In this document: piece by piece, positions 1-64,000 of the stretch | How positions within the stretch are numbered: the first letter of the stretch is position 1 | How the letters are laid out: each line of letters opens with the position of its first letter | Source: a virus | Direction: 5' to 3' (one strand) | DNA: 64,000 bases | IMG/VR virus record: IMGVR_UViG_3300028883_000004 | Span: 1-64,000 of that record | The notes under the pieces: generated by a model | The model's input: only the letters and a program-made list of their open reading frames with translations | Database searches by the model: none | Told to the model about the DNA's origin: nothing | Position numbers and translations under genes: made by a program

Positions 1-122
1 GGGTTGGAAACTACTACGGACTCAAGAAGCAATCTTACGATATTTTCGTGCAGAGCATGAAGGCCTCCTCTGGAGGTATCGAAGATGCAGCCAAACTCGG
101 TTCTCACAAGTTAGGCAACTGA
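1..122 (+). CDS. 3' end of an upstream CDS (partial, product unknown)
   Basis: Frame 3 is open from the window edge to TGA 120-122 (...KLGSHKLGN*). Same strand as every other gene. Lies upstream of the head protease/scaffold/capsid genes. Confidence 0.3.
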   Translation, partial: VGNYYGLKKQSYDIFVQSMKASSGGIEDAAKLGSHKLGN

Positions 123-164
123 TGAACTTTTTTTCTTAAATGGCGAATCGAAATGAGGTAAGAA

Positions 165-365
165 ATGTACAGCAGTTACGAAGAAGCAAAGAAGGCAATC
201 GAGAACCTTCCGTCAGGGAAGGCTGGAAGCGAAACTGCGAATAAGATAGACGCCTGGCTTGCAGAGCAAAACGTAATGACCTTTGACCAAGCTGACGAAC
301 TTGCTGGCCTTCTTGAGAAGCTAAACGAAACGAAACAATGGTTTCCAGTTATCTCCTACGAATAA
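165..365 (+). CDS. small hypothetical protein (66 aa)
   Basis: ATG preceded by GAGGT about 5 nt upstream. Acidic, helical-looking sequence. No recognisable motif. Confidence 0.5.
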   Translation: MYSSYEEAKKAIENLPSGKAGSETANKIDAWLAEQNVMTFDQADELAGLLEKLNETKQWFPVISYE

Positions 366-508
366 TATAATCTCCGTGTTTTCCTGAGTTCCCATAACAA
401 GCATTCTCATGATGCACTCCTGAGCCTCATTTTTCTTCAATTTTTCCCTTTACACCTGCAGGCAGCAATTCTTACAGTCGCTATCTAAAGAGAAACGGAG
501 AAAGCGAC

Positions 509-1435
509 GTGGCAAGCAAAGCCTATTTAGAAGCTCTCATGAAGTTGGCAAAGAGACATCTTCCAGCGTGGTTGTACAAGGACCTCCACACGGAGGCCAT
601 GGCTGCAACTGGAGGGAAGGCCAGATGGGGTCTAACCGGCAAGATGGACGGGGTGGCGAAGATGGCCCTCCGCTCTCTGGTTACAGACGCTCTGAAAGAG
701 GAGGACGATGCCGTCATCAAGGATGTCTTCGTAAACCTCTCCACTTGGTTTGCATCCGCCTCTCGTAGAGGTGACGACCTTGCTCAGTTAACTGCAGCGG
801 CAAAGACACTTCTTTCGGAAATGGATCGACGTAAACTTCAATACAACTCATCTCTCTTGGTCGTAAAGGCTGCAAATGGAGAGAAGGTCGAGAAGGACAA
901 AGGAGACTCCGAAGCGGAGACCGCGACCGAAGATGAGTTACTTCAGATCAGCAGCAACGTAAGGATCATTAAGGCGTATCCAAATCGTCACGTTGTAATG
1001 GGTCCGGTTGCAGACCCTTATCAGGTTGACGCTCACGGCGATTGGATTCCGGCTTTCTCAGTTGAGACCTTCGCCCATAAGTTCATGGAACGTTCCAGAG
1101 TTATAAACCTTCAGCACATAGCTGGAGTAGATGCCGTCCCAGTCGAATCCTTCCTCCTACCCTACCCAACCCAGGCGGACTACGCCCTTGCCATGAAAAT
1201 GAAAGCCCACGACATCTTCCAGTTTGTATACGGAGACGGTAAGCTCGATCGAATGCACTCTGGTACATGGTTACTCGGGACTAAAATCAACGACGTCACA
1301 GCATGGGACCTCGTAGAGCAAGGAAAGCTCGGAGCCTACAGCATCGACGGATGGGGAAAACGAAGCAAGGACAAATTTGAACCGATGGCTTTCGTCAAGA
1401 AGGTTATCAAAATCGATATAAGGATGTTGCTATGA
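509..1435 (+). CDS. putative prohead (maturation) protease, XkdF-like
   Basis: GTG start with GGAG about 8 nt upstream. The C-terminal half (VMGPVADPYQVDAHGDWIPAFSVETFAHKFM...NLQHI...VESFL) resembles the XkdF-type phage serine peptidase domain. ATGA-coupled to the scaffold gene, two genes upstream of the major capsid gene. Confidence 0.55.
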   Translation: MASKAYLEALMKLAKRHLPAWLYKDLHTEAMAATGGKARWGLTGKMDGVAKMALRSLVTDALKEEDDAVIKDVFVNLSTWFASASRRGDDLAQLTAAAKTLLSEMDRRKLQYNSSLLVVKAANGEKVEKDKGDSEAETATEDELLQISSNVRIIKAYPNRHVVMGPVADPYQVDAHGDWIPAFSVETFAHKFMERSRVINLQHIAGVDAVPVESFLLPYPTQADYALAMKMKAHDIFQFVYGDGKLDRMHSGTWLLGTKINDVTAWDLVEQGKLGAYSIDGWGKRSKDKFEPMAFVKKVIKIDIRMLL

Positions 1436-2352
1436 GTAATGCACCGTCGGCAGGAGCAAGCTCCGGAAAAGCACTTCTCCTGGTGGAGGAGCGTGACCCG
1501 GCAGTTGCACTCGTAGGTGAGGGAGCGGTCGACAAACCGTACCTCATTCGAAAGGACAAGAACGGCAAAGGAGGAAACGGCATGGACCTGGAAAAGGTGG
1601 CCAAGCAACTCGCCGAAGCCGGTCTTGAGAACGAAGAGGACGTTCTGGCGATTCTGAAGGAGAAGGTCAAGGATGAGGAAGCTGCTCAGTCGCTTGAAGC
1701 CGCAATGCGACTGATTCACGTTTCCAAATCCAAGATTCCTGAGGAAGCTATGACGGCCGTCTTCGAACTCACCGGACTGAAGTTGCCGGCCGAACAACCC
1801 ATCGAGAAGGAGAAGGAACAAATGGCGGACAAGGAAAAGACCAACGAGGTCAAAGTCGACAAGGAGAAGGTTCTCGCTGAACTGACTCCCGAGGCGAAGG
1901 CCCTTTTCGACAACCAGCAGGCACAGCTCGCTTCGATTCAGAAATCGAACGAGAAACTTCAGGCTTCGCTGGATGAAGAAAAGGAAGCCAGAGTCACCAA
2001 GGAGTTCGAGGCGAAAGTCAACGATTTTCCCCACCTGGTCAGCGATGATTTGAAACCGCAGCTCGCGAAGGTTCTCAAGTCGGCGCACAGCGGCATGGAT
2101 TCGGATACCTACGGGCATCTCACCACGCTGCTGACCAACTGCAATACCTCCATTGGCGAACTCAAGAAAGCCAAAGAGGACCTGGACAAAGTCACCAAGG
2201 AAAAGGACGAACTCCAGGAGAAGATCGAGAAAGTCAAACCGGCGGCCTCCGCGGCAGAGGGCGACGGCGACCCCGACAAGGTCAAGAAGGAAAAGGGCGA
2301 AGGCGAAGAGGAGAAAGTCGACAAAGGTTTCTGGGGCGGCAAGTTCCTGTAA
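1432..2352 (+). CDS. putative scaffolding protein
   Basis: 306 aa, E/K-rich and coiled-coil-like (EKEKEQMADKEKTNEVKVDKEK...). Sits between the protease and the major capsid gene. Confidence 0.6.
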   Translation: MSNAPSAGASSGKALLLVEERDPAVALVGEGAVDKPYLIRKDKNGKGGNGMDLEKVAKQLAEAGLENEEDVLAILKEKVKDEEAAQSLEAAMRLIHVSKSKIPEEAMTAVFELTGLKLPAEQPIEKEKEQMADKEKTNEVKVDKEKVLAELTPEAKALFDNQQAQLASIQKSNEKLQASLDEEKEARVTKEFEAKVNDFPHLVSDDLKPQLAKVLKSAHSGMDSDTYGHLTTLLTNCNTSIGELKKAKEDLDKVTKEKDELQEKIEKVKPAASAAEGDGDPDKVKKEKGEGEEEKVDKGFWGGKFL

Positions 2353-2427
2353 ACCTCTACGGCAAACCCTCTCCCCTGGTAACGGGGGAAAAGAGATCAA
2401 CGAAACGTTCTAAGGAGGAACAATCAA

Positions 2428-3615
2428 ATGACCAACGAGGAAGTCATCCAGAAAGCGAAGATCACGGCGGACAATCTCGCCGCGGCCGGCAAGCTTTCCC
2501 CGAAGCAGGCCAATCGCTTCATCGATTACATTGTCGATTCCACCATCCTGGCGAAGAACGCGCGGGTGGCCAGGTTCCGTAACGAGGAACTGGAAATCAA
2601 CAAGATCGGCGTCGGCCGGCGCGTTGCCATGCCGAAGGCTTTGGCTACTGCACCGACGGCTCGTCGGACCATCACGACCGGCAAGCTTACCCTGAAACCC
2701 AAAGAGATCATCGTGCCCTTCGAGATCGGCGACAACTTCGTCGAGATCAATATCGAAGGCGACGACGTCGAAGATCACATCGTTCGCATGATGGCCGTTC
2801 AACTCGGAAACAATCTCGAAGAGCTTTACATCCTTGGCGACACCCTGGGTTACGCGGTGATCGAGAAAGACATTTACGAGGACGGCGACGCAGCGAAGTA
2901 CATCAAAGACGACTACCTGGCCCTTACCGACGGCTGGCTCAAACTGGCCCTGGGCTCCAACCTGTTCGATGCGGAAGGCGAGAACGTCTCCAGCGGTCTG
3001 TTCTCCAGGATGCTGATGAGCATGCCCGAGAAGTTCAAACGCAACAAGCGCAACCTCCGCTACTTCTGCTCCACCGAACACGAGCAGCTTTATCGTGAGA
3101 CCATGTCCACTCGCATCGGCGCCAGCGGTGAGAAGGCTCTGACGACCTTCTCCAATCTGACTCCCTTCGGCGTGGAGCTGGTTCCGGTTCCCCTGCTCCC
3201 GATGAATCCCATGTACGTTCAGCACGTCACCCTGACCGGGGAGGACGACATCAATCTGGCCTACGCGGACATCATCGATACCGTGGTCGCAGCCTCCGAC
3301 CTCGCCCAGACTCCTCAGGATGCTTACGTCGAAGACACCGACTACGAAGTGGATGAGGAAAACGGAACGATCGCCCGCATCGACGGCGGATCCATCGGAG
3401 ACGGCGTTACGGTGAAAGTAACCTACAAGACCCTCGGCAAAATGATCCTGACCACCTACGACAACTTCGTGGTCGGCATCGGCCGGGACATCCGCATCGA
3501 GAAGGATCGCGACATCTTCGCCGGCACCAATATGTACGCCATCACCTGCAAGGTCGATGTGCTCATCGAAGAGCCGGATGCTGCGGTTCTGGCACTCAAC
3601 GTCGGGAACGACTAA
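2428..3615 (+). CDS. major capsid protein (HK97-fold type)
   Basis: Strong SD (AAGGAGG) 8 nt upstream. The N-terminus (KLSPKQANRFIDYIVDSTILAKNARV...) and 395-aa size are typical of phage_capsid-family proteins. Position is after protease and scaffold. Confidence 0.75.
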   Translation: MTNEEVIQKAKITADNLAAAGKLSPKQANRFIDYIVDSTILAKNARVARFRNEELEINKIGVGRRVAMPKALATAPTARRTITTGKLTLKPKEIIVPFEIGDNFVEINIEGDDVEDHIVRMMAVQLGNNLEELYILGDTLGYAVIEKDIYEDGDAAKYIKDDYLALTDGWLKLALGSNLFDAEGENVSSGLFSRMLMSMPEKFKRNKRNLRYFCSTEHEQLYRETMSTRIGASGEKALTTFSNLTPFGVELVPVPLLPMNPMYVQHVTLTGEDDINLAYADIIDTVVAASDLAQTPQDAYVEDTDYEVDEENGTIARIDGGSIGDGVTVKVTYKTLGKMILTTYDNFVVGIGRDIRIEKDRDIFAGTNMYAITCKVDVLIEEPDAAVLALNVGND

Positions 3616-3652
3616 ACAACAACGGCCGTTAAGGTCATCACCTGCGAGTGAC

Positions 3653-3675
3653 AACCTTTCCCTGGAGGAAGGGTT
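3653..3675 (+). terminator. stem-loop downstream of the capsid gene (possible attenuator or mRNA stabiliser)
   Basis: AACCTTTCC-ctgga-GGAAGGGTT gives a 9-bp stem with one G.U pair. No T-tract follows. Confidence 0.3.
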
Positions 3676-3696
3676 CACCAAAGGAGGAAAAGGAAA

Positions 3697-3960
3697 ATGG
3701 CAAGACGTAAACGTTCGACCAAGGCTTCGGCAACTCGGTCCCAGGGCGCAATCGCTCAGGTCACTCTTCGTACCGCGAGAACCTATCGGGCGAAAAGCGA
3801 ACCGACTGTCTGCTTCCGGAAAGACATTCCGATGTACGTCCATGACAAAGACCTTCTGGACTCTCTCATGGCACAGGGGCAGATGTTCCACGTTCGTATG
3901 CTTCCCAAGGACGGCGGCAATAGCAAGACCACGGCGAAGAAACGCACAACCAAGAAGTAG
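3697..3960 (+). CDS. small basic protein (87 aa)
   Basis: SD AAAGGAGGAAAAGG upstream. Both termini are strongly basic (MARRKRSTKAS... ...KTTAKKRTTKK). Confidence 0.55.
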   Translation: MARRKRSTKASATRSQGAIAQVTLRTARTYRAKSEPTVCFRKDIPMYVHDKDLLDSLMAQGQMFHVRMLPKDGGNSKTTAKKRTTKK

Positions 3961-3992
3961 AAGCCTCAAAGGTCGGAAAGGGAGACAACAAC

Positions 3993-4283
3993 ATGTACGA
4001 GATCGTACCGGACACCATAGCAAACGTCGAGGTTCCCAATCAGGTTCCTGCGGCGGGCGTTGGCACCCGGTCTCCCATGCGTTCCCGAGAAGGTGCACTT
4101 CATCTGAAGCCTGGGACCCTCACCCGCGTAACCGACGACGAGTTCAAAGCTATCACGGACCAGGGCATTGCTCTGAGGTACGCGAAGCAGATTGAGAAGG
4201 ATATCGTCAAAGTCGCGGAGACCGGCAGCGTCAAACGGCGCAAGATCGGTTTCGGAGGGAAGCGCGGCAAGATGAAGTTCTAG
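3993..4283 (+). CDS. small protein with basic C-terminus (96 aa)
   Basis: SD AAAGGGAG upstream. C-terminus is VKRRKIGFGGKRGKMKF. Confidence 0.55.
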   Translation: MYEIVPDTIANVEVPNQVPAAGVGTRSPMRSREGALHLKPGTLTRVTDDEFKAITDQGIALRYAKQIEKDIVKVAETGSVKRRKIGFGGKRGKMKF

Positions 4284-4366
4284 CCAGATCGATGCGCAGA
4301 GACCGGAGGACACTCAACCGTACTTACTTGGCTGGCCTTTATGACATCACAAAAGGCGGTTGACAA

Positions 4367-4762
4367 GTGATATTCATTCATCGAAAAGACGGAACAACTC
4401 TCAAGTTCGACTTGAGTGGAGAAAAGGTCGATGGGGATGAGATTAGAGGGGATGCGGAATTGCAAGAACTTCTAGCAGACTCCAAGTGGACGGCGGACAT
4501 CAGTGGAATGGCCGTCAAATCCAATAAGGAGATGAAGGCCCTCACTCTCCCAAAAGGTTTCTTAAATGTTTCGTTCTCAGCGGAGTCACTACACGATTCG
4601 CGAAAATCCCCTCCTGCCTTCCTTGGTGAGAGGGTTCACATCCAGGCGGACGAGATCAGGATGACCCTGACGGCCTTCACCACTCGTCAACCAAGGATGA
4701 CGAGAATCGACATTCGGAAAACCGGCAAGCCGAGGTTCCTTCCGAAAGTGAGGAAAACATGA
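4367..4762 (+). CDS. hypothetical protein (131 aa)
   Basis: GTG start after AAGGCGG. ATGA-coupled to the next gene. No motif recognised. Confidence 0.45.
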   Translation: MIFIHRKDGTTLKFDLSGEKVDGDEIRGDAELQELLADSKWTADISGMAVKSNKEMKALTLPKGFLNVSFSAESLHDSRKSPPAFLGERVHIQADEIRMTLTAFTTRQPRMTRIDIRKTGKPRFLPKVRKT

Positions 4763-5172
4763 CATTACGAAGAACGCAAAGAGACCCTGGGAGAACTTCG
4801 AATGGGGAGCTTCTGCCTCATCCGTACTACCCGTTTTCTGGGAAGTTCGAAGGAGTGGCCGACGATGCAGTCGTTGAAATCTCCTTAACGAACACAAGGC
4901 AGATGATCGGCTTGACCGGTCTCATCCTTACCCTGAGTGCGGCGGTAGCAAACTTCAAGGCGACTCTTTTTGACCTGAACCCGACCGCAGACGGATTCGA
5001 CGAAGGAAAGAACATCGTGGCTCAGTTTACAGGAGCTGGTCAAACGGTCGTTCAGAACTTCCTGAACTCTCCCTCGGTATTCGAGAGCGAAAAACTCTGG
5101 ATGAAAATTGAGCAGGATACTGGAGGCGACATCGACGTAGCTTACAGAATCTCCTGTCTCGACCTTGGTTAA
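4759..5172 (+). CDS. hypothetical head/neck-module protein (137 aa)
   Basis: ATGA coupling with the upstream ORF. Beta-rich sequence. Call rests on position in the head module only. Confidence 0.5.
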   Translation: MTLRRTQRDPGRTSNGELLPHPYYPFSGKFEGVADDAVVEISLTNTRQMIGLTGLILTLSAAVANFKATLFDLNPTADGFDEGKNIVAQFTGAGQTVVQNFLNSPSVFESEKLWMKIEQDTGGDIDVAYRISCLDLG

Positions 5173-5184
5173 GGGAGATCCGCT

Positions 5185-5850
5185 ATGGGATACACGACTA
5201 TTGAGGCTCTACGGGCTGCAGGAATAACGGAGGCAATGCTTTCTGACGAAGATGCTCCCGAGAAGATCGACTATTGGAGTTCAGAAGTAGATAGGCTCAC
5301 AGGACAGTTTTTTGAGTCTCGTGAAGTGGATACTATGATCGATGGATCGGGAGGGGCGATGCTCCTCTTTCGAGTTCCCATCATCAGCATCTCTGCAATC
5401 TACAGGAACGACTCCACTGTAGCTGAGGACCCTGCAAACTACGTCGTGTACAATCGGAGACAACCAGACGACAGAAAGAATCCGAAGATCGTTCTGAAGA
5501 ACCTTCCTGGTGGTTCTTTCTGCGCCACTGGAGGAGCCCGTAGAATCTTCCAGGAGGGCGTCCAAAATCAGAGGGTAGTGGGTACATTCGGTTACACGGA
5601 AGAAGGCGGAGAAACGCCGCTCCCGATTGCGAGAGCAGTGATTCTGCTTATAGCCAATGACCTAGAGACCCTTGCGGACCCTGATCGGGAGCCGGCTGGC
5701 GTTTCTCAGCGGATCAAAAGGGAGGTTACAGACGGACATTCTATCACTTATGCAGGAGTGTCGGACGCCTACACCCCGACTGGCATCCCAGAGGTCGATA
5801 AGATCATCAGGAGGTTCAAAGCTCCAATTCACATGAGGATGATTAAATGA
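5185..5850 (+). CDS. putative head-tail connector/adaptor protein
   Basis: The N-terminus (TIEALRAAGITEAMLSDEDAPEKIDYWSSEVDRLTGQFF) resembles gp6-like head-tail connector proteins. Position fits. Confidence 0.45.
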   Translation: MGYTTIEALRAAGITEAMLSDEDAPEKIDYWSSEVDRLTGQFFESREVDTMIDGSGGAMLLFRVPIISISAIYRNDSTVAEDPANYVVYNRRQPDDRKNPKIVLKNLPGGSFCATGGARRIFQEGVQNQRVVGTFGYTEEGGETPLPIARAVILLIANDLETLADPDREPAGVSQRIKREVTDGHSITYAGVSDAYTPTGIPEVDKIIRRFKAPIHMRMIK

Positions 5851-6245
5851 GACAACCAAGGCTCATCCATCCTGTAGATGTGAAGGTCATCCCGAAGGGA
5901 ACGAACAAAGGAGTCTCCCAGCACTCGGGGGACGACGTTGTTGTAGGGAGAAAGAAGGGAACAGACCTCACTGTAAAGCTATCTGGGCAGCCAAGGTGGT
6001 ATACGAAGGATAAACTCAGGAGGGACGAACCGACTCCAACTGAAGGCAGTACCGGTTACATCCTGTTTAGAGTCATCGATTTGGAAAAGAATGGTTACAC
6101 CTTCAAGCATGGCGACAACTTCGTAGAGATAGGAGGCGTTGTCCAAAACCTTTTCGTTCTGGGTACACGTCCAATGGGACATTACAAAGGGAAGGCTAGA
6201 CTGCTTGCAGTCGACTTCAAAGATCGTCAACCAGTGGAGACATGA
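5847..6245 (+). CDS. putative head-closure/neck protein
   Basis: ATGA-coupled, 132 aa. Size and position are typical of head-tail joining proteins. No strong motif. Confidence 0.4.
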   Translation: MRQPRLIHPVDVKVIPKGTNKGVSQHSGDDVVVGRKKGTDLTVKLSGQPRWYTKDKLRRDEPTPTEGSTGYILFRVIDLEKNGYTFKHGDNFVEIGGVVQNLFVLGTRPMGHYKGKARLLAVDFKDRQPVET

Positions 6246-6248
6246 TGA

Positions 6249-6842
6249 ATGGCAGGCGACGGAATCAAACTGACTGGAGACTGGAAGTTGCTTTTGCAGC
6301 TTACAGACCCCACGAAGTTCCATCACCGATTAAACATAGGTGTAAAGCGCGCTATGACAAAGGCCTGCCTTTACGCTCGAAAAAAGGTCAAGCTGGACAT
6401 CAAGGCGAAGAAGTACGACAAGAATGCTCCAATGACAGAAGCCATCAAAGGATCGACCACCCCGCTGGTAGACAACAACGAGCTTGTTCGTTCTGTTACT
6501 CACAAACTCTTCAAGGGAGGTTACGAGGCTTTCGTAGGAGTTCTAAAGGGAACGAAGAGAGGAGACAAGGACGCCGTAGACCTTGCCTCCGTCCTACACG
6601 ATGGAGCTATCATCCCAGTAACTCCAAAGATGCGACGTTACTTCTTCATGATGTTTATGGAAGGAAACGACGGTTGGTATCCGATAGCGGACGACACAAC
6701 AGAAATCGTTATCCCACCAAGGAAGTTCTTGGAGGCTCCTCTTTCGGAGTCAGATGTTCAGCGGCGAATAATCTGGTACTGGATGGGAGCCATCGAGTAC
6801 GCAATGACAGGTAAGTCAGACAAGCTTACGGGAACACTATGA
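6249..6842 (+). CDS. putative neck/tail-completion protein (HK97 gp10-like, tentative)
   Basis: 197 aa. Position between head closure and tail genes. Only loose resemblance to the gp10 family. Preferred over the Arg-rich overlapping frame 6242-6814. Confidence 0.4.
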   Translation: MAGDGIKLTGDWKLLLQLTDPTKFHHRLNIGVKRAMTKACLYARKKVKLDIKAKKYDKNAPMTEAIKGSTTPLVDNNELVRSVTHKLFKGGYEAFVGVLKGTKRGDKDAVDLASVLHDGAIIPVTPKMRRYFFMMFMEGNDGWYPIADDTTEIVIPPRKFLEAPLSESDVQRRIIWYWMGAIEYAMTGKSDKLTGTL

Positions 6843-8125
6843 GACACGGAATAATAAAAGACTTCGACTTCAACATGAGGGACTTCGAGAAGTTTACCCT
6901 CGGAGATAAAGTTGCAATCGTCCCGAGGGCTGAGACGTCCTTCATGCTGGATGCCGAACTCTACGATACAGAGATAAGAGACCTGCTCGCATTAAGAAAG
7001 GACCCGAATGAACTTCATGGAAAGTTCTATGCCGAAGAGGAGGCTCAGACTTTTGTAACAGAGCCATTGGCGGCACGGGAGCTTATCGGATTTTCAATCG
7101 AGGGAGTTATTCCAGAAGGAACATCTGTAGAGTTCAGGATGTTTAACGGAAGCATTCCGATGATATGGGATGAAACGGATGAATGGAAGGAAGCGACAGA
7201 CGACTGGAACTCCGTAGAGGAGATTGCAGAAGGCCTCCCATTCTGGATAAAGCAAGTCGGAAAGAAGTTCGGATTCGTTCTCAAGCTTGCGTCTGATACC
7301 GATAAGAAGCTGACTCCTAGAATCTACGCGATAAAGGTTCTAATGGAAGTCGAGATGAGTTACGAAGAGGACATCCTTTATCGTAGCCTCAAATCCAGAC
7401 TTGCTTCGGTGATTACTCATAAGGAAGTGGAGCTTCAACTTCAGAACGACGACGAAACTGCAACTGTATCTGAAGTCGACCTTGCAGAGTACGACATTCT
7501 GGAGCAGATACCTGTAGAAGTTACAAACGTCCTTTCCGTTTACGAGAAGGACGACGAAGATAGGAGACACGATCTTCTGAGCACCTACGACCCTGAAACG
7601 AAGTTGATCGGTTTTAATGAGGAGATCGGCGGGAACTCCCGCATCGTCCTCATACTGGAGTGCAGACCAAGCGTGGTTGTGATAGGGCAGTCGGTTAACA
7701 TGTATCCAATGCCGACCAACCTTCCTGCCATAGCAGTCGAGGACTTCTCCGAGGACTCCGTAGAGGAAGGAGGGAGAGACTCAGTTGTGAACGTGCAACT
7801 AGAATGGGGCGCGATGGTAAACGCTCCACTCATAACAACGTACTCGGCGACGCTAATGTTCTACACCGGGAGCGGAAGGGAACTAAGGAAACTCGCAGAA
7901 GCCGTGAGAGCAGACTTCAGGGAAACGCCGTACCTTCATTCGATAGGACTTGACGAGGACTTCGACTTGTCTACGACTGGAGGATGGAGCACAACCACTC
8001 GGGTGAACCTGAGCAATAAGCACTCTGGCGAGGCGACTCTAATGATCCATAATGTTCCTAGAAGGTTCGGAATTGGCGAGGTCGACACGGCAATCGTAAA
8101 GAGCATTCAGCTCAACCTATCCTGA
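6839..8125 (+). CDS. structural protein of unknown role (428 aa), upstream of the sheath
   Basis: ATGA-coupled long ORF with ordinary composition. No motif recognised. Confidence 0.55.
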   Translation: MRHGIIKDFDFNMRDFEKFTLGDKVAIVPRAETSFMLDAELYDTEIRDLLALRKDPNELHGKFYAEEEAQTFVTEPLAARELIGFSIEGVIPEGTSVEFRMFNGSIPMIWDETDEWKEATDDWNSVEEIAEGLPFWIKQVGKKFGFVLKLASDTDKKLTPRIYAIKVLMEVEMSYEEDILYRSLKSRLASVITHKEVELQLQNDDETATVSEVDLAEYDILEQIPVEVTNVLSVYEKDDEDRRHDLLSTYDPETKLIGFNEEIGGNSRIVLILECRPSVVVIGQSVNMYPMPTNLPAIAVEDFSEDSVEEGGRDSVVNVQLEWGAMVNAPLITTYSATLMFYTGSGRELRKLAEAVRADFRETPYLHSIGLDEDFDLSTTGGWSTTTRVNLSNKHSGEATLMIHNVPRRFGIGEVDTAIVKSIQLNLS

Positions 8126-8141
8126 GAAGGAGGATTCAACA

Positions 8142-11111
8142 ATGCCGCAAAGACGATATGGACCCACTCAGGGAGCCGGAACGGCCATCATCGAGAGAGA
8201 GGGAGAGAAGGTCATTACTCCTGGTGCTCTCGGCGTTACGGTCTACACTGGCGTCCTGGAGAAGGGAAACGAGGGCGAGCTCATCTACTGCCCTGGGAAA
8301 CGAGACCTTGAGAAGAAAACAGGAGGGTACATCCCTGAGAGCTTCCTTCCCGACTGCGCCAGAGACATGCTGGATGCAGGAGAGGGAGCCGGCGAACTGT
8401 ATCTGATCAGGGTTCAGGACACAGAGCAGCGGAAGGGGTTCACCTTCCTGAAAAGCTCATTCGATCCGAACATGACTTCAGTCGAAGGTGTCGCTCAGGT
8501 GATGATGGACAGTGGAGGTATGTTCCCAAGCAAATCGACGATCGGAGAAATCGCCTATGTCGAAGCTGCAAATGCAGGAAAGTGGTCTGGGCGACGACTC
8601 ATCTTCGGATATTCGATCGACCCCGAAGAGGACAATGTCATTGATGGAAATCAGATCGACATCCTCGGTGGCAATATGGTTAACGGCATCGGTTTCGGAA
8701 ACGACGAACTGAAAGGGGCAACTCTCTACATCGAACCGGTGAAGGGAAAGTCTTACGAAGTCGTCTCGAACAACGGAAGCATCTGCACGCTCCCGATCGA
8801 TGTAAACCTTGAAGCTGACATCATTGCAGCCGGTGGCGTTCCGGAGTACAGGACAAAGCTCCAGGTTCTGGTCGTCCTCGATAACTCCAAAGCCGTTGGC
8901 ATTATGACAAAGACTGGAGCAATGGACGGATTCCACTGGGGAGCAGAAGTCTATTACAACGGAGGAAAGGTCAACGACTGGGCGAACCTGAACACAGACC
9001 TCGATGCAAAGTACGGTTACGTAAACCTGATCAACAACGACGGGAGCAATACCGACATCAAAGTCGAGAATCTGTGGAACGGATCCAAGACATCGCCGAA
9101 GGCCCTTCCCTCTATTCTCTCTGGTCGAGTTTTCGCTTCAGGGGAAATGATCGGAGCTGGCTCCAGTGTATTCATTCAGCTAAACGACATATTCATGAAA
9201 CATGACTTTAGTGATGACGACGCAAGCGATTCTTTTGAAGGAACCCCGATCGACCTTTGGGGACAGCATCCCGATGGTGATCCTTACAAGAATCAACCTG
9301 GACACTTCGAATTCATATGCTTCGAGAAGGAACCTGGAGACCTTCGCTGGAACGTCGTCTTTACTCCTGAGATGTACTACAGGGCGATGCAGAACAACAA
9401 AATCGGTGGCGACGATCCTCCGAATTTTTTCAGACCGTGGCAGTACCTCTGGGAAGCGGAAGCCAGGAGCGATGGAGATTCCGAGGAGATGGAAGATTGG
9501 AATGTCGACCCGCATCAGATCATACCGCCTTTCGTTATCGAACCTCCCGATGAAGGGACCTACACTGCAGGCGACACAATCGAACTTTTTATAGGTGGAC
9601 CGGCACCCGGTTCTCTTGCAGGATGGTTCCTGGTTCCGAATCCGCTTACCGCTCCCAACACAAAGGTTCGAATCGCCAATAACACCTTGGTTGCAATCGA
9701 GGTAAAATCGAGTGTCAATCTCAGTGAGTATTGGCCTGATATGAATCGTACGAATACATTCATGCAACCCGATCCAGACCTTGGTGGTCCGATGCCTTCT
9801 TATAACTGGAACAATTTTATGGAGACGAACTCTCTCGTTCCGAACCATGAGTTTCAGCAGGTATGGGGAAGGGTTGAGAGCGCCGGCGACAAAAACAACT
9901 TCCAGATGTCCTTCTACGACGATGCAGCCTACGGACCTGGGCAGCCTCCAGGAAATCGCCTCAACGTTTATACGGACCTCAAAGATTACTTTGAAGGAAA
10001 CCCACCCGCTGCTCAGCCGCTCAATCCGTTCTTAGGCGATGGTGAAATCTACATCGTTTTCGAAAACGGTGACATCATGTGCATCGAGTTCGACGCCGAC
10101 TACGTTCCTGCAGAACTTGCAAACTTCGCGGAGAACTGGGGATGGTGGTTCGAACTCGGAAACGGACCGTACTTCAAAGTCGAGGCTCCTCAGGAGATGT
10201 GCTATGCGAAAGACGGGCACACGAACCTGAATGACAACGACTACATTGAGGCGGCCTATGATGTCGACCTTACCCCACTCAAGAACCTTTTTGGAAAGAA
10301 GAAAGGACTTGTCAAACTGGCTACTCCTGGAGTAACTGCAACGGCAATTCAGAAAGCCGGCGTTGCTCTGGCGGATGCAATGAACTATCAATACCGCTAC
10401 GAGGTTCCCTCTAACATCGTAACCGAGGATGCGGCTGTCTCCTACATCGAAGACACGCTGGGTAAGAACGACTTCGCAGTCGTAGCTTTCCCCTCCTACG
10501 GGTACGTCAGCGATCCGGAGAAGGAAGGCCTCAAGCTCATCCCACTCACGGGAGCGATTCACGGGAGAGAGGCTGGAGTCGCCAGAGACTACAGCGGGTA
10601 TCATAAACCTGCGGCTGGCGTTTCGGTTACCCTTCCCAGGGTCCTCGCACTTCCGACCGGCGATCGAGTTCTCAACGAGGAGTTCCTCAACCCGAAGGGC
10701 GTCAACATCATCAAGAAGTACAGCGGGAACTTCATCATCTGGGGCAATCGTACACTGGCTCTTGATCCTACCTGGATGTGGAAACATCAGCGCGAGTTGA
10801 TGAGCCATTACGAGCACGACCTTCAGGAGTCCTTCGACTGGATCATCTTCATGCTGAACAACAAGGACACCTGGGCTCTCGCCAAGACGGCTCTCAAGTC
10901 GTACTTCCTTCCGGAGTACACAAAAGGAGCCCTCGATGGAGACTCCTTCGAGAAGGCGTGCAGCATCAAGATCGACAAAGACAACAACAGCAGGCTGGAA
11001 TCCGCTCTCGGAAACCTCAACGCCTCCATTACTCTGAGACTGGTCGACGCCGTGGAACGATTCGTCATCTCCATCGGCAAGGCTGGAATCTTCGAGGACA
11101 CCGCGTCCTAA
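8142..11111 (+). CDS. tail sheath protein (unusually long, 989 aa)
   Basis: SD GAAGGAGGA. The C-terminal region (KGVNIIKKYSGNFIIWGNRTLALDPTWMWKHQRELMSHYEHDLQESFDWIIFMLNNKDTWALAKTALKSYFLPEYTKGALDG) matches the conserved sheath C-terminal domain pattern (G.N.I..G...wGnRTL...). Confidence 0.85.
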   Translation: MPQRRYGPTQGAGTAIIEREGEKVITPGALGVTVYTGVLEKGNEGELIYCPGKRDLEKKTGGYIPESFLPDCARDMLDAGEGAGELYLIRVQDTEQRKGFTFLKSSFDPNMTSVEGVAQVMMDSGGMFPSKSTIGEIAYVEAANAGKWSGRRLIFGYSIDPEEDNVIDGNQIDILGGNMVNGIGFGNDELKGATLYIEPVKGKSYEVVSNNGSICTLPIDVNLEADIIAAGGVPEYRTKLQVLVVLDNSKAVGIMTKTGAMDGFHWGAEVYYNGGKVNDWANLNTDLDAKYGYVNLINNDGSNTDIKVENLWNGSKTSPKALPSILSGRVFASGEMIGAGSSVFIQLNDIFMKHDFSDDDASDSFEGTPIDLWGQHPDGDPYKNQPGHFEFICFEKEPGDLRWNVVFTPEMYYRAMQNNKIGGDDPPNFFRPWQYLWEAEARSDGDSEEMEDWNVDPHQIIPPFVIEPPDEGTYTAGDTIELFIGGPAPGSLAGWFLVPNPLTAPNTKVRIANNTLVAIEVKSSVNLSEYWPDMNRTNTFMQPDPDLGGPMPSYNWNNFMETNSLVPNHEFQQVWGRVESAGDKNNFQMSFYDDAAYGPGQPPGNRLNVYTDLKDYFEGNPPAAQPLNPFLGDGEIYIVFENGDIMCIEFDADYVPAELANFAENWGWWFELGNGPYFKVEAPQEMCYAKDGHTNLNDNDYIEAAYDVDLTPLKNLFGKKKGLVKLATPGVTATAIQKAGVALADAMNYQYRYEVPSNIVTEDAAVSYIEDTLGKNDFAVVAFPSYGYVSDPEKEGLKLIPLTGAIHGREAGVARDYSGYHKPAAGVSVTLPRVLALPTGDRVLNEEFLNPKGVNIIKKYSGNFIIWGNRTLALDPTWMWKHQRELMSHYEHDLQESFDWIIFMLNNKDTWALAKTALKSYFLPEYTKGALDGDSFEKACSIKIDKDNNSRLESALGNLNASITLRLVDAVERFVISIGKAGIFEDTAS

Positions 11112-11123
11112 GACAATCAATCC

Positions 11124-11153
11124 GACCTCCCCTCTGGAGATGGAGGGGAGGTC
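11124..11153 (+). terminator. GC-rich hairpin immediately after the sheath gene
   Basis: GACCTCCCCTC-tggagatg-GAGGGGAGGTC is a perfect 11-bp stem with an 8-nt loop. No T-tract. The 3' arm contains an SD-like GGAGG 6 nt before an in-frame ATG at 11160. Confidence 0.45.
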
Positions 11154-11189
11154 ATAAGAATGAAACGAAATCTGAAGGAGGATAAGAGA

Positions 11190-11510
11190 ATGGCAAAAGG
11201 TAACTTCTCAACATACCTGAAAGAGGGCGGCGGATCCGGCTTCTCGAAGGGTCATACGAAATTCGGGGATGGCAAAGCGGTTGTCGATACCCAGGGACAA
11301 ATCTGGATCAGCGACGTGCTTACGGGAACCGGTGCAGGCATGGAGATTCCGCACGACCTCAACGAAGAGCCCGACAATGTCCTGTTCTGCTCTCAGGGAA
11401 CGCAGGACTACGCCGGAGCCTTCACGATGGAAGGCGTCTCCAAGGACTCCGAGAAAGTCGTCGTGAATGTCACGGCCGGTCTCAAGTTCCAGTTGCTCCT
11501 CCAGCTGTAG
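11190..11510 (+). CDS. hypothetical protein (106 aa; alternative start 11160)
   Basis: ATG 11190 has a strong SD (GAAGGAGGA, 7-nt spacer). Gly-rich N-terminus (GGGSGFSKG). Function unknown. Confidence 0.5.
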   Translation: MAKGNFSTYLKEGGGSGFSKGHTKFGDGKAVVDTQGQIWISDVLTGTGAGMEIPHDLNEEPDNVLFCSQGTQDYAGAFTMEGVSKDSEKVVVNVTAGLKFQLLLQL

Positions 11511-11525
11511 AGGAGCTGTAGCGTA

Positions 11526-12404
11526 ATGGATAAACGACCCCAGGCGGCTTTGGTGGTGGAGATGATAGACCCTCCGTGGGCCTTTTATCGTATCGCCACT
11601 CGGGTCAAAAGGAGGTTCGACGAACTCGGGATCGACAGTCGGATCGTTCTTCAGAAAGAACTGAGGAAGCGAGACAACTTCGACCTGATAGTTGTATTCT
11701 GGTGGGCTTCTGGTGTAAGCATACGAAGCCGCCTGGGGTCGCGACCTTTTGTTGCTACATGCTTCTACGATCACTTCAGCTGGAAGGGAGTGGAGAAAGC
11801 AAGACAGATTGTATCAGAATCAAATCTTATTTTAGCCTGCAATGAAAAACTTCAGGGCGAATTAAGAACTTCATTCGGATGCGAAAGTCATCTTGTAGAA
11901 GATGGAGTCGACACAAAGACTTTCTCGCCTTCTCCTCTCCCTTCCGACTTTTCAGTTGGATGGGTAGGGTCCACTCGATATAACGCCAGAGTAAAATGCC
12001 AATACAATGCAGTGAAAGCCTGCGATGAATTGGGGTTAGACCTCTACGTTGCAGACCCTACAAAGAATCCAATCATATTTGAGGACATGCCAGAGTTCTA
12101 CAAAGGCATTAGTGTTCTTCTAGTCACGAGCAAGGTGGAGGGAACTCCCAACCCTCTGCTGGAAGCGATGGCGTCTGGCCGTCCTGTTATATCCACTAGG
12201 GTTGGTCTTGCAGAGAAGGTCATTAGAAGCGGCGAGAACGGCGTCCTAGTGGACTTTGGAAAGCAACCCCTTGTGAGAGCCCTCCAAGCAATTCAATCGT
12301 CCGATCTAGCTGTAATGGGGAGACTTGCAGCAGATACCACAAAGTCATACGACTGGGAAGGTAAGATTCGGCAATGGGACTACGTCGCAAAAAGCGTTCT
12401 GTAA
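11526..12404 (+). CDS. glycosyltransferase, GT-B fold (GT1/GT4-like)
   Basis: Classic C-terminal GT-B motif: VTSKVEGTPNPLLEAMASGRPVISTRVGLAEKVIRSGENGVLVD. Confidence 0.8.
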   Translation: MDKRPQAALVVEMIDPPWAFYRIATRVKRRFDELGIDSRIVLQKELRKRDNFDLIVVFWWASGVSIRSRLGSRPFVATCFYDHFSWKGVEKARQIVSESNLILACNEKLQGELRTSFGCESHLVEDGVDTKTFSPSPLPSDFSVGWVGSTRYNARVKCQYNAVKACDELGLDLYVADPTKNPIIFEDMPEFYKGISVLLVTSKVEGTPNPLLEAMASGRPVISTRVGLAEKVIRSGENGVLVDFGKQPLVRALQAIQSSDLAVMGRLAADTTKSYDWEGKIRQWDYVAKSVL

Positions 12405-13447
12405 AAAGACAGATTGAACTTCATGCCATTAAGAATAGAGATGCCATCGCTGAGATGCAGAAGATAAAAGCTGTAGGTGGCTTTCAGTCCTTTATGCCTT
12501 ACGACTGTATCAACTGGAAGTGGGAGACGGACAAGCCTCACATTCTCTACGCAATAGACAGGTACGGCTGGGCGTTCTGGAATATAGCCAGAAACGTAAT
12601 GCCAAACCTTCAGAGATACGAAAATTACGAAGTCCCGTTCCTTTCTGTTGCAGAGGGAGGGGATTGCGACGTCGCTATCTGTTTTTGGTGGCAGTCGATC
12701 CTTCGACTAAAGGACAAAATCAAAGCAGGCAAGTGGCTGATGGGTCTCTACGATCACTTTACCTGGAAAGAGAACAATGCAACCTGGAAACCAGCAAACT
12801 CAACTTTCCTTGAGGCTCTAAAAGTATGTGATGGAATATTCGTCTCAAATGAGATGCTGATGAAAGAGGTCTCGGAGTTAACAGACAAACCAATCTATCT
12901 ATGCGAGGATGGAGTCGATACAAAGTTATTCACTGTTCAGGATCGAAACCCAGATCGAATCTTCAAGGTAGGATGGACAGGCAACTCCCTCTCTGGAAAC
13001 GGAGCGATCAAGGGTCTTGATGTTATAAAAGCTGCATGCAATAAAGTAACCAAAGCAAAGATTGCTACAATGTTCCTAGACAGGAAGGGATTTGACACAA
13101 AAGATTTTATCCCTCATGATGAAATGCCGAATGCATTTTACAAAGCAATCGACGCCTACCTTTGCGCATCTGTAGCAGAGGGAACTCCCAACCCATTGCT
13201 TGAGTCCCTCGCCTGTGGCGTTCCAGTCATTACGACCAGAGTTGGTCTCGTAGATAAGTTTGCAAGATGCCCAGGAGTAATTGTTGCAAAGAGAACTCCA
13301 GAGGCGTTTGCCAGGGCGATAGAACGAATGGCAAAACGAGACAGGGTCGAGATAGCAAAGGCCTGCAGGAAAGCTGTGGAGCCCTTCGACTGGAAAATCA
13401 AATCAGAGAACTTCGCCAGGATGATAGAAGATCAACTGGCAAGGTAG
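12374..13447 (+). CDS. glycosyltransferase, GT-B fold (paralogue of 11526-12404)
   Basis: ASVAEGTPNPLLESLACGVPVITTRVGLVDKF. Also shares LYDHFTWK...CEDGVDTKLF...VGWTGN with the upstream gene (FYDHFSWK...VEDGVDTKTF...VGWVGS). Confidence 0.8.
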   Translation: MGLRRKKRSVKRQIELHAIKNRDAIAEMQKIKAVGGFQSFMPYDCINWKWETDKPHILYAIDRYGWAFWNIARNVMPNLQRYENYEVPFLSVAEGGDCDVAICFWWQSILRLKDKIKAGKWLMGLYDHFTWKENNATWKPANSTFLEALKVCDGIFVSNEMLMKEVSELTDKPIYLCEDGVDTKLFTVQDRNPDRIFKVGWTGNSLSGNGAIKGLDVIKAACNKVTKAKIATMFLDRKGFDTKDFIPHDEMPNAFYKAIDAYLCASVAEGTPNPLLESLACGVPVITTRVGLVDKFARCPGVIVAKRTPEAFARAIERMAKRDRVEIAKACRKAVEPFDWKIKSENFARMIEDQLAR

Positions 13448-13461
13448 GAGGAAAGTGGAAA

Positions 13462-14415
13462 ATGGGAAAGACAAACCTTCGAGACAAGATCACGGTTTTC
13501 GTCATTAGCGTAGACGACGGTTCGGAGAGTTATCAGGATTGCATTGCTCATCTGAATAAGCAGGACTCAACCTTTGTTCTCAAGACGATTAAAAACGTCG
13601 TTCCGATGAATAAGGCCTTCCAGCAGATGCTCGACCTCTGCGAGACTCCTTACTTCATCCAAGTCGATCATGATATGAACCTGAACCACGATTCCGTGAG
13701 GAAACTTCTCGACCATCTTACAACGCTAAAGGAGAACACAGCAATCGCCGCCGTCCCTCTCCTTGACCATCATCTATGGCTTCCGATTATAGGTCTCAAA
13801 ATTTACAGGACCGATATCGTAAAGCAGTTTCCTTTCCACGGAAGTCAAGCTTGCGAGATGGATCAGGTGGAGCGACTAAAGGCTGCAGGTTACGAAGTCA
13901 ACATTCTCTGGAGAGGATTTGAAGGGAGCTTTCCATTTTGCTACGGCTCTCACGGAAAGAACTACACGAACCTGCTAGCCTTCGAGGCATATCGAAATCG
14001 GATTGTAAAAACGAGAAAGCACACATGGATAAACTGGGTTCGCGAATTGCCTGCTTTCTTTCTCAGAAGGTACAATGACGACAAGACGATTCCTGCTCAA
14101 AGAAGGGAGCACATAGGAGTCGAAAATGAACTTGACCTCTGGGCATTTCTTGGATGCATGGCAGGAGCCTTTGCGGACTTAACCAAAGAGGAGTCCGAGA
14201 AGGATTACAGGACCTACAGCAAGCTCGGTTTCGAGGCACTCCTTCCCTTGGTGGAAGGGAACTCGGATTTGATCAAAGGACTTCTCCCTGGAGACGAGGA
14301 AAGGGTCAGACAGACGGCGGCAGCCATCTGGACTTCCCTGAACTCCAATGACAGGGTTATAGACCCCGATGAGGTAGAAATCGGGGTCAGATTGACTATG
14401 AAGGGTACAATCTAG
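13462..14415 (+). CDS. glycosyltransferase, GT-A fold (GT2-like)
   Basis: ATG 13462 follows AGGAGGAAAG. The N-terminus (ITVFVISVDDGSESYQDCIAHLNKQD...YFIQVDHDMNL) has the GT2 layout with a DxD-type motif (DHD). The track ORF start at 13267 would overlap the previous gene. Confidence 0.65.
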   Translation: MGKTNLRDKITVFVISVDDGSESYQDCIAHLNKQDSTFVLKTIKNVVPMNKAFQQMLDLCETPYFIQVDHDMNLNHDSVRKLLDHLTTLKENTAIAAVPLLDHHLWLPIIGLKIYRTDIVKQFPFHGSQACEMDQVERLKAAGYEVNILWRGFEGSFPFCYGSHGKNYTNLLAFEAYRNRIVKTRKHTWINWVRELPAFFLRRYNDDKTIPAQRREHIGVENELDLWAFLGCMAGAFADLTKEESEKDYRTYSKLGFEALLPLVEGNSDLIKGLLPGDEERVRQTAAAIWTSLNSNDRVIDPDEVEIGVRLTMKGTI

Positions 14416-14448
14416 GAGAGAATCGCCCAGAATCCCGCTATTCAGCGG

Positions 14449-14470
14449 CATAGAGCGGCGATAGAGCGGC
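14449..14470 (+). promoter_or_regulatory. tandem CATAGAGCGGCGA / GATAGAGCGGC motif in an intergenic region
   Basis: Two overlapping direct copies. The 13-mer recurs in inverted orientation at 61303-61315, in another intergenic region. Confidence 0.25.
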
Positions 14471-14542
14471 TTTCTAGGGCAGAGTAGGGGAAAGAGACCC
14501 CGGAACCATACAAACCGCTTAGAACGGCGGAGAGGAGGTCAA

Positions 14543-15661
14543 ATGAGACCAACTGGAAAGATCGAGGAAGTCAAAGGACCTCTCCTGCTGATCGGGGACG
14601 AGGACCCCTGGAGTAGGAAGGTGAGGAAGGAACTCGCAGACGACCCGCTCGGAAGGACGGCTGTGCAACTCGTAAAGGACCCGGACATGCCGGCTCCTGA
14701 GACCGAATTCTGGGAATGGGCTCACAAGGAATACGCCGACCTCGAAATGATCGCAGGGCGGTGGCCGAAGAACAAATGGATCCAAGACAGGATTGATTCT
14801 CTTCGTCCGATCGTCAAGAGCATCATGGAGAACGGATACCAGAAACATTATCATCCGAATTATGAAGTCTGGGAACACGACGACGGGACTCTGTACCCGG
14901 TGGGACCGATCACCATCTGGATAGGACCTCATGGCAACTTCCTTCTGGAGAAGGTTGACGGCTTCCGTCGGATGTGTGTATTGGTTGCTCTTGGTCTCCC
15001 TATCGTTGCAATGGTTGCCGGGCGCGACCAGAGATGGGAGAAACTCAGAGCAGACCTTCGTCTGGATAGACAGGGTCGTAAATATCTGTACTCGTACATC
15101 GCTCATCCGGACTTCGCCGATTGGGAGGTCGCCTATGCTGACACAGAGAAGTACGACTGCATCGTCGACGAGATCGCGAAGGTCGGTCCAGGTTCCCTTC
15201 TGGATGTAGGGACCCACTTCGGATACATGCCTTTCAGACTGGCTGAAGCAGGTCTGTTGAAGGGAGAGGTCCTCGCGGTTGAGAACTACGGCATCTGGGC
15301 GGCGGTAGCCGATTCGGTTCTGATGCAGTATGGATACAATGCAACGCTCTCTGACATCTACCCCACCATGCTTCGAGTGGAAGGGCAAAAATTCAATAAC
15401 GGAGTGATGCTGGCTATCGTCTATCATCTCCTTCGAGTGAAGGGAGATAAACTCGCGAAGGAAATCATTCAGCGAGTTGGAGCTGCATGCGATCGAATCT
15501 TCTTCGACGACTTCGTTGCAGGACGAGAGAACGTCGGCAGTTCACGGATCAGAAACATCGTGAAGGTTCTCCCGAAGTGGGCAGGTCATGGGAAGGCCAG
15601 AAGGATAGGGACTGACAACTTCGCAAATAGAGGCATCTGGGTCTGCGAAAAAAAGGACTAG
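14543..15661 (+). CDS. ParB/Srx-like domain fused to a class I SAM-dependent methyltransferase
   Basis: The central segment (IWIGPHGNFLLEKVDGFRRMCVLVALGLPIVAMV) resembles the ParB-like DGxHR core. Downstream, SLLDVGTHFGYMPFRLAEAG...VLAVEN is SAM-binding motif I plus the acidic post-I residue. Confidence 0.6.
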   Translation: MRPTGKIEEVKGPLLLIGDEDPWSRKVRKELADDPLGRTAVQLVKDPDMPAPETEFWEWAHKEYADLEMIAGRWPKNKWIQDRIDSLRPIVKSIMENGYQKHYHPNYEVWEHDDGTLYPVGPITIWIGPHGNFLLEKVDGFRRMCVLVALGLPIVAMVAGRDQRWEKLRADLRLDRQGRKYLYSYIAHPDFADWEVAYADTEKYDCIVDEIAKVGPGSLLDVGTHFGYMPFRLAEAGLLKGEVLAVENYGIWAAVADSVLMQYGYNATLSDIYPTMLRVEGQKFNNGVMLAIVYHLLRVKGDKLAKEIIQRVGAACDRIFFDDFVAGRENVGSSRIRNIVKVLPKWAGHGKARRIGTDNFANRGIWVCEKKD

Positions 15662-15832
15662 ACAGGTGCAGAGTGCAATCTGTAGTTTCGGAATAGTCAT
15701 GGCGAATGGAGCTTTCCCAAACCTTATCGCCCAAGAAGCGAAGGGATGGTCGAAGCGATCCTTTAGACACCTCGCCTTTTTAGTATCCGACCACAAGGGA
15801 AAGAAAGTTCAAACCGTAAAGGAGTTCTGAAG

Positions 15833-16273
15833 ATGAAACGCGGAGAGATCGAAAAGGATCAAGTGAACCTTAACAAGTTCACCCTGTTCGTCATCGGACT
15901 TCCGCCCATCAAGTTTACGGAGACCGGAGAACTGGAGCAGGAAATCAAAAAGATGGTCCTGCCCGACGGAACGGCCCGCTCGACGGGGATCACCGACCCC
16001 TTCGACTTCCCGGCAAGCATGATGATGCACCACGTTATCGAGCTCGCCGCGATGGAACTCTGGTGGGTGGAATGTCAGGACCCGGTTATGCCGACGGCCT
16101 ACAAGCCGGGGACGATGATTTACAAGTCGGCTTCGGAGGCCCTTCAGTTGACCCTCGTCCTGGAGAGTCTGTTCTTGACGAAACGGAAGTATCCGGGCGG
16201 CGACACCCGGAGCGAAGAAGCAGGCAAGGTCGAGTGGACCTTCTCCTGCGATAACATGCTCCCTCCGGTGTAA
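15833..16273 (+). CDS. putative tail tube protein
   Basis: SD AAGGAG 8 nt upstream. 146 aa and beta-rich. Ending (KVEWTFSCDNMLPPV) is typical of tube-family proteins. Lies directly upstream of the chaperone and tape measure genes. Confidence 0.45.
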   Translation: MKRGEIEKDQVNLNKFTLFVIGLPPIKFTETGELEQEIKKMVLPDGTARSTGITDPFDFPASMMMHHVIELAAMELWWVECQDPVMPTAYKPGTMIYKSASEALQLTLVLESLFLTKRKYPGGDTRSEEAGKVEWTFSCDNMLPPV

Positions 16274-16336
16274 GCGATGCACCCTAACGGAGCCAAACGC
16301 CTTCACAACCAAGAAGGACTTGGGAGGTAAGAAACC

Positions 16337-17356
16337 ATGTCAGATCGTAAACGGAAAACAGCGAGTAAGGCCGATCCTGGAAAGGACCTCGATCGTAGGA
16401 AAGAGAAACCTGCAGATGAGGAAGTTCCAGAAGCGGTTATCGGGAACACGGATGCCTACGAGGAGAAGAAAGTCAGACTGCTTCCCTGGGCGGTTATCCC
16501 TCACGTCATTGAGGCGAGTAAAGAGCGCCCGAAGGTTGAAACGGTTCTCTTACGAGACCTCGGGCCGAACCTCCCGATGGGAGTCCCCGATGCAGCCGGA
16601 AATCTCGTCAAACCATTCTCCATGAGATCATGGAAGATGCCTCAGGAAAAGAAGGTGGCAAAGATCAAACGAAAGAACCCGATGATGGGAGACTTCGTTC
16701 CGCTCCTTCTCTCTGTTTTCCTTGAGAACGTGGGAGGTCGTAAGCTCCCCGGATCCAATGATGAGCCTACAGACCCTCAGCGAATCCTTACCCTCCATCA
16801 GATGGCGATGCAAGATGTTCTTTACATGTATGTCTATCTTCGCTTTCAGGAGGTTGGTGAGATTCTGCCAATGGGTATCCAGTGTCCGAGTTGCAGATAC
16901 ATGCATCAGCGGTATCCAGCAGACCTCGGAACTCTGGAGGTTGTCGTCTATCCGGAGGGAACGAACGTATCACAGCTCGTAGGCTCCTACGCAATGCAGT
17001 CGCCTTTCAAGATCGGCGAGACCAACGTCGAGAATCTTCTGTACATTCCTACTCCGTGGAGCATGATGACGGAGGTTCCGGAGGACGAGGAGGAAAACGA
17101 GGCGGCCTTCAAGGAGCGGATCATTCAGACCTCTGTTCGTAGGGTTGCTGAGATGGAAGCTCCGATGTTCGTTCTGAATGAATCTCATATGGAGCACTTC
17201 GGAAAGAAGGACATCGAGGGACTTTCCGCGGACGTCATCATCGCAAACGGTGGGCTCGATATGATGCTGGAAGGGAAGTGCGAAAAATGCAAAGCACAGT
17301 TCTACCAGCTCATTAACTGGACGTACACAAATTTTTTCTCAACCTCTTCCAGGTAA
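16337..17356 (+). CDS. putative tail assembly chaperone (zero-frame product, 339 aa)
   Basis: Position immediately upstream of the tape measure gene. Carries a slippery heptamer near its 3' end. Contains CPSC...CEKC (possible Zn ribbon). Unusually long for this role. Confidence 0.45.
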   Translation: MSDRKRKTASKADPGKDLDRRKEKPADEEVPEAVIGNTDAYEEKKVRLLPWAVIPHVIEASKERPKVETVLLRDLGPNLPMGVPDAAGNLVKPFSMRSWKMPQEKKVAKIKRKNPMMGDFVPLLLSVFLENVGGRKLPGSNDEPTDPQRILTLHQMAMQDVLYMYVYLRFQEVGEILPMGIQCPSCRYMHQRYPADLGTLEVVVYPEGTNVSQLVGSYAMQSPFKIGETNVENLLYIPTPWSMMTEVPEDEEENEAAFKERIIQTSVRRVAEMEAPMFVLNESHMEHFGKKDIEGLSADVIIANGGLDMMLEGKCEKCKAQFYQLINWTYTNFFSTSSR

Positions 17357-17532
17357 GGGAGCCTGAGGAGTTATTCGATGAAACGTTCTTTCTCACGTAT
17401 CACATTCCTGGAATGTCCAGGGCTGACGTTCATGGCATGTCTATCCGAGAACGCGAGTTCCATATTCGGAGACTGCAAAAGCAATGGGAAAGAGAGCAAG
17501 AGGAAATCAATCGAATAATGAATCGAAAGTGA
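17332..17532 (+). other. programmed -1 frameshift site (T_TTT_TTC) and 64-codon -1 frame extension
   Basis: The heptamer at 17332-17338 is in the X_XXY_YYZ phase of the 16337 frame. The -1 frame is open from 17317 to TGA 17530-17532 with no in-frame ATG/GTG/TTG before 17413. A possible stem lies at 17346-17370, 7 nt downstream. Confidence 0.5.
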
Positions 17533-17561
17533 GGTTGAGGAGGGAGTGAGAAGGCTCAAGG

Positions 17562-20018
17562 ATGTCTAACAGGAACGTCGGCCTTGGCGCCTATCTAAAA
17601 TTCAGTAGCGGAAAAGCCGTCTCGGAAATGGGGCGAGTCAACCGCGCCCTGAAAGGTATGATGGCTGGAGTCTCCAGAGTCTCCTCTGGTGTCTCCAAGA
17701 TGTCGGCCGGCTTCAATAAACTCGCAATGGCTGGAACCGGGGTCGCGGTGGCCCTTGGTTTTGGTGTAAGGTCTGCAGTTAAGTTTGAGCAAGGGATGAG
17801 CGGTGTAAATGCCGTTCTGATGAAAAGCTCTGCAGAGACAGCTGCCCTTCGTACCGAGGCGTTGAGGTTAGGATCAACTACAACCTTCACTGCCACCGAA
17901 GCATCTAATGCAATGGAGAACTTAGCCAGAGCAGGCTTCAGTCAAAATGAGATTATCTCAGCGACTGGAGCTGTTCTGAATGCAGCTGCCGCTGATGCAA
18001 TGGGACTTGCAGAGGCTGCCGACATTGTGGCTAACGTTACCAGGGCAATGGGACTGGAAGCGAAGGATGCTTCGAGAGTCGCTGACGTCTTGGCTCTAAC
18101 GTCTGCGAAGACAAATACAAACATCACAATGTTAGGAGAGGGGTTCAAGTACGCGGCGACTCAGTCGAAGAACTTGGGCATCCCGCTGGAGGAGACTTCT
18201 GCCGTCCTGGGCTTGATGGCAAATGCAGGTCTCAAGGGAAGTATGGGAGGCACGAGCTTTACCAACATGCTGGTAAAGATGACAAAGCCTACCGCTACTG
18301 CGAAAAGGATGATGAGTGAACTCGGAGCCGAATTCGTAGTTGCCACGGACAAGTTCGGAAAGAAACGAGTCGACCTTATAGACACGGTGCATAGTATCGC
18401 GGCAGGATTCAAGGACATAAAGGACCCTGTGAAGAAAGCCGCAATGGTTACAGAGATATTCGGACTTCGTGGACAGAAGGCAGTTGGCTCCTTCCTTGGT
18501 CAACTCGAAAAGAATCCCAGAGTGCTTTCTGACCTTTATGCAAAACTCGAAGATGCTAACGGCGCCGCAGCAAAGATGGCCGAAATTAGACTTGATAATG
18601 TAGCAGGGCAAATGACCCTTCTGAAAAGCGCAGTAGAAGGCCTCACGATCAACTTCTTTTCCATGTTTAACTCTCAGGCAAAGGGAGGTCTAAAGTCTCT
18701 CGCTAAAGGGATTGGAAACATCTCAGTTGCACTTCAGTATCTTACGACCGATCCAAAACAGATTGGTGAGAAGTTCCAAAAGATGTACGATGAATTACCT
18801 CAGGGTGCAAAGGATACGGCAGCCGCTCTACAGTCTGCAGCGATCACTATTAGAAACGCATGGACATGGGTTGGGAACAACGTAATTAAACCTGCAAAGG
18901 AATGGTTCAACTCACTTACACCAGAGGCGAAGAAAACTCTCGTCACAGTTACACTAGGAGCAACGGCGCTTGTAGGAGTTATGGGCCCACTCTCTCTGGC
19001 AATAGCCACGGTTGGTTTCATAGCTTCCGGCGTTGCTTCCGTAGTCGCGGGAGCCTTCTCAGTAATGGCAGGAGCAATCTGGCCAGTTACTCTTGTAGTA
19101 GGAGCCCTCGCGGCAGCTTATTTCGCTTTGAGGAGAGACGGGGAGACTCCGTTGCAATTCATGGCGAGAGCATGGACAAATCTAAAGACGGCCGTAATGG
19201 ATTTCGCTCAGGGGTTCAAGAGTACATTCATGCCAATGTGGGAACCGCTGAAGGAGCTTTACGCCTCAGCGATTAAACCAATCTGGGACTCTCTGAAGGG
19301 AATGTTCGCAGACATCTTCGGAGGCGGGAATACAACGGCAGCTTCCTTCAAGCAAATAGGAGCGGTCGTTGGAACGGTGTTCGGATTCATAGCTACCGTA
19401 GTCGGAACGGTCATGCAGGTCGTAGGAGTCTACATCTCCAATGTGATTGACGGTTACATTAGACCAATGATTAGGGCCGTTCAAAACATAGCAGGTGGCT
19501 TTATCGACCTTGTTACTGGAGCGACCTCAATGAAGTCCGCTCTGGCTAGAATCTTTGGAGGTGTAGCAGACATCATCATCCTTCCTTTCAAGTATTCCAT
19601 CTCGAAGGTCCTTGCAATCATCGAGGGACTAGGGAAGGCCGTCGGCTTGAAGATGGAAGGAGTTGCAAAGGCAAGGAAGGTTGTAAACGACTTCTCAATT
19701 GCAGGCCTTCTCACTGGTGGGAAATCGGAGGGAGCAAAACCGACTGTAGCTCCACCGGTAAAGAATCCGATTGTTGCAGCTGGCCCGACTGCTCCTGTAG
19801 CTTCACCTGTAGCAATGAATACGGCTGCAGCAGCTCCGAAGGTAGATGTAAATGTAGAGGCTCCACCACCTCCGAATGTAAACCAGACAACAGTGGTGAA
19901 GCTCGACGGAAAAGAGATAGCAGCAAAGGTCGTAAAGAATCAGATCGATTACGACCAGAGAGCAGGGAACAAGTCTGGTTCAAGGGAGGCGGCAAAGAAC
20001 TATGGGGCAGGAGGTTAA
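17562..20018 (+). CDS. tail tape measure protein
   Basis: The core (MGLEAKDASRVADVLALTSAKTNTNITMLGEGFKYAATQSKNLGIPLEETSAVLGLMANAGLKGSMGGTSFTNMLVKM) matches the TP901-type tape measure core. Central hydrophobic segments. 818 aa. Confidence 0.85.
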   Translation: MSNRNVGLGAYLKFSSGKAVSEMGRVNRALKGMMAGVSRVSSGVSKMSAGFNKLAMAGTGVAVALGFGVRSAVKFEQGMSGVNAVLMKSSAETAALRTEALRLGSTTTFTATEASNAMENLARAGFSQNEIISATGAVLNAAAADAMGLAEAADIVANVTRAMGLEAKDASRVADVLALTSAKTNTNITMLGEGFKYAATQSKNLGIPLEETSAVLGLMANAGLKGSMGGTSFTNMLVKMTKPTATAKRMMSELGAEFVVATDKFGKKRVDLIDTVHSIAAGFKDIKDPVKKAAMVTEIFGLRGQKAVGSFLGQLEKNPRVLSDLYAKLEDANGAAAKMAEIRLDNVAGQMTLLKSAVEGLTINFFSMFNSQAKGGLKSLAKGIGNISVALQYLTTDPKQIGEKFQKMYDELPQGAKDTAAALQSAAITIRNAWTWVGNNVIKPAKEWFNSLTPEAKKTLVTVTLGATALVGVMGPLSLAIATVGFIASGVASVVAGAFSVMAGAIWPVTLVVGALAAAYFALRRDGETPLQFMARAWTNLKTAVMDFAQGFKSTFMPMWEPLKELYASAIKPIWDSLKGMFADIFGGGNTTAASFKQIGAVVGTVFGFIATVVGTVMQVVGVYISNVIDGYIRPMIRAVQNIAGGFIDLVTGATSMKSALARIFGGVADIIILPFKYSISKVLAIIEGLGKAVGLKMEGVAKARKVVNDFSIAGLLTGGKSEGAKPTVAPPVKNPIVAAGPTAPVASPVAMNTAAAAPKVDVNVEAPPPPNVNQTTVVKLDGKEIAAKVVKNQIDYDQRAGNKSGSREAAKNYGAGG

Positions 20019-20021
20019 CGG

Positions 20022-20765
20022 ATGTCACTACCGTTTTTAGAATACGCACTCTGGCAGCTTGTCTCTCTTGAGGGTGGTCCGTACTTCGAATCACAGTACC
20101 CTCTCCAGAAGTTCAAGGAAGCTGGACCTGGAAGCAACTTCGCAGAGGGTAAGTCTCTTGGGAACCCGTACACGGTCCTGCAGTTCCTAAACGGAAAGAC
20201 GGAACGATGCAGGCTCGACGCCTTCTTCTTCGCTCGTCATTGGGGAGAGCAAATCACCGATTACGTTGACACCCTAAAGGAACTTGCGAAGGTAGACGAG
20301 ACCCTCGGGAGACCTCACGTCTGCTACTTTGTCTGGGGATCATACTTCGCAATCGACTGCATAGTGGAGGATGTAGGAGACATAGAATGGGGAGGCCTTC
20401 GAATCGATCAGGTTCCGAGAGTCGCTTCCGTTCCCATTACTCTGGTGAAATGGACAGGCTCCCCACTTGTTGCAGGGGCTCCTCAAGGAAACAGAGAGAC
20501 CCTTCACATCTTCTCAAGACAAGGGACCTCTTACGAGATGTTAGCCTACGAGAAGTATCGGAACCCGATGCTCGGGGTCCTTTTGAGAAGGCACAACAGA
20601 TCCGTCAAGAGACCTTACACCGGAGCAGTGGTCAAGATACTTCGTAGAGATCATCCAAAGATGAAGCAGAGAATCGAGCCAACTTCTATCGCGATGCGGA
20701 AGGTGGTTCGCGAACCTCAGTTCCTTAACGCAAAGGCAAGAGAAAGGGCAGGGATCATAACATGA
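20022..20765 (+). CDS. putative tube-initiator / baseplate hub-associated protein (CIS-tube/LysM-family-like)
   Basis: Lies right after the tape measure gene. The motif (GRPHVCYFVWGSYFAIDCIVEDVGDIEWGGLRIDQVPRVASVPITL) resembles the rPp..f.WG...G.P.rA pattern of this family, recalled from memory. Confidence 0.45.
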   Translation: MSLPFLEYALWQLVSLEGGPYFESQYPLQKFKEAGPGSNFAEGKSLGNPYTVLQFLNGKTERCRLDAFFFARHWGEQITDYVDTLKELAKVDETLGRPHVCYFVWGSYFAIDCIVEDVGDIEWGGLRIDQVPRVASVPITLVKWTGSPLVAGAPQGNRETLHIFSRQGTSYEMLAYEKYRNPMLGVLLRRHNRSVKRPYTGAVVKILRRDHPKMKQRIEPTSIAMRKVVREPQFLNAKARERAGIIT

Positions 20766-21949
20766 GTCCGCTTCCTAAGATTCCGCAATACAGTGAACTT
20801 GCTCCTAACTTCACGATGAAGATAGGCGAGGCGGGATCGGTTCCTAGTGACGAGGTCCTTCCAGGACTTGATGACGCAAAGGAACTTATCGAGGAGGTGT
20901 CCTATGAATCCTCTACAGAGATTTGTGACAAGATGGTTATCACTTGCAACAATCCAGAAAATGTCATCCTCGAAAACAACCTATTTCCAGAGGGAGCGAT
21001 TGTAGACATCTTTATGGGATACGGTGGAGTTCACGAATTTATAGGTCGCGCAGAACTCCTCAGATGGCTTCCGAGCTTTGGTCGGAGTGAGATGCCTTCC
21101 TTCACGGTGGAAGGCCTCGCACTGGAAAATGTCTTTATGAGAAACGACGGACCCGACGAGAGTGCTGGAGAGACATGGACCTTCGGGAAGGATGCTCTCG
21201 CCTCCGACGTCATTACGGAAATACTTTCGAGGAAGGTCTACACGAAGTACAAGTTCAAGACGAACATTACTCCTACAAAAGTAAAACGGATGTGGAATCA
21301 GAAGAAGGGGCAGAATGACTGGCAGTTTATGAAACTACTTGCAGCCTTCCATGACTTTGACCTTTGGGTGGAAAGCGACGAGACCGGAGACACGGTCGTC
21401 TTTGCGCCAATGGATGACAGCGCAAGCTCAGAAGGAGAGTTGCTTTACAAGAGCGGGTACGAGTCACATCTTCTGGACTTCGATCCTGAGTGGGGATTTG
21501 AGGACATTCCTACAGCTGTAGAGGTTGTTACAGTAGACAAAAAGACAGGTGAGCTTTCGGTTCAGCGGGTCGAGACAGTCATTCCTGATAGTAAGGCGAA
21601 GAGGAAGTCGAAGCCAAAGCCTATCGTTTACGGTTCCTCTGTGTATCTTGGTGTTTACGGAGAAAGAGTAATGCGGGCAGAGGTTAAAAGTGGAAATGCC
21701 CAGGCAGCTGCTCAGGCGGCAGTCGCTCAGTTTAGAACTAAGCTGAAGAACTTCTTTGTCGGGACAGGACATCTCAGCGGACATCCGTATTTTAAGGCTC
21801 GACAAATCTGGACCCTGGGAGGTCTGGGAGATCGCCTCAACAACGATTACTACTTCCATCGCGTAAAGCACACCATGAATCCGGATAGCATTTACGAGGT
21901 GGACTTCGGGGCGCGCCTCATCCTTCCTCCGGAGGTGGCGTATGAATGA
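20762..21949 (+). CDS. baseplate hub protein, gpD / Mu gp44-like
   Basis: 395 aa, ATGA-coupled. The C-terminus (GTGHLSGHPYFKARQIWTLGGLGDRLNNDYYFHRVKHTMNPDSIYEVDF) fits the late-control-D family pattern. Synteny is TMP-X-D-V. Confidence 0.55.
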   Translation: MSPLPKIPQYSELAPNFTMKIGEAGSVPSDEVLPGLDDAKELIEEVSYESSTEICDKMVITCNNPENVILENNLFPEGAIVDIFMGYGGVHEFIGRAELLRWLPSFGRSEMPSFTVEGLALENVFMRNDGPDESAGETWTFGKDALASDVITEILSRKVYTKYKFKTNITPTKVKRMWNQKKGQNDWQFMKLLAAFHDFDLWVESDETGDTVVFAPMDDSASSEGELLYKSGYESHLLDFDPEWGFEDIPTAVEVVTVDKKTGELSVQRVETVIPDSKAKRKSKPKPIVYGSSVYLGVYGERVMRAEVKSGNAQAAAQAAVAQFRTKLKNFFVGTGHLSGHPYFKARQIWTLGGLGDRLNNDYYFHRVKHTMNPDSIYEVDFGARLILPPEVAYE

Positions 21950-22868
21950 GAGAAACCTGGAGACCTACGAAGCGAGAGTTGTAGACAACAACGATCCAGA
22001 GAAAGGTGGAAAGCTCCTGGTGATGTGCGAGGCTCTTACAGGAACGAAGGAGTCGTACCCAGAATGGATCCGCCCTTCGTTTTCCTATTCTGGAGGAGCG
22101 GAAGAAAAACCCTTTGGCGTTTTCTTCATTCCAGATGTAGATGCCCTTGTCGAGATAGAGGTTTCGACGGAAGGCTCAGTCATGGAAGTCAAATGGAGGG
22201 CTGGAGTCTACACTGACAAAAACCCAATCCCAGAGGAGCTTCTGGAGCACTATCCATTTCGCAAAGGAATCGTAACGCCAGGCGGACATATCCTTATCCT
22301 CGACGACATGGAGGGAGAGGAGGCGATGTCCTATCTCCACCCACTTGGTTCTGGGATAACCGTAGACAAGGACGGCTCGCTCGCTCTAATGGTGAAGAAC
22401 TTCATCACAGGTGGGACGATGGCCCTCTTTATCTCTGCAGTAGGCGACGGAATAACTCTGATCGACGACAACGGATCGTTTATCAGTTTCAGCATAATGG
22501 GAGACATTACATTGGTCTCCTCGACCGGGCAGGACATGGTTACAATTTCAGACGGACAGATTCAGCTGATGACGTCTGGGAATGTAGTTGTGAGTGGAAA
22601 CCTTCTCGCAAGGTCTCCTTCCATTACCTTGGGAGAGGGAGCAGTGTCTCACTTGATGAAATACGAGGAGTGGTTTTCATGGGCATCTGCCCATCAGCAT
22701 CTCCCATCAGTTGTAACAATACCAGCAGGAACTACAATTGCTCCTACATGCGCAGACGGGGCTCCGGTAGTTTCTGGACTTATAACATGCACGGTAACAC
22801 CAACGGGGATTCCTACAGTCGCTCCGAATCCGGCTCTAATATCCTCGGTTGGGAACACTACATTGTAG
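21942..22868 (+). CDS. baseplate central spike protein (gpV / gp5 OB-fold type)
   Basis: The N-terminus (YEARVVDNNDPEKGGKLLVMCEALTG...PFGVFFIPDVDALVEIEV) matches the baseplate assembly protein V pattern (V.dn.DP...gR.kV...G....P..G..V.v.F). Confidence 0.7.
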   Translation: MNERNLETYEARVVDNNDPEKGGKLLVMCEALTGTKESYPEWIRPSFSYSGGAEEKPFGVFFIPDVDALVEIEVSTEGSVMEVKWRAGVYTDKNPIPEELLEHYPFRKGIVTPGGHILILDDMEGEEAMSYLHPLGSGITVDKDGSLALMVKNFITGGTMALFISAVGDGITLIDDNGSFISFSIMGDITLVSSTGQDMVTISDGQIQLMTSGNVVVSGNLLARSPSITLGEGAVSHLMKYEEWFSWASAHQHLPSVVTIPAGTTIAPTCADGAPVVSGLITCTVTPTGIPTVAPNPALISSVGNTTL

Positions 22869-22880
22869 AGGGAAGGATGA

Positions 22881-23186
22881 ATGTCGAGATGCTCGTTCCT
22901 ATTGCCGATGATAGCTATCCCAGGCATCCCTTTGCCTTCGATACCTTTCCCGGCTCTGCCTGCTCTCCCGAGCATTCCGATTCCAGGGATAGCTTTGCCG
23001 ATGATAGCTATCCCTGGCATCCCGATTCCGAGCATCCCGTTCCCTGCATTGCCGGCCCTTCCGAGCATCCCGATTCCTGGGATCGCTCTACCAATGCTGG
23101 CGATTCCAGGCATCCCGATTCCGAGCATACCGTTTCCAGCACTTCCGAGCCTTCCTATGATTCCATGTCCACTGGATGCGATATGA
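22881..23186 (+). CDS. proline-rich triple-repeat protein (101 aa) in the spike-tip slot
   Basis: 8 N-terminal residues plus exactly three 31-codon repeats. Of 17 codons that differ between repeats 1 and 2, 16 are synonymous in this frame. SD GGAAGGA lies just upstream. Confidence 0.6.
   Translation: MSRCSFLLPMIAIPGIPLPSIPFPALPALPSIPIPGIALPMIAIPGIPIPSIPFPALPALPSIPIPGIALPMLAIPGIPIPSIPFPALPSLPMIPCPLDAI
22905..23183 (+). repeat. 3 x 93-bp tandem repeat (coding)
   Basis: Units at 22905-22997, 22998-23090 and 23091-23183. The DNA is open in three of six frames. Confidence 0.9.
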
Positions 23187-23199
23187 GAAGGGAAAGAGA

Positions 23200-23592
23200 A
23201 TGACACAAAGACATCAGACACCCCAGGGACTTGAGCAGCCTTTAGGAACCAGCAATGGGAAAGGTAAGCTCGTCAACGGGGATAACCAAATCGAGAAACT
23301 TATCATCAATTCGTTAAGGCCTTGCGGTTCGATGAATCCTTTTCAGCAGGAACTTGACTTCACGGCAACGGTTCCGTTTAAGTTAAACATCGCAAGAACA
23401 CAGGGAGCGGCACGAGCCCACGTTCAGCGAATCAGTAAATACTTTGAGAAAGAGGACAGAGCAAAGATTCCGAACAAGACTCTTACCTTCAAGAAAGAAG
23501 GCGGTGTGCTCTTTATGTCAGGGAAATGGATCAACTTAGAAACAGACAGAGCTTCGGACTTCGATGTGCCTATCGATAAGGGAGGAAAATGA
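23200..23592 (+). CDS. putative baseplate wedge protein, gpW / gp25-like
   Basis: ATG 23200 has GAAGGGA 6 nt upstream. About 130 aa. Lies between the spike and the J-like gene. IINSLRPCGSMNPFQQELDF loosely fits the gp25 motif. Confidence 0.5.
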   Translation: MTQRHQTPQGLEQPLGTSNGKGKLVNGDNQIEKLIINSLRPCGSMNPFQQELDFTATVPFKLNIARTQGAARAHVQRISKYFEKEDRAKIPNKTLTFKKEGGVLFMSGKWINLETDRASDFDVPIDKGGK

Positions 23593-25754
23593 TGGCTGAC
23601 GTCAGCATCCCCGAATTCAGATACGTTGGTTTCTATTACGCTGAGATTCTGACAAACCTGCTTGAAAGTCTGGAGCAGCATTGTGACGAATTGACAGACC
23701 GAAGCGACTACGAACCGTACGTGCAAATCATTAGAGCCTTCACCCTGGCTCATCATATTCTCTCTTGCGAGTTAGACATCTCAGCGGAGGAGGCCATCTT
23801 TGGAACGGCAAAGGAGAGGGAGTCGGTTCAAGAACACCTGAAGCTCATCTCAACTCGACTGAATTCGTATAGTCCTGCAATGGTTCGCCTAGTCGCTACA
23901 CTCACAAAGATATTCTACGAGAATATAGCAGACATGGTTCCCAAGGGCTCCATGTTCGCTGTGAAAGGAGAAGAAGGCTCCAGAGGATTTGTAGAATACG
24001 AAGTGCAAGATAATGTATTCGCCAGAGCTGGGAACGGGGTGGAGTACTGCTACAGGGTAGACCCGGACGGAACGACTACAGGGAACCTTGAAGGAGCATT
24101 CCCATTTGAGGTGTTCCCAGACATCGTACTGAATACCTGGATTTGCTTCGGACATCCTACAAACATGTTTGATTCGCTTTATCTTAAAATGTCTGATCTT
24201 AGTGATTCGATTTACGGATCATGGGAGTATTACGCAAAGAACTACGACAACTATCATCCGAACTCTGTCACGATCGACGGAGCAGGTTTGAAGTTTGTTC
24301 TCACCTCCCTTCTTGGAACAAAGCGATGTGACGGTTTAACTATACGGGTCAGGTGTAGACTCACTGGAGTCTATGAGGAAGTCGAAGTGCAATGGGATGG
24401 ATCAAACAACTACATAATCAGCGCGGCACGATTTGGTCAAGCCGGTGATCCTTCCGTCCTTCAGCGTGATTACTTCGTAGGCGGCGAATGGCTTCCTCTA
24501 TCTCTTGTAGCGGAAACAGACTGGGACCTCGATGATGATGAGAACACTTTGAGATGGGCACTCCCAGAGGACGAATTGAGAAGGTGGAACAAAACAAACA
24601 TAGGAGATAGTGACGAAGCCTTCTTTGTAAGATACAGAATAACCTATCTTGGAACGCCACCTCATTCTGGTACGGTCGATATGGACGAAATCGACAGCGG
24701 TGCTCAGTACATTGAATTCGAGGCTATTCAAGGAAGGTCGGTTGTGCAAGACCCTCTCTTCAGCGGCACGGGTCTCCCCTTCCAGACAGTCACTCTCGCA
24801 AGGACTCCTTACATCGAAGGATCGCTGAGGCTCTACATAGACGAAGGGACAGGAGTCCATCTCTGGTCGGAGGTAGATAACTTCGTCTCCAGCACTTCTA
24901 TCTCTCGACACTTTACTGTTCGGATCAACGACGATGATCAGGCAGTTATTATGTGCGGCGACGGAGAGAACGGACGGACCTTCCCGATAGGAACGGAAAA
25001 CGGATCCGCGGCATATCGTATAGGAGCCGCGATGAATGGAAACGTCTCTGAGGATACTGTTACAGAGAACAAAAATGCAGTCCCGTTTATCAAGAACATT
25101 TACAACCCTCAGCCAGCGGAAGGTTGGAAAGACAAAGAAGGAGGGAACGAGACCGCCCTTGAGGCGGCCAAGATCAACGTTCCTGCAGCAAAACTCCGTG
25201 GGACCCAGGCTGGAGCCTCCCCAGATACTCTGGACCGCCTCCTCGTCGATTTAGAGTACGAGGGAACAAAACCGATCGTAAGGGTTAGAGTGGTCGAGGA
25301 GATATATGGACCAAAGACAATCGGGGCAATCTTAGTCGGGCCTGGAGGCTATGCCGTACCAGACGAACTCCTCTCCTGGTTGGAGGATAACCTGAATGGT
25401 CAGTTGGATTCTGAAAACGGAAAGAAGGTTATTGCGAATCATCAGCTCGCAGCAGAGCATTTCGACCCCGAGGTGATAAACGTAGAGATCGAAGTCGACG
25501 GTGGAAGCGTAGGAGAGATTACGGACCTCATTACAAGCCTTCTCAATCCTACGAAGAAGAACGACGAAGGCGATCAGTACGTATGGCAATGGGGAGGTCT
25601 TGTAGATCGAAACAGAATAGCAGCAGAGGCATGGAAGGCTAAGACAGGGCGACAGATCACAAAGGTGAATCTTATCCAGCCTGCGGCAGACGTCTCTTTA
25701 GGAGTTCGATCGCTCCCAGTTCCTGGAACAATTACTGTTACGATAGTGGAGTAA
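23589..25754 (+). CDS. baseplate J-like protein (gpJ / gp6 family)
   Basis: 721 aa, ATGA-coupled. The C-terminal region (NRIAAEAWKAKTGRQITKVNLIQPAADVSLGVRSLPVPGTITVTIVE) is typical of Baseplate_J. Synteny is W-J-I. Confidence 0.7.
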   Translation: MMADVSIPEFRYVGFYYAEILTNLLESLEQHCDELTDRSDYEPYVQIIRAFTLAHHILSCELDISAEEAIFGTAKERESVQEHLKLISTRLNSYSPAMVRLVATLTKIFYENIADMVPKGSMFAVKGEEGSRGFVEYEVQDNVFARAGNGVEYCYRVDPDGTTTGNLEGAFPFEVFPDIVLNTWICFGHPTNMFDSLYLKMSDLSDSIYGSWEYYAKNYDNYHPNSVTIDGAGLKFVLTSLLGTKRCDGLTIRVRCRLTGVYEEVEVQWDGSNNYIISAARFGQAGDPSVLQRDYFVGGEWLPLSLVAETDWDLDDDENTLRWALPEDELRRWNKTNIGDSDEAFFVRYRITYLGTPPHSGTVDMDEIDSGAQYIEFEAIQGRSVVQDPLFSGTGLPFQTVTLARTPYIEGSLRLYIDEGTGVHLWSEVDNFVSSTSISRHFTVRINDDDQAVIMCGDGENGRTFPIGTENGSAAYRIGAAMNGNVSEDTVTENKNAVPFIKNIYNPQPAEGWKDKEGGNETALEAAKINVPAAKLRGTQAGASPDTLDRLLVDLEYEGTKPIVRVRVVEEIYGPKTIGAILVGPGGYAVPDELLSWLEDNLNGQLDSENGKKVIANHQLAAEHFDPEVINVEIEVDGGSVGEITDLITSLLNPTKKNDEGDQYVWQWGGLVDRNRIAAEAWKAKTGRQITKVNLIQPAADVSLGVRSLPVPGTITVTIVE

Positions 25755-25758
25755 GCGA

Positions 25759-27282
25759 ATGGCGAGCTTTTCACAAATAGTACCAAGCGAGGTAACGGAA
25801 CTCACTCCAACGTGGGTAAAGGTATACGGAAACGACCTTCCGGCTACAGGGTCTTGGATCATAGGCGAAGATCGTTACCCAATGCAAGTTATTGTAGAAG
25901 GCGATGACCGCGTCTCCCTTCTCATTCCTCCACTCCCGTTTGGTGAGTACACTCTTTCTGTAGAGGCTTCTGGCGAATCGTTCTCCCTGGCAGACGCCTT
26001 CAGAGTGGTTACAAATACCAACACTGAACTCTATGACTACATCATCGATGCTGTAAGAGAGGATGACAGAATCGATGGAGACTCCTTCCTGCAAAGATAC
26101 CTAAGAGGTGCACAATCTCTAGTTGATGTTATGAAGGAGAAAATAGACGAACTTCCATTTTCCATTGGTCCAGGGACAGTATCTGAAAGAGAGGCCAAAA
26201 AGATACTCCCTCAAATCGGAAAGCTCGTAGCGTTAGGGACTCCAGACCTTGCTCCTGTAATGGAGGCATTGGATATTCCGCGAATGAGGAAGTTAGTTGC
26301 AGCGGCCTCGACGATTTGGTCTCAGATGCTTACAGAGGTAGGATACAAAAACGCCTGCAGGATAATCACCGGAGACGAAGTCGTCATCTACAACTGGTTT
26401 CTCAATAGAGTCGTTCTAGGAGAGACCCCGATCAGTTTTAATCATGGACATGCAGGTGGAGAGTTCAAACTTCATCCTGGTTTATATGATACGGGAGAGG
26501 GAGACGAAGCAAACGGTCCGTATCAGAGCGACCTTTACATGTGGACTCCTGAAATCGAAGATGCAGATGTGGAGATTCTACGGCTCATCCTAAGATTGAT
26601 GAGACCTATGAGCGAGAGGCTCAATCTGTACTTCTGTGAAGTCTTTGATGAGTTCCTTCTTGGGCAACGACAATGGCTTGAGATAGGTGGAGACCTCGTG
26701 GAGTTTTATCCAGGCGAAGGTATGGTTCAAATCGGTGGATCGCTTCTACAAGCTGGTGGAATTGCAGTTGGTGGTTATGACTACCTCAAGCGGATGTTCG
26801 AAAGCAACTTTTATTTTCATTCCGATATTCTGATTCCGAAGTCTACATCGACTGCAATAGCTTTCGGAACCGGCGATGGAACGATAACGCATACTTACCA
26901 GTTGAGAGTAGGGTTTGACCTTGGAAGCAGAACTGGGAAAAGAAGGATCGATTTGATGAGGCACTATAATGAGGAAGGCGGTCCATCTTCGACTACCTTC
27001 CTGGAACATGTCGATGTTCCTGTTTCTGAAGAGTGCACGAATAACTTAGCCATCGAACAAAGGATAGTTGCTACAGGTGGTGGTTACAATAGAGAGTTGC
27101 GATGCTTTCTAAATGGGGAGCATCTTATGACGGGAGTAGAAAGCGCATCGCAGTTAGACTTCGACGCTGCTCCCTCGATAATAGTTCCTTGTGTAACGAC
27201 AGGATTTGAACAGGTTGAACTCTACAGGACAGAGGCGCATTACGTACCACGCCGTAAGGCCCTGGTAGACATAAACGAATAG
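25759..27282 (+). CDS. putative baseplate/tail protein (gpI position) with N-terminal Ig-like (IPT/TIG-like) domain
   Basis: Synteny after J. The N-terminal ~85 aa (VTELTPTWVKVYGNDLPATG...GEYTLSVEASGESFSLADAFRVV) look like an IPT/TIG beta-sandwich. Confidence 0.45.
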   Translation: MASFSQIVPSEVTELTPTWVKVYGNDLPATGSWIIGEDRYPMQVIVEGDDRVSLLIPPLPFGEYTLSVEASGESFSLADAFRVVTNTNTELYDYIIDAVREDDRIDGDSFLQRYLRGAQSLVDVMKEKIDELPFSIGPGTVSEREAKKILPQIGKLVALGTPDLAPVMEALDIPRMRKLVAAASTIWSQMLTEVGYKNACRIITGDEVVIYNWFLNRVVLGETPISFNHGHAGGEFKLHPGLYDTGEGDEANGPYQSDLYMWTPEIEDADVEILRLILRLMRPMSERLNLYFCEVFDEFLLGQRQWLEIGGDLVEFYPGEGMVQIGGSLLQAGGIAVGGYDYLKRMFESNFYFHSDILIPKSTSTAIAFGTGDGTITHTYQLRVGFDLGSRTGKRRIDLMRHYNEEGGPSSTTFLEHVDVPVSEECTNNLAIEQRIVATGGGYNRELRCFLNGEHLMTGVESASQLDFDAAPSIIVPCVTTGFEQVELYRTEAHYVPRRKALVDINE

Positions 27283-27292
27283 GAGAACTGGA

Positions 27293-30200
27293 ATGCTATT
27301 ACGGAAGAAGATCAACGCGTACACCAAGAAGGTGTTGGGAAAGGGCGACCTCAAAGACCGCTTCCTCGATTACCTCGCTGATGTCGTCTACAGCTTCACG
27401 TCTCGCTTCTACCAGGGACAAGGGATTCGCGATGGAGCTATCGTAGGAGATACCTCACAAAGCGATGCCTTTGGTTTCCTGGATTCTACCGGGCCTGATA
27501 CTCCTGGAGAGATCAACGGAGTCGACGGGAACGGGAAGGAAATGGAACTCACCGATGGCGATCACAGCCTAGATGCTTTTGGTTCTTGGAAGGTTCCTTT
27601 CGCGAATGCAAATGGAATCTGGTATTGGGTAGGGTTGAAGGCTAACGAGATGCCGTACTACGACCCGCCCGTAGACCCAGGAGCCCTTCAGCCTCTGGAG
27701 ACGAACCCAGTCACAGGTCAGCCTGCTTACACCTCTCTGATCGATATCACAGGAGAGGTAGGGCATCCCGACGATGTTGAATGGGATTCTGGAACAGGTC
27801 AACTGATTCTCGAAGTCACCGATTTGACAGAGGCTGGAGAGAGTCATGCTATGAGGCAGGCGATCGTCTATCTTGACTCACCCGTTTCTACGAATCATGC
27901 TATCGCATTCAAGGAAGTTCTCGTGGACTGGAATGCAGATGGCGACAATAAGAACAAGGTGCGCTTCGTAGGAGACCTTGGACAGCAAGCGGCAGGTCTG
28001 AGCGTTTCTACAGACCCAGACGATTATTGGGTTGTCATTCCAGGACCGACTTGCAGACGAAACACAGACCTCTCGCTCGACGGCGATTATTGCATTCTCG
28101 GAAAGGTAGAAGGTGGAGGGGCTGGCAATCCTCCTTCCTCCTACGATCTTTCTGCTCAGCGTCGCCTCGACCTTTCCTTTGGAGACAACGCCGCAAACAT
28201 CGAGACGCTTGGAAAGGACATTTACAAAGACCCTGTGAGTATGCTCGATGGCGATGGTCTTATGAACTTCAATCAACCCATCGAATACTGGTGGGAGCAA
28301 GAGCATCGTCAAGACGGATACGGAACACCTGGGGAGAGGTACACTCACTCCGACATCACTCCCGATTCGGTAAAGGCAAAGCAGAAGGCAGGCTGGAGTA
28401 AGATCATTGCGCGAGCCACTTCCTCTGGAGATGCCGTACTTGGAAAAATCGGAGTTCATGACTATTCGACTAACGCATGGATCGGTGGCATTCATGGAGA
28501 CGGAAAGTTCATCACTCCAAATGAAGGACAGTTCGGAGCAGGTGTCTTTCCTGGTTCATCTCTAAAGGCTCATTTGATCGAGGAGGCTGGAGCTTCTTCA
28601 AAGCAAGTAATGGCTTTCAAGGATGAGAACATCACAACCGCAGTCCGTCTTTCTCACGCTGGCAAACTGACGAACTTCTCGGAAATGCCAGAAGAAGGAA
28701 TCGTCCCGGCTATTGCTTGGAATTATCGCAGAAGGAAAGTCATCACAGTAGGAAACGGCTCAACGAACTTTGGAGACTACAACGGAGCCTCAGAAATCAA
28801 AACGGCTATTGAGTCCCAGAAGGGAAATGAGCAACCTGTTTCAATCTACATTAAAGCAGGTTCATATACAATAAACAACGGACCGATCGTCATTCCTTCA
28901 AACGTAATGATTTACGGCGACGGGATAGGAACAAAACTCTTAAACGGATCCGCTTCAGAATACATCTTTGACATCCCTCAGGTTACAACTGGAGCTGATG
29001 GTCAATGTTATGTTGGCGATCAGTACACTTTCCAATCGTCTGGATCGACTTTCCAAACGGATGGAGTTGAAGCGGGCGATTATCTAGTTCCAATGGGAAT
29101 TGATATATTTGGAACGCCTTACGTCAATACTGACTGCATGGATCCGTATCGCATCGGTGAGGTTCTTAGTGAAACGCAGCTCAAGGTCCAGGGGAGAACA
29201 TTCGGAGGCTCTCATACAGATGTTTATTTCGCTATCCTAAAGCACGGAGTCGAAATCCACAACCTTCAAACTTACGCCGCTACTGGGAAGCACGGTCATA
29301 TTAGAGCTAATGTAGTCGGTGGGAAGTTTACGAACCTCTTTATGAGGAGGAACGGAAGTGCCTACGGACTTTATCTCGTAGGTGGAATTGATTGCACTAT
29401 TGAAAATATCCACGGTGAACAGGTTGACCATTTAGTTAGTCTAGGATCAAATAGTCAAAATTGCGTAGTGAATAACGTAGTCGGATTGGATTGCAATCAG
29501 GTTGTAGTTGTAAGCGGTGGAACAGAATTTTTTGGAGGTGGTCATTCAGTTTCAAATGTAAGCGGACAGCGATGCGAGAACATCATCTACGGAACAGGAT
29601 CAGGCTTCACGGTTAATAATATCTCGTCAAGATGGGGAAGGGATGATGCAGTCTATCTTCATTCTGCTGCAGGATTCTCCGTCTCTGGAGTTGCTTCGTA
29701 TTACGATTACGGAAGCGCAGTTCATGTAGACTCATGTTACGCATGTACTCTATCAAATATAACTTCTTATTACAATAGAAGCGGAGCCGGACTTAATATC
29801 AGTGCAGGCGATAACGGCATATCGGTTTCTAATGTAGTTATAAATCAATCTGTAGGACAGGGTGTCAACATCAGTTCCCTAACCAGTACAAATGGAAAGC
29901 CTGCATCATTCTCAAACGTCATTGTTTACAATGCAGGAAATGGAGCTGGATCATATAGCGGTTTTTATCTTACTCAAATCGATAATGTTTCATTTGACGG
30001 TTGCGGAGCTTTCGGATGCACAAACCAAGGATGGAACATAAATCTAAGCGACAAAGTGAAGTTTGCAAACTGCTTCGGATTCAAGAACGACGGAGCAGGT
30101 TTCTCCTGGGATGAAGGCTCGATGTCCTTTTCCAATTGCGAAGCATCAGAGAATGTAGGTCGCGGGTTTCAAGATACTGGAACATCGTCGGATTGCACCT

Positions 30201-30670
30201 TTACATCATGCATTGCAGAGAATAACGGCAGCGGTGGATTCTATCTAAATGGTTATATGACGACAACATCAGCTTGCCTCGCTAGAGGTAACGATGGAAA
30301 CGGCTTTGCAAACTACGGAGGCGGTAGTCATAGTTATGTAGGATGCATTGCAATCGGAAACGATGCAGATGGATTCCACCTTGTAGAGAAATCGGCATGC
30401 TCAAATTGCCTCGCCCAATCGAACGGTGAAGAGGGATTCTTTATTGACGGTCAATACAGTAAAATCACCGACTGTGAAGCATGGTACAACGACGATGTAG
30501 GATTTGGAGTCCACGTTGGCGATGTAGCATTATACGATAACATCGGATGGGCAAATTCAAACTACGACTTCAAACTCAACGGTTACGTTGGAATTGGATT
30601 CAAGAAGTTTGGAGACATCAACACAAACGTTACAGACAACAACGAATTTCAAACCTTCACTGGATCATAA
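27293..30670 (+). CDS. tail fibre/tailspike with right-handed parallel beta-helix (putative glycan depolymerase)
   Basis: 1125 aa. The C-terminal ~500 aa carry many ~22-aa repeats with N..G.GF (NDGAGFSW, NVGRGFQD, NNGSGGFYL, GNDGNGFAN, GNDADGFHL, SNGEEGFFI, YNDDVGFGV), typical of PbH1 repeats. Confidence 0.7.
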   Translation: MLLRKKINAYTKKVLGKGDLKDRFLDYLADVVYSFTSRFYQGQGIRDGAIVGDTSQSDAFGFLDSTGPDTPGEINGVDGNGKEMELTDGDHSLDAFGSWKVPFANANGIWYWVGLKANEMPYYDPPVDPGALQPLETNPVTGQPAYTSLIDITGEVGHPDDVEWDSGTGQLILEVTDLTEAGESHAMRQAIVYLDSPVSTNHAIAFKEVLVDWNADGDNKNKVRFVGDLGQQAAGLSVSTDPDDYWVVIPGPTCRRNTDLSLDGDYCILGKVEGGGAGNPPSSYDLSAQRRLDLSFGDNAANIETLGKDIYKDPVSMLDGDGLMNFNQPIEYWWEQEHRQDGYGTPGERYTHSDITPDSVKAKQKAGWSKIIARATSSGDAVLGKIGVHDYSTNAWIGGIHGDGKFITPNEGQFGAGVFPGSSLKAHLIEEAGASSKQVMAFKDENITTAVRLSHAGKLTNFSEMPEEGIVPAIAWNYRRRKVITVGNGSTNFGDYNGASEIKTAIESQKGNEQPVSIYIKAGSYTINNGPIVIPSNVMIYGDGIGTKLLNGSASEYIFDIPQVTTGADGQCYVGDQYTFQSSGSTFQTDGVEAGDYLVPMGIDIFGTPYVNTDCMDPYRIGEVLSETQLKVQGRTFGGSHTDVYFAILKHGVEIHNLQTYAATGKHGHIRANVVGGKFTNLFMRRNGSAYGLYLVGGIDCTIENIHGEQVDHLVSLGSNSQNCVVNNVVGLDCNQVVVVSGGTEFFGGGHSVSNVSGQRCENIIYGTGSGFTVNNISSRWGRDDAVYLHSAAGFSVSGVASYYDYGSAVHVDSCYACTLSNITSYYNRSGAGLNISAGDNGISVSNVVINQSVGQGVNISSLTSTNGKPASFSNVIVYNAGNGAGSYSGFYLTQIDNVSFDGCGAFGCTNQGWNINLSDKVKFANCFGFKNDGAGFSWDEGSMSFSNCEASENVGRGFQDTGTSSDCTFTSCIAENNGSGGFYLNGYMTTTSACLARGNDGNGFANYGGGSHSYVGCIAIGNDADGFHLVEKSACSNCLAQSNGEEGFFIDGQYSKITDCEAWYNDDVGFGVHVGDVALYDNIGWANSNYDFKLNGYVGIGFKKFGDINTNVTDNNEFQTFTGS

Positions 30671-30681
30671 GGGAGATTATC

Positions 30682-30912
30682 ATGGCAGTAACGGTTTCGT
30701 TAAAAGCGGATGAAGATACCTATACCCTAGCGAACTTTAACGGTGAGAGCACGGTACAGGTAAAGTACAGTGCTCTCGGTGGAGCGATTAGCAGCCTTCA
30801 GGCTCAACGTGCAGTTATCGTAGGAAAGCAGTCATCTGAGCTCGATGTTATCGATGCAAAGATTGCAGCTTACACCTCTGCGAAAAATGCGATCGACGCC
30901 TATAACGGCTAA
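30682..30912 (+). CDS. small hypothetical protein (76 aa) downstream of the fibre
   Basis: ATG after GGGAG. No motif. Could be a fibre accessory protein, by position only. Confidence 0.4.
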   Translation: MAVTVSLKADEDTYTLANFNGESTVQVKYSALGGAISSLQAQRAVIVGKQSSELDVIDAKIAAYTSAKNAIDAYNG

Positions 30913-30947
30913 AAGAAAACAACCAGTAAAGGAAGGTAGGAAAAGAA

Positions 30948-31454
30948 TTGGGCCCAACATTTACAACGTGCATATTGATAGCGCAAACGGCTCAGCATAC
31001 TACGGTCACAACGTTCCTAACTGAAGCCGCTCCATGGTTAGGAGCCATCGGAGCAGCGTTGGCGGTAGTGGTCGCATCAATTACAATTGCAAAACACTTT
31101 CGAGGAAGGGTCCAGGATGAGATTAAACTTGTCCTGGCTAACCATTGTCCGGTGCAGGAGGAGAAAGTCAAGGCAAGCGTTAAAGGCGAGCTTGCGGAGA
31201 TAACCGATCGCCTAGACGATGTCACTCTTGTTATGATGAAGGGGATGCAGATCAACGGTGGGGTTGCAAAGCTCAATAGGAACCTTCGCGTTATGGCATC
31301 TCAAATAGATCCGTCTGGAAAGCTATCGTCCGCGATGGAGGATATCGTAAGAACCACAGAGGACGAAGAATTGGATATTGCGCTCGACAATCTTCTCGTT
31401 CAGGCAAAGGAAAGAAGGAGAAGGCGAGCCACATCAAAGGAGGAAGCGAAATGA
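30948..31454 (+). CDS. membrane protein (one predicted TM segment), lysis-cassette candidate
   Basis: TTG start after AAAGGAAGGTAGG. Hydrophobic segment WLGAIGAALAVVVASITIA. ATGA-coupled to the amidase. Confidence 0.4.
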   Translation: MGPTFTTCILIAQTAQHTTVTTFLTEAAPWLGAIGAALAVVVASITIAKHFRGRVQDEIKLVLANHCPVQEEKVKASVKGELAEITDRLDDVTLVMMKGMQINGGVAKLNRNLRVMASQIDPSGKLSSAMEDIVRTTEDEELDIALDNLLVQAKERRRRRATSKEEAK

Positions 31455-32065
31455 TCGTATGCGTAGACGTCCAGCACATTGGCAAACGCAACAGGCCTAA
31501 CGACAGAGGAGCCTTCGCCTTCGGGAGAACGGAGGTGTCATTCACCGAAGCCTACGGAACGGCAATCAAGGACATCCTGGAAGGAATGGGGCACAAGGTT
31601 TATCTCTCCATCGAGTCTCTCACGGATGGAATACTCGACGGGAACTACGGAGAGCGTCACGACTTCGCCAACAGGGTAGGAGCCGACCTCTATCTGGCGT
31701 GTCATGTTAACGCAGGAGCCCAGGCCGATTACTCCCTTACCGAGATTCAGTACAATGCCTTCGAGAGAACCTTCTGGCTGGCGAAGACAATTGCTCAGAA
31801 CTTCCGCGACAGGATTCCGACCTCGAAGGCTTACGTTAAGAGACTGAAACCGGCAAACCGCGGATGGTCCTGCATCGACGGAATCAAGGGCGGCTCGGCA
31901 ATTCTCTTGGAGCCCTTCTTCATCGACAACCAGGAGGATCACGAATTCGCTTCCACCGAGGAGGGGATTCAGACAATCGCCATGTGCGTAACGGATGCAG
32001 TCCAGGAATGGATGGAATTGTATCCCGAGCTCAACGCTGAGGAGTTCTCAGTCACGGAGTTCTAA
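31451..32065 (+). CDS. N-acetylmuramoyl-L-alanine amidase (Amidase_3-type endolysin)
   Basis: DLYLACHVNAG...SAILLEPFFIDNQEDHEF matches the H.N ... lvE.gF.dN..d pattern of the MurNAc-LAA family. Confidence 0.7.
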   Translation: MIVCVDVQHIGKRNRPNDRGAFAFGRTEVSFTEAYGTAIKDILEGMGHKVYLSIESLTDGILDGNYGERHDFANRVGADLYLACHVNAGAQADYSLTEIQYNAFERTFWLAKTIAQNFRDRIPTSKAYVKRLKPANRGWSCIDGIKGGSAILLEPFFIDNQEDHEFASTEEGIQTIAMCVTDAVQEWMELYPELNAEEFSVTEF

Positions 32066-32542
32066 ATGGATCGTAAGACACGATCGTTCAAGGTACAGAC
32101 TATCAGGAAGCGTCGCTATGGATGGAGGCGCTTCCTGTTCTTCTTCATCTCTGGCGCAGATGAGGCTCGCCTTCTTTACGACGGTCTCTACGAAATGCCT
32201 GAGGAGATTCAGAAGAAGTTTGCCTACGAGATAGAACTGGCAAAGAAGGACCTCCTCATCAAGAGGATGTTCGATCGAGCCTCCGCTGCTTACTGGTTGC
32301 AGTGGATCCAACTTGCCTTGACGATCGTAGGGACAATCATGGCTGCGCATTTCAAACCAGACATATTGCTCCATGTAGCCTTCGGAGGAGCAGGAAGCAC
32401 TCTCGCGACTAACATCGTAAGAAAGATCAGTCGACAGAGAGTAATGAGACAACTCAACGGTCACGCCAAAGTTGAAACGGAAGTCTTGGAGAAAGCGACA
32501 GAGACTCCAATCGACGAGGACCCAGACGCGGAGGAAGTCTAA
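32066..32542 (+). CDS. membrane protein (two predicted TM segments, charged C-terminus), holin candidate
   Basis: AYWLQWIQLALTIVGTIMAAHF and LLHVAFGGAGSTLATNIV are hydrophobic. The tail is acidic. Confidence 0.45.
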   Translation: MDRKTRSFKVQTIRKRRYGWRRFLFFFISGADEARLLYDGLYEMPEEIQKKFAYEIELAKKDLLIKRMFDRASAAYWLQWIQLALTIVGTIMAAHFKPDILLHVAFGGAGSTLATNIVRKISRQRVMRQLNGHAKVETEVLEKATETPIDEDPDAEEV

Positions 32543-33465
32543 TGACAGTCAAATGGCAGATAGGAATTGTGATCGCCCTTATTGCGGCGGTTGCGCTTTG
32601 CATTTACCTCGGAGTGTCGAGGGCGGAAGTTACGGCAGAGGCAGAGTCTCTTCGCCGTACCCTGGAGGAAACAGACGAACTGAGGGCGACCCTTCTCACT
32701 CAGAACGAAAAGATCGGAACCCTGCAGGCGAGCCTTACATCCTCGAAGGAGATGGAGAGGAAGTTCAAGGAGGCTCTAAAATCGAAGAAAGGGCTCCAGA
32801 AGTTCGTAAAAGAGTACGGATTGACCGCAGATTGGATGGGAGAGGTCTCGTTTTCCTATAATTCGCCTCGTAGGAGCCCGGAGAACGCCGTAGAAACGCC
32901 GATCGTTGGCCCAGAGACCCTTTCCCTCTCCCTAGACGACGGACGCCTTAAAATGGCGATAGAGAACGTTTTGGCCTTCCCAGGCCTCCTTCCCTACTCT
33001 TTGGCAGATCGTGGAAGCTCAGATGGAAGAGGGAGCCCTGGCGTCTCTTACACTCTAACCCAGCACTTCAAGGTCGAGGCAGGAGTCCTACGAGTGGAAG
33101 GTCAGGACACAATAAAACCGTCCTATATGTTCCTGACTGAGGTAGACTCGGAAGGAAACGAAATCGGATCCGCAGTTGTGGAGAACTCCAATGTCGATTA
33201 TATCGAGACGACCCTTCCGAGAGAGGGGAAATGGTACGACCCAATTCATCTTGGTTTCCAGGGAAGGGCTGGCGTCAATCCCTACGCAGAAGCTGGAATG
33301 TATTTTGAATGGAGACCTCAGCACGGATCCAGGGACAAGTATCGGATTTGGATTGACGGTGGAGTCCTCATAGACGATAGCGAGGTCGGCTCCTTCCTGG
33401 AGATAGGCAAGGGAACGAATATTGGTTGGGGCGCTCATCTAGGGGCGGCAGTTCCCATTCGCTGA
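32542..33465 (+). CDS. N-terminally membrane-anchored protein with coiled coil (spanin-like candidate)
   Basis: TM segment WQIGIVIALIAAVALCIYLGV, then a heptad-like region. TAATG-coupled. Last gene before a strong hairpin. Confidence 0.4.
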   Translation: MTVKWQIGIVIALIAAVALCIYLGVSRAEVTAEAESLRRTLEETDELRATLLTQNEKIGTLQASLTSSKEMERKFKEALKSKKGLQKFVKEYGLTADWMGEVSFSYNSPRRSPENAVETPIVGPETLSLSLDDGRLKMAIENVLAFPGLLPYSLADRGSSDGRGSPGVSYTLTQHFKVEAGVLRVEGQDTIKPSYMFLTEVDSEGNEIGSAVVENSNVDYIETTLPREGKWYDPIHLGFQGRAGVNPYAEAGMYFEWRPQHGSRDKYRIWIDGGVLIDDSEVGSFLEIGKGTNIGWGAHLGAAVPIR

Positions 33466-33486
33466 ACTCCTGAACTTTTAGTCTGT

Positions 33487-33514
33487 AACCAGGTGGAGCA
33501 TTCTCCATCTGGTT
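33487..33514 (+). terminator. stem-loop at the end of the structural/lysis block
   Basis: AACCAGGTGGAG-catt-CTCCATCTGGTT gives a 12-bp stem with one G.U pair, followed by GCTGCTTATT. Confidence 0.5.
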
Positions 33515-33539
33515 GCTGCTTATTACGAATAGAGGACAC

Positions 33540-35063
33540 ATGAATTTACGAGTATCCAATAGAATCTATCTGCCGCGTACGGAGGTAGACAGGGACTTGC
33601 TTGATGACCTAAAGGCCATCTTCGTTAAAGGCAATCCAGCCTTCTTCAAAAAGCAGTCAATGGGGTTCTCGACTCATGGTGTTCCGCGTACGGTCTCTAC
33701 GATAAAGATAGGGCGCGGAGAGGTAAGCGTTCCGAGAGGAGCCTTCGACGTTCTCTTCGAGACTCTACAGGCACATGGGATATCGTGGAAGATCAAGGAC
33801 GAACGATTCGTAAGCAGCAGGAAGGTTCCATTCAAGTTTATCCCAACCCACGTGCTTTATCCCTTCCAATCCTCTGGTGTTCGAAACGGGATAAGAAACA
33901 CGCAGGGGTACATCAATGCCGTCTGCGCTTCGGGCAAGACGACCATCCTCCTCAAACTTGCAGCCTATCTGCAGCAACCGACTCTATTCATCGTTCACAA
34001 TTCTCTGCTCATGGAGCAGACGGTTGCCGAAGCCAGCCGTCTGCTTCAACTTCCTCTGGAGAAGATCGGAACAATCGGAGGAACTTCTAAAAGCAAGATG
34101 ATCAAATCGACTGCCAGAGGGAAGTACACAGACTTCACTGTTGGCATGGTCCGTTCTCTTATACGAGACCTCGAAATGATAAAGTCCGGAAGGTTCGGAT
34201 GCATAGAACTAGATGAGGGACATCACTCCCCGGCATCTACCTTCTTCGATTTAATAGATGCCTTTGATGCTAAGTATCGATTCACTGCTACTGCAACTCC
34301 TACTCGAAAAGACGGTCTCTCCTTCCTCATCTGGCAACTATTTGGAAGGGAACTCATTCACATTACAGATGACGATTTGCAGGAGGTAGGAAGGGCAATG
34401 CCTGTTACGGTCCAGCTCCTTCCAACTGAATACTTCTTCGACTACTTTGACGACGTCTACTTTGAGACCCTTTACGACCAGGGAGATATAGACGAGATTG
34501 ACTACGACGTTTTGGCAACTTCCCTCAAGGAGCGAAGAGACTTCCTAGACGATCAGAATAAGAAGCCAAAAGGATACAATGAACTCATAGACGATATGGA
34601 TCAGGACGAGGAGAGGAACCAACTAATCGCCGACAAAATCCTAGAGGAAGCGAACAAAGGCGAGACCATCCTTGCTCTGGCATTAAGGAGAGAGACAGTC
34701 GTCAAATGGAGAAACAGGCTAAGATCACTCGGACTCGATCCTATGATTATGATGGGAGGTGGAGACTCGGAGACTAGAGAGGCAAAGAAGGCCCTCAAAG
34801 AAGGTCGTTTGAAGTCTGCTGTAGCGACTCTTCAGTTTTTAATCGAAGGCATAGACATCCCTCCGCTCTCCTGTGGTTTTCTTCTAAACCCGGTTGCAGC
34901 AGACAACTACGGAATGTTAACACAAGCCATCGGGAGGTTCAAGCGTCCCGATGAAGGGAAGGCAAATGCCAAGTTCATCATCCCATGGGACAGGCGAATA
35001 CGTCGGTTTCAAGACGTCAAGCAAGTCCTTGCTCGTAGATTCAACGTGGAGGTATTAGATTGA
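33540..35063 (+). CDS. SF2 DNA helicase (DExH box)
   Basis: Walker A AVCASGKTTILL, motif II ELDEGHH, motif III TATATPTRKDG. ATG 33540 is preferred over TTG 33513, which lies inside the hairpin. Confidence 0.75.
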   Translation: MNLRVSNRIYLPRTEVDRDLLDDLKAIFVKGNPAFFKKQSMGFSTHGVPRTVSTIKIGRGEVSVPRGAFDVLFETLQAHGISWKIKDERFVSSRKVPFKFIPTHVLYPFQSSGVRNGIRNTQGYINAVCASGKTTILLKLAAYLQQPTLFIVHNSLLMEQTVAEASRLLQLPLEKIGTIGGTSKSKMIKSTARGKYTDFTVGMVRSLIRDLEMIKSGRFGCIELDEGHHSPASTFFDLIDAFDAKYRFTATATPTRKDGLSFLIWQLFGRELIHITDDDLQEVGRAMPVTVQLLPTEYFFDYFDDVYFETLYDQGDIDEIDYDVLATSLKERRDFLDDQNKKPKGYNELIDDMDQDEERNQLIADKILEEANKGETILALALRRETVVKWRNRLRSLGLDPMIMMGGGDSETREAKKALKEGRLKSAVATLQFLIEGIDIPPLSCGFLLNPVAADNYGMLTQAIGRFKRPDEGKANAKFIIPWDRRIRRFQDVKQVLARRFNVEVLD

Positions 35064-35941
35064 ACGAGGACCTTCTACATAGAATCGTATCAGCTATAAG
35101 GACGCACAGGGGGAAAGCTCCTGCCCGCCTCTACGAGTTTTTGGTTAGATCAACAAAGGGAGACGAAGCAGCAATTCATCAGAAGATAATGGCTGCAAAA
35201 TGCGATATCGACCTTCGTACTCTCCCTTCGATCATGAAAGAGTTAGAACGCTACGACCTTGTCAACTTCCACGAGGAGGGACAAGGTCGTTTTGTAGTTC
35301 ATTTTGCTTCGTATCGCTCGCGGCTATATATGAAGACTATGATAAATCATAGTCTTCAGGTTAAGTCTCTCAAGAACAACTCTAGCTCTTCAAGCTCAAA
35401 ACCAGGACGAAGTAAAACGAGAAAAGGAAACGAACCAAAGACAGTCGACATACTAGGCGACGAAGAGTTTGACGGGAAGGACAGTGCAATCGGGATTCCT
35501 TCGAAGGTTTTGATAGCTAACCCGAGCAAGCGTCCAGAGCTTTCGTCCTGGAAGCGTCGCGGACTAGGCAAGTGGACAGCATCGAACTTTCTTGGATTCT
35601 ACGCAAGTGGATATGTCGAGGCGTTTGGTTACGAGGACGCAAGCCTTCAGGTGAACAAGAGAAGGCTCAACACTTTGGCGGCGAGAGTTAAGCAGTTTGC
35701 CGAGAGTAGACTTCCTGCCTCTGGTGTAGATTCGTTCGACCGCGAAGGATTGAAGGCCTTCATCGAATGGGCGATCAAATGGGGCTCCTCGGAAAAGTCG
35801 AGTTGGATGCAGGGTGATATGAACGCCTGGTTGGTTTTTGATACAAAGAAAGCATACGTCTTTGGATGTTACAGACGAGAGAAGTCTGGGAAGGTCGGAA
35901 GGCGAAGCGATAAAGACGGACAGGAGAGAGGCGCATGGTAG
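35060..35941 (+). CDS. putative replisome organiser / origin-binding protein (wHTH)
   Basis: TTG start after GTGGAGG. The N-terminus looks like a winged helix. Lies directly upstream of the DnaC-like loader and DnaB. Confidence 0.4.
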   Translation: MNEDLLHRIVSAIRTHRGKAPARLYEFLVRSTKGDEAAIHQKIMAAKCDIDLRTLPSIMKELERYDLVNFHEEGQGRFVVHFASYRSRLYMKTMINHSLQVKSLKNNSSSSSSKPGRSKTRKGNEPKTVDILGDEEFDGKDSAIGIPSKVLIANPSKRPELSSWKRRGLGKWTASNFLGFYASGYVEAFGYEDASLQVNKRRLNTLAARVKQFAESRLPASGVDSFDREGLKAFIEWAIKWGSSEKSSWMQGDMNAWLVFDTKKAYVFGCYRREKSGKVGRRSDKDGQERGAW

Positions 35942-36570
35942 ACGTTAAGGAAAAGGTGCTGAGGCGAGTCTATCGCTCCTGCGGTTTCCCTCTCCGCTTT
36001 CTGGACTTCAATCCGGTTACCGACTTCGAGGTGGATAGGGACGACACAAAAGAGAATGCTCTTCGAATGAAGGCCCTCGAATGGTTCCTCACAATTGAGG
36101 AGGACATTGTCTCCTGGTTGGATGCTGGCAGTTCTGCTTTCCTGCGAGGTCCGATAGGGACTGGCAAGACGTCTCTCGCCTGCGCAGTTGGTAGATTAGT
36201 TGTTGGAGAATGGATAGCCAGAAGCGGACCTCAGAGAGAGGAGCCGTTATTTGTTCAGGGTGGAGTGATAGAGAGACTGGCAAGGCCTGGGAGGGACGAG
36301 CTTCTGAATGAAGGGCGACGACTTGCTATGTCGACTCGCTTCATGATGATAGACGATGTCGGGAAGGTTCTTGGAGATGAGGTTGGGATGAGGTTTCTCG
36401 ATAACCTTATCCGACGGAGGTGGAGTGATAAACTCTCGACCATTGTAACTGGAAACATTAGAGAGGAGGACGAGAAGGAATCGTTTGGTGCTGCTCTGTC
36501 CGACCTCTTTTCTGACTACGAATCAATCATAATACCAGGACAGAGCAGGCGAGGTATCGATGAGCAGTAA
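35935..36570 (+). CDS. DnaC/IstB-like AAA+ helicase loader
   Basis: Walker A LRGPIGTGKTSLA, Walker B FMMIDDVG. Position before the DnaB-like gene. Confidence 0.65.
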   Translation: MVDVKEKVLRRVYRSCGFPLRFLDFNPVTDFEVDRDDTKENALRMKALEWFLTIEEDIVSWLDAGSSAFLRGPIGTGKTSLACAVGRLVVGEWIARSGPQREEPLFVQGGVIERLARPGRDELLNEGRRLAMSTRFMMIDDVGKVLGDEVGMRFLDNLIRRRWSDKLSTIVTGNIREEDEKESFGAALSDLFSDYESIIIPGQSRRGIDEQ

Positions 36571-37903
36571 AACGGTTTTGAAATTTAACGTAGAGAACGA
36601 ACAGATCGTTCTTGCGGCTGCTATGTCCTCTCCGGAGATGATGAAGGCAGTCTGCGAGCAATGCGGACCTTCGGACTTTACGGCAGATAGACACAAGGTC
36701 ATCATCTCGGTTCTCAAGAAGATAGCAGCAGAGGGAGGTCGCTTCGAATACGAGACCTTCATCATGCTCGCCGGAAAGAGAGACTTTGGAGGCGAGAAGT
36801 ACATCAGCTCCCTTGAGGACTTCTATGAGGACGGAGAGACAACAAAGAACATCGACCTTCATTTGACTAGGCTTCGTGATGACTCTCTTCGTTACAGACT
36901 GGCTACAGGTGACATAAAGAACCTCCAGGAAGCGGCGCTGGATCCAAACGTGGACAGGGCGGAGCTTTACACAATAGCCTCCGATGTTCTAATGAAACTT
37001 GCGAAAGGAGAGGGAGGCAAAGGAGTCCTGACTGGAGAGCAGGCCCTCGAAAGTTACAAGAAGGAACTGAGGGAGAGATGCAAGCCAGGAGGGACCTTCG
37101 TCCCTTACGGATTAAAAGAACTCGACGACAAACTCACAGAGGGACAGGGGAGAGGAACAATCACAACGATAACCTCTCGTCCTTCGGTTGGAAAGTCAAC
37201 CCTCTCTGGTCGCTTCATCATGGAGAACAGAATGAGGGAGATTCCAACTCTCGTCTGTCCTCAGGAACCTGGAACGATTAAATGTTTTGACACCTGTCTT
37301 GCAGGGGCGACTGGAATACCGATCGAACTTATCATCAAGAGAACGGCGGAGATGACGAAGCAGCAGAAGCAACTCCTTATGAGACACGCTCAGGCTTTGC
37401 TTCTGAATTCGTCGATTAAATTCGTCGACGATTCTTACATGAATCTGTCCGCCCTTGATCGTTACCTTTCCCAAGGGGAGTACAGGTCCGTTTACATAGA
37501 CCTCTTCGAGATGATCCTTGGGGAGATATCGCCGCAGGAGGTAACCAAAGCGCTCGACAGACTTTTAGCTATGGCGAAGCATCACGGCGTTTGTATGAAC
37601 ATCCTACATCAGATAGGAAGGTCGGCGGCAAAGAGGAAGGATCAGCGACCATCGTTGATAGACCTGAAGAACGCAGGAGCCTATGAGGAGAGATCAGACC
37701 TCATCCTCGGTCTCCATCGAGATGCTTACTACGATCCGGATGTTGAGTTAGACATCCTTGAAGTTTGGATTTTGAAACAGAGGATCGGAGCACGGAACGA
37801 CTACGTTGCATACGACTTTGATGCTCCTTACCTTCGCATCGGCGATTATGCCTCAGACTACTTCCCGAATAGACCCGGGATGGGGGAGCAGTTAAACGGA
37901 TGA
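36560..37903 (+). CDS. dnaB: replicative DNA helicase, DnaB family
   Basis: N-terminal domain (NVENEQIVLAAAMSSPEMM), Walker A TSRPSVGKSTLSG, Walker B-like VYIDLFEMI, 447 aa. Confidence 0.85.
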   Translation: MSSKTVLKFNVENEQIVLAAAMSSPEMMKAVCEQCGPSDFTADRHKVIISVLKKIAAEGGRFEYETFIMLAGKRDFGGEKYISSLEDFYEDGETTKNIDLHLTRLRDDSLRYRLATGDIKNLQEAALDPNVDRAELYTIASDVLMKLAKGEGGKGVLTGEQALESYKKELRERCKPGGTFVPYGLKELDDKLTEGQGRGTITTITSRPSVGKSTLSGRFIMENRMREIPTLVCPQEPGTIKCFDTCLAGATGIPIELIIKRTAEMTKQQKQLLMRHAQALLLNSSIKFVDDSYMNLSALDRYLSQGEYRSVYIDLFEMILGEISPQEVTKALDRLLAMAKHHGVCMNILHQIGRSAAKRKDQRPSLIDLKNAGAYEERSDLILGLHRDAYYDPDVELDILEVWILKQRIGARNDYVAYDFDAPYLRIGDYASDYFPNRPGMGEQLNG

Positions 37904-39018
37904 GCGAGTACGATTGGGAGTATGTTCGAGACAACATAGATGTAGAGGAGCTTCTTGACGCTCTTGGAATCGATTACGAGATAAGAGACGACGAACTCTT
38001 TGCCTTCTGTCCTCATCCAGATCATGACGAAGATAAACCTTCGTGGTCAATAAACAACAATCCAGACAATCCATTTTACGGTATTCATAATTGCCTTGGT
38101 TGTCCGTACAAGGGAAATGCAATCGGACTATGGGCAGATGTGAAGGGGATAGGATACGAGGAAGCAGAAGCGGAGATCGTAGCTCTATTCGAGATAGAGA
38201 ACCCAGACCCTGACATCATTGCAGAAGTGAAGATCGCCGCAAGGTTCAAGAGGAGAAAGAAGAAGGCAGCTGAAAAGAAGATCATCGAGACTGGGGAGGT
38301 TGGAGACCTCCTCAAGCCGCTTGTTAAGATTCGAGAAGGAGACCCCTTCTGGAGATACATCGTAGAGAGGCGGAGAGTTACCCAGGAGCAGCTTGAAAGG
38401 TTCGGAGCTATGGGAGCAAGGCCTGGGACATTTTCGGAGAAGGACAAGCAGGCTCGCGTCGTCTTTCCGATAACCTTAGACGAAAGAGTCATGGCATATT
38501 ACGGAAGGGCGATCATTCGCTGTCCTCCAGAATATAGGGTGAGAATCTCGAAGGGAAAGGGACTCTCAGACAAGACTCTTTTTGGATGGGATCAGAGGAG
38601 AGGTCTTGACCGTTGCTTTATTGCGGAGGGTATTCCAGACGCCTTGGCGATAGAGTCTGTTACGAGAGGGACGAGCATAGAGGGAGACTCATTTGCAGTT
38701 CAGACAAATCAGCTCTTCGATGCTCAGCGAAAGTTGATTCGATCCTACCCTGTTGTGATTCTGGTACCAGATGGGGACGGTGGAGGAGATCGCTTTGTCG
38801 AGGAGGTAAAGACGAAGATTGGAAGGGAGTCTGTTTTGCTTGTCGCTAGACTCCCAGAGGGTAAGGACCCTTCAAAGTTATTAGAAGATGACGAAGGCGA
38901 TGTTCTCTTAGAATGCATCAAAAACGCCAAAAGGCCTTCTATTATTAGCGTTAAGGTGCATTACAACTTTCAGACTCCTATTTTGAGGCGTAAGGCAAAA
39001 AGGCGAAAAAAGGCATGA
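37900..39018 (+). CDS. dnaG: DNA primase, DnaG type (CHC2 zinc finger + Toprim)
   Basis: FCPHPDHDEDKPSWSI...HNCLGCPYKGN (zinc finger). Toprim residues FIAEGIPDALAIES and ILVPDGDGGGDRF. Confidence 0.8.
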   Translation: MSEYDWEYVRDNIDVEELLDALGIDYEIRDDELFAFCPHPDHDEDKPSWSINNNPDNPFYGIHNCLGCPYKGNAIGLWADVKGIGYEEAEAEIVALFEIENPDPDIIAEVKIAARFKRRKKKAAEKKIIETGEVGDLLKPLVKIREGDPFWRYIVERRRVTQEQLERFGAMGARPGTFSEKDKQARVVFPITLDERVMAYYGRAIIRCPPEYRVRISKGKGLSDKTLFGWDQRRGLDRCFIAEGIPDALAIESVTRGTSIEGDSFAVQTNQLFDAQRKLIRSYPVVILVPDGDGGGDRFVEEVKTKIGRESVLLVARLPEGKDPSKLLEDDEGDVLLECIKNAKRPSIISVKVHYNFQTPILRRKAKRRKKA

Positions 39019-39049
39019 TATTTCAAATAGTTATTGACAGAAAAAAAGA

Positions 39050-39079
39050 TGGACAGGGGCTCCTAACTTCCTTTAGAAT
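39050..39079 (+). promoter_or_regulatory. candidate sigma-70-like promoter upstream of the UvrD-like gene
   Basis: TGGACA-N18-TAGAAT in the 103-bp gap. A perfect TTGACA at 39034 has no matching -10. Confidence 0.3.
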
Positions 39080-39121
39080 AGCCAATGGCGAGCATACATG
39101 AATCTCTAAAGGAGGAGCCAA

Positions 39122-41389
39122 ATGGAAACGAAATGGAATCTGAAGGAAATCGAAACGGGAGAGAAGAACGGCCGCATCAAGGTTACTCTCCACTTCAATG
39201 TCCCTTATAAGGGCGACGAACTTACCTTGTACTTCACAACGTACGAGGACTTCCTGCCAAACGTATTCGAGAACGAACCAGAGAAAGGACAAACCTTTGT
39301 TCCTTCTCATCCCGATCGTTTTACCCCAAAGGAAAGTCGGGCCGGAAACCACTACCTCATTTACGGTAAAAACGGATGGTGCTTCGATCGTGACTTCAAA
39401 CTTACCCTGGAGGGAGAGAAACCGAAAGAGGAGAAGAAAGGAGACCTCGACTCTATTCTGGAGGGACTCAACGAAGGACAGCGGAAAGTCATCGAGCACA
39501 AGGAAGGTCCGCTGGTGGTGGTTGCAGGGGCAGGCGCCGGCAAGACTCATACGGTGATCGCTAAGGTTGCTCACCAGGCTGAGAGGGAGGGAATCGACCC
39601 GAGGCGAATTCTCCTTACTACCTTCACGAAGAAGGCGGGTGACGAACTCGTAGAGAGGTTGGGACGATTCATCCCAAGAGGTATGGTCGGTCAGATGTCA
39701 GTTGGGACCTTCCACAGCATTCTCCTCAGGCAGCTGAGAAACTGGTTCGGTGAGAAAAGCAAATGGCACAATCTAGCCACCGGCGATAATGGTTTCCCTG
39801 CTCCTATTAAGATCGTAGCTGAGGTGATGGGAAAATGGAATCAACTGATCGACTCAGAAGGAGTAGACGTCGAGGACGCCGAACCCAAGTACATGATCGG
39901 AGCCATCTCCTATCTGAAGAACTCCCTCGTCTATCCTGGAGACGAGAAGGAGATCGCCGAGCACTTTGATCATCCACAACTTCCGGAAGTCTACAGGATG
40001 TACGAGGAGACGAAGGAGCAGCTTGGGGTTGTAGACCTCGACGACATCCTCTCCGAGTTCTATTGGCTCTTGGCGAATAACAGCGAGTTCCGCAAAAGCA
40101 TGACGGCCCTTTATGACTGGGTATTCGTAGACGAGGCCCAGGACAACAACAAGGCTCAAATCAACATCGCAACCATCCTATCGGAGAAAACTCGAAACCT
40201 CATTCTGGTCGGAGACGACTGGCAGAGTATCTACCGATTCAGAGGAGCCGTTCCGGAATACATGATCGACTACGAGAAACACTACCCGGGAGCACGGCGG
40301 GCGGATATGCTTACGAACTACAGAAGCGTCCCCGAAGTTGTAGACCTCGGGAACGTCCTCATCAAGCACAACAAGAGGCAGCTGGAAAAGACATGCAATG
40401 CCTTTAGGAAGTCTGAAGGGAACGCCCCGATCGTTATCACCGCAATGGATCCGATGGAGGAGGCGGAGAGGATCGGGGACATCATCTTAGACGAGAAGCT
40501 CGATCATGGAAGCACGGCAGTCATCTACAGGACAAATGCTCATGCAGCTGGACTGGAGACCGCTCTCATCCGGAGGCGCATTCCTTATACGGTTGCTGGA
40601 GGCATTCGCTTCTTTAAGAGGTTTGAGGTCAGGGCGGTGGTCGCCTATGTCGGCCTTGCAGCTGGAGACGAGAATGACGAATATGCAAAGTATGTCTACA
40701 ACCTTCCGCGAAGAGGTCTTGGAAGGGCCTTTGCAAAGCAGGCAGAGAGGAAGGCCAGAAGCCAAGGCATCTCCTTCCTGGAGGTTATCCGACAGAGTGT
40801 AAACGATAGCCGATACGGGAGAGGTTGTAGAGACTTCTTGGCTACAATCGATAGAGTGAAGGAGTTCAGCTTAAACAGCACGGAGAATCACAGCGTCGAT
40901 AGACTCATCCAGGGAGCCTGCGGAGTTATCCTGAATCATCTGGAGAGTGGAAAGAAATACAAGGACGACGAGATCGATAACTCGAAGGCTGAAAACGTTA
41001 TGGCCCTCGAAGGAGTCTCTCAAGCATTTGCCTCCTTCGCCCCTGAGGAGTTCCTACGGTATGCGACGGAAGCGGCGAGCTCGAACGTATTCAACCAATC
41101 AAAGGGAGTCGTCCTTATGACGGCCCATCGCTCTAAGGGCCTGGAGTTCCCGAATGTCTTCGTAGCCGGATGCAACATGGGTCTGTTCCCTCACTTCAGG
41201 GCACTCCAGGAGGAAAATGGAATCGAGGAGGAGCGGCGACTAATGTACGTAGCCTTAACACGAGCAAAGAACCGTCTTTGGTTCCTTACAACCAGAGAGG
41301 ATTCGAAGGGTCGACCGGCTTCTCCATCTGACTTCCTCTACGAGATGGGCATCTACGGTAGGAGCGATGGAGAGGAGGTCGGAGAATGA
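39122..41389 (+). CDS. uvrD: UvrD/Rep/PcrA-family SF1 helicase with ~110-aa N-terminal extension
   Basis: VVVAGAGAGKTHT (motif I), VFVDEAQDNN (II), VGDDWQSIYRFRGA (III), MTAHRSKGLEFPNVFV (V), LMYVALTRAKNRL (VI). Confidence 0.85.
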   Translation: METKWNLKEIETGEKNGRIKVTLHFNVPYKGDELTLYFTTYEDFLPNVFENEPEKGQTFVPSHPDRFTPKESRAGNHYLIYGKNGWCFDRDFKLTLEGEKPKEEKKGDLDSILEGLNEGQRKVIEHKEGPLVVVAGAGAGKTHTVIAKVAHQAEREGIDPRRILLTTFTKKAGDELVERLGRFIPRGMVGQMSVGTFHSILLRQLRNWFGEKSKWHNLATGDNGFPAPIKIVAEVMGKWNQLIDSEGVDVEDAEPKYMIGAISYLKNSLVYPGDEKEIAEHFDHPQLPEVYRMYEETKEQLGVVDLDDILSEFYWLLANNSEFRKSMTALYDWVFVDEAQDNNKAQINIATILSEKTRNLILVGDDWQSIYRFRGAVPEYMIDYEKHYPGARRADMLTNYRSVPEVVDLGNVLIKHNKRQLEKTCNAFRKSEGNAPIVITAMDPMEEAERIGDIILDEKLDHGSTAVIYRTNAHAAGLETALIRRRIPYTVAGGIRFFKRFEVRAVVAYVGLAAGDENDEYAKYVYNLPRRGLGRAFAKQAERKARSQGISFLEVIRQSVNDSRYGRGCRDFLATIDRVKEFSLNSTENHSVDRLIQGACGVILNHLESGKKYKDDEIDNSKAENVMALEGVSQAFASFAPEEFLRYATEAASSNVFNQSKGVVLMTAHRSKGLEFPNVFVAGCNMGLFPHFRALQEENGIEEERRLMYVALTRAKNRLWFLTTREDSKGRPASPSDFLYEMGIYGRSDGEEVGE

Positions 41390-42144
41390 AACAAGTGCGG
41401 CAAAGGAAAACAAGGAGAGGGGATAGAGACGAGAGACTTCAGCGACTTCTTATGAAGTCTCAACTCTCCTACTGGACGACAGGTAAAATGTGGGGGAACG
41501 AGGAACTATTTACAAGGCTCAATGCCTACTCTACAAAACTTGCAAAGCGATACGAAACGAGGATACCTCTTGAGGACCTCGTTGCAGAGGGTATTTACGG
41601 AGCCTTCCTTGCAGTCGAAAAGTATCGCTGGGTATGTCAATGCGGAAAGCGACATAGACTCCCTCAGGACTTTATTGCTCATTCACTAAAGTGCAAGGAG
41701 AGCAAGGGAGTCCCAAAGATGAAAATCATCTCAGTTGTAAAGCACTACATCAGAGGATACATGAGGCATCACGTTAACAAGTGGGATAGACTCTTGCTTG
41801 CTGGTTCTGAACCAGAGTTCGATGTAGGAGAGTTTGGAGACCCGATTTATATGAGAGCTATAGGGATGAGGATTGATGATGCCTATGACCCTGCAGAGGA
41901 AGCGAGAAGGGTGGCAGAGAAGGAGGCCACCTTTAACGAATTGATGCAGCACTTTAGAAGGGACAACGAGAGGGCGTCTATGTTCCTTCTAACTCATCTT
42001 TACATAGGAGCTACGAAAGCAGAGATGACAAAGGGGCTCTCGCAGTTCTGTAACATCTCTCTGAAGAACGCAAGAGAAACTGTCAGGATATTTATGGAGC
42101 GATTGCAGGATGGTCTTGAGGAGGAGCCCTCAATCGTTTCATGA
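41386..42144 (+). CDS. sigma-70 family RNA polymerase sigma factor (phage-encoded)
   Basis: Region 2: KLAKRYETRIPLEDLVAEGIYGAFLAVEKYRW ... VVKHYIRGYMRHHV. Region 4 HTH: GATKAEMTKGLSQFCNISLKNARETVRIFMERL. A Cys/His insertion sits within region 2. Confidence 0.6.
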   Translation: MKQVRQRKTRRGDRDERLQRLLMKSQLSYWTTGKMWGNEELFTRLNAYSTKLAKRYETRIPLEDLVAEGIYGAFLAVEKYRWVCQCGKRHRLPQDFIAHSLKCKESKGVPKMKIISVVKHYIRGYMRHHVNKWDRLLLAGSEPEFDVGEFGDPIYMRAIGMRIDDAYDPAEEARRVAEKEATFNELMQHFRRDNERASMFLLTHLYIGATKAEMTKGLSQFCNISLKNARETVRIFMERLQDGLEEEPSIVS

Positions 42145-43145
42145 GCTTTTATTCTGACAGGAACACCAAACGACTGTCGGGGAGTAACCCTGAGTCAGAA
42201 AACGGAGGAAAAGGAACGATGAAGAAGTTAGGACAAAAGGACCTGGAAAAGGCGGCAGCAAAACTCGGTATCAAGGGGAGTGGACTTCCCGTTCCGGTTC
42301 TCAGAGACGAGATCGAAAAAAAGGTCCGTGAGAAAATGGCCAAAGGCGAAGAGGACGTCGTTTGTAACGATTGCGGAAATCTCGCACCGGAAGCATTCGA
42401 TTACTGCCCTTGGTGCTTATCGAGCTTTGCGGCAGACGACGAGGAGCCTGAGGAGAAGGAAAAGGGCGACGACCTGGACAAGACTCTCGACGATATCGAC
42501 AAAGACCTCTCCGACCTGGAAGGGAAGGGGAAAGGCAAAACGAAAACCGCGGCAAAGAAAGCCGCCCCGAAACAGGAAAGCGAGGAGAAGGTGACCAGCA
42601 AGAAAACGGCGAAGAAGGCAGCCCCGAAGAAAACCACCAAGAAGGCTCCGGCGAAGAAGGCCACCGCCAAGAAAGAGCCGGCGAAGAAGGCTCCCGCCAA
42701 GAAGGCCTCCAAGACGGCCAAGAAGGCGGCAAAGAGCGGCAAACCCGCAGAGCCCAAGGGGAAGGCTCCCGCGAAGAAGAAAGCCGCTCAGACGGGCGGA
42801 GACTGGACCAAGCGCGAGAAGATCGTTCCGATCATGGAAGCCGTCGAAGGAGCCCTGGTCGAGAAGTACGGCGAGAAGGAAGTCGACGGGCGTCCGACGA
42901 AAGCGTTCGTCTCCTACTGGGTTGACAACCAGCGCGTCTGCTCCCTCTTCGCTTCCGGTCGAGTCGGCTTCATGGCTCTGCCCAAGGAAGCTCGGCTGCT
43001 CAAGAAGTTCGACAAACACGTGGACTACTACGATGAGGATCAGCGGAAGGCCATGCACATCGGTACCATCGGGATCATGACCAAGCGGAATACTCCGGCT
43101 GACGTCACCGGTGAGATCGTGGCTGCTTACCTCAGCAAACTTTAA
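42141..43145 (+). CDS. multidomain DNA-binding protein: HeH/SAP-like motif, Zn ribbon, acidic stretch, histone-H1-like AKKA repeats, C-terminal domain
   Basis: LEKAAAKLGIKGSGLPVPVLRDEIEKKV; CNDCGNLAPEAFDYCPWC; KKAAPKKTTKKAPAKKATAKKEPAKKAPAKKAS. ATGA-coupled start at 42141. An alternative ATG at 42219 has GGAGGA upstream. Confidence 0.6.
   Translation: MSFYSDRNTKRLSGSNPESENGGKGTMKKLGQKDLEKAAAKLGIKGSGLPVPVLRDEIEKKVREKMAKGEEDVVCNDCGNLAPEAFDYCPWCLSSFAADDEEPEEKEKGDDLDKTLDDIDKDLSDLEGKGKGKTKTAAKKAAPKQESEEKVTSKKTAKKAAPKKTTKKAPAKKATAKKEPAKKAPAKKASKTAKKAAKSGKPAEPKGKAPAKKKAAQTGGDWTKREKIVPIMEAVEGALVEKYGEKEVDGRPTKAFVSYWVDNQRVCSLFASGRVGFMALPKEARLLKKFDKHVDYYDEDQRKAMHIGTIGIMTKRNTPADVTGEIVAAYLSKL
42522..42791 (+). 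repeat. low-complexity K/A/P-rich coding repeat
   Basis: Residues ~128-217 of the 42141 protein. Generates spurious ORFs in other frames and on the minus strand. Confidence 0.8.
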
Positions 43146-43161
43146 GTCGACGAAGGTTCTC

Positions 43162-44460
43162 ATGAGCGGTAAACGATACATAATAGGCGGTGGACTCTCG
43201 GGGTTGATTTTTGCCTACTACAACCCCGAGTACACCGTCATCACCAGCAGCGCAGGTGGGGTCTTTGGAGACAGCAACTTCTCTGGGGTCATCGTCCTTC
43301 ACGATACTCCAGAAAATAGGAACCTGCTTGAGGACCTCTCCCTGCCTATTGTGCAGCGGCCTGTTCTGATCCTTTCCCTGGTAGGCGGCGACATCCTTCA
43401 CTCCAGTCAGGTGAGAAGGGAGGAACGGAACAAGATCAGGCTCAAGAAAATGATTACCCACGATCGATACCCAAAGACGGACTTCACAAAGGACCTTGAG
43501 ACGGGATCGCTTGAACTCTCTACAGACAGAGACATTCTCCCTACTCTGGAAGTGGAACCTGGAGAACTCGTCACGGAACTCGTGAAGAGGGTAACCATCA
43601 AGAACGGCTGCACAGTCACTCAAATCAAAGATACCTCATTGACCTACACCAGGAAGGGAGCAGGGACCGAAGAGGTGGAGTTCGATCATCTCGTCTCCAC
43701 CCTTCCTGCACCCATCTTCTGGAGTATCTACGAAGGAGCCCAGGAAGCGGCGAAGAACATGAAAAGAAGTAGCCTCAAGATGGAGGCTGCTACGGTCGTT
43801 AAGAGCGGGAGACCTCCCCTTGAGAACGAACCAGACGAGGACTTCTTTTTGTACATTCCCGATCCTTCTGTTCCTTACGTAAGATGCAAGAAGCGTCAAG
43901 GAGTCTACTTCTACGAGTTCACTGGGGAGCTTCCAGTCGGAATGGCAGGAAACCTCTTCGACGGAGACGTGAGAGGGGTCACGACGATCCCGTACGCTAG
44001 AATCTCTGACGACCTCTCGAACTTCCCTCCTTCTCCTTTCATCTCCTTCCTTGGTCGATTCTCTACGTGGAGACATCGGGACCTTATTCACGACGTGGTT
44101 AGGTTCTCCAGGGCGAAGTTTGACTTCGGGGCGATGGTCATGAGACAGGCGGCCTTCAATGCCCATTTCTTTGACTACAATAATATGTCGTTAGAGGAGC
44201 GGCAGAGATGGACCAAGGAGCTTGTACTGTGCGGGATCGACGAGTTCACGGAACTCTTGAGGGAGACCAACTGGAAGCATCATCGAGGAGGTGGAAAGGA
44301 AGTAAGTCGAGAGAGGATTCTTGAGGAGCTAATCGACTGCTTGAAGTTCACCCTCGGGATAGCTAACGTTTGGGGGATGACTCCATACGAACTGATCACG
44401 GCATTCCACCAGAAATCTGACAAGGTGGATACTCGCTACAAAAACGAACATAACGAATAG
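43162..44460 (+). CDS. fusion: FAD/NAD(P)-binding (GxGxxG) oxidoreductase-like domain + all-alpha NTP pyrophosphatase (dimeric dUTPase/MazG-like) domain
   Basis: N-terminus KRYIIGGGLSGLIFAY. FLGRFSTWRHRDLIHDV resembles the GR..Y.Y..MD end of amine-oxidase/UGM-like flavoproteins. C-terminus DEFTELLRETNWKHHRGGG...ILEELIDCLKFTLGIANVWG matches E..E....WK.W...E..D.l.F. Confidence 0.55.
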   Translation: MSGKRYIIGGGLSGLIFAYYNPEYTVITSSAGGVFGDSNFSGVIVLHDTPENRNLLEDLSLPIVQRPVLILSLVGGDILHSSQVRREERNKIRLKKMITHDRYPKTDFTKDLETGSLELSTDRDILPTLEVEPGELVTELVKRVTIKNGCTVTQIKDTSLTYTRKGAGTEEVEFDHLVSTLPAPIFWSIYEGAQEAAKNMKRSSLKMEAATVVKSGRPPLENEPDEDFFLYIPDPSVPYVRCKKRQGVYFYEFTGELPVGMAGNLFDGDVRGVTTIPYARISDDLSNFPPSPFISFLGRFSTWRHRDLIHDVVRFSRAKFDFGAMVMRQAAFNAHFFDYNNMSLEERQRWTKELVLCGIDEFTELLRETNWKHHRGGGKEVSRERILEELIDCLKFTLGIANVWGMTPYELITAFHQKSDKVDTRYKNEHNE

Positions 44461-44474
44461 GAGGCTAGAGCTTT

Positions 44475-45506
44475 ATGCCGAAACTGAACATCAATCATCA
44501 GGGCGAAGAACCAAGAGGAAAGGTCCTTGACAAAGGGAAGGCCTGGGCGGTCGAACTCTTTGACTATCGAAACGATCCTTACAAAGCGATGTATCGATTC
44601 ATCGTTGGGACATGGGGCCTTGACCCAGACGACCCGATTCCGTGGGACCCCGACCTGCAGTTCTGTCAGGACGCAATCATCGAGGCGGTCAACGGTCGTG
44701 CCCTTCCTCTCGCTCTGGAGATTCCCGCTTACACCTTTACGATGAAGGGCATCTCCAGAATCGACACTCATCAGACCGTAAGGCAGCGGGTGGGAGTAAC
44801 CTTCTCGCAGCAGTGCACCGGGGACAATGACATCCGTCATTACGACATGCTCCTTCCTCTTACGGAGTTCGATCGAATGATCGCCTTCCACCAGGGGAGA
44901 GAAGATCACGACAAAGCTCGCGCCCTGGAGCAGATCAAGCAACTGGTTGCGGCGAACGTTTCGAACGCCATGGAACTCTACGGCAGAGCACTCGACCTCG
45001 GGATGAGCCCGAACGATTGCAGGCTGTGGACTCCCGAATGCAAATCCACATACCTTCACATGAACATCTCCCTCCTCGCCCTTTCCTCCTTCCTGGGGAG
45101 GCGGCAGTGCGAGAATCAACCGCTATGCGGAATGGGACTGGAGATGGCAAAGATGGTCGAGAAGGTTCACCCTGTCTTTGCTCCTCTCCTTCGTCCCAAT
45201 TGCGACCGTCGAGGAGTATGCGGAGAGCGTGCACTGAATCATCAGTTCGGTGCAGCGATCCACTATCCCTGCGGACGACATCCGAGACCTGGAAAGGACG
45301 CGAGCGAAACGACCGTTTTCGACGACGACTACTGCACCAGAGGCACGGCAGCTTTCTACCGCGGTGAGGCGATCCTTCCCGGGGCGAAGCTCATGGTCTC
45401 TGCGGAGACGAGAACTCCCGAGGAGTTGGAGGAAGTCGCAAAGGCTTACGACACCTCCATCAAGCGACCGGATCGCACCAACGCTCTCTTCGGATTCGAG
45501 GGTTAG
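44475..45506 (+). CDS. ThyX-fold protein with a non-canonical active-site signature and a Cys-rich C-terminal extension
   Basis: VLDKGKAWAVELFDY..., ...PAYTFTMKGISRIDTHQTVRQRVGVTFSQQ and ...CRLWTPECKSTYLHMNISLLALSSFLGRR track the ThyX fold pattern, but RHRxxS appears as RQRVGV. Confidence 0.55.
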   Translation: MPKLNINHQGEEPRGKVLDKGKAWAVELFDYRNDPYKAMYRFIVGTWGLDPDDPIPWDPDLQFCQDAIIEAVNGRALPLALEIPAYTFTMKGISRIDTHQTVRQRVGVTFSQQCTGDNDIRHYDMLLPLTEFDRMIAFHQGREDHDKARALEQIKQLVAANVSNAMELYGRALDLGMSPNDCRLWTPECKSTYLHMNISLLALSSFLGRRQCENQPLCGMGLEMAKMVEKVHPVFAPLLRPNCDRRGVCGERALNHQFGAAIHYPCGRHPRPGKDASETTVFDDDYCTRGTAAFYRGEAILPGAKLMVSAETRTPEELEEVAKAYDTSIKRPDRTNALFGFEG

Positions 45507-45509
45507 AAC

Positions 45510-46103
45510 ATGCATCCTAACGGGGAAGGGATCGACGGACTGAGAGGGAGGCTAATCGAGGTTGCTCGCCAATGCTCCTCCTGCCATCTCTCTGCAAGGC
45601 GTCGGTCCCTTCCTGGTTGGATTCGAAACAGAGAGGCTAGAGGGCGACCAACGGTCATTGGTCAAAACCCAGGACAGGTTGTCCTGAAAGGCTCCTCGGA
45701 CATCCGAGGAGCTTTTCTGATTCCTTACTATGCGGCAATTGCTGAGCCAGGTGGCTCCTCTCGTATTATGTGGCGAGTGTTCAATGAGCTTGGATTGACC
45801 AGTCGTCATATCTACTCTACGAATTTGGTGAAGTGTCCGACAAAAGGGAATGCATTTCCAACTGAAGCGGCAGTCACTAATTGCAGCAAGATACTACTAA
45901 TGGAGTTTAGAATTGAGCAACCTTCTGGGCTTTTAGTCTTTGGAAAGAGGACGGCGGAGGAACTGGAGAGAGTTCTTCAAGGAACTGAGTTTGAGAACAT
46001 CAAGAGAGTGTCCCTCCCTCATCCGTACACAGTGGCTAGAAAGTTCACGAGGTGGGACGACTACCTCAGACAATTCGAATCCGCCCTGGAGGAAGTTGGA
46101 TGA
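45510..46103 (+). CDS. uracil-DNA glycosylase superfamily protein (non-family-4 motif GQNPG)
   Basis: Motif 1-like VIGQNPG. STNLVKCPT. Motif 2-like VSLPHPYTV. 197 aa. Confidence 0.5.
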   Translation: MHPNGEGIDGLRGRLIEVARQCSSCHLSARRRSLPGWIRNREARGRPTVIGQNPGQVVLKGSSDIRGAFLIPYYAAIAEPGGSSRIMWRVFNELGLTSRHIYSTNLVKCPTKGNAFPTEAAVTNCSKILLMEFRIEQPSGLLVFGKRTAEELERVLQGTEFENIKRVSLPHPYTVARKFTRWDDYLRQFESALEEVG

Positions 46104-46651
46104 TTCATGTAATAGAAGGTCCAGACAAGTCTGGTAAGAGTTCATTTGCGAAAGCCTGGAGTCAGATGAAAGGGCTCCCTCTTATCCCTCATGAGGGGAT
46201 GGAGGACATCAAAGACGGTTTAACCGATGGAGAGGTCTACTACACGACGAAGCGTAGAGACCTCGACATGTTTAGAATGGCAGAGGCTGGATTTGACTTC
46301 GTTGTAGATAGAGGGTTCGTTACAGTAATAACTTACGGCTGGGCGTTCCATCGTTCTCGTTACAATCTTGCCTATGCAAACGAACTCCTAAAAGAGCTTC
46401 ACAAGAGAGGGCTCCTGGCCCTCTATCGGATGAATACACCTCTTGAAACCGTTCTCCGCCGTTTTAAGCGCGAGGAGGAGCATTGGGAGGGTAAGGAGAC
46501 CTGTAAGCGGATATATGCCGCCTACGAGCTATTCTGGAAGGAATACGGGGCGAATCTGGACCCTTTCCTGGTTACAGGGGAGATAATCGGCGAAAAGAAG
46601 GCATGGAAGGTGGAGAGACGTGGTCAAACGGAGAGTTGTCAAGAAGTCTGA
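46100..46651 (+). CDS. tmk: thymidylate kinase-like dNMP kinase
   Basis: MIHVIEGPDKSGKSS matches the IEG.D.sGKsT P-loop of Tmk. ATGA-coupled start with GGAGGAAG upstream. Confidence 0.6.
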   Translation: MIHVIEGPDKSGKSSFAKAWSQMKGLPLIPHEGMEDIKDGLTDGEVYYTTKRRDLDMFRMAEAGFDFVVDRGFVTVITYGWAFHRSRYNLAYANELLKELHKRGLLALYRMNTPLETVLRRFKREEEHWEGKETCKRIYAAYELFWKEYGANLDPFLVTGEIIGEKKAWKVERRGQTESCQEV

Positions 46652-49589
46652 AGAGACCAAGAAGAAAGTCAGACGAGTCGTAAAGAAGGCTAATGGGGAG
46701 ACTCCAGTCAGAGATGATGCTGCGCATCTCCACAGGGTAGGTGGTGCTGCCTTCGATATGACGATGGGTACGGACGTAGGAGATAAGAGGAACATCGTTC
46801 ATGATGTAGATAGAGAGTTTGTCTCCTTTGATCCTACCGGGGTCACGAAGCCTTGGAACCCGGACAGAAGATACCTAGACGCCTGGTCGGTTAACAATAA
46901 AATATTTCTGCTGTACCGGAACCCAGAGACCGGAAGGAAGGAAGTCGAAGAGGTCCCGTACAGATACTACATTTTCGTATTGACAAAGGATGTTGAAAAG
47001 AGAGAGTTCAAACGAGTAATGGCCAAATGGAGAGGGCGTCGAATCGTAACATCAATCGAGCCCGATCCTAACTTCCCAGAGAAGTGGCATCGCATTTACA
47101 TAGACCTTTCCAAAGAGCGAGTCCCTTATTGCGACTTAACGGCTGCAAACCATCATCGTCAGAATCGAATGAAGTACACTCGCAACTCCCCTGCTCTGGA
47201 GATAGAGCGGGAACTCAGGAGACAGGCGAACGTAACTCTCTACGAGGCTGACCTTGAACCTCCAAAGCGATTCGTAAGCGAATGGGATATGGAGTTCGAA
47301 GAAGATTTGTGGTTGTTCTACTTCGACATTGAAACGGACGATCGTTTCTCAGACCTTTTTACGAACCCAGGGAAACATAGGATCGTGTCCTTCGCATGGA
47401 AGGCTTGGAACGGAAAGAAGGCCATCTGGGAGGACGGGTTTGAGATTCTCGACATCCCGAGACTTCCTCCTGCTGATACAAAACGATGGAGAGATAGAAC
47501 AGCAGAGGAGAAAGAGGAGTGCAAGGCGGCTGATCAGGCGGAGATAAAACTGCTGAAGCGTCTGAAGTTCCTAATGGAGAAGTATGACCAAACCGTAACT
47601 TGGAATGGATACAACTTCGACCTTCCTCAGGTTCTGGAGAGGATGAAGCGATTTGGAATCTCCATCAGATGGACGCATTTTTCACAAGCGGATCTGCTCA
47701 ACGTTTTTAAGCGCTATCACATGAGAGCAGGTTCTCAGGCTACATCCTACGCCTTGCAGAGTATCGGCGAGAAGGTTCTGAACAAAGGGAAGGTCCCACT
47801 CGACGGTCGTAAGATTCACGAGCTATTCGAGCACGATAGGGAGACGTTAAGGGTCTACAACATTCGAGACGTCGACTTGATTTACGAACTTGAGGAGTTT
47901 ACGGCTTACCTCTCCCTGGATAATACCTTCAAGAGAATCGGAAACTGCTGGCCCAGAGACTTCCACATCTCGACGAAGATCGACGGCCTGCTTCTGAAAA
48001 AAGGATTCAGGGAAGGCGTTCACTTCAAGACTCGAAACAGATGGGCCGATAAAGACGAGTCGGAGAAGATCACAGGAGCCTTCGTCCTTGATCCTACAAC
48101 CGGAATGCATGAGGACGTATGCAACTTCGACTTCAAGTCGCTTTATCCTTCCATGATGATTACCTTTAACATCTCGCCAGAAACTCTTGTGGCTAGGAAC
48201 AAGGGAGAGATGGAGCGACTTGTAGAGGCTGGAACTGTATCATGGGACGACGTCATCTTAGTACCAGGTAAGGGTACATATTATTGGAAGCCTGAAATTC
48301 GAAAGGGATACATCCCGCAGATGTTTGAGTACACTCTTTTGAGACGCAAGAAGTACACAAACCTTCAGGCTGAGGAGAAGGTTGGTTCGGATAAGTTCCT
48401 TTTGTACTATCGCCTTGCCTACGGTTACAAACGACTTGGTCTCTCCTTCTACGGTGAACTTGCAAACCCGCAGTCTCGCTTTTATGATCCTGATGTTGGA
48501 GAGAGCGTCACCCGCTCTGGACAATACTTCACAAAGATGACAATGGCAATAGCCAGAGAGAAGTTCGGCTACGAACCTGTATACGGAGACACGGACTCTC
48601 TTTTCATTAAGATTCCACTTGATAAGATTCCTGAATTTATGGACCATGTCCATGATGTATACAGAGAGGATGTTGCAAACTGTAATGCCGATCCTGAGAA
48701 GATGACAATCGAGCTCGAATACGAGGATTACTTTTCGAGACTCCTCATGGTTCGTAAGAAGCGCTACGCAGGTATTATGTCAATCCATAAAGGACAAGCG
48801 TCTGACTTTATCGAAATCAAAGGACTGGAAATCATGCGATCTGATGTTATCCAGCCTGCTAGAGACCTTCAGCGAGAGGTGTGCACCAAATGCCTTCGCG
48901 ATAAGGATGCAACAGCCGAGGACCTTCTTGAGATTGTTCTTGCAATGAAGAGAAAGGTTTACAATCTAGGGTTAGACGAGGACTCTGTCATTCAGTCAAA
49001 GGGACTTCAGAAGGACATAAAAGACTACGCGGCGAAGTCTCCCCATGTTAAGGTCGCCCAGTGGATTCTGGATAACGGTTATGAATACTTCGTAGGCATG
49101 AAGGTCCCGTTCGTAATGATTAAACCAGAGAAGGCTCCAAAGAGCTTCTGGGAGGAGAAGGAGGATGTTGAGACTGGCGAGATGATTCTTGCTCCTCCAG
49201 AGGTTAAAGGACAGTTTGCCATCTACGCCGGAATATGGAAACCCGAGATGGAATACGACCAAGACTTCTACTGGGATCATCTCGTTTATCCGGCGACGCT
49301 AAGAGTTCTTGAGAAGGCATTTCCAGAACACGACTGGATTCAGTACAAAGCTGATGAGCAGGCCCGTAGACAGCGAAAGGTTGACATCCTTCTTCGTAAA
49401 CTGGGTAGACTCAAAAAGAGAGAACGTGCAAAGGCAGCTATTGATAAGTTTGTGGAGAGCATCGCCTCATTAAAAAAGAACCCATGGAGCCTTAACGAAC
49501 AGCAAAAGACAACCATCCGCAGAGCCTACGCCCTGGTGGCAAAGCGCGAGGATGCAGGACCTAAGAAGTTGAAGAAGAAAGTCAGATGA
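46620..49589 (+). CDS. polB: family B DNA polymerase
   Basis: Exo I FYFDIETDD, Exo II WNGYNFDLPQV, Exo III YNIRDVDLIYEL, motif A DFKSLYPSMMITFNISPET, motif B KRLGLSFYGELA, motif C VYGDTDSLFI. GTG start after GGAG. N-terminal MVKRRVVKK...VRRVVKK. Confidence 0.9.
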   Translation: MVKRRVVKKSEETKKKVRRVVKKANGETPVRDDAAHLHRVGGAAFDMTMGTDVGDKRNIVHDVDREFVSFDPTGVTKPWNPDRRYLDAWSVNNKIFLLYRNPETGRKEVEEVPYRYYIFVLTKDVEKREFKRVMAKWRGRRIVTSIEPDPNFPEKWHRIYIDLSKERVPYCDLTAANHHRQNRMKYTRNSPALEIERELRRQANVTLYEADLEPPKRFVSEWDMEFEEDLWLFYFDIETDDRFSDLFTNPGKHRIVSFAWKAWNGKKAIWEDGFEILDIPRLPPADTKRWRDRTAEEKEECKAADQAEIKLLKRLKFLMEKYDQTVTWNGYNFDLPQVLERMKRFGISIRWTHFSQADLLNVFKRYHMRAGSQATSYALQSIGEKVLNKGKVPLDGRKIHELFEHDRETLRVYNIRDVDLIYELEEFTAYLSLDNTFKRIGNCWPRDFHISTKIDGLLLKKGFREGVHFKTRNRWADKDESEKITGAFVLDPTTGMHEDVCNFDFKSLYPSMMITFNISPETLVARNKGEMERLVEAGTVSWDDVILVPGKGTYYWKPEIRKGYIPQMFEYTLLRRKKYTNLQAEEKVGSDKFLLYYRLAYGYKRLGLSFYGELANPQSRFYDPDVGESVTRSGQYFTKMTMAIAREKFGYEPVYGDTDSLFIKIPLDKIPEFMDHVHDVYREDVANCNADPEKMTIELEYEDYFSRLLMVRKKRYAGIMSIHKGQASDFIEIKGLEIMRSDVIQPARDLQREVCTKCLRDKDATAEDLLEIVLAMKRKVYNLGLDEDSVIQSKGLQKDIKDYAAKSPHVKVAQWILDNGYEYFVGMKVPFVMIKPEKAPKSFWEEKEDVETGEMILAPPEVKGQFAIYAGIWKPEMEYDQDFYWDHLVYPATLRVLEKAFPEHDWIQYKADEQARRQRKVDILLRKLGRLKKRERAKAAIDKFVESIASLKKNPWSLNEQQKTTIRRAYALVAKREDAGPKKLKKKVR

Positions 49590-49626
49590 GCTTTTATTCC
49601 TAAAGGAACAAAGAGAGGAGAGAACG

Positions 49627-50214
49627 ATGGCGGAGAAACGGAGGGTCGTAAAGAAGAAAACGACCACTGCAGGAAAGAGGAAAGTCACCAATAGAAAGGC
49701 GGACTCCGGAAGGGCACCTACGGGAGCTTCACAAGAGTTCCCTGTGTTCGAGATCATCGACCAGGAGATGGCCTACGTTGGCGACAACTTTGCAAACATG
49801 TACGACAAACTGAAGGAGGCGTTACAACTCGACGAAAAGAGAGCAAACCTTGACGAAATCCAATCCGCTCTGGATACAGTCGAGGGATACGGTCTTGAGG
49901 CCGGTTATCTGTGGGCGGTAGCCAATAGGGAGTACGAGTCGTTCAAGCTTCATTATGACGCTACGATGCTTGACCTTTCTCTGGAGGCACAAGAGGCACT
50001 CGGTGAGATGAAGAAGGCAGGACAAATCTCCGGTCAGGTTACGATCGCGATGCAAGAGGCCTGGCTTTCGAAGAACTCCGAGACGTACCAGGAACTCAGA
50101 ACACAGAAGATCAACCTTCGCAATCAGCGAGAGGTCCTTGCAATCTTCAAGAACCAGTGGCAGTCTCGACAGGCAACCCTTCGCGCCATGAAGGATATAC
50201 TTCGGGACCGATAA
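49627..50214 (+). CDS. hypothetical protein with N-terminal KRRVVKK tag (195 aa)
   Basis: SD GAGAGGAGAG. MAEKRRVVKKK... then a helical domain. Lies between the polymerase and SSB genes, so a recombination mediator role is possible by position only. Confidence 0.55.
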   Translation: MAEKRRVVKKKTTTAGKRKVTNRKADSGRAPTGASQEFPVFEIIDQEMAYVGDNFANMYDKLKEALQLDEKRANLDEIQSALDTVEGYGLEAGYLWAVANREYESFKLHYDATMLDLSLEAQEALGEMKKAGQISGQVTIAMQEAWLSKNSETYQELRTQKINLRNQREVLAIFKNQWQSRQATLRAMKDILRDR

Positions 50215-50227
50215 GGAGGAACCACAA

Positions 50228-51361
50228 ATGGCACGTAACGAACTTACTCTTGACGAGTTCTTTGATGACGTCGAATCTCGGGGTCGCGGGGACATCGTCG
50301 ACTGGCGGGAGGAAGGAAAGACAACGGGAGCCTTCCACCCCGAATTGCGCATCTTCTACAAGCGCAAGAAACACTTTGTACCGGTCGTTGGAGACGACGG
50401 CAAGATTGCGGTCAAGGTGTTCAACTGCCCGAATGTCGAGAAGGACGATGACCTCTGTCCGATTTGCAGAGCGCGACAGGCCCTTCGAGACGACGACACC
50501 ATCGATAATGACGAGATCGTTTTCATCGCCGGCGACGGCCGCTACAAGGATGAGCGGTGCAAGGGCGAGGTGATCAACGTAAAGGGTTATGACTGGCAGA
50601 AGAACCTCGGATGGAAAACCGAGTATCTGGTCGCCTGGGTCGAACCCGGTCAGGAAAACGACACGGCTGGAATCTGCCCCATGCCTCTGGACTGTGCCAA
50701 GAAGCTCAAGAAGGAAATCAAAGGGCGGATCGAGGAACTCGGGGACAAGGGAAACCCCTTCGACTATCCCTGCTGCTTCCGCCTGGAATACGACAAGAAG
50801 GCCGCTCCTTCGCAGAAGTACAGTGCCTCCGTCTCCTCGGTCGAGGTCGATGAAGAGATGCTTGCAATCATGGAGAATGATCCTCCGAACATCGAGGGTC
50901 TGGTCGCTCCCTCTGATCCGTACGAAGTCTACGAGGCGGTGATTGACTCCTTCGTGGTTGACTTCGGAGACCTCTTCGCCGATTTTGAGGACGGAAGCGT
51001 CGCTCCGAAATCGGAGGAGAAAGAGGAGAAGGCGGAACCGGAGAAGAAGGAGAAGCGGAAAGTCGGAGGCAAGAAGGAAACGAAGAAGGCTCCGGCAAAG
51101 AAGGCTGCTCCCAAGACTCGTAAGACTCGTACGACGAAGAAGAAAGAGGAGCCCGAACCTGAACCTGAGAAGAAGGCCCCGAAGCGTCGAGTTGCGAAGA
51201 AGAAAGAGGAGCCCAAACCGGAACCCGAACCCACCGAAGAGGAGGCTGGTGAGAGCCCGTGCCCGGAATGCGGTGAGATGGCTCCCGACGACGCTACCAA
51301 CTGTCCGCACTGCGGAGCGGAGTTCGAGTACATCGAGGACGAGGACCCCTTCGCCGAGTAG
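50228..51361 (+). CDS. gp32-type single-stranded DNA-binding protein with basic linker, C-terminal Zn ribbon and acidic tip
   Basis: C67-x9-C77-x2-C80 (FNCPNVEKDDDLCPIC) has the same Cys spacing as the T4 gp32 zinc site. C-terminus CPECGEMAPDDATNCPHCGAEFEYIEDEDPFAE. SD AAGGAGGAAC. Confidence 0.65.
   Translation: MARNELTLDEFFDDVESRGRGDIVDWREEGKTTGAFHPELRIFYKRKKHFVPVVGDDGKIAVKVFNCPNVEKDDDLCPICRARQALRDDDTIDNDEIVFIAGDGRYKDERCKGEVINVKGYDWQKNLGWKTEYLVAWVEPGQENDTAGICPMPLDCAKKLKKEIKGRIEELGDKGNPFDYPCCFRLEYDKKAAPSQKYSASVSSVEVDEEMLAIMENDPPNIEGLVAPSDPYEVYEAVIDSFVVDFGDLFADFEDGSVAPKSEEKEEKAEPEKKEKRKVGGKKETKKAPAKKAAPKTRKTRTTKKKEEPEPEPEKKAPKRRVAKKKEEPKPEPEPTEEEAGESPCPECGEMAPDDATNCPHCGAEFEYIEDEDPFAE
51005..51232 (+). 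repeat. low-complexity K/E/P-rich coding region of the SSB linker
   Basis: KSEEKEEKAEPEKKEKRKVGGKKETKKAPAKKAAPKTRKTRTTKKKEEPEPEPEKKAPKRRVAKKKEEPKPEPEP. Causes several shadow ORFs. Confidence 0.8.
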
Positions 51362-51396
51362 AATAAGCGCAAAGAAGATCACGAAAGGTATCTAGC

Positions 51397-51786
51397 ATGA
51401 AAACTCGTAAAGAGCAGGTGAAAGCGACCATCGGAAAGCTCAAGATGAAAGTCAGTCAAGGTGTTGTTGAGATGGTCATCGCTCGTTACCTGGAGTCGGT
51501 TTTCGATGCGCTTGCAGATGGTTACTCCGTGAATCTGTACCGGATCGGCAGGCTTGAGGTGATAGTCAAGCCTGCCGGTCAATTCTATTCTGGACTTTGC
51601 AAAAGATACATGCACAGCAATCCTCGAATCAGAATCAGGTTCATACCGGCAAGAGGCCTCAACGAAATCCTAGATAAGAAGATGAATGAGGGACAATTCC
51701 ATGGCAGACTCGACAAAAGCGGGAACCTCAAAAAAGAAAAGAAGGGTCGTAAAAAAGGAAGCCGAAAAAAAGGCTCCGCCCGTTAA
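51397..51786 (+). CDS. HU/IHF-family DNA-binding protein with basic C-terminal tail
   Basis: VVEMVIARYLESVFDALADGYSVNLYRIGRLEVIVKPAG...NPRIRIRFIPARGLNEIL fits the HU fold pattern (G.f.v..r.ar...NP.t...i.f.p...l). Confidence 0.7.
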   Translation: MKTRKEQVKATIGKLKMKVSQGVVEMVIARYLESVFDALADGYSVNLYRIGRLEVIVKPAGQFYSGLCKRYMHSNPRIRIRFIPARGLNEILDKKMNEGQFHGRLDKSGNLKKEKKGRKKGSRKKGSAR

Positions 51787-52885
51787 ACCTTATCGACCCA
51801 CTGCTCCTGGTTCTGGAAAGCTCATAGACGAGATGAAGGCGGTCACTCAAGACCTTGTGCGGGTTACTCCGCTGAACAAGGTTCCGCCGACTGTGGTTGT
51901 GCCTACCTTCTTTGCTGGATTCAATAGAGCGACGAGAGTAGGCGGAGCCCCGAGTCGGCGGATTATGATTATTCATGGACCGTCTGGAGAGGGGAAGTCT
52001 GTCTTTGCAGCCGGCCTTCTTACCTCTGCGGCAATCTACGGGCACATCCCGCTTTATGTAGACGCTGAGCATGCCACCGACCCAGATTGGTGGATGAAGC
52101 TAAACGTTCCAAACTGGCTTCCGTTCTACAGACCGGAGACATACGAGGAGGCTTACGCGAATATAAACAAGGCCATCATGAACTTCAAGAAAGGGAAGGC
52201 GGCTGGAACGATAGACAAGAACAGACACCTCGTTATTGTCATCGATACCATCAACAAACTCGCTCCGAAAGAGGAGATAGAGAAGTTCGGGAAAGAAACG
52301 ATCAAGCGCGGCTATCCACTGAGGGCGATGTACAACAACAGATGGTTAGACGTACTGACTCCAATCTGCGGAGTCAACGACATCCTCTTCGTGGTTATAG
52401 CCCAGGAGAGAAGGGATGCCACCGTCGAGGACGGACAATACGTTAAAGAGTACACGAAATGGAAAACCAAGGGAGGAACAGGATTGAAGTACGACTCCTC
52501 TCTGGTGGTTAGGATAACGGAGTCGACTGCTCTCAAGGAGGATATAGGCGGACAGAAGATAGAAGTTGGCTCTGGGCATAAAGGGTTCGTCATTAAGAAC
52601 AAAGTCGGATTCTGTCATGAAGGCTTCACCTTCTACACTATCTCTGTAGACGGGGGAGAGAACCCAGTCGGATTTGACTACGCAAGGGAACTTGCAGACG
52701 AATGCAAGCACATGGGTCTGATAGTTAAAGAAGGCCAGAACTTCAGACTCGACGACGATGGAGAGCTGAGAGCGGAGAAGGGACTGAAGGCCATACGAAT
52801 GGCCCTTAGAAACGATGAAAGCTTGGCGAAGCGAATGCTGGAGAGACTTCGCCAAATGACCCTGGAAGGAAAGTTGCCAGAATGA
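51701..52885 (+). CDS. recA: RecA/UvsX-family recombinase
   Basis: Walker A IIHGPSGEGKSVF. LYVDAEHATDPDWWMKLNV (compare RecA fIDAEHAlDp.ya.klGV). VIVIDTINKLAPKEEIE (compare vVDSVaaL.PkaEieG). N-terminal ...KKKRRVVKK. Alternative start at 51686. Confidence 0.8.
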   Translation: MADSTKAGTSKKKRRVVKKEAEKKAPPVKPYRPTAPGSGKLIDEMKAVTQDLVRVTPLNKVPPTVVVPTFFAGFNRATRVGGAPSRRIMIIHGPSGEGKSVFAAGLLTSAAIYGHIPLYVDAEHATDPDWWMKLNVPNWLPFYRPETYEEAYANINKAIMNFKKGKAAGTIDKNRHLVIVIDTINKLAPKEEIEKFGKETIKRGYPLRAMYNNRWLDVLTPICGVNDILFVVIAQERRDATVEDGQYVKEYTKWKTKGGTGLKYDSSLVVRITESTALKEDIGGQKIEVGSGHKGFVIKNKVGFCHEGFTFYTISVDGGENPVGFDYARELADECKHMGLIVKEGQNFRLDDDGELRAEKGLKAIRMALRNDESLAKRMLERLRQMTLEGKLPE

Positions 52886-53133
52886 ACGAGAGTCAAATCC
52901 ACGGGATGAATAAAGTCATCCTGCACGCCAGCTTAGATAAGGCGACGGCAAAGAAGGTGGAGAGCATTGTCAAAACTCTCGTGGACGACAACCTGAAGGG
53001 GAAGGCGTCTCAGGTTCAGGCCGGCTCTATCACCCTACGAGTTATTGCATTGGTGGAAAAGACAACAGACCTTCTTACAAAGCCTCTCTCTTCATGGGAG
53101 GAGAAAATGATCGCAAAGGTCTTGGAGGTCTAA
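52882..53133 (+). CDS. hypothetical protein (83 aa)
   Basis: ATGA-coupled to recA-like and TAATG-coupled to sbcD-like. No motif. Confidence 0.5.
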   Translation: MNESQIHGMNKVILHASLDKATAKKVESIVKTLVDDNLKGKASQVQAGSITLRVIALVEKTTDLLTKPLSSWEEKMIAKVLEV

Positions 53134-53939
53134 TGAGATTTGCAGTAAAGGGAGATAGTCACCTCGGGAAGTCTATGGGGATGTTCTCCAGGACAGAGGA
53201 GATTCGTCGAGTATATAACGCAATCATCGATCGCTGCATCAAAGAGGAGGTCTCCGCTCTTGTAGACCTTGGCGACATCTTCGATGGAAACAGACCAAGC
53301 TCAGACCTCATCTCCATGTTTCTAAGATGGGTCACGAGGTTGACGGAAGCAGGGATCGATTACATAGTCACGGAAGGGAATCACGAGAAGGTTCATCAAC
53401 CAGGAAGGCGGTCGGCACTTGAGGTCCTGGAGGCTGCAAACTTTGATCCTGAGAAAGTCCACGTCTCGTCCTGGCCTGAAGTCTTTTCTATCAGACAGAG
53501 TGCACTCTGCATTCTTGTTCCGTGGGTTACACGAATAGAAGTCAAGACGAGAGAGGGAGCCTTCGAACATAAGAGTATGAGCGATTGGCTCGACGGAGTT
53601 CTAAACGAAAAGCAAATGCTTGGAAGTCTCCGCGGCTGCGACCTTCAGGAGAGGTTTCAACCAATCTACCTTTTTGGTCATGTCAACCTAAAGGGCGCGA
53701 CAGTTGGAAAGAACATCCCGTACGAGCCAGACGATTACGTTCTACCCGATTGGGTTCTAGGCGATGAGTCGCCTCTCGACGGAATCATAGTCGGTCATAT
53801 ACACAAGACTCAAATCATCCAGAGGGAGCCGGTGCCTACAATGGTTCTAGGGACTCCTCACTTCAACGACTTCGGAGAGATAGGGCACGACAAAGGATTC
53901 GTCATTATAGACACCTCCAGGGCAAGGAGGAAATCGTAA
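53133..53939 (+). CDS. sbcD: Mre11/SbcD-family nuclease (phosphoesterase core only, 268 aa)
   Basis: Motifs VKGDSHLG, DLGDIFDG, TEGNHE, GHVN, VGHIH. Start 53133 has GGAGG upstream. Confidence 0.75.
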   Translation: MRFAVKGDSHLGKSMGMFSRTEEIRRVYNAIIDRCIKEEVSALVDLGDIFDGNRPSSDLISMFLRWVTRLTEAGIDYIVTEGNHEKVHQPGRRSALEVLEAANFDPEKVHVSSWPEVFSIRQSALCILVPWVTRIEVKTREGAFEHKSMSDWLDGVLNEKQMLGSLRGCDLQERFQPIYLFGHVNLKGATVGKNIPYEPDDYVLPDWVLGDESPLDGIIVGHIHKTQIIQREPVPTMVLGTPHFNDFGEIGHDKGFVIIDTSRARRKS

Positions 53940-54385
53940 TGGTGAAGCGTCGTGTAGTGAAGAAGGGAACAGGGAAACCAAAGTCACTCTTTCCTGGTTT
54001 TCAGTTTATTCCTACGAATCCGACTCCTCTGATAAAACTGCAGGGAGACCTTCGCGAAGAGAGTCTTGAAAAGATGATAGCTAGATTCGCGAAGGAGACT
54101 CCGAGAGGAGCTATCGTCAGCATTGAGGTGAAGGTAGACGAAGAGACTCTGCCGGACCTCAAAGCCCAGGAGATAATGGAGGCCCTTCCGCAAGCGAGTT
54201 TCGTTAGACAGGTGAAGCCTGTTATTGTGAAGGGGAAAGCTCTTCGCATAGAAGGGCAGGACCCAGCACTCGGGGAAAAGGAAGCAGTCAAGAACTTCGT
54301 AAAGGAGACAAAGCCTCCTAGAGCAAAGACGGTTCTCAAGATAGCTTACGACCTTCTGGAGAGAGGAGGTCGTGATGCAGGTTGA
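53939..54385 (+). CDS. hypothetical protein with N-terminal KRRVVKK tag (148 aa), between sbcD-like and sbcC-like
   Basis: TAATG coupling, SD AAGGAGGAA. MVKRRVVKKGTGKPKSLFPGFQF... Could be a detached SbcD C-terminal/capping region. Confidence 0.55.
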   Translation: MVKRRVVKKGTGKPKSLFPGFQFIPTNPTPLIKLQGDLREESLEKMIARFAKETPRGAIVSIEVKVDEETLPDLKAQEIMEALPQASFVRQVKPVIVKGKALRIEGQDPALGEKEAVKNFVKETKPPRAKTVLKIAYDLLERGGRDAG

Positions 54386-56420
54386 TGCAATAGTTGTTTG
54401 TAACTTCGGACCCTTCAGAGGAGAGCATCGAGTTGACTTTCGAGGAAGGAAAACAATCGGAGTTGCAGGGCGACACGTTCTAAACAAAGAGAAGTCGAAT
54501 CGCGTAGGCAAATCCTTCCTTCTGGAATCTATCCGCTACGCTCTGTACGGTAAGCATCGAATGAGGACAGAGACAGAGCTGATCACCAATGGTGAAAAAC
54601 ATATGTGGGTTCGGTACGAGGGAACACTCTCGAACGGAAAGGATTTTACGGTCGAGAGAGGAAGGAACGCCGATGGAAAGGGTTATCTTGAAGTCAGTGA
54701 CTTTGAAGGGGCAGGACAGAAGAAGGGGCAAGAGGCTCTTGACATCCTTCTTGCGATAGACGATAAGGACTTCGATTCGATTTTCTTCTGCAGGCCTGAT
54801 GAACTTCATTCCTTCATGGAAGCCGGACCGACAGAGCAGTCTCGCAAGATGAGGTCGTGGGCAGGGATAGACAGATGGAAAGTTTATGAGGATGCAGCGG
54901 CGGAGCTTTTAGCCGTAGCCGAAAAGGAACTGCTTGAGACCTACGATGATATAGACGGACTCGAAGAACAGCTGGAGGACGCGGACCAACTCCAGGAAGC
55001 TCTCACAGGCGCGAAGGCTCAACTGGAGACTGCATCCGCCAGACAGAAGAAGGCGAGCGTGCAACTGGAGAAGGTCCGCAACCTCCTCTCGAAGTTAGAC
55101 GATCGCTCCTCTCTGGAATCTAACCTGGAGACCATTACAGACGCTTTGGAAACTCTCCTGGAGAAGGAGAACACCTACACCTCTGCGAAGGCTCAAAAGA
55201 AGAAAGACGAGGCGCGACTGAAGAAGGTCAAGGCAGGTCTCGTCGACTTGGAGACTTTTGAGAAGGAGAAGGAGGAAGCACAGCAGGAAGTCTGGAGACT
55301 GGAGACCTCCCTGCAGACCTGGGCGGAAGCCGGGGAGAGGGGCGGGGTTTGCCCGATTTTAAGCGAAAAATGCGATAGGATAGGCAAGGAGACCGTAGAG
55401 GAGCAGAAAAAGGAGGCTAGAGACGCCCTAAAAGCCGCTAGAACGGCGTTAGAGGCGGTGAAAAGGAAGGCAGAGGGGTTATCAGGCCTGAAGCGAGAAA
55501 AGACGCTCCTGGAGGCTAGAATCGCCCAGAATGGTAGGGTGAAGGCTCCTGACCTCTCTAAGCGAGAAGGGCTCCTTGCCAGGCAGAAGAAGATCGAAGC
55601 TGACCTGGAGGCGATAGACGAGAGCAAGCGGACTAAGTACGAGGACCTCGAAAGCAAATGTCAGAAGGCTCTTGATGCTGCAGACAAAGAGGTAAGCGAG
55701 ACCCAGGAGAGCATAGGGGCGCTCAAGGAAAGGAAAAGGAAAACAGAGGAGGCGTCTCGCAAGATAACCAAACTTGAGAAGGCGGCGGAAGGGCAGGAGA
55801 CGAAAGTCAAGGACCTCCGCTTTGTAAGATACATGTTCGGGAAAGACGGCATCCCGTCTCACGAGTTGGAATCTATGTTCGGGGAGATTGAGGAGAGGGT
55901 CAGCAGAAATCTCTCTCGCCTTGGATCCGAACTTACAGTTCACCTTTCCCCGGTTAAGGTTCTGAAGAAGATGGAACCTGTATGTCCTGCATGCGGGTAC
56001 GAGTGGGAGTCTCCTTCAAAGTCTGGGAAATGCCCGGATTGTAAAAGGGAGAGAAAGAACGCAACGAAGGACGAACTCCAATTCGAGTTCACAGAGGGAG
56101 AGAAGGTCACAAAGTTCTACGGAGACTCTGGAGGCGGCAAGGTCATCATCTCCCTGGCGGTTAGGATTGCAATTGCAGACTTGAGGGCTCGACGCTCTGG
56201 GACGACGGCGAAGTTCTTTATCCTAGATGAGCCATTCATTCATCTTGATGAAGTAAGCAGAGCGACAGTCACTTCGACCCTTCTCGGAAAGTTCAGAAGG
56301 GACATTGGAGTTGATAGGCTCTTTGTCATTTCGCATGTTCCAGAGATCAGGGATGCAGTCGAGGACATCCTTTATGTTGTAATGGATGAGAACGGAGATT
56401 CGAGGCCAGAATGGGCATAA
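54372..56420 (+). CDS. sbcC: Rad50/SbcC-family ATPase
   Basis: N-terminal Walker A region (NRVGKSFLLESIRYALYG), ~350-aa coiled coil, signature GDSGGGKVIISLAV, Walker B FFILDEPFIHLDE, and an inserted CPACGYEWESPSKSGKCPDC ribbon. Confidence 0.8.
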   Translation: MMQVDAIVVCNFGPFRGEHRVDFRGRKTIGVAGRHVLNKEKSNRVGKSFLLESIRYALYGKHRMRTETELITNGEKHMWVRYEGTLSNGKDFTVERGRNADGKGYLEVSDFEGAGQKKGQEALDILLAIDDKDFDSIFFCRPDELHSFMEAGPTEQSRKMRSWAGIDRWKVYEDAAAELLAVAEKELLETYDDIDGLEEQLEDADQLQEALTGAKAQLETASARQKKASVQLEKVRNLLSKLDDRSSLESNLETITDALETLLEKENTYTSAKAQKKKDEARLKKVKAGLVDLETFEKEKEEAQQEVWRLETSLQTWAEAGERGGVCPILSEKCDRIGKETVEEQKKEARDALKAARTALEAVKRKAEGLSGLKREKTLLEARIAQNGRVKAPDLSKREGLLARQKKIEADLEAIDESKRTKYEDLESKCQKALDAADKEVSETQESIGALKERKRKTEEASRKITKLEKAAEGQETKVKDLRFVRYMFGKDGIPSHELESMFGEIEERVSRNLSRLGSELTVHLSPVKVLKKMEPVCPACGYEWESPSKSGKCPDCKRERKNATKDELQFEFTEGEKVTKFYGDSGGGKVIISLAVRIAIADLRARRSGTTAKFFILDEPFIHLDEVSRATVTSTLLGKFRRDIGVDRLFVISHVPEIRDAVEDILYVVMDENGDSRPEWA

Positions 56421-57118
56421 GCAGGAGAGTTAAAAAGCGGAAAGGGAAAGAGCGGAGAGTGCTTGGAATCGATCAGTCGCTTGATCACTCTGCACTCGTC
56501 CTTCTAGGAAGTGGAGGAGGGAAGTCGAGAACGCTTCCAGGACATCTTCTCGACTTTAGATATTTCGTCGACACAAAGACAGACCTGAAGGCGTACAAGG
56601 AAGCTCTGATGGTTCCTGCTCCAGATGGGAAGGTCAACGACACTTATAAGCTCGAACGCCTTCTCTATCTTCGAAAGACATTCAAGCAACTTATTCTCGA
56701 ATGGCAACCTGATATTGCGGCAATGGAGGGATACGCTTACAACGCGAAGGGCTCCTCTGCAATGCAGACAGGTGAACTCGTCGGAATGCTGAGAATGCTA
56801 TTGCGAGACCTCCATGTCCCGTTCTTCATCTTTGATCCTGGTTCGATAAAACTTTACGGCGCTGGGAAGGCAGGAGCTAATAAGGTCGCTATGGTGATGT
56901 CCTGCTCTAAGCGATGGGAGAGGATAAACTTTGCGGAGTACGGAAACAACTGCGACAACATAGCAGATGCCTATATTATTGCGCAACTGTTATGGGAACT
57001 GGACTGTGTTAGAGAAGGAGACCTGACGGTCAACGATTTAAGAGTCCAGACGAAGAGGGTCTTGCAGAGAACTACAAAGCCGTACCCGGAATCACTCATA
57101 ACAGTGGAGCCGCTATGA
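56411..57118 (+). CDS. ruvC: RuvC-like Holliday junction resolvase
   Basis: RRVLGIDQSLDHSALVLL (catalytic Asp), AAMEGYAY (Glu), NIADAYIIAQL (Asp). Basic N-terminus MGISRRVKKRKGK. Confidence 0.6.
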   Translation: MGISRRVKKRKGKERRVLGIDQSLDHSALVLLGSGGGKSRTLPGHLLDFRYFVDTKTDLKAYKEALMVPAPDGKVNDTYKLERLLYLRKTFKQLILEWQPDIAAMEGYAYNAKGSSAMQTGELVGMLRMLLRDLHVPFFIFDPGSIKLYGAGKAGANKVAMVMSCSKRWERINFAEYGNNCDNIADAYIIAQLLWELDCVREGDLTVNDLRVQTKRVLQRTTKPYPESLITVEPL

Positions 57119-57417
57119 CAAGAAAGCGAAAAACAAAGAAGGAGGAAGTCAAGTCGAATCCTATGTTGAAGGTTATGTTAGGACTCGACGAAGTCGTTAT
57201 CTCAAAACGACAGGTCATTATTCTAAAGGCCCTTCGGGACCTGAAGAGTTCAACGGCTGATCCGGTTGTAAGCATGACGAAAATAGACAAGAACATTGTC
57301 CAGAATGCCTTTCGCGCTCTTGCGAAGAGAGGGTACGCGAAGAAAACGATTCAGCATGGTGTTTACGGAATAACCAAACTTGGCGAACAGCTCTGCGATG
57401 CAGTGGATGGAAAGTGA
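57115..57417 (+). CDS. small winged-helix DNA-binding protein
   Basis: ISKRQVIILKALRDL...IVQNAFRALAKRGYAKK...YGITKLGEQL has a MarR/wHTH-like layout. Confidence 0.45.
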   Translation: MTRKRKTKKEEVKSNPMLKVMLGLDEVVISKRQVIILKALRDLKSSTADPVVSMTKIDKNIVQNAFRALAKRGYAKKTIQHGVYGITKLGEQLCDAVDGK

Positions 57418-57420
57418 TTT

Positions 57421-58329
57421 ATGTCTGAAGTCGAAACCATATTGTTGGATGGTTCTTTCGTGGCTCGCTACGGTTACGAAGTACATAAGGAACTCTCCTG
57501 GGAATCGGAAAGAGGGAGAGTTGAGACAGGATGCCTTTACGGTTTCCTAGACACGGCGATATCATGGCGAAGAAGATTCGGAGGAAGGATCATCGTTTGC
57601 TGGGATAGAGGCTACGGAATAAGAACAGCAATCGATCCTACCTACAAGCAGAACAGAAGGGACAATCCATGGGAGGAACGAGATCGTTATGAGGCTCAAA
57701 AGAGACTCTTGATGAAGGTCCTTCCGTACACCGGGTTCACTCAAGCCTACGCACCTGAGCACGAGGGAGACGACGTAATGGTTACCCTCAGCAAGAGACT
57801 TCCAAAACCGATAATGGTTGTCTCTTCAGACTGGGACCTCCATCAGGTTATTGCTCCAGGTGTAAAGCTCCTTCGTAAGTTCTCTTCGGGAAGGGTTAGA
57901 GAATCGATCCTCGGAATAGAGGAGCACAAAGCAAAGTGGGGATTTGGTCCAGAGCACTTTCCCTGGTTTCAATCCCTCGTTGGATGTGTAGGAGATAATG
58001 TCTCTGGTGTAAAGGGAATGGGAAAGAAACGAGCTGCAGACCTCATAGAGAATCATTCAGACGTATACGAGCAGTTTGTTCTAAACGGAAACGAAGAAGT
58101 GCTTGAGGGAAGTGGTCTCCAGAAGGTTGTAGTAAACGCTTTACGAAACGGAAGGGACGATGCGCTTCGTAGCCTCAAGCTTGTTACTATGCGAGATGAC
58201 GCACCAGTGGTCTACATTAGAAGCAGATTCAGGCCTGCTGAACTTTTAGACCTTCTTGAGTACTACGGATGTTACGATCTTACAAAAGATACGAAATTCA
58301 AATGGTTCGGGGAGAATGCAATTGACTAA
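57421..58329 (+). CDS. 5'-3' exonuclease / flap endonuclease (Pol I N-terminal / T4 RNase H family)
   Basis: ILLDGSFVARYG, IIVCWDRGYGIRTAIDPTYKQNRR, PEHEGDDVMVTL, VVSSDWDLHQV, and H3TH motif LVGCVGDNVSGVKGMGKKRAADLI. Confidence 0.8.
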   Translation: MSEVETILLDGSFVARYGYEVHKELSWESERGRVETGCLYGFLDTAISWRRRFGGRIIVCWDRGYGIRTAIDPTYKQNRRDNPWEERDRYEAQKRLLMKVLPYTGFTQAYAPEHEGDDVMVTLSKRLPKPIMVVSSDWDLHQVIAPGVKLLRKFSSGRVRESILGIEEHKAKWGFGPEHFPWFQSLVGCVGDNVSGVKGMGKKRAADLIENHSDVYEQFVLNGNEEVLEGSGLQKVVVNALRNGRDDALRSLKLVTMRDDAPVVYIRSRFRPAELLDLLEYYGCYDLTKDTKFKWFGENAID

Positions 58330-59290
58330 ACGGCGAGCAGTAAAGGCTAGAACGCGAGGACGACTAAGAGATCACGAAGTGCTCTCTACAATTCGAGACG
58401 TCCTCTCGAATACTTATCTGAAAGAGGGAAAAGACTATTTTGTTGGGGAGAACATTCCAGGGGAGAGTAGGCGCGGAGACATCTTCTTTCCGGTTCCTAG
58501 AATCGTATGCATCTTTGATCAGTTTGCAGTGGAGAGAGGATGGGACATGGAATCGAGAGGATGGAAGGTCATCACTCTCGTAGACTCTTCGGAGCGGTAC
58601 ATCAAGTCTGTCGTTTACAGAATCATCAGGAAGTTTCACAAAGACTTTAGGACCTGGAACCCGAAAGACAGATGGCAGGAGATTGTAGACGAATGGGGAG
58701 AATGCTCAGAATGCGGTCTGTGTAAGGATAGACAGAACCTCGTCCTTGGAGAGTTCTCTGAGAAGTTCGACTCGTGCGAAGTTATGATTGTAGGAGAGGG
58801 ACCCGGACCAGACGAGGATGAGCAAGGAAGGCCTTTTGTTGGGAAGTCTGGAATGGCGCTTCGCAGATGGATGAAGAAGGCAGGCATTGAGGATAACTAC
58901 TTCATCACAAATGCAGTCTGCTGCTTTCCAGGGAGAGACGAAAACCGACGAATCAAACCTCCAAGTGTAAAGCACATAAAGGCATGCCGCAATAGGCTCC
59001 TTCAAACGATAGAAGTTATGAACCCATCGGTGGTGGTCAATGTAGGCGAGATTGCTCTAAAGGCCGTTATGGGAAAGGGCATGATCAAGGAGGCGCGGGG
59101 CCTTCGACAAAAGCGGATCATCAAGCGACAGAAGAAGGGATCAAGACTGCTGTACTTCAAATCGCTTACGGTTTATCATCCTTCATACATAATCAGGCAG
59201 AGAGGGAAACGCGGAAACGACCTCATGAAGATTGCAGTCGAGGACCTTCGCAGAGCCCTTCAATATGCCAGAGGGATAGCAGACGAATGA
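58316..59290 (+). CDS. family 4 uracil-DNA glycosylase with ~120-aa N-terminal extension
   Basis: CSECGLC (Fe-S Cys), VMIVGEGPGPDEDEQGRPFVGKSGMAL, FITNAVCCFP, VYHPSYI. The N-terminus (RRGDIFFPVPRIVCIFDQ...ESRGWKVITL) is faintly Vsr/DUF559-like. ATG 58316 follows GGGGAG. Confidence 0.8.
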   Translation: MQLTKRRAVKARTRGRLRDHEVLSTIRDVLSNTYLKEGKDYFVGENIPGESRRGDIFFPVPRIVCIFDQFAVERGWDMESRGWKVITLVDSSERYIKSVVYRIIRKFHKDFRTWNPKDRWQEIVDEWGECSECGLCKDRQNLVLGEFSEKFDSCEVMIVGEGPGPDEDEQGRPFVGKSGMALRRWMKKAGIEDNYFITNAVCCFPGRDENRRIKPPSVKHIKACRNRLLQTIEVMNPSVVVNVGEIALKAVMGKGMIKEARGLRQKRIIKRQKKGSRLLYFKSLTVYHPSYIIRQRGKRGNDLMKIAVEDLRRALQYARGIADE

Positions 59291-59664
59291 AACGAGGATT
59301 CGTAGGAGGTGTAGTCTATCTTGCCCAGTGCTTTTGGGAAGGATTCTCGCAGGCGAATAAGACTACAAAGAAAGTCATGGGAAGGTTCCCAGACGGTTTC
59401 TTCTATCTCCAGCGCGGTTATGAGAAACCTCACAGGGAGGAAGGAGGCGCCTTGATTTTCCTAGACGAACAAGTTGCTCTTGCCTTCCTTGAATCTGCGC
59501 TTAGAACAGACATCGATAAGTACAAAGGCCTGAGGATAAAGAAGGCGAAGCGATACTTAGACGTCGGCGGCTTTCTCACCAGGAGTGTGAAAGACGGTGA
59601 ACTAATAGTCTCGACCCTTCTTCTGGAGTTAACGACAGGAAAGCGGGAGGTCATAAAGATATGA
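59287..59664 (+). CDS. hypothetical protein (125 aa)
   Basis: ATGA-coupled ORF. No motif. Confidence 0.5.
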   Translation: MKRGFVGGVVYLAQCFWEGFSQANKTTKKVMGRFPDGFFYLQRGYEKPHREEGGALIFLDEQVALAFLESALRTDIDKYKGLRIKKAKRYLDVGGFLTRSVKDGELIVSTLLLELTTGKREVIKI

Positions 59665-59858
59665 GCGCGCAGAGTGACTTGGATCAACTCATCCTTGTCG
59701 TGGACAAGGCCCTTGAGGAAAACAGAATATGGCCAGACAAGACTCTGCGAAGAGGAAGTTTGGCTCGAAGCATTGCGTTAAAGGTTGTAGCCGAAGGATT
59801 CAGCAAAACGCCGAAGCCTCAGGCTCGTAGAACTCGAAAGGTGAGGAAGGATGACTGA
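59661..59858 (+). CDS. hypothetical protein (65 aa)
   Basis: ATGA-coupled. Basic C-terminus. Confidence 0.45.
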   Translation: MSAQSDLDQLILVVDKALEENRIWPDKTLRRGSLARSIALKVVAEGFSKTPKPQARRTRKVRKDD

Positions 59859-60408
59859 GAAGAAGGGCGATGGAAAAGAGAATCGCGGAAAGGTCGTAGA
59901 CATCCGCCAGATGATCGGAAAGAAGTTCAACGACGAGAAGAAGGTCAAGGAAGCTCTTGATGATCCTTCGAAGGCCTTCATTATAGACAGCGAGGATGCG
60001 CTCATCACTGCCTTCTGGTCGTCCGAATGGATCAAGATTTGCAACATCGATGACGACCAGAAACGAGAGAGGATGGCAGGGAAGTTCCTGGAGAAGATGG
60101 CAAGGAACAAAGACCTGTACGGAGTGAGACTCTTCGTGCAGCATCTCCTTCAGCGCATCGAGAACCTTGAGAACCTCAACTCGCATCTCGTAGGCGAAAT
60201 GAAGATCACAAAGGACTTCGTCAATAAGCACGAGGACCTTATTACAATTCTGCAACTTCCCTTCTGGAAGCGCTGGGCGTACCTCAGGCGCTATCGCAAG
60301 GGACTCTTAACGGCGGGCAAAGGAAAGAACGTCAAGAAGAAGGAGGCAAAAGATGCCGGACAAAAGCGGGAGAACAAATCTCCTAAAGACGGCCCTGCAA
60401 AGGACTGA
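59851..60408 (+). CDS. hypothetical protein (185 aa) with Lys-rich tail
   Basis: Overlapping start. Helical. No motif. Confidence 0.5.
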   Translation: MTEKKGDGKENRGKVVDIRQMIGKKFNDEKKVKEALDDPSKAFIIDSEDALITAFWSSEWIKICNIDDDQKRERMAGKFLEKMARNKDLYGVRLFVQHLLQRIENLENLNSHLVGEMKITKDFVNKHEDLITILQLPFWKRWAYLRRYRKGLLTAGKGKNVKKKEAKDAGQKRENKSPKDGPAKD

Positions 60409-60952
60409 GAAGGCTACAGAGCATGCAGCCCTAATCAATCTGATTATCGGGCATGCTCATGCAAGTGGGATCGAGGTCGTCCTTACAGCTCCGAAAAAAG
60501 GGCTCGACTCTTACGAGAAGGACAACATTCAGAACTCGACGATCATAGAGAGTACGGATGACCCTCTCGCGATTGTCGCAAAGAACGTTGTGAACCATTT
60601 CGTGGAGGTGAAGAAAAGAGCAGACCTCCCTCCTGGGAGATTCGAGCTTGTGGCTATCACCTTTGCGACTCAGGCTTCCGGAATCTCAACGGTCGTCTAT
60701 GAGTTCGTTCCGGACTTCTACGGAATGGCAAAAGGGCTCCTTGCAAAGCATAGAGAGCACTCCGCCTCACTTCAGGATTCGATGGAGATAATCAAGAGGA
60801 AACTCCAGGAGGCTGGAGGCGACGGAGCAAAGGTCACATTTGAAGACATTTCGCATGCTCTTGATGCTATCGATGAAGTCGCGGCAGCTGGCGAGGCTTT
60901 GGTGGAAGGGGCAAGTTGGATCGACGAAGAGGAGGAAGGCAATGGCGACTAG
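60353..60952 (+). CDS. hypothetical protein (199 aa) with acidic C-terminus
   Basis: Strong SD (GAAGGAGG, 6-nt spacer). 56-nt overlap with the upstream ORF. Confidence 0.55.
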   Translation: MPDKSGRTNLLKTALQRTEKATEHAALINLIIGHAHASGIEVVLTAPKKGLDSYEKDNIQNSTIIESTDDPLAIVAKNVVNHFVEVKKRADLPPGRFELVAITFATQASGISTVVYEFVPDFYGMAKGLLAKHREHSASLQDSMEIIKRKLQEAGGDGAKVTFEDISHALDAIDEVAAAGEALVEGASWIDEEEEGNGD

Positions 60953-61283
60953 AAGGGTCGTAAAGAACAATCGCAAGCCTATCATCTCAAATCACGTCGG
61001 AATAGACTCCATGCGGTTCTCAGGATCATCGGTTGCAGACCTCAAGACTTTCCTTTCCGCTCTTCCAGGAGGAAAGGGAAACATCTATGTAGGACCTCCT
61101 CTGGTAAGAGAGGGAGTCGGTTACAATGGTGTCTTCTCGCTGAAGAGTAAAGACGACGTAGAACGTCTCAAAGCAGCCTTCTCGGAACTGGTGAAGGCAG
61201 GGAGAGTCCCGATGGTTATGGTGGCAGTCTGGGATACGGTCAGGAAGGCCGCTAAAAGGAGTCGGAGAGTTAAAAGGGGTTAG
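60942..61283 (+). CDS. hypothetical protein (113 aa) with N-terminal RRVVK tag and basic C-terminus
   Basis: MATRRVVKNNRKP... ...RKAAKRSRRVKRG. SD GAGGAGGAAGG upstream. Confidence 0.55.
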   Translation: MATRRVVKNNRKPIISNHVGIDSMRFSGSSVADLKTFLSALPGGKGNIYVGPPLVREGVGYNGVFSLKSKDDVERLKAAFSELVKAGRVPMVMVAVWDTVRKAAKRSRRVKRG

Positions 61284-61302
61284 ACCCTATCCAATAGACA
61301 GA

Positions 61303-61344
61303 TCGCCGCTCTATGGGCGATATAGGAGCCCAGAACGGGCGATA
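61303..61344 (+). promoter_or_regulatory. intergenic motif cluster: inverted copy of the 14449 motif plus two GGGCGATA direct repeats
   Basis: TCGCCGCTCTATG at 61303-61315 is the reverse complement of CATAGAGCGGCGA. GGGCGATA occurs at 61315-61322 and 61337-61344, 22 bp apart. Confidence 0.25.
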
Positions 61345-61358
61345 CGGAGGAAAGAAGG

Positions 61359-61871
61359 ATGCTAAAGGCAATACAGACCCTTGGGAAGCTAATCGACTGG
61401 CTCGAGAAGCTTGAACTCGAAGGGCCCGATAAGATCAACCAGAAGGCTCTTGCAGATGGCCTTGCAGAACTTGTGAAAGGAGTCGAGGCACATCAAGGGA
61501 TGGACCCTGAGGAACTTCGGAAGGCTCTTGCGACGACGTTCTCCTCGACTCTCGTCGGAATTGTTCACGGATGGCTTGACGGACCTTCCTACACTCCCGA
61601 TATGACCAAATGGGAACTCTGGCAGGGAAAGACGAAAGAGGAGCTTGCAGAGCTGGAGGTCGTAAAGGTTGCAGGCGAGATGCTGGAATGCGTTTTTGGA
61701 TCGATGGCCCATCATCGCCTCCTTCCTCTCGGGATGAGCCTTCCGTGGAAGGGGAGAGAGGAGCCGTACGAATGGCTCGCTCAGATCGCCTCTGACCTGA
61801 TCAAAGGTAAGGCCGACGAGGAGGCGAAGAAGGAGGACGAAAAGAAAATCGAGAAGGGAGAGGACAGTTGA
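61359..61871 (+). CDS. hypothetical protein (170 aa)
   Basis: SD GGAGGAAAGAAGG. Helical. No motif. Confidence 0.55.
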   Translation: MLKAIQTLGKLIDWLEKLELEGPDKINQKALADGLAELVKGVEAHQGMDPEELRKALATTFSSTLVGIVHGWLDGPSYTPDMTKWELWQGKTKEELAELEVVKVAGEMLECVFGSMAHHRLLPLGMSLPWKGREEPYEWLAQIASDLIKGKADEEAKKEDEKKIEKGEDS

Positions 61872-62413
61872 CCTCGGATAGACAACACAGCAAACCAACT
61901 AACTGGTACGAGGTGTACTTCCAGAACTTCGAGCTTGCTCGCAGGCCTCATGTTCCAGAGGAGTCAAAGGGAATATGCCCGAATCCTGTTCCCTTCCTTC
62001 TGGAGTTCTTTACGCAAGGGAGAGATGAAGTTGATAAGGTGAGAGGGAAGGCTGGACCTCCTACGGCTGACGAGCCTATTCCAGACATTCGTCTCTCTCC
62101 TACCTTCCTTGTCTGTGTGGCTCTTGATCAGATACGAGACGACAAGGAGGTCCCTGCATTCCTAAGAGTCATCGCAAGAGGCTCCAGGATGGAAATGGAG
62201 ACGATGCCTTCTGCCGCTCCTCAGTTCAACAAGAACATCATTGCAAGAAAGAAGAAACTTGCGGAGAAGCGACAGCAGCAGTACGAATACGAATGGATGA
62301 TTCGTTACCAGACGGCGTTGATATTTGGAGCCCTTCCGATGGAGGCGGTCGTCTACGCAAACTCGTTCGACTCTCACGAGGAGTTCAAGAAGAACAACCC
62401 TCTGGACATGTGA
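61868..62413 (+). CDS. hypothetical protein (181 aa)
   Basis: TTG start overlapping the upstream TGA (TTGA). Last gene before the large intergenic region. Confidence 0.5.
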   Translation: MTSDRQHSKPTNWYEVYFQNFELARRPHVPEESKGICPNPVPFLLEFFTQGRDEVDKVRGKAGPPTADEPIPDIRLSPTFLVCVALDQIRDDKEVPAFLRVIARGSRMEMETMPSAAPQFNKNIIARKKKLAEKRQQQYEYEWMIRYQTALIFGALPMEAVVYANSFDSHEEFKKNNPLDM

Positions 62414-62514
62414 AGAGTCCTTTGCTTACGATTTACTCGCTCGTGGTTCGATAGGGTTGAGAGGTTGCTCCTCTCCTCTGGCTCGCCGCAACCCTGTTGG
62501 CCATAAAGCTCTAC

Positions 62515-62556
62515 GACCTCCCGGGGAGGTACGGCCTGAAAACTCCCCGGGAGGTC
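62515..62556 (+). terminator. 13-bp inverted repeat (GACCTCCCGGGGA ... TCCCCGGGAGGTC) in a structured 3' region
   Basis: Perfect 13-bp arms at 62515-62527 and 62544-62556 with a 16-nt spacer. An upstream hairpin GAGAGG-ttgct-CCTCTC lies at 62459-62475. No clear T-tract. Confidence 0.4.
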
Positions 62557-62789
62557 CCTCCGCATTTAGACCTCCACAACTTTCTAGTTTTCATGTTATC
62601 TGAAGAGAAACGGATTTTGCCCATTTTTTGAGCAAGGTAAAATAACATGCAAAAAATGGCGTCTGAAAAACAAGTTATTTAGACAGTTGCAAATTTTTTT
62701 GGTTATCTGTTTTTAGGATTATGCTGTAACTATCTGAAATCGTATCGCTTTTAGTGACGAATTTTTTTTGAGAAACATGAAGATTTTGG

Positions 62790-62818
62790 TGTACAGGGGC
62801 GACTCTATTCCTTATAAT
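62790..62818 (+). promoter_or_regulatory. candidate sigma-70-like promoter for the 62883 operon
   Basis: TGTACA-N17-TATAAT with a perfect -10 hexamer at 62813-62818, about 65 nt upstream of ATG 62883, in an AT-rich region. Confidence 0.35.
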
Positions 62819-62882
62819 GTCCAAAGTTCATTGAGAGACCAAGGAAAACGGAACAACAAAACGGAACGAAAGGAGCTACGAG

Positions 62883-63206
62883 ATGAAGGAACTGAGAGCA
62901 CGCAAGACGGACAAGGTAATGAGCTGGAAGGCAACCAAGGCAATCGCCCTTCTACTTCGTCACGAGATCGTAAAGCCGGAGGAACTTCACGAACTGAAGA
63001 TGAGGGACATCATCAACCAGGACAGAATGAACTACGCAGACCACTGGGAAATCGAAGAGTGCGTACCGCAAACCGACGAAGGAACCATCGACGGTTTCCC
63101 TTACAGCGTCCATAGCGAGTGGTATGCGAACAATAAGATCGTAACGGCGACCGTTACCTTCTGTGATAGAGTCGGAAACGAGAACTGCATTCTGGTTAAC
63201 TTCTAA
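62883..63206 (+). CDS. hypothetical protein (107 aa)
   Basis: SD AAGGAG with a 7-nt spacer. First gene after the control region. Confidence 0.6.
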   Translation: MKELRARKTDKVMSWKATKAIALLLRHEIVKPEELHELKMRDIINQDRMNYADHWEIEECVPQTDEGTIDGFPYSVHSEWYANNKIVTATVTFCDRVGNENCILVNF

Positions 63207-63229
63207 ACATTCAAGAGAGGAGCAAGACA

Positions 63230-63667
63230 ATGGCTAAGAGCACCAAGAAAGAAACAGCGGCGAAGGGAACAGAGAAGAAAGTCGTTATGGATCCGAAGAA
63301 GGTCCTCGACTCACACGACTGCTTTGCAATCTTTACTGGAACCATTTACGAGAAGGCGAAAGCTCATCCAGTTTACAACTTCATGATGCAAGAGCTTTAC
63401 GAAATCACTTCTGCCTACAAGACCACTCACGAGTCGGTCGAGACTCGAATGAAACGACAGAGTGAGAACGCAGCAGACGCAATGAAGAAACTGGAAAGCG
63501 GAATGGGAGCAGATCAGCTCTGGTACAGCAACACTCCAGACGAGGCGATAGAGATAAAAGCCGGAATCGAAAAGTGCCAGGAACTCCAGAAGCGTTACGA
63601 GAGAATCTATCCCGCCATCCAGGCTATGCTCGAAGAACTTTCCAACCAGGAAGGAGAAAGCAAATGA
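63230..63667 (+). CDS. hypothetical protein (145 aa)
   Basis: SD GAGAGGAG. Helical. No motif. Confidence 0.55.
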   Translation: MAKSTKKETAAKGTEKKVVMDPKKVLDSHDCFAIFTGTIYEKAKAHPVYNFMMQELYEITSAYKTTHESVETRMKRQSENAADAMKKLESGMGADQLWYSNTPDEAIEIKAGIEKCQELQKRYERIYPAIQAMLEELSNQEGESK

Positions 63668-64000
63668 GAATCATCAAACGAACCATCAGGGCTAAGAGAG
63701 ACGACGGCAGGACCTTCTCCAGGACTCTGGACTTCATCCGACTTATCCCGAACGTAGAGGGAGAAGTTCGAAGAGGAGAGGACGACAGAGGAAACCAAGA
63801 CGGATCCATCCTGGTTACCTTCTTCGAGAAGCGCGGGAACCTCCGGACTGTAGCAGAGGTTATGAGCTTCGACCCTGAAAGTTGGGAACTCTCCACGACC
63901 GAATTGGAGAGGATGGCTAAGAAGCTCGTGGAGATCGTGGAGAAGGAAAGCGTCGGGATCGAAGGGAGCGATTGGGAATGGAACGACGAGACAGCGAAGG
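63664..64000 (+). CDS. hypothetical protein, 5' partial (runs off the window)
   Basis: ATGA-coupled ATG at 63664. The frame stays open to the window end (MRIIKRTIRAKRDDGRTF...). Confidence 0.5.
   Translation, partial: MRIIKRTIRAKRDDGRTFSRTLDFIRLIPNVEGEVRRGEDDRGNQDGSILVTFFEKRGNLRTVAEVMSFDPESWELSTTELERMAKKLVEIVEKESVGIEGSDWEWNDETAK

Follow-up and report, generated by a model that had tools for sequence, protein, structure and literature searches.

We analysed a 64,000-nucleotide window of the ~96-kb genome of an uncultivated, contractile-tailed phage, seen in metagenome contigs only, in which a group of enzyme genes lies between the genes for the tail sheath and the tail tube. From sheath to tube, this island consists of orf106, the glycosyltransferase genes GT4a, GT4b and GT-A, and a gene fusing a ParB-fold domain to a class I methyltransferase; these and the two flanking genes are all on the + strand, which carries the late genes, with the coordinates as first described.

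An insertion between the sheath and tube genes

The upstream boundary of the island is the tail sheath gene (8142–11111, 989 aa), whose product matches phrog_23 'tail sheath' (E 1.5e-18) and PF17482 (E 7.9e-6; at 26.3 bits, slightly below the cutoff of 26.9), and whose C-terminal third is 55–58% identical to the sheaths of relatives L001–L003 and L008. The downstream boundary is a 146-aa gene (15833–16273) previously put forward as the tube, which is supported by the position of its homologues directly 3′ of the sheath in 67 island-less relatives and by profile comparisons. The best PDB match of a 42-sequence profile was the 163-aa 'Tail tube protein' 9ev2 (E 0.043), the same profile aligned with T4 gp19 in hhalign (E 0.0014, 100 columns), and three of four orthologues weakly matched PF06841. 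The GC3 of the gene (0.78) is behind that of the capsid gene only. Further downstream lie a conserved 339-aa protein with two CxxC pairs (16337–17356, + strand; 31% identical to a 268-aa protein of L001, E 4e-38, and 40% to a 311-aa protein of L008) and the 818-aa tape measure protein (17562–20018, + strand; PF10145, E 1e-45; phrog_1533, E 1e-78). The 339-aa protein matched no family and, lying between tube and tape measure, is likely a tail assembly factor.

The initial annotation held that the island splits a normally adjacent sheath–tube pair, and this was borne out by 68 related loci showing both genes. The two genes are at most 130 nt apart in 30 of these loci, 131–1063 nt apart in 37 and 5.2 kb apart in L008 only (67 of 68 span 18–1063 nt), compared with 4.7 kb in the window. 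Apart from this phage, a single relative (L008/L009) carries the island (~4.7–5.2 kb), which makes it a lineage-specific insertion. The sheath–tube slot that receives it is variable and a general hotspot, with an accessory ORF in 37 of the 68 relatives. The L008 island has the same gene order with proteins 32–51% identical, while the tube is 74% identical, so the island is old and has been maintained in this sub-lineage.

Directly past the sheath stop codon, the previously reported strong hairpin was confirmed (11124–11153, + strand; 13-bp stem, ΔG −25.5 kcal/mol, z −4.4), with none of 200 shuffles folding equally well. Since a T-tract is absent from the + strand at this position, the hairpin is probably mRNA-stabilising or attenuating rather than a full terminator. 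Two long non-coding gaps had also been described as edging the island; both exist, but neither is conserved in L008. The first (14416–14542, 127 nt, no strand assigned) contains two tandem copies of ATAGAGCGGC (14450–14470), a motif over-represented in the window (9 matches vs 2.9 expected, allowing up to one mismatch), and the RBS of the methyltransferase gene. The second (15662–15832, 171 nt, no strand assigned) precedes the tube gene at a position where L008 has an extra 280-aa gene, of which no remnant was found in the gap. Neither gap matched Rfam, and the frequency of promoter- and terminator-like sites around the island was not above chance.

The first gene of the island, orf106 (11190–11510), encodes a 106-aa Gly-rich protein that is 51% identical to a 100-aa ORF at the equivalent position in L008. 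It matched no family and had no homologue in 80 island-less relatives, nor elsewhere among the sequences searched except in L008; it thus occurs strictly together with the island. Its GC3 (0.72) ranks third of 52 genes, behind capsid and tube, and this capsid-like codon bias makes orf106 a good candidate for an abundant virion protein that may be the glycan acceptor or its partner. The converse assignment, with orf106 as the tube and 15833–16273 unrelated, does not hold, because orf106 exists in island carriers only, whereas members of the 146-aa family occur universally, directly 3′ of the sheath.

Three glycosyltransferases and a WbdD-like methyltransferase

Pfam, NCBIfam, AlphaFold2 (AF2)/Foldseek and family profiles agreed with the initial annotation of the enzymes as two GT-B and one GT-A glycosyltransferases and a ParB-like/SAM-methyltransferase fusion, and no membrane segment was found in any of the four. 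GT4a (11526–12404, + strand, 292 aa) is a GT4-family enzyme of the GT-B fold (PF13692, 57 bits; PF00534, 51 bits; GT4-type NCBIfam matches), 32% identical to a 298-aa protein of L008. The GT4-family enzyme GT4b (12374–13447, + strand, 357 aa; PF13692, 52 bits) is its paralogue (31% identity, E 3e-31) and is 44% identical to the N-terminal half of a 653-aa fusion protein of L008, in an alignment that begins at residue 37; an alternative start at 12455 is possible. The C-terminal half of the same fusion is 42% identical to GT-A (13462–14415, + strand, 317 aa), a divergent GT2-like enzyme with a C-terminal helical domain. By sequence, GT-A matched PF00535 alone and below threshold (19.5 bits vs a cutoff of 23.3), but its AF2 model (pLDDT 79.9) retrieved GT2-type GT-A structures throughout (6p61, RmlT, TarS, TarP and SpsA, E 2e-6 to 4e-5), and the D-H/E-D motif is conserved. 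GT-A homologues include bacterial proteins with a fused GT4 domain and phage proteins with a fused radical SAM domain, and GT4b and GT-A form a single polypeptide in ~38 of 80 bacterial loci as well as in L008. The GC3 of the transferase genes (0.49) is low beside that of the structural genes.

The last gene of the island (14543–15661, + strand) encodes a 372-aa enzyme with an N-terminal ParB/Srx-fold domain (residues ~100–175, motif DGFRR) and a C-terminal WbdD-like class I SAM methyltransferase domain (~180–330). The protein had no direct Pfam match, but among the best 50 of its 169 homologues, Methyltransf_25 was found in 39, ParB_N in two and a GT1 fusion in three. Searched against the PDB, the family profile matched WbdD (E 1.1e-11, runner-up 9e-4) and, over residues 109–149, SbnI (E 0.03); the top five Foldseek matches of the AF2 model (pLDDT 92.5) were all WbdD. 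Residues Y183 and H295, invariant in the methyltransferase family, align with Y16 and H133 of WbdD, both essential to its methyltransferase activity (PMC3482155). By sequence and model, the methyltransferase domain is hence of the WbdD (O-antigen chain-capping) type, with WbdD as its closest solved relative. This, together with the absence of DPPY and PCQ DNA-methylase motifs from the domain, strengthens the earlier suggestion that the product is a methylated oligosaccharide.

These enzymes could instead serve DNA hypermodification, where the transferases would glycosylate a modified base as a defence against restriction and the ParB-fold domain would bring the methyltransferase to DNA. DNA-glycosylating phage glycosyltransferases are well known, the phage carries unusual nucleotide-metabolism genes (two ThyX homologues, a dUTPase_2-like protein, a dCMP deaminase and two UDG-family proteins), and phage-enriched ParB-fold/methyltransferase fusions are presumed to be DNA methyltransferases (PMC12704722). 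However, besides the missing motifs, the specific relatives of the methyltransferase act on glycans or small molecules, and neither a ThyA-type hydroxymethylase nor a base-kinase was detected in the annotated regions. About 20 kb separate the island, in the virion module, from the replication genes; the genes that accompany the cassette in other phages (sulfotransferase, rhamnosyl-O-methyltransferase-like, radical SAM) encode enzymes of glycan tailoring; and a glycan built by three transferases would be unusual on DNA. We consider a DNA target the least probable of the explanations, with little chance of being correct.

Likely targets of the glycan

The same trio of GT4, GT-A and methyltransferase genes was also found immediately after the major capsid gene on five contigs (L005, L006, L011, L179 and L182) representing two further phage lineages with differing capsid families, where it is often enlarged by radical SAM, sulfotransferase and O-methyltransferase (rhamnosyl-O-methyltransferase-like) genes. 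No similarity to GenBank phages was found for the tube, GT-A or the methyltransferase. The GT4/GT-A pair recurs widely among bacterial MAGs (Planctomycetota, Acidobacteriota, Gemmatimonadota, Nitrospirota and others), and in Pirellula MAGs it lies among ABC-exporter, GT2 and GT4 genes. The ParB-fold methyltransferase is present in none of 80 bacterial loci with the GT pair, yet in every phage cassette.

The initial annotation had named virion proteins as the likely target; the capsid-adjacent cassettes of two lineages, the soluble enzymes and the lack of an exporter in the annotated regions all favour this, while the target itself is still inferred. Circumstantially, virion proteins are the most likely target, and we hold with moderate confidence, at about an even chance, that the island is a phage-borne cytoplasmic cassette building a short capped glycan on them. 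The island genes would be transcribed together with the structural genes, and one transferase would start the glycan by transferring a sugar from a nucleotide-sugar donor, supplied by the host (or epimerised by the phage), to Ser/Thr of a virion protein that is abundant and exposed at the surface, with the sheath outer domains, the co-inherited orf106 and the capsid as candidate acceptors. The remaining two transferases would lengthen the glycan, GT4b and GT-A perhaps working as one functional unit, given their fusion in L008 and many bacteria, and the methyltransferase would add an O-methyl or methyl-phosphate cap at the non-reducing end, thereby fixing glycan length. Such a coat, if real, would change surface properties of the virion, among them its stability, its stickiness and how hosts or predators recognise it.

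Several observations go against glycosylation of the virion. The bacterial GT4/GT-A homologues lie in exporter-linked surface-polysaccharide loci, so lipid-linked glycans rather than proteins were their ancestral acceptors. Morons classically sit just behind strongly expressed structural genes and the slot is a hotspot for accessory ORFs, so the location says little by itself, and adjacency may reflect tolerance rather than function. Neither a Ser/Thr-rich tail nor any other obvious acceptor motif was found in sheath, tube, capsid or orf106, and the substrate of WbdD itself is lipid-linked O-antigen (PMC3482155). The very long sheath had earlier been singled out as a candidate substrate, but its length is not tied to carriage of the island (647–1047 aa among relatives). 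The low GC3 of the transferase genes may be counted on the same side.

The main rival explanation, which we regard as possible but unlikely, is remodelling of host surface glycans by moron or auxiliary enzymes acting at the inner membrane face on lipid-linked intermediates of O-antigen, capsule or EPS. Side sugars would be added or chains capped early, as by WbdD, and the host exporter would deliver the altered polymer; receptor availability would then be altered, for example through superinfection exclusion or fewer progeny trapped on debris. This fits the bacterial distribution of the GT pair amid exporter genes and the role of WbdD, the nearest solved methyltransferase relative, in terminating lipid-linked O-antigen; moreover, the nearest GT family is classed as 'moron, auxiliary metabolic gene' in PHROGs, and peripheral GT4 enzymes work without transmembrane segments. 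However, no flippase, exporter, polymerase, ligase or Gtr-type membrane protein was present in the island or the ~84 kb annotated, and neither integrase nor repressor was seen across the annotated regions. The position and strand of the island imply late expression, too late to alter the surface of a cell near lysis, and both the absence of the ParB-fold methyltransferase from the 80 bacterial loci with the GT pair and the repeated location of the phage cassettes directly behind capsid genes argue against a host target.

A free or lipid-/metabolite-linked glycoconjugate apart from virion and host envelope, or a passenger insertion in decay and without function, would be in keeping with the atypical codon bias of the GT genes and a slot that tolerates unrelated accessory ORFs. 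We judge this very unlikely, since all four enzyme ORFs are intact, the trio is conserved among distant phage lineages, and L008 keeps island order and content against structural genes that are 55–74% identical, which implies long-term purifying selection.

Comparison with known systems

In the E. coli O9a/O8 polymannose O-antigen system, the GT4 mannosyltransferases WbdA-C act with the chain terminator WbdD (PMC3482155). As in the island, GT4 transferases are paired with a WbdD-like methyltransferase domain sharing the two aligned catalytic residues, and the presence of nucleotide-binding and methyltransferase domains in one polypeptide suggests a capping or length-setting role. In contrast, the island has no eukaryotic-type kinase domain, coiled-coil ruler, membrane anchor or Wzm/Wzt exporter, its extra domain is N-terminal and of the ParB/Srx fold, and an equivalent of WbdD R203 is not established; unlike in the WbdD system, the acceptor is probably not undecaprenyl-linked. 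The architecture of the 372-aa enzyme matches the phage-enriched ParB-CTPase-fold/Methyltransf_23 fusions, and ParB-fold/SAM-methyltransferase fusions were found to bind ATP (PMC12704722). A DNA-methyltransferase role is presumed there, whereas here the fusion has a WbdD-like domain and belongs to glycosyltransferase cassettes.

Gtr-type (GtrA/GtrB/GtrC) and other serotype-converting prophage enzymes are likewise phage sugar transferases able to alter host surface glycans, but they are membrane proteins of temperate phages encoded near the attachment site, unlike the island enzymes, which have no membrane segments and are encoded in the tail module. In chlorovirus PBCV-1, the multidomain capsid glycosylation enzyme A064R combines two rhamnosyltransferase domains with a methyltransferase domain. 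The likeness lies in a virus-encoded, cytoplasmic, host-independent capsid glycan with a terminal sugar methylated by a transferase-linked virus enzyme, and is one of description; PBCV-1 differs in being a eukaryotic giant virus with atypical N-linked glycans. PBCV-1 has been described as glycosylating itself (PMC5852040).

Virion glycosylation in mycobacteriophages, as summarised by papers citing Freeman et al. 2023 (PMC11600133, PMC12619734), involves Cluster F phage Che8 and Corndog-type phages of Cluster O, the latter with three tandem glycosyltransferase genes beside an O-methyltransferase. As far as these accounts describe it, phage glycosyltransferases and a methyltransferase again lie within the virion structural block, the enzymes are soluble, and the proposed product is glycans on high-copy virion proteins, in their case capsid and tail tube. 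Those phages are siphoviruses of Actinobacteria, whereas ours is a ~96-kb myovirus whose methyltransferase is a WbdD-type ParB-fold fusion encoded between sheath and tube. By analogy, the best reading is that the island may be functionally like the mycobacteriophage system, built from different enzymes.

Organization of the sheath-tube region

The genes of this uncultivated tailed phage all lie on one strand in the window, which has matches in metagenome contigs of 95.8-95.9 kb. With the genes upstream of position 509 read from a matching contig, the gene order runs through terminase, portal, prohead protease, major capsid (2428-3615, + strand), connectors, tail sheath (8142-11111, +; 989 aa, phrog_23, E 1.5e-18), the island region, tape measure (17562-20018, +; 818 aa, PF10145, E 1e-45), baseplate, fibres and endolysin to a replication module. 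Every ORF that the initial annotation had listed between the sheath and a 146-aa gene was recovered. These are a Gly-rich ORF of 106 aa (orf106, 11190-11510, +), two predicted GT-B glycosyltransferases assigned by Pfam and NCBIfam (GT4a, 11526-12404, +, and GT4b, 12374-13447, +), a 317-aa predicted GT-A enzyme assigned by an AlphaFold model and Foldseek (13462-14415, +) and a ParB-like/methyltransferase protein of 372 aa (14543-15661, +), which has no family match of its own and was assigned by the families of its homologues, a profile and a model. The 146-aa gene itself (15833-16273, +) was assigned as the tube by synteny and weak profile matches. Folding also bore out the strong hairpin proposed at 11124-11153 (dG -25.5 kcal/mol, z -4.4).

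No DNA-level relatives of the 8-20 kb region were found among GenBank phages by megablast, and neither the island nor the window as a whole gave a match when scanned for Rfam families and tRNAs. Promoter-like and terminator-like sites inside the island were as numerous as in shuffled controls. There were no mobile-element repeats, direct or inverted, at the island borders, and the idea of a bounded mobile element was rejected for lack of such repeats on the flanks. Hydrophobicity plots with 19-residue windows detected no segments typical of transmembrane helices in any island protein; the one value of 1.91 falls within the ParB-like domain, in the core of its model.

GC3 sets capsid (0.79), tube (0.78, second of the 52 genes) and orf106 (0.72) apart from the remaining genes of the window, whose median is about 0.55, with GT4a and GT4b at 0.49 and the fibre-like gene at 25759-30670 at 0.45. 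It splits off what are presumably the most highly expressed genes and is a useful proxy for expression or foreignness in this genome. A separate observation concerns the gap 5' of the methyltransferase gene, where the direct repeat ATAGAGCGGC occurs twice in tandem (14450-14470); it is also present at 61305-61314 (-). The 10-mer of this repeat is found nine times in the window with at most one mismatch, compared to 2.9 expected, a count reached by 0 of 100 shuffles, and it is possibly a regulatory motif.

The tail tube and the sheath-tube distance

Three IMG/VR relatives without the island (L001-L003) encode a homologue of the 146-aa protein that is 145-150 aa long (31-38% identity) and lies 3' of the sheath. 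It either adjoins the sheath gene or is separated from it by a single small, unrelated ORF, and next come the counterpart of the 339-aa protein and the tape measure. A metagenome scan with the tube profile yielded 80 further relatives, many on contigs of 92-117 kb, none of which carries island-gene homologues within about 9 kb. The sheath-tube distance could be read in 68 loci showing both the sheath C-terminus and the tube. It is at most 130 nt in 30 of them and 131-1063 nt in 37, where one small accessory ORF is present, often of a family that we call ORF-A; it reaches 5.2 kb in a single locus, L008, an island-carrying relative. Hence, the proposal that the island separates a sheath and a tube that are normally adjacent holds, with a gap of at most 1063 nt in 67 of the 68 relatives.

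These distances make the 146-aa family the invariant partner of the sheath. The gene at 15833-16273 is small, lies directly 3' of the sheath in relatives and before the tape-measure block, and its product is better conserved than any other in the block (74% identical to the L008 protein, compared to 55% for the sheath), so both position and conservation fit a tube, as does the GC3 of the gene, second only to that of the capsid gene. As for direct matches, a 42-sequence tube profile had as its top PDB hit a 163-aa 'Tail tube protein' (9ev2, E 0.043), an hhalign comparison with T4 gp19 was colinear over 100 columns with E 0.0014 but a probability of only 18%, and PF06841 was matched weakly by three of four tube orthologues (best E 0.084). 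A PHROGs search of the tube orthologues gave no matches. The sequence evidence is marginal when taken alone; together with synteny, we regard the assignment as tail tube as sound. The opposite case considered in the initial annotation, in which orf106 would be the tube and the 146-aa gene unrelated, fails, as orf106 occurs in two island carriers only and the 146-aa gene is the sheath partner.

Several observations were made on neighbouring genes. ORF-A (about 146 aa, motif TTGTA.STTVQV) occupies the sheath-tube slot in L001 (12332-12778), L002 (12367-12807) and about 20 metagenome relatives (e.g. L101, L112 and L132). A Gly-rich N-terminal motif (G-x-G-x-G ... H-G) is all that it shares with orf106, and homology of the two is not supported (BLAST E 11, hhalign E 0.11, with this motif as the common part). 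The slot is a hotspot for small proteins, which possibly decorate the tail. In the sheath, the N- and C-terminal thirds are conserved and flank a middle part (roughly residues 319-676) of hypervariable length, a pattern consistent with swappable, surface-exposed decoration domains. The very long sheath had been put forward as a candidate substrate of the island; as sheaths of island-less relatives span 647-1047 aa, its length is uninformative, and we dropped the long sheath as an island-linked substrate. Finally, a protein of 270-340 aa with two CxxC pairs (zinc-ribbon-like) and no family match always lies between tube and tape measure (window 16337-17356, L001 13285-14091, L008 7365-8300). 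In myoviruses, this slot is usually filled by frameshifted chaperones.

The diverged relative represented by L008 and L009 was found via its methyltransferase, which is 43% identical to the one studied here. L008 shares the layout of the window. Its sheath is followed by a 100-aa counterpart of orf106 (51% identity), a GT4 (32%), a protein of 653 aa, the methyltransferase (42%), an additional 280-aa gene, the tube and a 311-aa protein. The 653-aa protein is a fusion of GT4b (44%) to the GT-A enzyme (42%), and this fusion suggests that the two proteins work together. As judged by comparing the two carriers, the island is old and maintained, and it is conserved under selection. The 280-aa gene (L008 6010-6852), located between the methyltransferase and the tube, has no Pfam match; by eye, the N-terminus of its product resembles a P-loop or sulfotransferase-like motif. 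Sulfotransferase genes also accompany the cassette in the jumbo phage L004 and in L181. We looked for a remnant of the 280-aa gene in the 171-nt gap of the window and found no trace, and the gap was discarded as a remnant site.

Predicted activities of the island enzymes

GT4a and GT4b are predicted GT4 (GT-B, retaining) glycosyltransferases, based on their C-terminal nucleotide-sugar-binding Rossmann domain. PF13692 and PF00534 match GT4a with 57 and 51 bits and GT4b with 52 and 44 bits, all above the curated cutoffs, and the best NCBIfam matches are GT4 families. The two proteins share an EGTPNPLLE(A/S) motif in the E-x7-E region and are paralogues (31% identity, E 3e-31). The GT-A enzyme scores 19.5 bits against PF00535, below the cutoff of 23.3; the L008 fusion protein scores 13.7 bits, and one of 15 GT-A homologues has a precomputed PF00535 match. 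An AlphaFold model built with 15 homologues (pLDDT 79.9, the N-terminal 200 residues mostly above 85) retrieved essentially only GT2/GT-A enzymes among the best 50 Foldseek matches, among them a Leptospira GT, RmlT, TarS, TarP, PcManGT and SpsA (E 2e-6 to 4e-5). D69 and D71 are invariant in the family, within the motif VQVD(E/H)DM (= D-x-D). Hence, the model points to a GT-A fold with a DxD metal/nucleotide-sugar motif.

This GT-A family (TVFV..., VQVD(E/H)DM), previously unannotated, occurs widely across Planctomycetota, Acidobacteriota, Gemmatimonadota, Nitrospirota, Chloroflexota and Binatia (bacterial MAG loci L019-L098); a GT4 domain is often fused to it or precedes it, and phage members are often fused to a radical SAM/SPASM-like domain. 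We also noted an NAD-dependent nucleotide-sugar epimerase/dehydratase (RmlD_sub_bind, Epimerase and GDP_Man_Dehyd matches) on the matching contig L017 (14945-15931), about 5 kb past window position 64000, which could be the source of a special sugar donor for the island transferases.

An exhaustive HMMER scan collected 169 homologues of the 372-aa protein, mostly of about 350 aa. Among the best 50, Methyltransf_25 was matched by 39, Methyltransf_23 by 34 and ParB_N by two (E 7e-5), and three carry fused GT1 glycosyltransferase domains. The AlphaFold model (pLDDT 92.5, pTM 0.86) and the conserved D221, G223 and G227 of motif I (LDxGxxxG) predict a class I SAM-methyltransferase fold. The similarity of this domain goes beyond the generic fold, specifically to WbdD, the chain-capping methyltransferase of the E. 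coli O9a O-antigen. A family profile from the 13 closest members matched WbdD in the PDB with E 1.1e-11, compared to 9e-4 or worse for all other methyltransferases, and five WbdD entries were the five best Foldseek matches of the model in the PDB (E 5e-11 to 1.4e-8). The phosphate-methyltransferase activity of WbdD is abolished by mutating Y16, H132, H133 or R203 (PMC3482155). In the profile alignment, the invariant Y183 corresponds to Y16 and the invariant H295 to H133; H132 aligns to Y294, which is His in four family members, and R203 falls outside the aligned region. R363, too, is invariant in the family. The eukaryotic-type kinase domain and the C-terminal coiled coil of O9a WbdD, which acts on an undecaprenyl-linked polymannan, are absent from the 372-aa protein, and its extra domain is N-terminal and ParB-like; therefore, we describe it as having a WbdD-like methyltransferase domain and not as a WbdD orthologue. 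Other searches were less productive. A BFVD fold search with the model returned generic methyltransferase domains only and no two-domain match, a word-indexed search with the methyltransferase and the tube returned the query and L008 only, a scan of a genome collection with a methyltransferase profile, using too narrow a pattern, gave no confirmed relative, and single-sequence PDB searches with the methyltransferase, GT-A, tube and orf106 proteins gave nothing meaningful.

The N-terminal half, a putative ParB/Srx-fold domain, contains the D-G-x-(H/R)-R motif of that fold (D139, G140 and R143 invariant), and the family profile touches the ParB-fold kinase SbnI weakly over residues 109-149 (E 0.03). 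Substrate phosphorylation is known from the ParB-fold enzymes SerK, SbnI and Srx. It is conceivable, if rather doubtful, that the 372-aa protein is a bifunctional capping enzyme, in which a ParB/Srx-fold, ATP-dependent terminal-sugar kinase would be a non-homologous replacement of the WbdD kinase and be combined with WbdD-like phosphate methylation, and that with GT4/GT-A it would form a widespread, undescribed virion-glycan cassette of phages, kept beside the capsid gene, or here the sheath gene, in several environmental lineages and often enlarged by radical SAM, sulfotransferase and O-methyltransferase tailoring enzymes. If so, many phage ParB-methyltransferase fusions of this family would be glycan enzymes and not DNA methylases. 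ATP binding has been reported for ParB-fold/SAM-methyltransferase fusions, and ParB-fold/Methyltransf_23 fusions are phage-enriched and presumed to be DNA methylases (2025 survey, PMC12704722). In the 372-aa protein, a search for DNA-methylase motifs, (D/N/S)PP(Y/F/W) or PCQ/ENV, found no DPPY-type motif and no PCQ, and a DNA amino or C5 methyltransferase was rejected on the absence of these catalytic motifs.

These motifs and the relatives of the methyltransferase also argue against a role of the island in DNA glycosylation, as do the absence of a hydroxymethylase and the partners of the cassette elsewhere, which are glycan-tailoring enzymes. In favour of DNA glycosylation is an unusual nucleotide-metabolism set consisting of two ThyX, a dUTPase_2-like protein, a dCMP deaminase and two UDG-family proteins; on balance, we consider this explanation very improbable. 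One ThyX homologue (PF02511) is unusually long (343 aa, window 44475-45506) and lies in the replication module, adjoining the dUTPase_2-like protein (432 aa) and a UDG-family protein; the other has 238 aa (L017 17576-18292, about 7 kb past the window). The second UDG-family protein has 324 aa, and the dCMP deaminase is encoded as well. Taken by itself, this set hints at non-standard pyrimidine metabolism or base modification.

A recurring cassette beside virion genes

Homologues of the cassette lie directly 3' of the capsid gene in five other contigs. In L011 and L179, the capsid is accompanied by a GT4-GT4 fusion, a GT-A/radical SAM fusion, a ParB-fold methyltransferase and a second methyltransferase, in an order that differs between the two. 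L182 has capsid, GT4-GT4, GT-A/radical SAM, a 298-aa unknown, an O-methyltransferase, the ParB-fold methyltransferase, a 207-aa unknown and a Methyltransf_23 methyltransferase. In L005 and L006, portal ... major head protein precede the methyltransferase and multidomain proteins that include GT-A, and these loci have additional GT2, GT4 and methyltransferase genes. The 388-kb jumbo phage L004 carries GT4, GT-A/radical SAM, sulfotransferase, ParB-fold methyltransferase and CmcI-like methyltransferase genes. From these gene orders, two further lineages with different capsid families keep the cassette immediately 3' of the major capsid gene; in the lineage studied here, it lies immediately 3' of the sheath gene and orf106. 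The island therefore belongs to a cassette that recurs beside the genes for the most abundant virion surface proteins. We found no description of this cassette in the literature.

In bacteria, GT4 and GT-A are fused or adjacent in about 38 of 80 MAG loci (Planctomycetota, Acidobacteriota, Gemmatimonadota, Nitrospirota and others). In two annotated Pirellula/Planctomycetota loci, they lie among ABC exporter, GT2, GT4 and nucleotidyltransferase genes, which identifies these as surface-polysaccharide loci. A ParB-fold methyltransferase was found in none of the 80 bacterial GT-pair loci, whereas the trio of GT4, GT-A and ParB-fold methyltransferase travels together in phage contigs. Both the GT pair and WbdD come from a bacterial background that points to lipid-linked glycans as acceptors, and the main rival explanation is that the island remodels host polysaccharide or caps its chains prematurely. 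Moreover, the position of the island by itself is weak evidence for a virion role, because more than half of the relatives have unrelated accessory ORFs in the sheath-tube slot and morons classically settle 3' of structural genes with high expression. However, exporter, flippase and Gtr-type membrane protein are all absent from the island and from the roughly 84 kb of the genome annotated, expression is presumably late, and the methyltransferase is missing from the bacterial loci; we regard an action on host polysaccharide as unlikely. A Gtr-type O-antigen conversion module (GtrA flippase, GtrB, GtrC) was rejected, as the island proteins have no membrane segments and the annotated genome regions contain no such genes.

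In summary, the island is a soluble set of three predicted transferases and a predicted capping-type methyltransferase inserted in a presumably late structural operon, and we infer that it glycosylates one or more virion proteins and caps the glycan. Glycosylation would take place in the cytoplasm during assembly, followed by addition of the cap. The acceptor may be orf106, whose inheritance follows that of the island and whose codon bias resembles that of the capsid gene; the other candidates are the capsid and those sheath domains that lie at the surface. Glycan capping is thereby proposed, in testable form, as the function of a ParB-fold/methyltransferase fusion that is enriched in phages and had been taken to act on DNA. 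The natural gene fusion (separate genes here, one fused gene elsewhere) also ties GT4 to a GT-A family that is common in polysaccharide loci of Planctomycetota, Acidobacteriota and Nitrospirota. Virion glycans, if confirmed, would help to explain how stable virions are, how they adsorb and how the immune system or grazers recognize them, and would open a way to the glyco-engineering of phage particles.

The nearest documented system is virion glycosylation in mycobacteriophages, which changes how antibodies see the virion. To our knowledge, some of these phages are essentially the only ones in which enzymes of the phage itself have been shown to glycosylate the particle. There, as here, glycosyltransferase and methyltransferase genes lie inside the virion structural operon. 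However, no homology to the mycobacteriophage enzymes was found for the methyltransferase and GT-A proteins: a tblastn search with these two against 50,697 GenBank phage records gave no match, and neither did one with the tube against GenBank phages. As its GT-A and methyltransferase have no detectable relation to sequenced phages, it is analogous to the mycobacteriophage system and not a member of it. It differs in the enzyme set, the virion module and the phage lineages, and the cassette appears modular. Together with the homologous cassettes adjacent to capsid genes, the locus suggests that virion glycosylation is broader than the mycobacteriophages, a practice that would span environmental myoviruses and other lineages and use a different, modular enzyme set that is mobile between structural-gene slots.

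What the first reader, a model, noticed from the sequence alone, without database searches (positions are those of the whole stretch)
22881..23186. 101-aa proline-rich triple-repeat protein encoded in the spike-tip (PAAR) slot; reading frame supported by synonymous-only repeat divergence
The ORF consists of 8 N-terminal residues followed by exactly three 31-codon tandem repeats (22905-22997, 22998-23090, 23091-23183) and then TGA. The repeat reads PM(I/L)AIPGIP(L/I)PSIPFPALP(A/S)LP(S/M)IP(I/C)P(G/L)(I/D)A(L/I). That is 10 Pro per 31 residues, the rest being I/L/A/F/M/G/S, with no charged residue until the end of repeat 3. The same DNA is also open in a His/Asp/Ser-rich + frame (22877-23203) and a Gly-rich minus frame (22694-23221). 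Comparing repeats 1 and 2 codon by codon in the 22881 frame, 17 of 31 codons differ. Sixteen of these are synonymous (including tcg/agc Ser and ttg/cta Leu) and one is Leu/Ile. Repeat 3 shows the same trend. In the other two frames the same substitutions change the peptide extensively. So selection has kept the Pro-rich peptide while the DNA diverged. The gene sits between the gpV-like spike and the gp25/W-like gene, the slot where contractile systems often encode a PAAR-type cap. PAAR domains are single chains of about 100 aa with three pseudo-repeats that cap a trimeric spike. A three-repeat protein of that size but with a completely different, hydrophobic polyproline composition suggests a non-PAAR spike cap or a membrane-active tip. 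I recognise no described family with this repeat.
Basis: partly seen in the sequence, partly recalled or inferred. Interest (0 to 1): 0.85.

Follow-up and report, generated by a model that had tools for sequence, protein, structure and literature searches.

The report
Undescribed three-repeat proline-rich spike partner protein
A tiny, very proline-rich gene just after the tail-spike gene of an uncultured contractile-tailed phage is real, belongs to a previously undescribed family of about 20 members always encoded beside the spike, and most likely makes a one-chain, three-part partner for the three-part spike.

Summary
ORF 22881-23186 (+) encodes 8 residues, then 3 x 31 residues, then a stop. 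Repeats 1 and 2 differ at 21 bases, giving 16 synonymous codon changes and 1 Leu/Ile change.

The window alone does not settle the reading frame, because the antisense frame shares third codon positions. Relatives settle it. I found about 20 homologues in metagenomic and viral contigs with 35-69% GC. Only the Pro-rich frame is stop-free in all ten loci tested for this.

The family signature is:
- length of about 100-150 aa;
- N-terminal M-x(0-4)-C-x-[FY] (I or L in two members);
- three repeats containing PxLPxLP;
- C-terminal C-P-[LFM]-D.

The gene starts -4 to +12 nt from the stop of the spike gene. In two loci one extra ORF intervenes. It lies upstream of the gp25/W-like and J-like baseplate genes. 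Distant relatives carry a true PAAR in that slot.

Pfam, PHROGs, NCBIfam, PDB sequences and a PAAR profile comparison all gave no match. AlphaFold2 finds no fold for the isolated chain.

My best reading is a monomeric, pseudo-threefold structural partner of the trimeric spike, acting as a tip or a collar. This is inferred, not shown. The hydrophobic, membrane-active idea is not a family trait. The window spike also has an HxH apex motif, which complicates a simple cap role.

The parts
22881..23186 (+). Gene X: 101-aa three-repeat proline-rich protein (MSRCSF...IPCPLDAI), including the TGA stop
   Evidence: ORF list. Only frame open in all 10 homologous loci. About 20 homologues.
22869..22880 (+). 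12-nt spacer between the spike stop (TAG, 22866-22868) and the X start. It carries a Shine-Dalgarno-like aGGGAAGGAtga.
   Evidence: Upstream regions of 20 genes in the window show the same GGAGG-type motif, while the minus-strand rival starts lack it. Spike-to-X gaps in homologues are -4 to +12 nt.
22890..22892 (+). Codon for Cys4, part of the conserved N-terminal C-x-F motif
   Evidence: Invariant in alignments A1-A3, and present in every full-length member of A4. The motif is recovered upstream of truncated gene calls in L031 and L035.
22905..22997 (+). Repeat 1 (31 codons)
22998..23090 (+). Repeat 2 (31 codons); 30 of 31 aa identical to repeat 1, with 21 nt differences
23091..23183 (+). Repeat 3 (31 codons), ending in the family's C-terminal motif
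23166..23177 (+). C-P-L-D (Cys96-Asp99), the conserved C-terminal motif C-P-[LFM]-D
   Evidence: Cys96 is invariant in all 17 sequences of A4; Pro97 is conserved in at least 90%.
21942..22868 (+). Central spike gene (308 aa): OB-fold, beta-helix-like middle, HQH motif 55 aa before the C-terminus, then a Pro/Thr/Val-rich tail
   Evidence: PF04717 E=4.7e-6. phrog_430 E=1.3e-5. C-terminal sequence. 33% identical to the L034 spike, E=7e-38.
23200..23592 (+). Next gene (130 aa), gp25/W-like by position only
   Evidence: No HMM hit. Homologous to L034 5539-5904 (E=2e-8). The equivalent genes in L028 and L036 hit PF04965.
20762..21949 (+). gpD / Mu gp44-like hub gene upstream of the spike
   Evidence: phrog_52 tail protein E=2e-5. 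The equivalents in L035 and L039 hit GpP/NMB1110-like domains.
23589..25754 (+). Baseplate J/gp6-like wedge gene
   Evidence: phrog_219 baseplate wedge subunit E=9e-5. The equivalents in L023, L031 and L039 hit PF04865 Baseplate_J.
22694..23221 (-). Antisense Gly-rich ORF, a by-product of the Pro-rich frame and not a gene (CCN Pro codons read as NGG Gly on the other strand)
   Evidence: Called by the public annotation. It overlaps the spike 3' end by 175 nt and has no SD. The corresponding frame has stops in 6 of 10 homologous loci.

Best explanation
Shown: 22881-23186 (+) is a real protein-coding gene. It belongs to a previously undescribed family, here called X, of small proteins. Members carry an N-terminal Cys-x-Phe, three Pro-rich repeats of about 31-35 aa built around PxLPxLP, and a C-terminal Cys-Pro-[Leu/Phe/Met]-Asp. 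The gene is encoded immediately downstream of the central spike gene of contractile-tailed phages and is often translationally coupled to it.

Inferred: X is a virion structural protein that binds the trimeric spike as a single chain, one repeat per spike subunit. That solves the three-to-one symmetry problem in the same way PAAR/gp5.4 does, either as a tip or as a collar around the Pro-rich C-terminal end of the spike.

Further inference: the N- and C-terminal half-segments with their invariant cysteines meet and close the pseudo-threefold ring, by a disulfide or a bound metal. X folds only on the spike.
For: Coding frame:
- Only this frame is open in all 10 loci, across 37-69% GC, and GC3 tracks genome GC.
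- It has an SD-like site, and all neighbouring genes are on the same strand.
- dN/dS between the L031 and L039 orthologues is 0.21, with differences at codon positions 1/2/3 of 40/24/65.

Family:
- Full-length relatives P0134 and P0139.
- Profile hits P0151-P0171 down to E=1e-32.
- Viral contigs L023 and L039.
- Invariant Cys4 and Cys96.

Link to the spike:
- The gene order hub (gpD/GpP), spike, X, W, J is seen in the window, L023, L026, L028-30, L031, L033, L035 and L039, with an extra ORF in L034 and L036.
- Spike stop to X start is -4, -4, 0, 0, 1, 3, 6 or 12 nt.
- In L027 and L037 the spike and X stay together without W/J.

Slot equivalence: a genuine PAAR sits between the spike and the gp25-like gene in L011-L016.

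Threefold logic:
- Most members have three repeats.
- Repeats within one protein are 70-87% identical in amino acids although dS between them is about 1-3.
- They are more alike than the L031/L039 orthologues are to each other (55%). This is expected if each repeat contacts the same surface on three identical subunits.

Other support:
- The Mu-like spikes next to X lack an HxH motif. The literature predicts that this class carries a separate monomeric tip (PMC12407873).
- AF2 gives an extended chain with no fold for the isolated protein (pTM 0.15-0.16). This is compatible with folding on a partner.
Against: - There is no physical evidence that X is in the virion or touches the spike.
- AF2 failure may simply reflect the shallow 17-sequence alignment.
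- The spikes of the window, L028, L034 and L036 do contain HxH, which published work associates with tip-less spikes. Here, though, the motif is 31-55 aa from the C-terminus rather than 12.
- A few members appear to have two repeats (P0159, P0167).
- L034 lacks both Cys motifs.
- In L034 and L036 another ORF separates the spike from X.
- Protein-level similarity of the repeats could also arise from old gene conversion followed by synonymous drift.
- Adjacency and coupling to the spike gene would also fit a spike-specific chaperone.
Confidence: 0.55

Rival explanations
1. X is a spike-specific assembly factor or chaperone. It is co-translated with the spike, helps the Pro-rich spike C-termini trimerise or keeps them soluble, and is absent from the finished virion.
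For: Tight translational coupling to the spike gene. No autonomous fold. The adjacent spikes end in Pro-rich, hydrophobic tails.
Against: The conserved triple repeat, the invariant terminal cysteines and the strong constraint keeping repeats alike look more like a fixed structural interface than a transient chaperone. Known spike or fibre chaperones are not organised this way (my knowledge, not tested).
Confidence: 0.2
2. X is an ejected, membrane-active peptide. It rides on or in the spike and inserts into the host envelope to help the tube or tape-measure protein reach the inner membrane.
For: The window copy has no charged residue between R3 and D99 and is made of P, I, L, A, F, M, G and S. 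It has the spike-adjacent position.
Against: Hydrophobicity is not conserved. Many members carry K, D and E at the variable repeat positions. A Pro every 2-3 residues excludes transmembrane helices. There is no signal peptide or lipobox.
Confidence: 0.12
3. The real gene is the antisense Gly-rich ORF (22694-23221, minus), as called by the public annotation, or the region is a non-coding tandem repeat.
For: A gene caller chose the minus ORF. That frame shares third codon positions with the plus frame, so repeat comparisons give dN/dS 0.17-0.19 there too.
Against: The antisense frame has stops in 6 of 10 homologous loci, while the plus frame has none. The minus ORF overlaps the spike gene by 175 nt, runs against an all-plus-strand operon and lacks an SD. 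The conserved N- and C-terminal motifs exist only in the plus frame.
Confidence: 0.02
4. X is a highly divergent PAAR-domain protein.
For: Same slot, same size (about 100 aa) and three pseudo-repeats.
Against: None of the 17 members hits PF05488 or DUF4150 even at E<=10. hhalign of the family profile against a verified PAAR gives probability 0.04%. The composition is very different (about 30% Pro), with no Gly-rich strands, no PAAR motifs, and only two conserved Cys and no conserved His.
Confidence: 0.05

Closest known systems
PAAR-repeat spike tip proteins (Pfam PF05488; T4 gp5.4, T6SS PAAR)
   Same: About 100 aa. Three internal pseudo-repeats in one chain. The gene lies between the spike and gp25/W in phage tail modules; a genuine PAAR occupies this slot in L011-L016. 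The presumed partner is a trimeric spike.
   Different: No detectable sequence or profile similarity. X is about 30% Pro with PxLPxLP cores instead of Gly-rich beta-strands and PAAR motifs. X has two invariant Cys at the extreme termini rather than a His/Cys Zn site. No fold is predicted. Binding to the spike is not shown.
Apex domain of P2 gpV / phi92 gp138 / Mu gp45 spikes (HxH iron cage)
   Same: It is the alternative known way to sharpen a spike. The spikes of the window, L028, L034 and L036 contain HxH.
   Different: The apex is part of the spike chain and is a true trimer, whereas X is a separate gene. In P2 the HxH lies 12 aa from the C-terminus (bioRxiv 10.1101/2023.02.25.529910). Here it is followed by 31-55 further Pro-rich residues. 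The Mu-like spikes next to X have no HxH at all.
RB43 orf205w, a non-PAAR spike tip candidate (PMC12407873)
   Same: It is a precedent that the gp5.4/PAAR slot can hold an unrelated tip protein.
   Different: orf205w is about 690 aa and mostly alpha-helical. X is about 100 aa, Pro-rich and repetitive.
Generic Pro-rich or pentapeptide-like low-complexity repeats (e.g. xLPxΦ 5-residue repeats, extensin-like)
   Same: Composition. These make up most of the 187 hits in the exhaustive search.
   Different: They have a 5-residue period, arbitrary copy number, no conserved termini, no phage context and no full-length colinearity. X has exactly three long repeats with a mixed 5+3 spacing and fixed end motifs.

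Membership tests
PAAR (PF05488 PAAR_motif / PF13665 DUF4150) | Significant match to the PAAR profile | tested here: not met
   hmmscan of 17 family members against Pfam at E<=10 gave no PAAR family. hhalign of A4 against a verified PAAR gave probability 0.04%.
PAAR (PF05488 PAAR_motif / PF13665 DUF4150) | Single chain of about 100 aa with three pseudo-repeats | tested here: met
   3 x 31 aa in the window. Three repeats in most homologues.
PAAR (PF05488 PAAR_motif / PF13665 DUF4150) | Gene adjacent to the spike/VgrG gene | tested here: met
PAAR (PF05488 PAAR_motif / PF13665 DUF4150) | Conical beta-structure bound as a monomer to the blunt end of the spike beta-helix, with a Zn site near the vertex | not testable with these tools
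   AF2 monomer models have pTM 0.15-0.16 and no secondary structure. No multimer prediction is available. Only two invariant Cys and no conserved His.
Spike Apex domain (HxH iron cage) as the tip | HxH motif within about 15 residues of the spike C-terminus, with no separate tip gene | tested here: not met
   The window spike has HQH 55 aa from its end and is followed by X. Five Mu-like spikes next to X lack HxH. Relatives L003 and L006, with HxH 14-17 aa from the end, go straight to gp25.
Pentapeptide repeat proteins (PF00805/PF13599) | Tandem 5-residue repeats matching the Pfam profile | tested here: not met
   No Pentapeptide hit for any of the 17 members. In the window the Pro spacing is 5, 3, 2, 3, 2, 3, 3, 3, 2, 5 (read).
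Collagen-like triple helix | Gly at every third residue over long runs | tested here: not met
   Direct reading of the sequences. The third-position residues are A, S, G, K, D and E, mostly not Gly.
New family X (defined here) | M-x(0-4)-C-x-[FY] N-terminus (Ile in P0157, Leu in P0169), three PxLPxLP-containing repeats, a C-P-[LFM]-D C-terminus, and a gene directly downstream of the central spike gene | tested here: met
   The window protein has MSRCSF, 3 repeats and IPCPLDAI, and starts 12 nt after the spike stop.

The most novel reading that the evidence does not exclude
X is a second, evolutionarily independent solution to capping or clamping a threefold spike with one chain. On this reading it is a proline-rich (largely polyproline-II/short-strand) pseudo-threefold ring or cone. 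Its N- and C-terminal half-segments are stapled by the invariant cysteines (disulfide or metal). It folds only on the Pro-rich C-terminal ends of the spike trimer and forms the part of the phage that first meets the host envelope.
Probability: 0.35. Interest if true: 0.85.

Novelty: new variant of a known kind. Interest (0 to 1): 0.68.

Why it matters
- Spike tip proteins are among the most conserved parts of contractile injection systems, and the known ones are nearly all PAAR. A sequence-unrelated family in the same genetic slot, spread over phages from 35 to 69% GC, would widen the known repertoire of spike accessories. It could also supply a new scaffold for engineering tailocins or eCIS tips.
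- The family is largely invisible to current pipelines. Gene callers pick the antisense Gly-rich ORF or truncate the gene. No profile library contains it. AlphaFold2 cannot fold it alone. The window copy has no internal tryptic site, so shotgun virion proteomics would miss it.
- The repeats stay alike in protein while diverging fully at synonymous sites. This is a clean natural example of symmetry-imposed constraint, or of selection against recombinogenic DNA repeats.

Tried and rejected
1. Word-indexed protein search with the window protein gave no hit.
2. The exhaustive phmmer search gave 187 hits, nearly all unrelated 5-residue-period or eukaryotic low-complexity repeats. Only P0134 and P0139 were true members. 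Long N-terminal matches (P0100, P0020, P0150 and others) were checked as possible PAAR-toxin-like fusions and rejected.
3. The genome contigs and metagenome-contig scans each returned only a spurious Acetatifactor chromosomal repeat, read antisense to a real gene (L025, L038).
Single-member scans gave L023, L034 and L039. L024 and L040 are only Pro-rich look-alikes after spike-like genes.
5. AlphaFold2 on two alignments gave pTM 0.15-0.16, so Foldseek was not run because it would be meaningless.
6. Pfam, PHROGs, NCBIfam and PDB sequence searches found nothing. The weak phrog_33360 tape-measure hit (E about 1e-3) is taken as compositional.
7. tblastn of X and of the spikes against 50,697 cultured phage genomes found no X and only remote OB-fold matches in Erwinia jumbo phages.
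8. A PAAR elsewhere in the window was not found by phmmer or motif scan with a single PAAR query, which is a weak test.
9. Read-through fusion of the spike and X was considered, because they share a frame in the window. It was rejected: two stops intervene, and in homologues the genes overlap out of frame.
10. Equal-length ORF pairs in the window (308, 395 and 989 aa) were checked for duplication and are unrelated.
11. Literature searches for a proline-rich or polyproline spike or tip protein found nothing relevant.

Full report
**Observation**

The ORF at 22881-23186 (+) exists as described. It has an ATG start and encodes 101 aa: 8 N-terminal residues, three exact 31-codon repeats, then TGA. 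Tandem Repeats Finder reports a 93-nt unit with no indels.

Repeats 1 and 2 differ at 21 of 93 bases, 16 of them at third codon positions. Of the 17 codons that differ, 16 are synonymous and one is Leu/Ile. None of 20,000 random placements of 21 substitutions gave so few amino-acid changes.

**Why the window alone does not fix the frame**

The minus-strand Gly-rich ORF (22694-23221) is the frame whose third codon positions coincide with those of the plus ORF. It therefore inherits much of the 'synonymous' signal:
- synonymous to non-synonymous counts of 10:6, 11:13 and 11:9;
- NG86 dN/dS of 0.17-0.19, against 0.05-0.20 for the sense frame.

The public annotation of the source contig (Logan SRR8554434_25705, 95.8 kb) calls the minus ORF. 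This explains why the first protein search found nothing.

**Context**

The window is part of an uncultured contractile-tailed phage. Genes are essentially all on the plus strand. The tail module reads:
- tail sheath, 8142-11111 (phrog_23);
- tape measure, 17562-20018 (PF10145);
- tube-like gene, 20022-20765;
- hub/gpD-like gene, 20762-21949;
- spike, 21942-22868 (PF04717 E=4.7e-6; phrog_430);
- X;
- a 130-aa gene, 23200-23592;
- a J/gp6-like gene, 23589-25754 (phrog_219);
- further baseplate and fibre genes.

X has an SD-like GGGAAGGA like its neighbours. The minus-strand starts do not.

**Relatives**

A back-translated scan of viral contigs found L023 (69% GC). There a 104-aa ORF, MSNCVFPV...SIPCPLD, lies 1 nt after a spike-slot gene and before a 148-aa gene and a Baseplate_J gene. 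A Mu gp43-like and a gp44-like gene lie upstream.

The exhaustive phmmer search of 1.84 billion representatives was dominated by unrelated low-complexity proteins. It did contain two colinear full-length relatives, P0134 and P0139. Profile searches then added P0151-P0159, P0161, P0163, P0164, P0166, P0167, P0169 and P0171. A further viral scan added L039.

Several public gene calls are N-terminally truncated. In L031 and L035 the conserved N-terminus lies just upstream of the called start.

**Family signature** (alignments A2 and A4)
- Length about 100-115 aa, or about 150 aa with an insertion in P0154, P0155 and P0163.
- N-terminus M-x(0-4)-C-x-[FY], with Ile in P0157 and Leu in P0169.
- Three repeats with a core like ΦPxPSΦSLPxLPxLP, separated by short linkers of alternating hydrophobic residues.
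- C-terminus C-P-[LFM]-D.
- Cys96 is invariant. Cys4 is present in every full-length member.
- L034, the closest relative of the window phage (spike 33% identical, E=7e-38), has a three-repeat Pro-rich ORF that lacks both Cys motifs.

**Frame decided**

Across 10 loci spanning 37-69% GC, the Pro-rich frame is the only one without stops in all of them. The antisense 'shared third position' frame has stops in 6 of 10. GC3 of X runs from 0.18 to 0.90 in step with genome GC. The L031 and L039 orthologues (55% aa identity, no gaps) have dN/dS 0.21 and differ at codon positions 1/2/3 by 40/24/65. The gene is real.

**Link to the spike**

In every locus with enough flanking sequence, X follows the spike or the gene in the Mu gp45 slot. 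The evidence falls into three groups:
- Spike identified by a PF04717 hit: the window, L028-30 and L036.
- Spike identified by position after a gpD/GpP-like hub gene: L023, L026, L031, L033, L035 and L039. These shorter spikes have no Pfam or PDB sequence hit.
- W/J baseplate genes downstream of X: PF04965 in L028 and L036; PF04865 in L023, L031 and L039.

Other points:
- The spike stop and X start are separated by -4, -4, 0, 0, 1, 3, 6 or 12 nt.
- In L034 and L036 one unassigned ORF of 161-191 aa intervenes.
- In L027 and L037 the spike and X remain together although no W/J genes follow.
- In distant relatives of the window spike, the slot holds a verified PAAR (L011-L016; PF05488 E=9e-11) or nothing.

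**Not a known family**

There was no hit in Pfam (all 17 members, E<=10), PHROGs, NCBIfam or PDB sequences. The only exception is a weak, probably compositional, match to a tape-measure PHROG. hhalign of the family profile against the verified PAAR gives 0.04% probability. Neither X nor a close spike relative is present in 50,697 cultured phage genomes. Literature searches found no description.

**Structure**

AlphaFold2 with the 17-sequence alignment gave mean pLDDT of 60-65 and pTM of 0.15-0.16 with no secondary structure, both for the window protein and for P0158. I therefore did not run fold searches. The chain either folds only on a partner or is beyond the reach of this alignment depth.

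**Mechanistic inference (not shown)**

Four features point to a single chain that binds a threefold-symmetric partner, one repeat per subunit.

1. The repeat number is three in most members, despite repeat lengths of 31-50 aa.
2. Repeats within one protein remain 70-87% identical in amino acids while dS between them is about 1-3. This holds in five independent members. They are more alike than the L031 and L039 orthologues are to each other (55%). So changes are fixed in all three repeats together at the protein level, without DNA homogenisation.
3. The N-terminal C-x-F segment and the C-terminal ...C-P-L-D segment together resemble one inter-repeat linker, for example in P0152 (read). This suggests the ends meet and the two invariant cysteines, perhaps with the conserved Asp, close a ring.
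4. The gene is coupled to the spike gene.

The obvious partner is the spike trimer. Next to X, that trimer ends in a Pro-rich, hydrophobic tail.

The published rule (PMC12407873; bioRxiv 10.1101/2023.02.25.529910) says that spikes without a C-terminal HxH carry a separate monomeric tip, while HxH spikes have their own apex. The Mu-like spikes beside X have no HxH, which fits a tip role. The spikes of the window, L028, L034 and L036 do have HxH, but 31-55 aa from the end instead of 12 as in P2 gpV. For these, a collar, or a complex with the extra tail, is as plausible as a simple cap.

The idea rests on the window copy's lack of charge. Other members carry many Lys, Asp and Glu at the variable positions. 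It is not a family property.

**Verdict**

The gene defines a previously undescribed, spike-linked protein family that annotation pipelines miss. Its role as a pseudo-threefold spike partner, functionally analogous to PAAR but not a member of that family, is the best-supported reading. It still needs multimer modelling, co-purification or cryo-EM.

Noticed in passing
window 22694-23128 (-); L001 6753-7187 (-): The public gene call on the source contig is the antisense Gly-rich ORF. Several homologues are N-terminally truncated in public calls (P0161, P0166, P0171). In L035 the conserved (M)SLCNF N-terminus has no ATG/GTG/TTG codon and may start at a CTG.
   Followed up: partly
L027 2-685 and 815-1708 (-); L037 4171-6219: A hub (gpD) fragment in L037, a spike and X lie beside homologous Cys-rich secreted proteins and are not followed by W/J baseplate genes. 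In L037, X is cut short and followed by a DNA methyltransferase. This may be a prophage remnant or a domesticated spike-X pair.
   Followed up: partly
L034 4321-4896; L036 2194-2679: An extra ORF of 161-191 aa with no family hit sits between the spike and X in two loci, including the closest relative of the window phage. The window has no such gene in this slot.
   Followed up: partly
L024 4137-6375: In a low-GC phage contig, a 514-aa gene in the spike slot (not confirmed by any family search) is followed at once by a 230-aa protein. That protein has an internal ...IPKIPSFPFPTLPSLPKLPSLPSLPKLPSLPKLP... stretch but lacks the family's Cys ends. It may be a related module embedded in a larger protein.
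   Followed up: no
window 22692-22868 (spike residues 251-308): The spike has an HQH (HxH iron-cage-type) motif followed by a 55-aa Pro/Thr/Val-rich tail with two Cys. This is much longer than the 12 residues that follow HxH in P2 gpV.
   Followed up: partly
window 11526-13447: Two partly overlapping glycosyltransferase-like ORFs (phrog_2170, E=1.6e-7 and 1e-12) lie inside the tail module, between the sheath gene and the tube-region genes.
   Followed up: no
window 21942-23186: The spike and X are in the same reading frame, separated by TAG, three codons and TGA. In homologues the two genes overlap out of frame (ATGA), so this is taken as coincidence and not read-through.
   Followed up: yes
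window 22881-23183: The window X protein has a single Arg (R3) and no Lys. Trypsin-based virion proteomics would yield no usable peptide.
   Followed up: yes
L025 and L038 (Acetatifactor MAG and metagenome contig): A chromosomal tandem repeat reads PSRPLPSQA in one frame but is antisense to the C-terminal (E/R)G(S/T)-rich tail of a metallo-hydrolase-like gene. It is a false positive for the Pro-rich query.
   Followed up: yes

Follow-up and report, generated by a model that had tools for sequence, protein, structure and literature searches.

The four genes at positions 43162 to 46651 of the window, the 64,000-nt stretch of viral DNA that was analyzed, are, together with the family-B DNA polymerase gene (PolB) behind them, one instance of a conserved cassette carried by viruses, and their adjacency is not due to chance. 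The cassette is so far undescribed: it is a variant of the known phage pyrimidine pathways, with a remodelled relative of the flavin-dependent thymidylate synthase ThyX and a flavoprotein that resembles UDP-galactopyranose mutase (UGM).

An ORF check found four co-directional ORFs on the plus strand, and gene calls made independently on the source contig agree with all four. ORF1 and ORF2 are separated by 14 nt and ORF2 and ORF3 by 3 nt only; ORF3 and ORF4 overlap by a 4-nt ATGA, and PolB (46620-49589, plus strand; Pfam DNA_pol_B, E=2e-53), which has a GTG start at 46620 and marks the conserved end of the cassette, overlaps ORF4 by 32 nt. No plus-strand terminator or promoter separating ORF1-ORF4 from the neighbouring genes could be found. 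These results agree with the initial annotation, which described four consecutive, tightly spaced genes abutting a family-B polymerase; its identification of the four products as a flavoprotein/NTP-pyrophosphatase fusion, a ThyX-fold protein, a UDG-superfamily protein and a Tmk-like kinase was correct according to Pfam, PHROG, fold and motif matches.

ORF1 (43162-44460, plus strand, 432 aa) contains two domains. The N-terminal domain (residues ~1-320; 43162-44121) is a small FAD-binding, UGM-related protein of the amine-oxidase/renalase fold, with a Rossmann GxGxxG motif at residues 7-14, in the segment 5-20 (GGGLSG at residue 9); the domain itself has no Pfam match. The AlphaFold2 model of ORF1 (pLDDT 88.5) matched FAD enzymes of the UGM/amine-oxidase/renalase fold in Foldseek searches: the top match in the PDB was the UGM 4dsg (E=3e-13), the renalase 4zcc gave a target-normalised TM-score of 0.62, and further matches were L-amino-acid oxidase, nicotine oxidase and protoporphyrinogen oxidase. 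A profile of 33 flavoprotein homologues, two of which match Pfam GLF, found in the PDB no proteins other than UGMs (E=0.002), with the R327-type Arg and the GRFxxW motif aligned. UGM (Glf, Pfam GLF) is thus the best structural and profile match, sharing the FAD Rossmann and beta-sheet domains and the YxxLVST, P(F/Y)xR and GRFxxW motifs; the flavoprotein differs from UGM in being ~80-200 residues shorter, in having no helical uridine-binding domain in its model, in being fused to or lying next to an NTP pyrophosphatase of the MazG type, and in always being encoded alongside a ThyX-like protein. The C-terminal domain of ORF1 (44122-44460) is an all-alpha MazG/dimeric-dUTPase-like NTP pyrophosphatase: residues ~320-418 match Pfam dUTPase_2 (PF08761; 31.2 bits, cutoff 22.9), the domain matches PHROG 173, NTP pyrophosphohydrolase (E=5e-11), and the acidic motifs DEFTELLRE and ILEELID are present.

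ORF2 (44475-45506, plus strand, 343 aa) is a long ThyX-fold protein, and its family is referred to as ThyX-long. It matches Pfam Thy1 with 40.5 bits (cutoff 24.8), over residues 80-233 only, and scores below the TIGR02170 thyX equivalog cutoff (40 vs 87.9). Its model aligned with ThyX structures, including that of T. maritima, with target-normalised TM-scores of 0.75-0.79. Compared with ThyX (Pfam Thy1; T. maritima TM0449, M. tuberculosis ThyX), ORF2 shares the fold and the dUMP phosphate-binding and uracil-activating residues, but carries an additional C-terminal region of ~110 aa and replaced cofactor and catalytic residues, and shows the signature RQR...SQQCTGDND where the canonical one is RHR...S.RY.

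Residue conservation was analyzed for 120 aligned members of the ThyX-long family, which comprises at least 152 clusters. Positions equivalent to Gln75, Arg78, Arg80, Arg147 and Arg174, the residues that bind and activate dUMP, are invariant; Glu58 has an equivalent in ORF2, and Arg90 is retained in 94 of the 120 members (78%). Throughout the family the folate-stacking His53 is replaced by Leu, Glu144 by Gln or Asn, and His79 of the RHR motif by Gln (RQR). With an alignment of the S-x-R-Y segment that is ambiguous by two residues, the catalytic Ser88 corresponds to Cys and Tyr91 to Phe or Met, but to Asp in ORF2; a two-residue insertion bears an invariant Asp. The FAD-contact residues Arg165, Asn169 and His178 are altered in ORF2. 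The S88A and S88C mutants of T. maritima ThyX reportedly remain active. Ser88 and Tyr91 have been described as strictly conserved and critical, and Arg90 as conserved (PMC8316439, PMC11940539); the importance of His53, Glu144 and Tyr91 was found by mutagenesis (PMC8316439). Among 185,579 species genomes the ThyX-long family gave a single match, on a 5.9-kb MAG contig; the Patescibacteria-MAG copy lies within a block of ~35% GC adjoining host genes of ~45% GC. The family is essentially viral.

ORF3 (45510-46103, plus strand, 197 aa) is a UDG-superfamily protein (Pfam UDG, 43.8 bits). Its best sequence matches in the PDB are family-4 UDGs (4zbx, E=1e-4), and it shares with these the Fe-S cysteine pattern (cysteines 22, 25, 109 and 125), the uracil-face Asn in TNLVKC at residue 104 and the motif-B His. 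Unlike in family 4, motif A is not GE(A/G)PG and motif B is HPY (residue 171), not HPS; ORF3 also falls below the NCBIfam family-4 cutoffs. Its motif A, GQNPG at residues 51-55, has the GxNPG form of MUG (GINPG) and SMUG1 (GMNPG). MUG and SMUG enzymes, whose pocket has this open motif, accept 5-substituted uracils. ORF3 is nearly an orphan: among 1.84 billion representatives, E<1e-30 was reached by the query alone. The view of the initial annotation that two of the four members look non-canonical holds.

ORF4 (plus strand, 183 aa), whose best start is the ATG at 46100 and whose stop is at 46651, is a small P-loop nucleotide kinase of the YorR/thymidylate-kinase type. It has no Pfam match and matches PHROG 761, thymidylate kinase (E=2e-9). 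The motifs EGPDKSGKS (P-loop) and DRGF are present; the family profile found SPbeta YorR (2axp, E=8e-14) and then thymidylate kinases (Tmk, E=5e-8), and the closest isolate proteins, at 25-29% identity, are annotated as thymidylate kinase.

At 13 distinct metagenomic loci (25-35% identity), no more than 10 kb separates ThyX-long from the flavoprotein, and the same components recur in conserved order; identities this low rule out pieces of a single, closely related genome. The components are usually ordered as MazG (with or without a fused UDG-like domain), kinase, flavoprotein, ThyX-long, a short ThyA-like protein (mini-ThyA) where present, and polymerase. PolB follows the cassette in L003, L005, L008, L011, L016, L018, L020 and L021, and Pol III alpha in L106. 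The fusion partner of MazG is the flavoprotein in the window, L001, L006 and L009, and the UDG-like protein, which in relatives is without the Fe-S cysteines, in L003, L005 and L011. The flavoprotein was found in none of 80 viral loci with canonical ThyX. In most relatives ThyX-long adjoins mini-ThyA, a protein of ~165 aa that has the dCMP-type residue, Asp, in place of Asn177 and no folate-binding segments; it keeps Asp169 and therefore lacks the D169N diagnostic. Variable accessory genes within the cassettes code for SDR epimerase/dehydratase, UDP-glucose dehydrogenase (L008), a FAD_syn-like nucleotidyltransferase, a FkbM methyltransferase and a Nuc_deoxyrib_tr protein; SDR genes lie in or beside the cassettes of L008, L011, L016, L018, L020 and L107. 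Such combinatorial accessory genes are the pattern described for hypermodification clusters (PMC8989533). In the relatives whose Pfam tables were inspected, no glycosyltransferase was found up to 10 kb from the cassette.

Just outside the window, the same phage encodes a dCMP deaminase and a canonical ThyX (RHRLAAYSQESQRY); within the window but outside the cassette, at 58316-59290 (plus strand; Pfam UDG), it has a canonical UDG of family 4 (324 aa) with the motifs CSECGLC, GEGPG, TNAVCC and HPSYI. In BLAST comparisons these copies showed no similarity to their cassette counterparts, or just 20% identity (UDG against ORF3). Since canonical ThyX and family-4 UDG are encoded separately, ORF2 and ORF3 are deep paralogues and not the only copies of the phage. 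An SDR epimerase of the phage (L014, 14945-15931) and a GT4-type glycosyltransferase (window, 11526-12404) were also identified. Mini-ThyA was not found in ~82 kb of sequence of this phage, whose genome is 96 kb, so that the cassette could be a remnant.

Known phage modification systems use ThyA-family enzymes, 5-HMUDK and aGPT-Pplase (PMC8989533, PMC13326640). The initial annotation held that modules of this composition underlie non-canonical pyrimidines in other phages; no described system matches the cassette (PMC8989533, PMC13326640). The T4-type pathway (dCTPase/dUTPase gp56, dCMP hydroxymethylase gp42, dNMP kinase gp1) has the same sequence of pyrophosphatase, C5-modifying synthase homologue, kinase and polymerase. 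The flavin-dependent 5-hydroxy-dCMP synthase pathway of RB69 and DLP3 (PMC13326640) follows this logic with flavin chemistry on a thymidylate-synthase-type scaffold. Sugar-nucleotide genes in or near the cluster are a further feature shared with the cassette. Their ThyA-fold enzymes act on dCMP, whereas the cassette has a ThyX fold with uracil-type recognition, and UGM-like and UDG-like proteins as core members; the ThyA-like partner of its relatives is missing from the window, and has neither D169N nor folate-binding segments. Thymidine hypermodification clusters (5-HMUDK, aGPT-Pplase/AADT, FAD lyase, rSAM and PLP enzymes; PMC8989533) likewise place a P-loop kinase, a DNA-glycosylase-like protein and a FAD enzyme beside a C5 one-carbon transferase, together with accessory genes in varying combinations. 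The cassette, in contrast, has no aGPT-Pplase or 5-HMUDK, its kinase is YorR/Tmk-like, its glycosylase-like protein has a UDG and not a helix-hairpin-helix fold, its FAD protein is UGM-like and not MnmC/DAO-like, and its one-carbon enzyme is of the ThyX and not the ThyA type.

Among cultured phages, the Pbunavirus (PB1-like) Pseudomonas phages have upstream of the DNA polymerase (LMA2 gp65, gp59 and gp57) a remote homologue of the flavoprotein (GxGxxG ... GRFATW), a ThyX of atypical sequence (RTR, with Ala for Tyr91) and a gene of the phosphatase/kinase type, adjoining the polymerase. They resemble the cassette far less closely: the HMM of the flavoprotein matches at the two terminal motifs only, and there is no MazG fusion, UDG-like gene or mini-ThyA. 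For these phages, no report of modified DNA is known to us; a literature search was unproductive.

We favour, tentatively and with somewhat less than even confidence, a paralogous pathway that runs parallel to the ordinary one of the phage and yields a 5-substituted dUMP other than dTMP. From its family membership, the MazG/dUTPase_2 domain of ORF1 would act on a pyrimidine dNTP, with dUTP as the likeliest substrate, and release the monophosphate. ORF2 would bind and activate dUMP in the manner of ThyX, its residue changes suggesting a different C5 chemistry or a different source of the one-carbon unit or reductant. The co-occurrence of the two marks the UGM-like FAD domain as its dedicated partner, which may handle flavin or redox for this step or, as a NDP-sugar mutase, provide the donor for later glycosylation of the base. 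ORF4 would phosphorylate the product, which host NDP kinase and then PolB would bring into DNA; there ORF3 may act at the replisome, by excising an unwanted base or flipping out the modified one.

In favour of this second pathway are the synteny, the domain fusions, the specificity of the flavoprotein, the active-site replacement, the paralogy, the accessory genes, the SDR and GT4 genes of the phage and the essentially viral nature of the family. A precedent exists in ThyA homologues turned flavin-dependent 5-hydroxy-dCMP synthases, and one phage cluster of the 5-hydroxy-dCMP type, in phage cytosine glycosylation, contains a predicted UDP-galactose mutase (PMC13326640). On the other side, all dUMP-binding arginines are kept, Arg90 in most members, which makes a plain dTMP synthase that uses other acid/base residues chemically plausible. 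For the relatives with mini-ThyA the simplest reading would be T4-like, with ThyX-long as thymidylate synthase and mini-ThyA as cytosine modifier. L006, where a canonical ThyX but no ThyX-long accompanies the fusion of flavoprotein and MazG, also counts against a second pathway. Some restriction palindromes are strongly avoided in the window (CTCGAG, 1 observed vs 24 expected), an avoidance from which a fully hypermodified genome would gain little. The proposal of a non-canonical function gains from the canonical paralogues, the family-wide ThyX changes and the conserved UGM-like partner, but its extension to modified virion DNA is not supported.

Close behind, and quite possible, is an ordinary, divergent line for dTTP supply and uracil exclusion. 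MazG would be the dUTPase, ORF2 a functional ThyX with Cys and Asp replacing Ser and Tyr, ORF4 the dTMP kinase, ORF3 a replisome-associated uracil-DNA glycosylase and the flavoprotein an auxiliary NAD(P)H-flavin or redox partner that accelerates a ThyX slow by nature; the additional canonical copies of ThyX and UDG would reflect genome mosaicism and redundancy. An unusual thymidylate pathway with flavin recycling, the alternative named in the initial annotation, is likewise possible. This is consistent with the ThyX fold and above-threshold Thy1 score of ORF2, the conserved dUMP-binding residues, the YorR/Tmk-like ORF4, the uracil-recognition Asn, motif-B His and Fe-S cysteines kept in ORF3, and the pairing with a dCMP-type mini-ThyA in relatives, which resembles the division of labour in T4. 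Eukaryotic UGMs and renalase bind NAD(P)H (5vwt and 4zcc are among the Foldseek matches of ORF1), and the avoidance of restriction sites suggests largely ordinary DNA. However, a 96-kb genome would then hold two thymidylate synthases and two UDGs that are barely or not at all similar, residues important by mutagenesis are lost family-wide, ORF2 misses the equivalog cutoff, the flavoprotein does not accompany canonical ThyX in the 80 loci, and the UGM/amine-oxidase fold is unusual for a flavin reductase.

We consider it unlikely that the cassette synthesizes a sugar donor for DNA glycosylation, the flavoprotein being a minimal NDP-sugar pyranose-furanose mutase that acts with the phage SDR epimerase and glycosyltransferase. 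ORF2 would then be the thymidylate synthase of the lineage and a modified cytosine made by mini-ThyA the acceptor in relatives; in the phage of the window, the system would be vestigial or have another acceptor. UGM as the sole solved family matched by the profile, with its catalytic Arg, and as top Foldseek match argues for such a role, as do the SDR genes at six cassettes and on this contig, the UDP-glucose dehydrogenase, the dCMP-type Asp of mini-ThyA and the predicted mutase in the cytosine-glycosylation cluster (PMC13326640). Yet the flavoprotein has only ~300 aa, lacks the uridine-binding domain in its model and misses the GLF threshold; no glycosyltransferase was found within 10 kb in the relatives with inspected Pfam tables, several cassettes have no nearby SDR, and fusion to a dNTP pyrophosphatase is unexpected for a sugar mutase. 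A functionally meaningless adjacency of four unrelated nucleotide-metabolism genes in one replication operon is very improbable: such genes commonly gather in phage replication regions and no terminator or promoter marks these four off, but the set recurs in the same order at 13 divergent loci, with alternative fusions, in PolB or Pol III alpha phages.

For the second pathway that we favour, the most likely product class would be a 5-hydroxymethyl- or 5-hydroxy-type dUMP partly replacing T, which may be glycosylated afterwards. Since two of the cassette enzymes also exist as ordinary versions in the phage, the cassette may produce an unusual DNA base.

The source genome, of which the window is a part, is about 96 kb long and belongs to an uncultured contractile-tailed phage, with genes for a tail sheath (8142-11111, + strand) and a tape measure (17562-20018, + strand); all genes predicted in the window lie on the + strand. 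A GT4-family glycosyltransferase gene (Glyco_trans_1_4 / Glycos_transf_1; 11526-12404) is located just 3' of the tail sheath gene. The region 43162-46651 was found within a long replication operon composed of a UvrD-like helicase gene, two unknown genes, the four cassette genes ORF1 (43162-44460), ORF2 (44475-45506), ORF3 (45510-46103) and ORF4 (46100-46651), the family-B polymerase gene (PolB, 46620-49589) and a UvsX-like recombinase gene, and no + strand terminator interrupting this operon was found. The gene calls on the source contig gave the same four ORFs, and the junctions (14 nt between ORF1 and ORF2, with an AGGAGG ribosome-binding site; 3 nt between ORF2 and ORF3; an ATGA shared by ORF3 and ORF4; and 32 nt shared by ORF4 and the start of PolB) agree with the description of four consecutive, tightly packed genes abutting PolB in the initial annotation. 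A near-identity DNA search of the cassette region against 50,697 phage records gave no isolate match, and no isolate polymerase exceeds an identity of about 25% to the window PolB.

Two further features of the replication region were observed. The exact peptide RRVVKK occurs five times in the + frames (46629, 46671, 49639, 51740 and 53948) and not once in the three minus-strand frames; the sites are Lys/Arg-rich N-terminal tails of replication-region proteins, namely PolB, which carries two copies, and, with one copy per tail, the ORF 49627-50214, the UvsX-like recombinase (51686-52885) and the ORF 53939-54385. A 160-aa protein encoded beyond the window on the same contig (L014 14466-14948) has two more copies at its C-terminus, and the peptide may be a tag for targeting or DNA binding that these proteins share. 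On either side of the cassette-PolB block, two proteins (42141-43145 and 50228-51361) each contain a zinc ribbon together with long low-complexity KKAAPAKK tracts like those of histone H1.

The ORF2 product matched Pfam Thy1 (PF02511) with 40.5 bits against a gathering score of 24.8, over residues 80-233 only, and fell below the cutoff of the TIGR02170 thyX equivalog (40 vs 87.9 bits). A single-sequence PDB search returned nothing. The structural model (pLDDT 77.6, low over the last ~100 residues) retrieved by Foldseek, in all its top 50 matches, ThyX or PolB of Streptomyces cacaoi, with target-normalised TM-scores of up to 0.79; the latter protein, distinct from the phage polymerase, is a UMP/dUMP methylase homologous to ThyX. 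Single-sequence searching gave six relatives and profile searching at least 152 clusters, whose proteins are ~350 aa long and nearly all metagenomic (the ThyX-long family). SP-15 gp130, a divergent Thy1 protein that has reportedly been hypothesised to be an hmdUMP synthase, was rejected as a relative of this family (hhalign probability 1.6%).

The signature segment of ORF2 reads RQRVGVTFSQQCTGDND and departs from RHRxxxxxxxS with Ser88, Arg90 and Tyr91 (numbering of T. maritima ThyX). The alteration had been noted in the initial annotation, and mapping of 120 ThyX-long members onto T. maritima ThyX confirmed it for the family, in which Gln104 (114/120), Cys114 (118/120) and Asp117 (120/120) prevail. 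The residues serving dUMP binding and activation, Gln75, Arg78, Arg80, Arg147 and Arg174, are invariant in the 120 members, and so is Glu58. His79 of the RHR motif, an FAD contact, is replaced by Gln in 114 members; the folate-stacking His53 by Leu in 118, in an N-terminal part where the alignment is less certain; Glu144 of the folate site by Gln in 117 (Asn in ORF2); and the catalytic Ser88 by Cys in 118. For the S-x-R-Y segment the registers given by HMMER and MAFFT lay two residues apart, and in the more parsimonious one, given here, the family has a two-residue Gly-Asp insertion that is not found in ThyX, its Asp being invariant; Arg90, conserved in ThyX, is kept in 94 of the 120 members (Asn in ORF2, with an Arg three residues on), and Tyr91, the proposed general acid, is replaced by Phe, Met, Asp or Trp in 119 (Asp in ORF2), Tyr not being among the four commonest residues. 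A mapping of Arg90 to Gly and of Tyr91 to the invariant Asp was dropped, as the second alignment showed the two-residue insertion, with Arg90 kept in most members. Ser88 and Tyr91 have been described as strictly conserved and critical in ThyX, Tyr91 being the likely general acid when the flavin carbinolamine breaks down (PMC8316439, PMC11940539). On its nucleotide side the active site is therefore preserved, and on its cofactor and catalytic side it has been rebuilt; as the family conserves the new residues too, this is not decay.

The same contig encodes canonical counterparts. Beyond the window, 3.2-7.5 kb past its end, are located genes for a dCMP deaminase (L014 13967-14473), an SDR epimerase/dehydratase of 328 aa (14945-15931) and a canonical ThyX of 238 aa with RHRLAAYSQESQRY (17576-18292). 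Within the window, 58316-59290 codes for a canonical family-4 UDG of 324 aa with CSECGLC, GEGPG, HPSYI and the Fe-S cysteines; this protein has an N-terminal extension of ~120 aa and its gene is directly 3' of a flap endonuclease (5'-3' exonuclease) gene (57421-58329). BLAST comparison of ORF2 and ORF3 with these canonical copies gave no similarity or only 20%. Besides the cassette, the phage therefore has a dCMP-to-dUMP-to-dTMP route and a UDG of the ordinary kind, and the suggestion that two cassette members are non-canonical is borne out: ORF2 and ORF3 are atypical beside the ThyX and UDG of the same phage.

ORF3 gave 43.8 bits with Pfam UDG, and its best PDB sequence matches were family-4 enzymes. 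It has Fe-S cysteines at 22, 25, 109 and 125 (a CxxC ... C-x15-17-C pattern) and retains the Asn of TN(L)VKC and the motif-B His. Unlike family-4 enzymes, with GE(A/G)PG in motif A and HPS in motif B, ORF3 has GQNPG and HPY; the GxNPG form of motif A is that of MUG/SMUG. The Pfam match and the motif reading thus agree with the earlier assignment of a UDG-superfamily protein with GQNPG. ORF3 is far under the family-4 cutoffs of NCBIfam (NF040953, 38.5 vs 250; TIGR00758, 33.4 vs 125.3) and came close to being an orphan in a search of 1.84 billion representative proteins. ORF4 carries, as in thymidylate kinases, an EGxDxxGK(S/T) P-loop and a DR(Y/F)-type motif, here DR(G)F. A Pfam scan, Thymidylate_kin included, gave no match and a single-sequence PDB search weak matches only; the family profile found SPbeta YorR (E=8e-14) ahead of thymidylate kinases (E=5e-8).

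ORF1 is composed of two domains. The C-terminal third matched Pfam dUTPase_2 (31.2 bits vs a gathering score of 22.9) and the PHROG family of NTP pyrophosphohydrolases, with the acidic ExxE and EExxD motifs visible; judged by these matches, it is a domain of the MazG / dimeric dUTPase all-alpha NTP pyrophosphatase type. The N-terminal two-thirds, the flavoprotein domain, starts with GxGxxG and gave no Pfam match, GLF included; a single-sequence PDB search with ORF1 also returned nothing. An AlphaFold2 model (alignment of 33 homologues, pLDDT 88.5) had as its best Foldseek match a UDP-galactopyranose mutase (UGM; 4dsg, E=3e-13), ahead of L-amino-acid, nicotine and monoamine oxidases, protoporphyrinogen oxidase and renalase. 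Searched against the PDB, the family profile matched UGMs only (A. fumigatus UGM, E=0.002), in an alignment that covers the R327-type Arg, YxxLVST, P(Y/F)xR and GRFxxW, and 2 of the 33 homologues matched Pfam GLF (E up to 1e-4). The flavoprotein resembles UGM in its FAD Rossmann domain, UGM-type sheet domain, conserved Arg and GRFxxW. Unlike UGMs (~370-510 aa), it is ~300 aa long and lacks the helical uridine-binding domain, no helical bundle being present in the model ahead of the MazG domain.

The DNA around ThyX-long relatives was scanned with purpose-built HMMs. In 13 distinct loci a ThyX-long gene lies within 10 kb of a flavoprotein gene, in the usual order MazG (or a MazG-UDG-like fusion), kinase, flavoprotein, a variable slot, ThyX-long, a short ThyA-like gene for ~165 aa (mini-ThyA) and polymerase, which in one lineage is Pol III alpha in place of PolB. 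The fusion partner of MazG is the flavoprotein in the lineage of the window and the UDG-like protein in other lineages; the two versions of MazG align well. The variable slot holds an SDR epimerase/dehydratase in four loci (in one of them a UDP-glucose dehydrogenase too), an FAD-synthetase-like nucleotidyltransferase in two (in one of them an FkbM methyltransferase too) and a nucleoside deoxyribosyltransferase-like protein in one. The flavoprotein is not a general partner of ThyX: none of 80 canonical-ThyX loci on viral contigs carried it, the single exception met being L006, a related locus in which a flavoprotein-MazG fusion accompanies a canonical ThyX.

In 185,579 species genomes a ThyX-long pattern search gave one match, a MAG contig, with narrow patterns that would overlook, for example, the RNR variant of locus L009; the family appears to be essentially viral. 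The L009 cassette (1-10819; Patescibacteria MAG contig JBMOLC010000006.1) holds flavoprotein-MazG, ThyX-long, kinase, mini-ThyA, UDG-like and NUDIX genes and adjoins the genes for seryl- and cysteinyl-tRNA synthetases and greA. GC content falls at the junction from ~45% in these housekeeping genes to ~35% in the block with the cassette, suggesting that an element has integrated or that the assembly is chimeric. In two loci, L006 (11205-13230) and L106 (11755-14496), a Pol III alpha-type replicase takes the place of PolB; that of L006 contains an intein and is fused to a UDG domain, echoing the UDG-polymerase association of the cassette.

On the grounds of the paralogy, the family-wide replacement of the active site, the presence of a dedicated flavoprotein and the combinatorial set of accessory genes, we tentatively favour reading the cassette as a second pathway, which would supply the neighbouring polymerase with a 5-substituted dUMP that is not dTMP. 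Two kinds of enzyme would fit the loss of the folate-stacking His and of the Ser and Tyr that handle the carbinolamine: ORF2 might use its flavin with O2, or another nucleophile might trap the exocyclic methylene.

A divergent yet ordinary thymidylate line is the strongest rival, a serious possibility that we hold to be only a little less likely. All uracil- and phosphate-binding residues are retained in ORF2, as this rival would have it, and most relatives place ThyX-long beside a mini-ThyA of dCMP type, an arrangement that reads as 'Td plus a cytosine modifier'. Such genes, coding at the Asn177 position for Asp, the residue of the dCMP type, were found in 11 related loci; between ThyX-long and polymerase they occupy L003 10344-10841, L005 11047-11538, L008 9787-10317, L011 8358-8867, L009 8673-9218 and L106 11325-11762. 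The proteins, of 145-180 aa, retain the catalytic Cys of ThyA and, in five aligned members, the RR and RS.D motifs; the L106 member, examined separately, shows a single Arg, with Ala in place of Asp169. Unlike ThyA, they lack the folate-binding segments (the region of residues 45-110 and the C-terminus), and unlike 5-hydroxy-dCMP synthases, for which D169N is reported as diagnostic, they lack D169N. In the window phage, an HMM search of the window and 18 kb of flanks (~82 kb of the ~96-kb contig) detected no mini-ThyA. The third reading, which takes the flavoprotein as a minimal NDP-sugar mutase for DNA glycosylation, is improbable; for it stand the UGM matches of the flavoprotein, and against it the missing uridine-binding domain.

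To our knowledge, the characterised phage pathways that make modified pyrimidines before replication all use a ThyA-fold enzyme. The logic of the cassette, read as a second pathway, is shared with the pre-replicative pathways of T4 and RB69 type and with the thymidine hypermodification clusters; unlike these, it contains none of their diagnostic enzymes, so that the likeness in composition to modified-pyrimidine modules of other phages, proposed in the initial annotation, was not supported. Thymidine hypermodification of the 5-HMUDK / aGPT-Pplase type was rejected, as Pfam and PHROG scans detected no components (aGPT-Pplase/AADT, 5-hmU DNA kinase) in the cassette; tblastn with the ORF4 kinase found no M6, ViI, SP10 or PaMx11 kinase; and, unlike in the T4-like dCMP-modifying pathway, no ThyA-fold Asn177-to-Asp enzyme is clustered with the window cassette. 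A literature search returned no description of the ThyX-long family, its UGM-like partner or the cassette, nor did one on phage ThyX with hypermodification and on Pbunavirus DNA modification describe the family or the cassette.

Over the whole window, the outliers among 6-bp palindromes were CTCGAG (1 found vs 24 expected), TCTAGA (0 vs 11), GAGCTC (6 vs 21) and AAGCTT (9 vs 23), these alone being quoted because strong strand asymmetry confounds the statistics; the strong avoidance of CTCGAG is weak evidence against a wholesale replacement of bases. A mild depletion affects all 4-mer palindromes and probably reflects how strongly the coding strand is skewed towards purines and towards A over T.

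ThyA homologues have become flavin-dependent dCMP 5-hydroxylases, and one phage cluster with such an enzyme includes a predicted UDP-galactose mutase (PMC13326640); shifts of this kind therefore do happen. The favoured second pathway may be extended to the whole ThyX-long family (at least 152 clusters): it would no longer make thymidylate, a flavin-based addition of a hydroxyl or hydroxymethyl group, or nucleophile trapping of the methylene, would take place at C5 of dUMP, and the base would then be decorated in DNA by the UGM-like flavoprotein, the SDR epimerase and a glycosyltransferase, giving a hypermodified thymine replacement not known before, in a widespread group of uncultured phages of soil and peat. 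This extension is rather unlikely; if true, an ORF2 that installs a hydroxyl or hydroxymethyl group would be the ThyX-based counterpart of the ThyA-based flavin-dependent 5-hydroxy-dCMP synthases.

A distant and faint analogue of the cassette is found in cultured phages. Upstream of their DNA polymerase gene, PB1-like Pseudomonas phages have a GRFATW flavoprotein, an RTR-type ThyX and an HAD/PNKP-like gene; in Pseudomonas phage LMA2 (L105, NC_011166) these are gp65 (4638-5639; 333 aa, GxGxxG and GRFATW), gp59 (6848-7765; a ThyX of 305 aa with RTR for RHR and Ala at the Tyr91 position) and gp57 (7961-8977). The PB1-like (Pbunavirus) phages are a possible cultured test bed for the function of the cassette.

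In this ThyX-fold family the dUMP site has been retained, and the site for folate, flavin and acid-base chemistry has been systematically rebuilt. Next to the replicase, the family is locked in a conserved cassette whose other members are a UGM-like flavoprotein, a MazG domain, a kinase and a UDG-like protein. Should a new base be its product, the cassette would provide another, independent route by which DNA acquires modified thymine or uracil, the second of its kind, and a source of new enzymes for modified-nucleotide synthesis. If the product is plain dTMP, Ser88, Tyr91 and His53 would be dispensable in a natural ThyX and a dedicated protein partner for ThyX would be revealed, both of which bear on the mechanism of ThyX and on ThyX as an antibiotic target.
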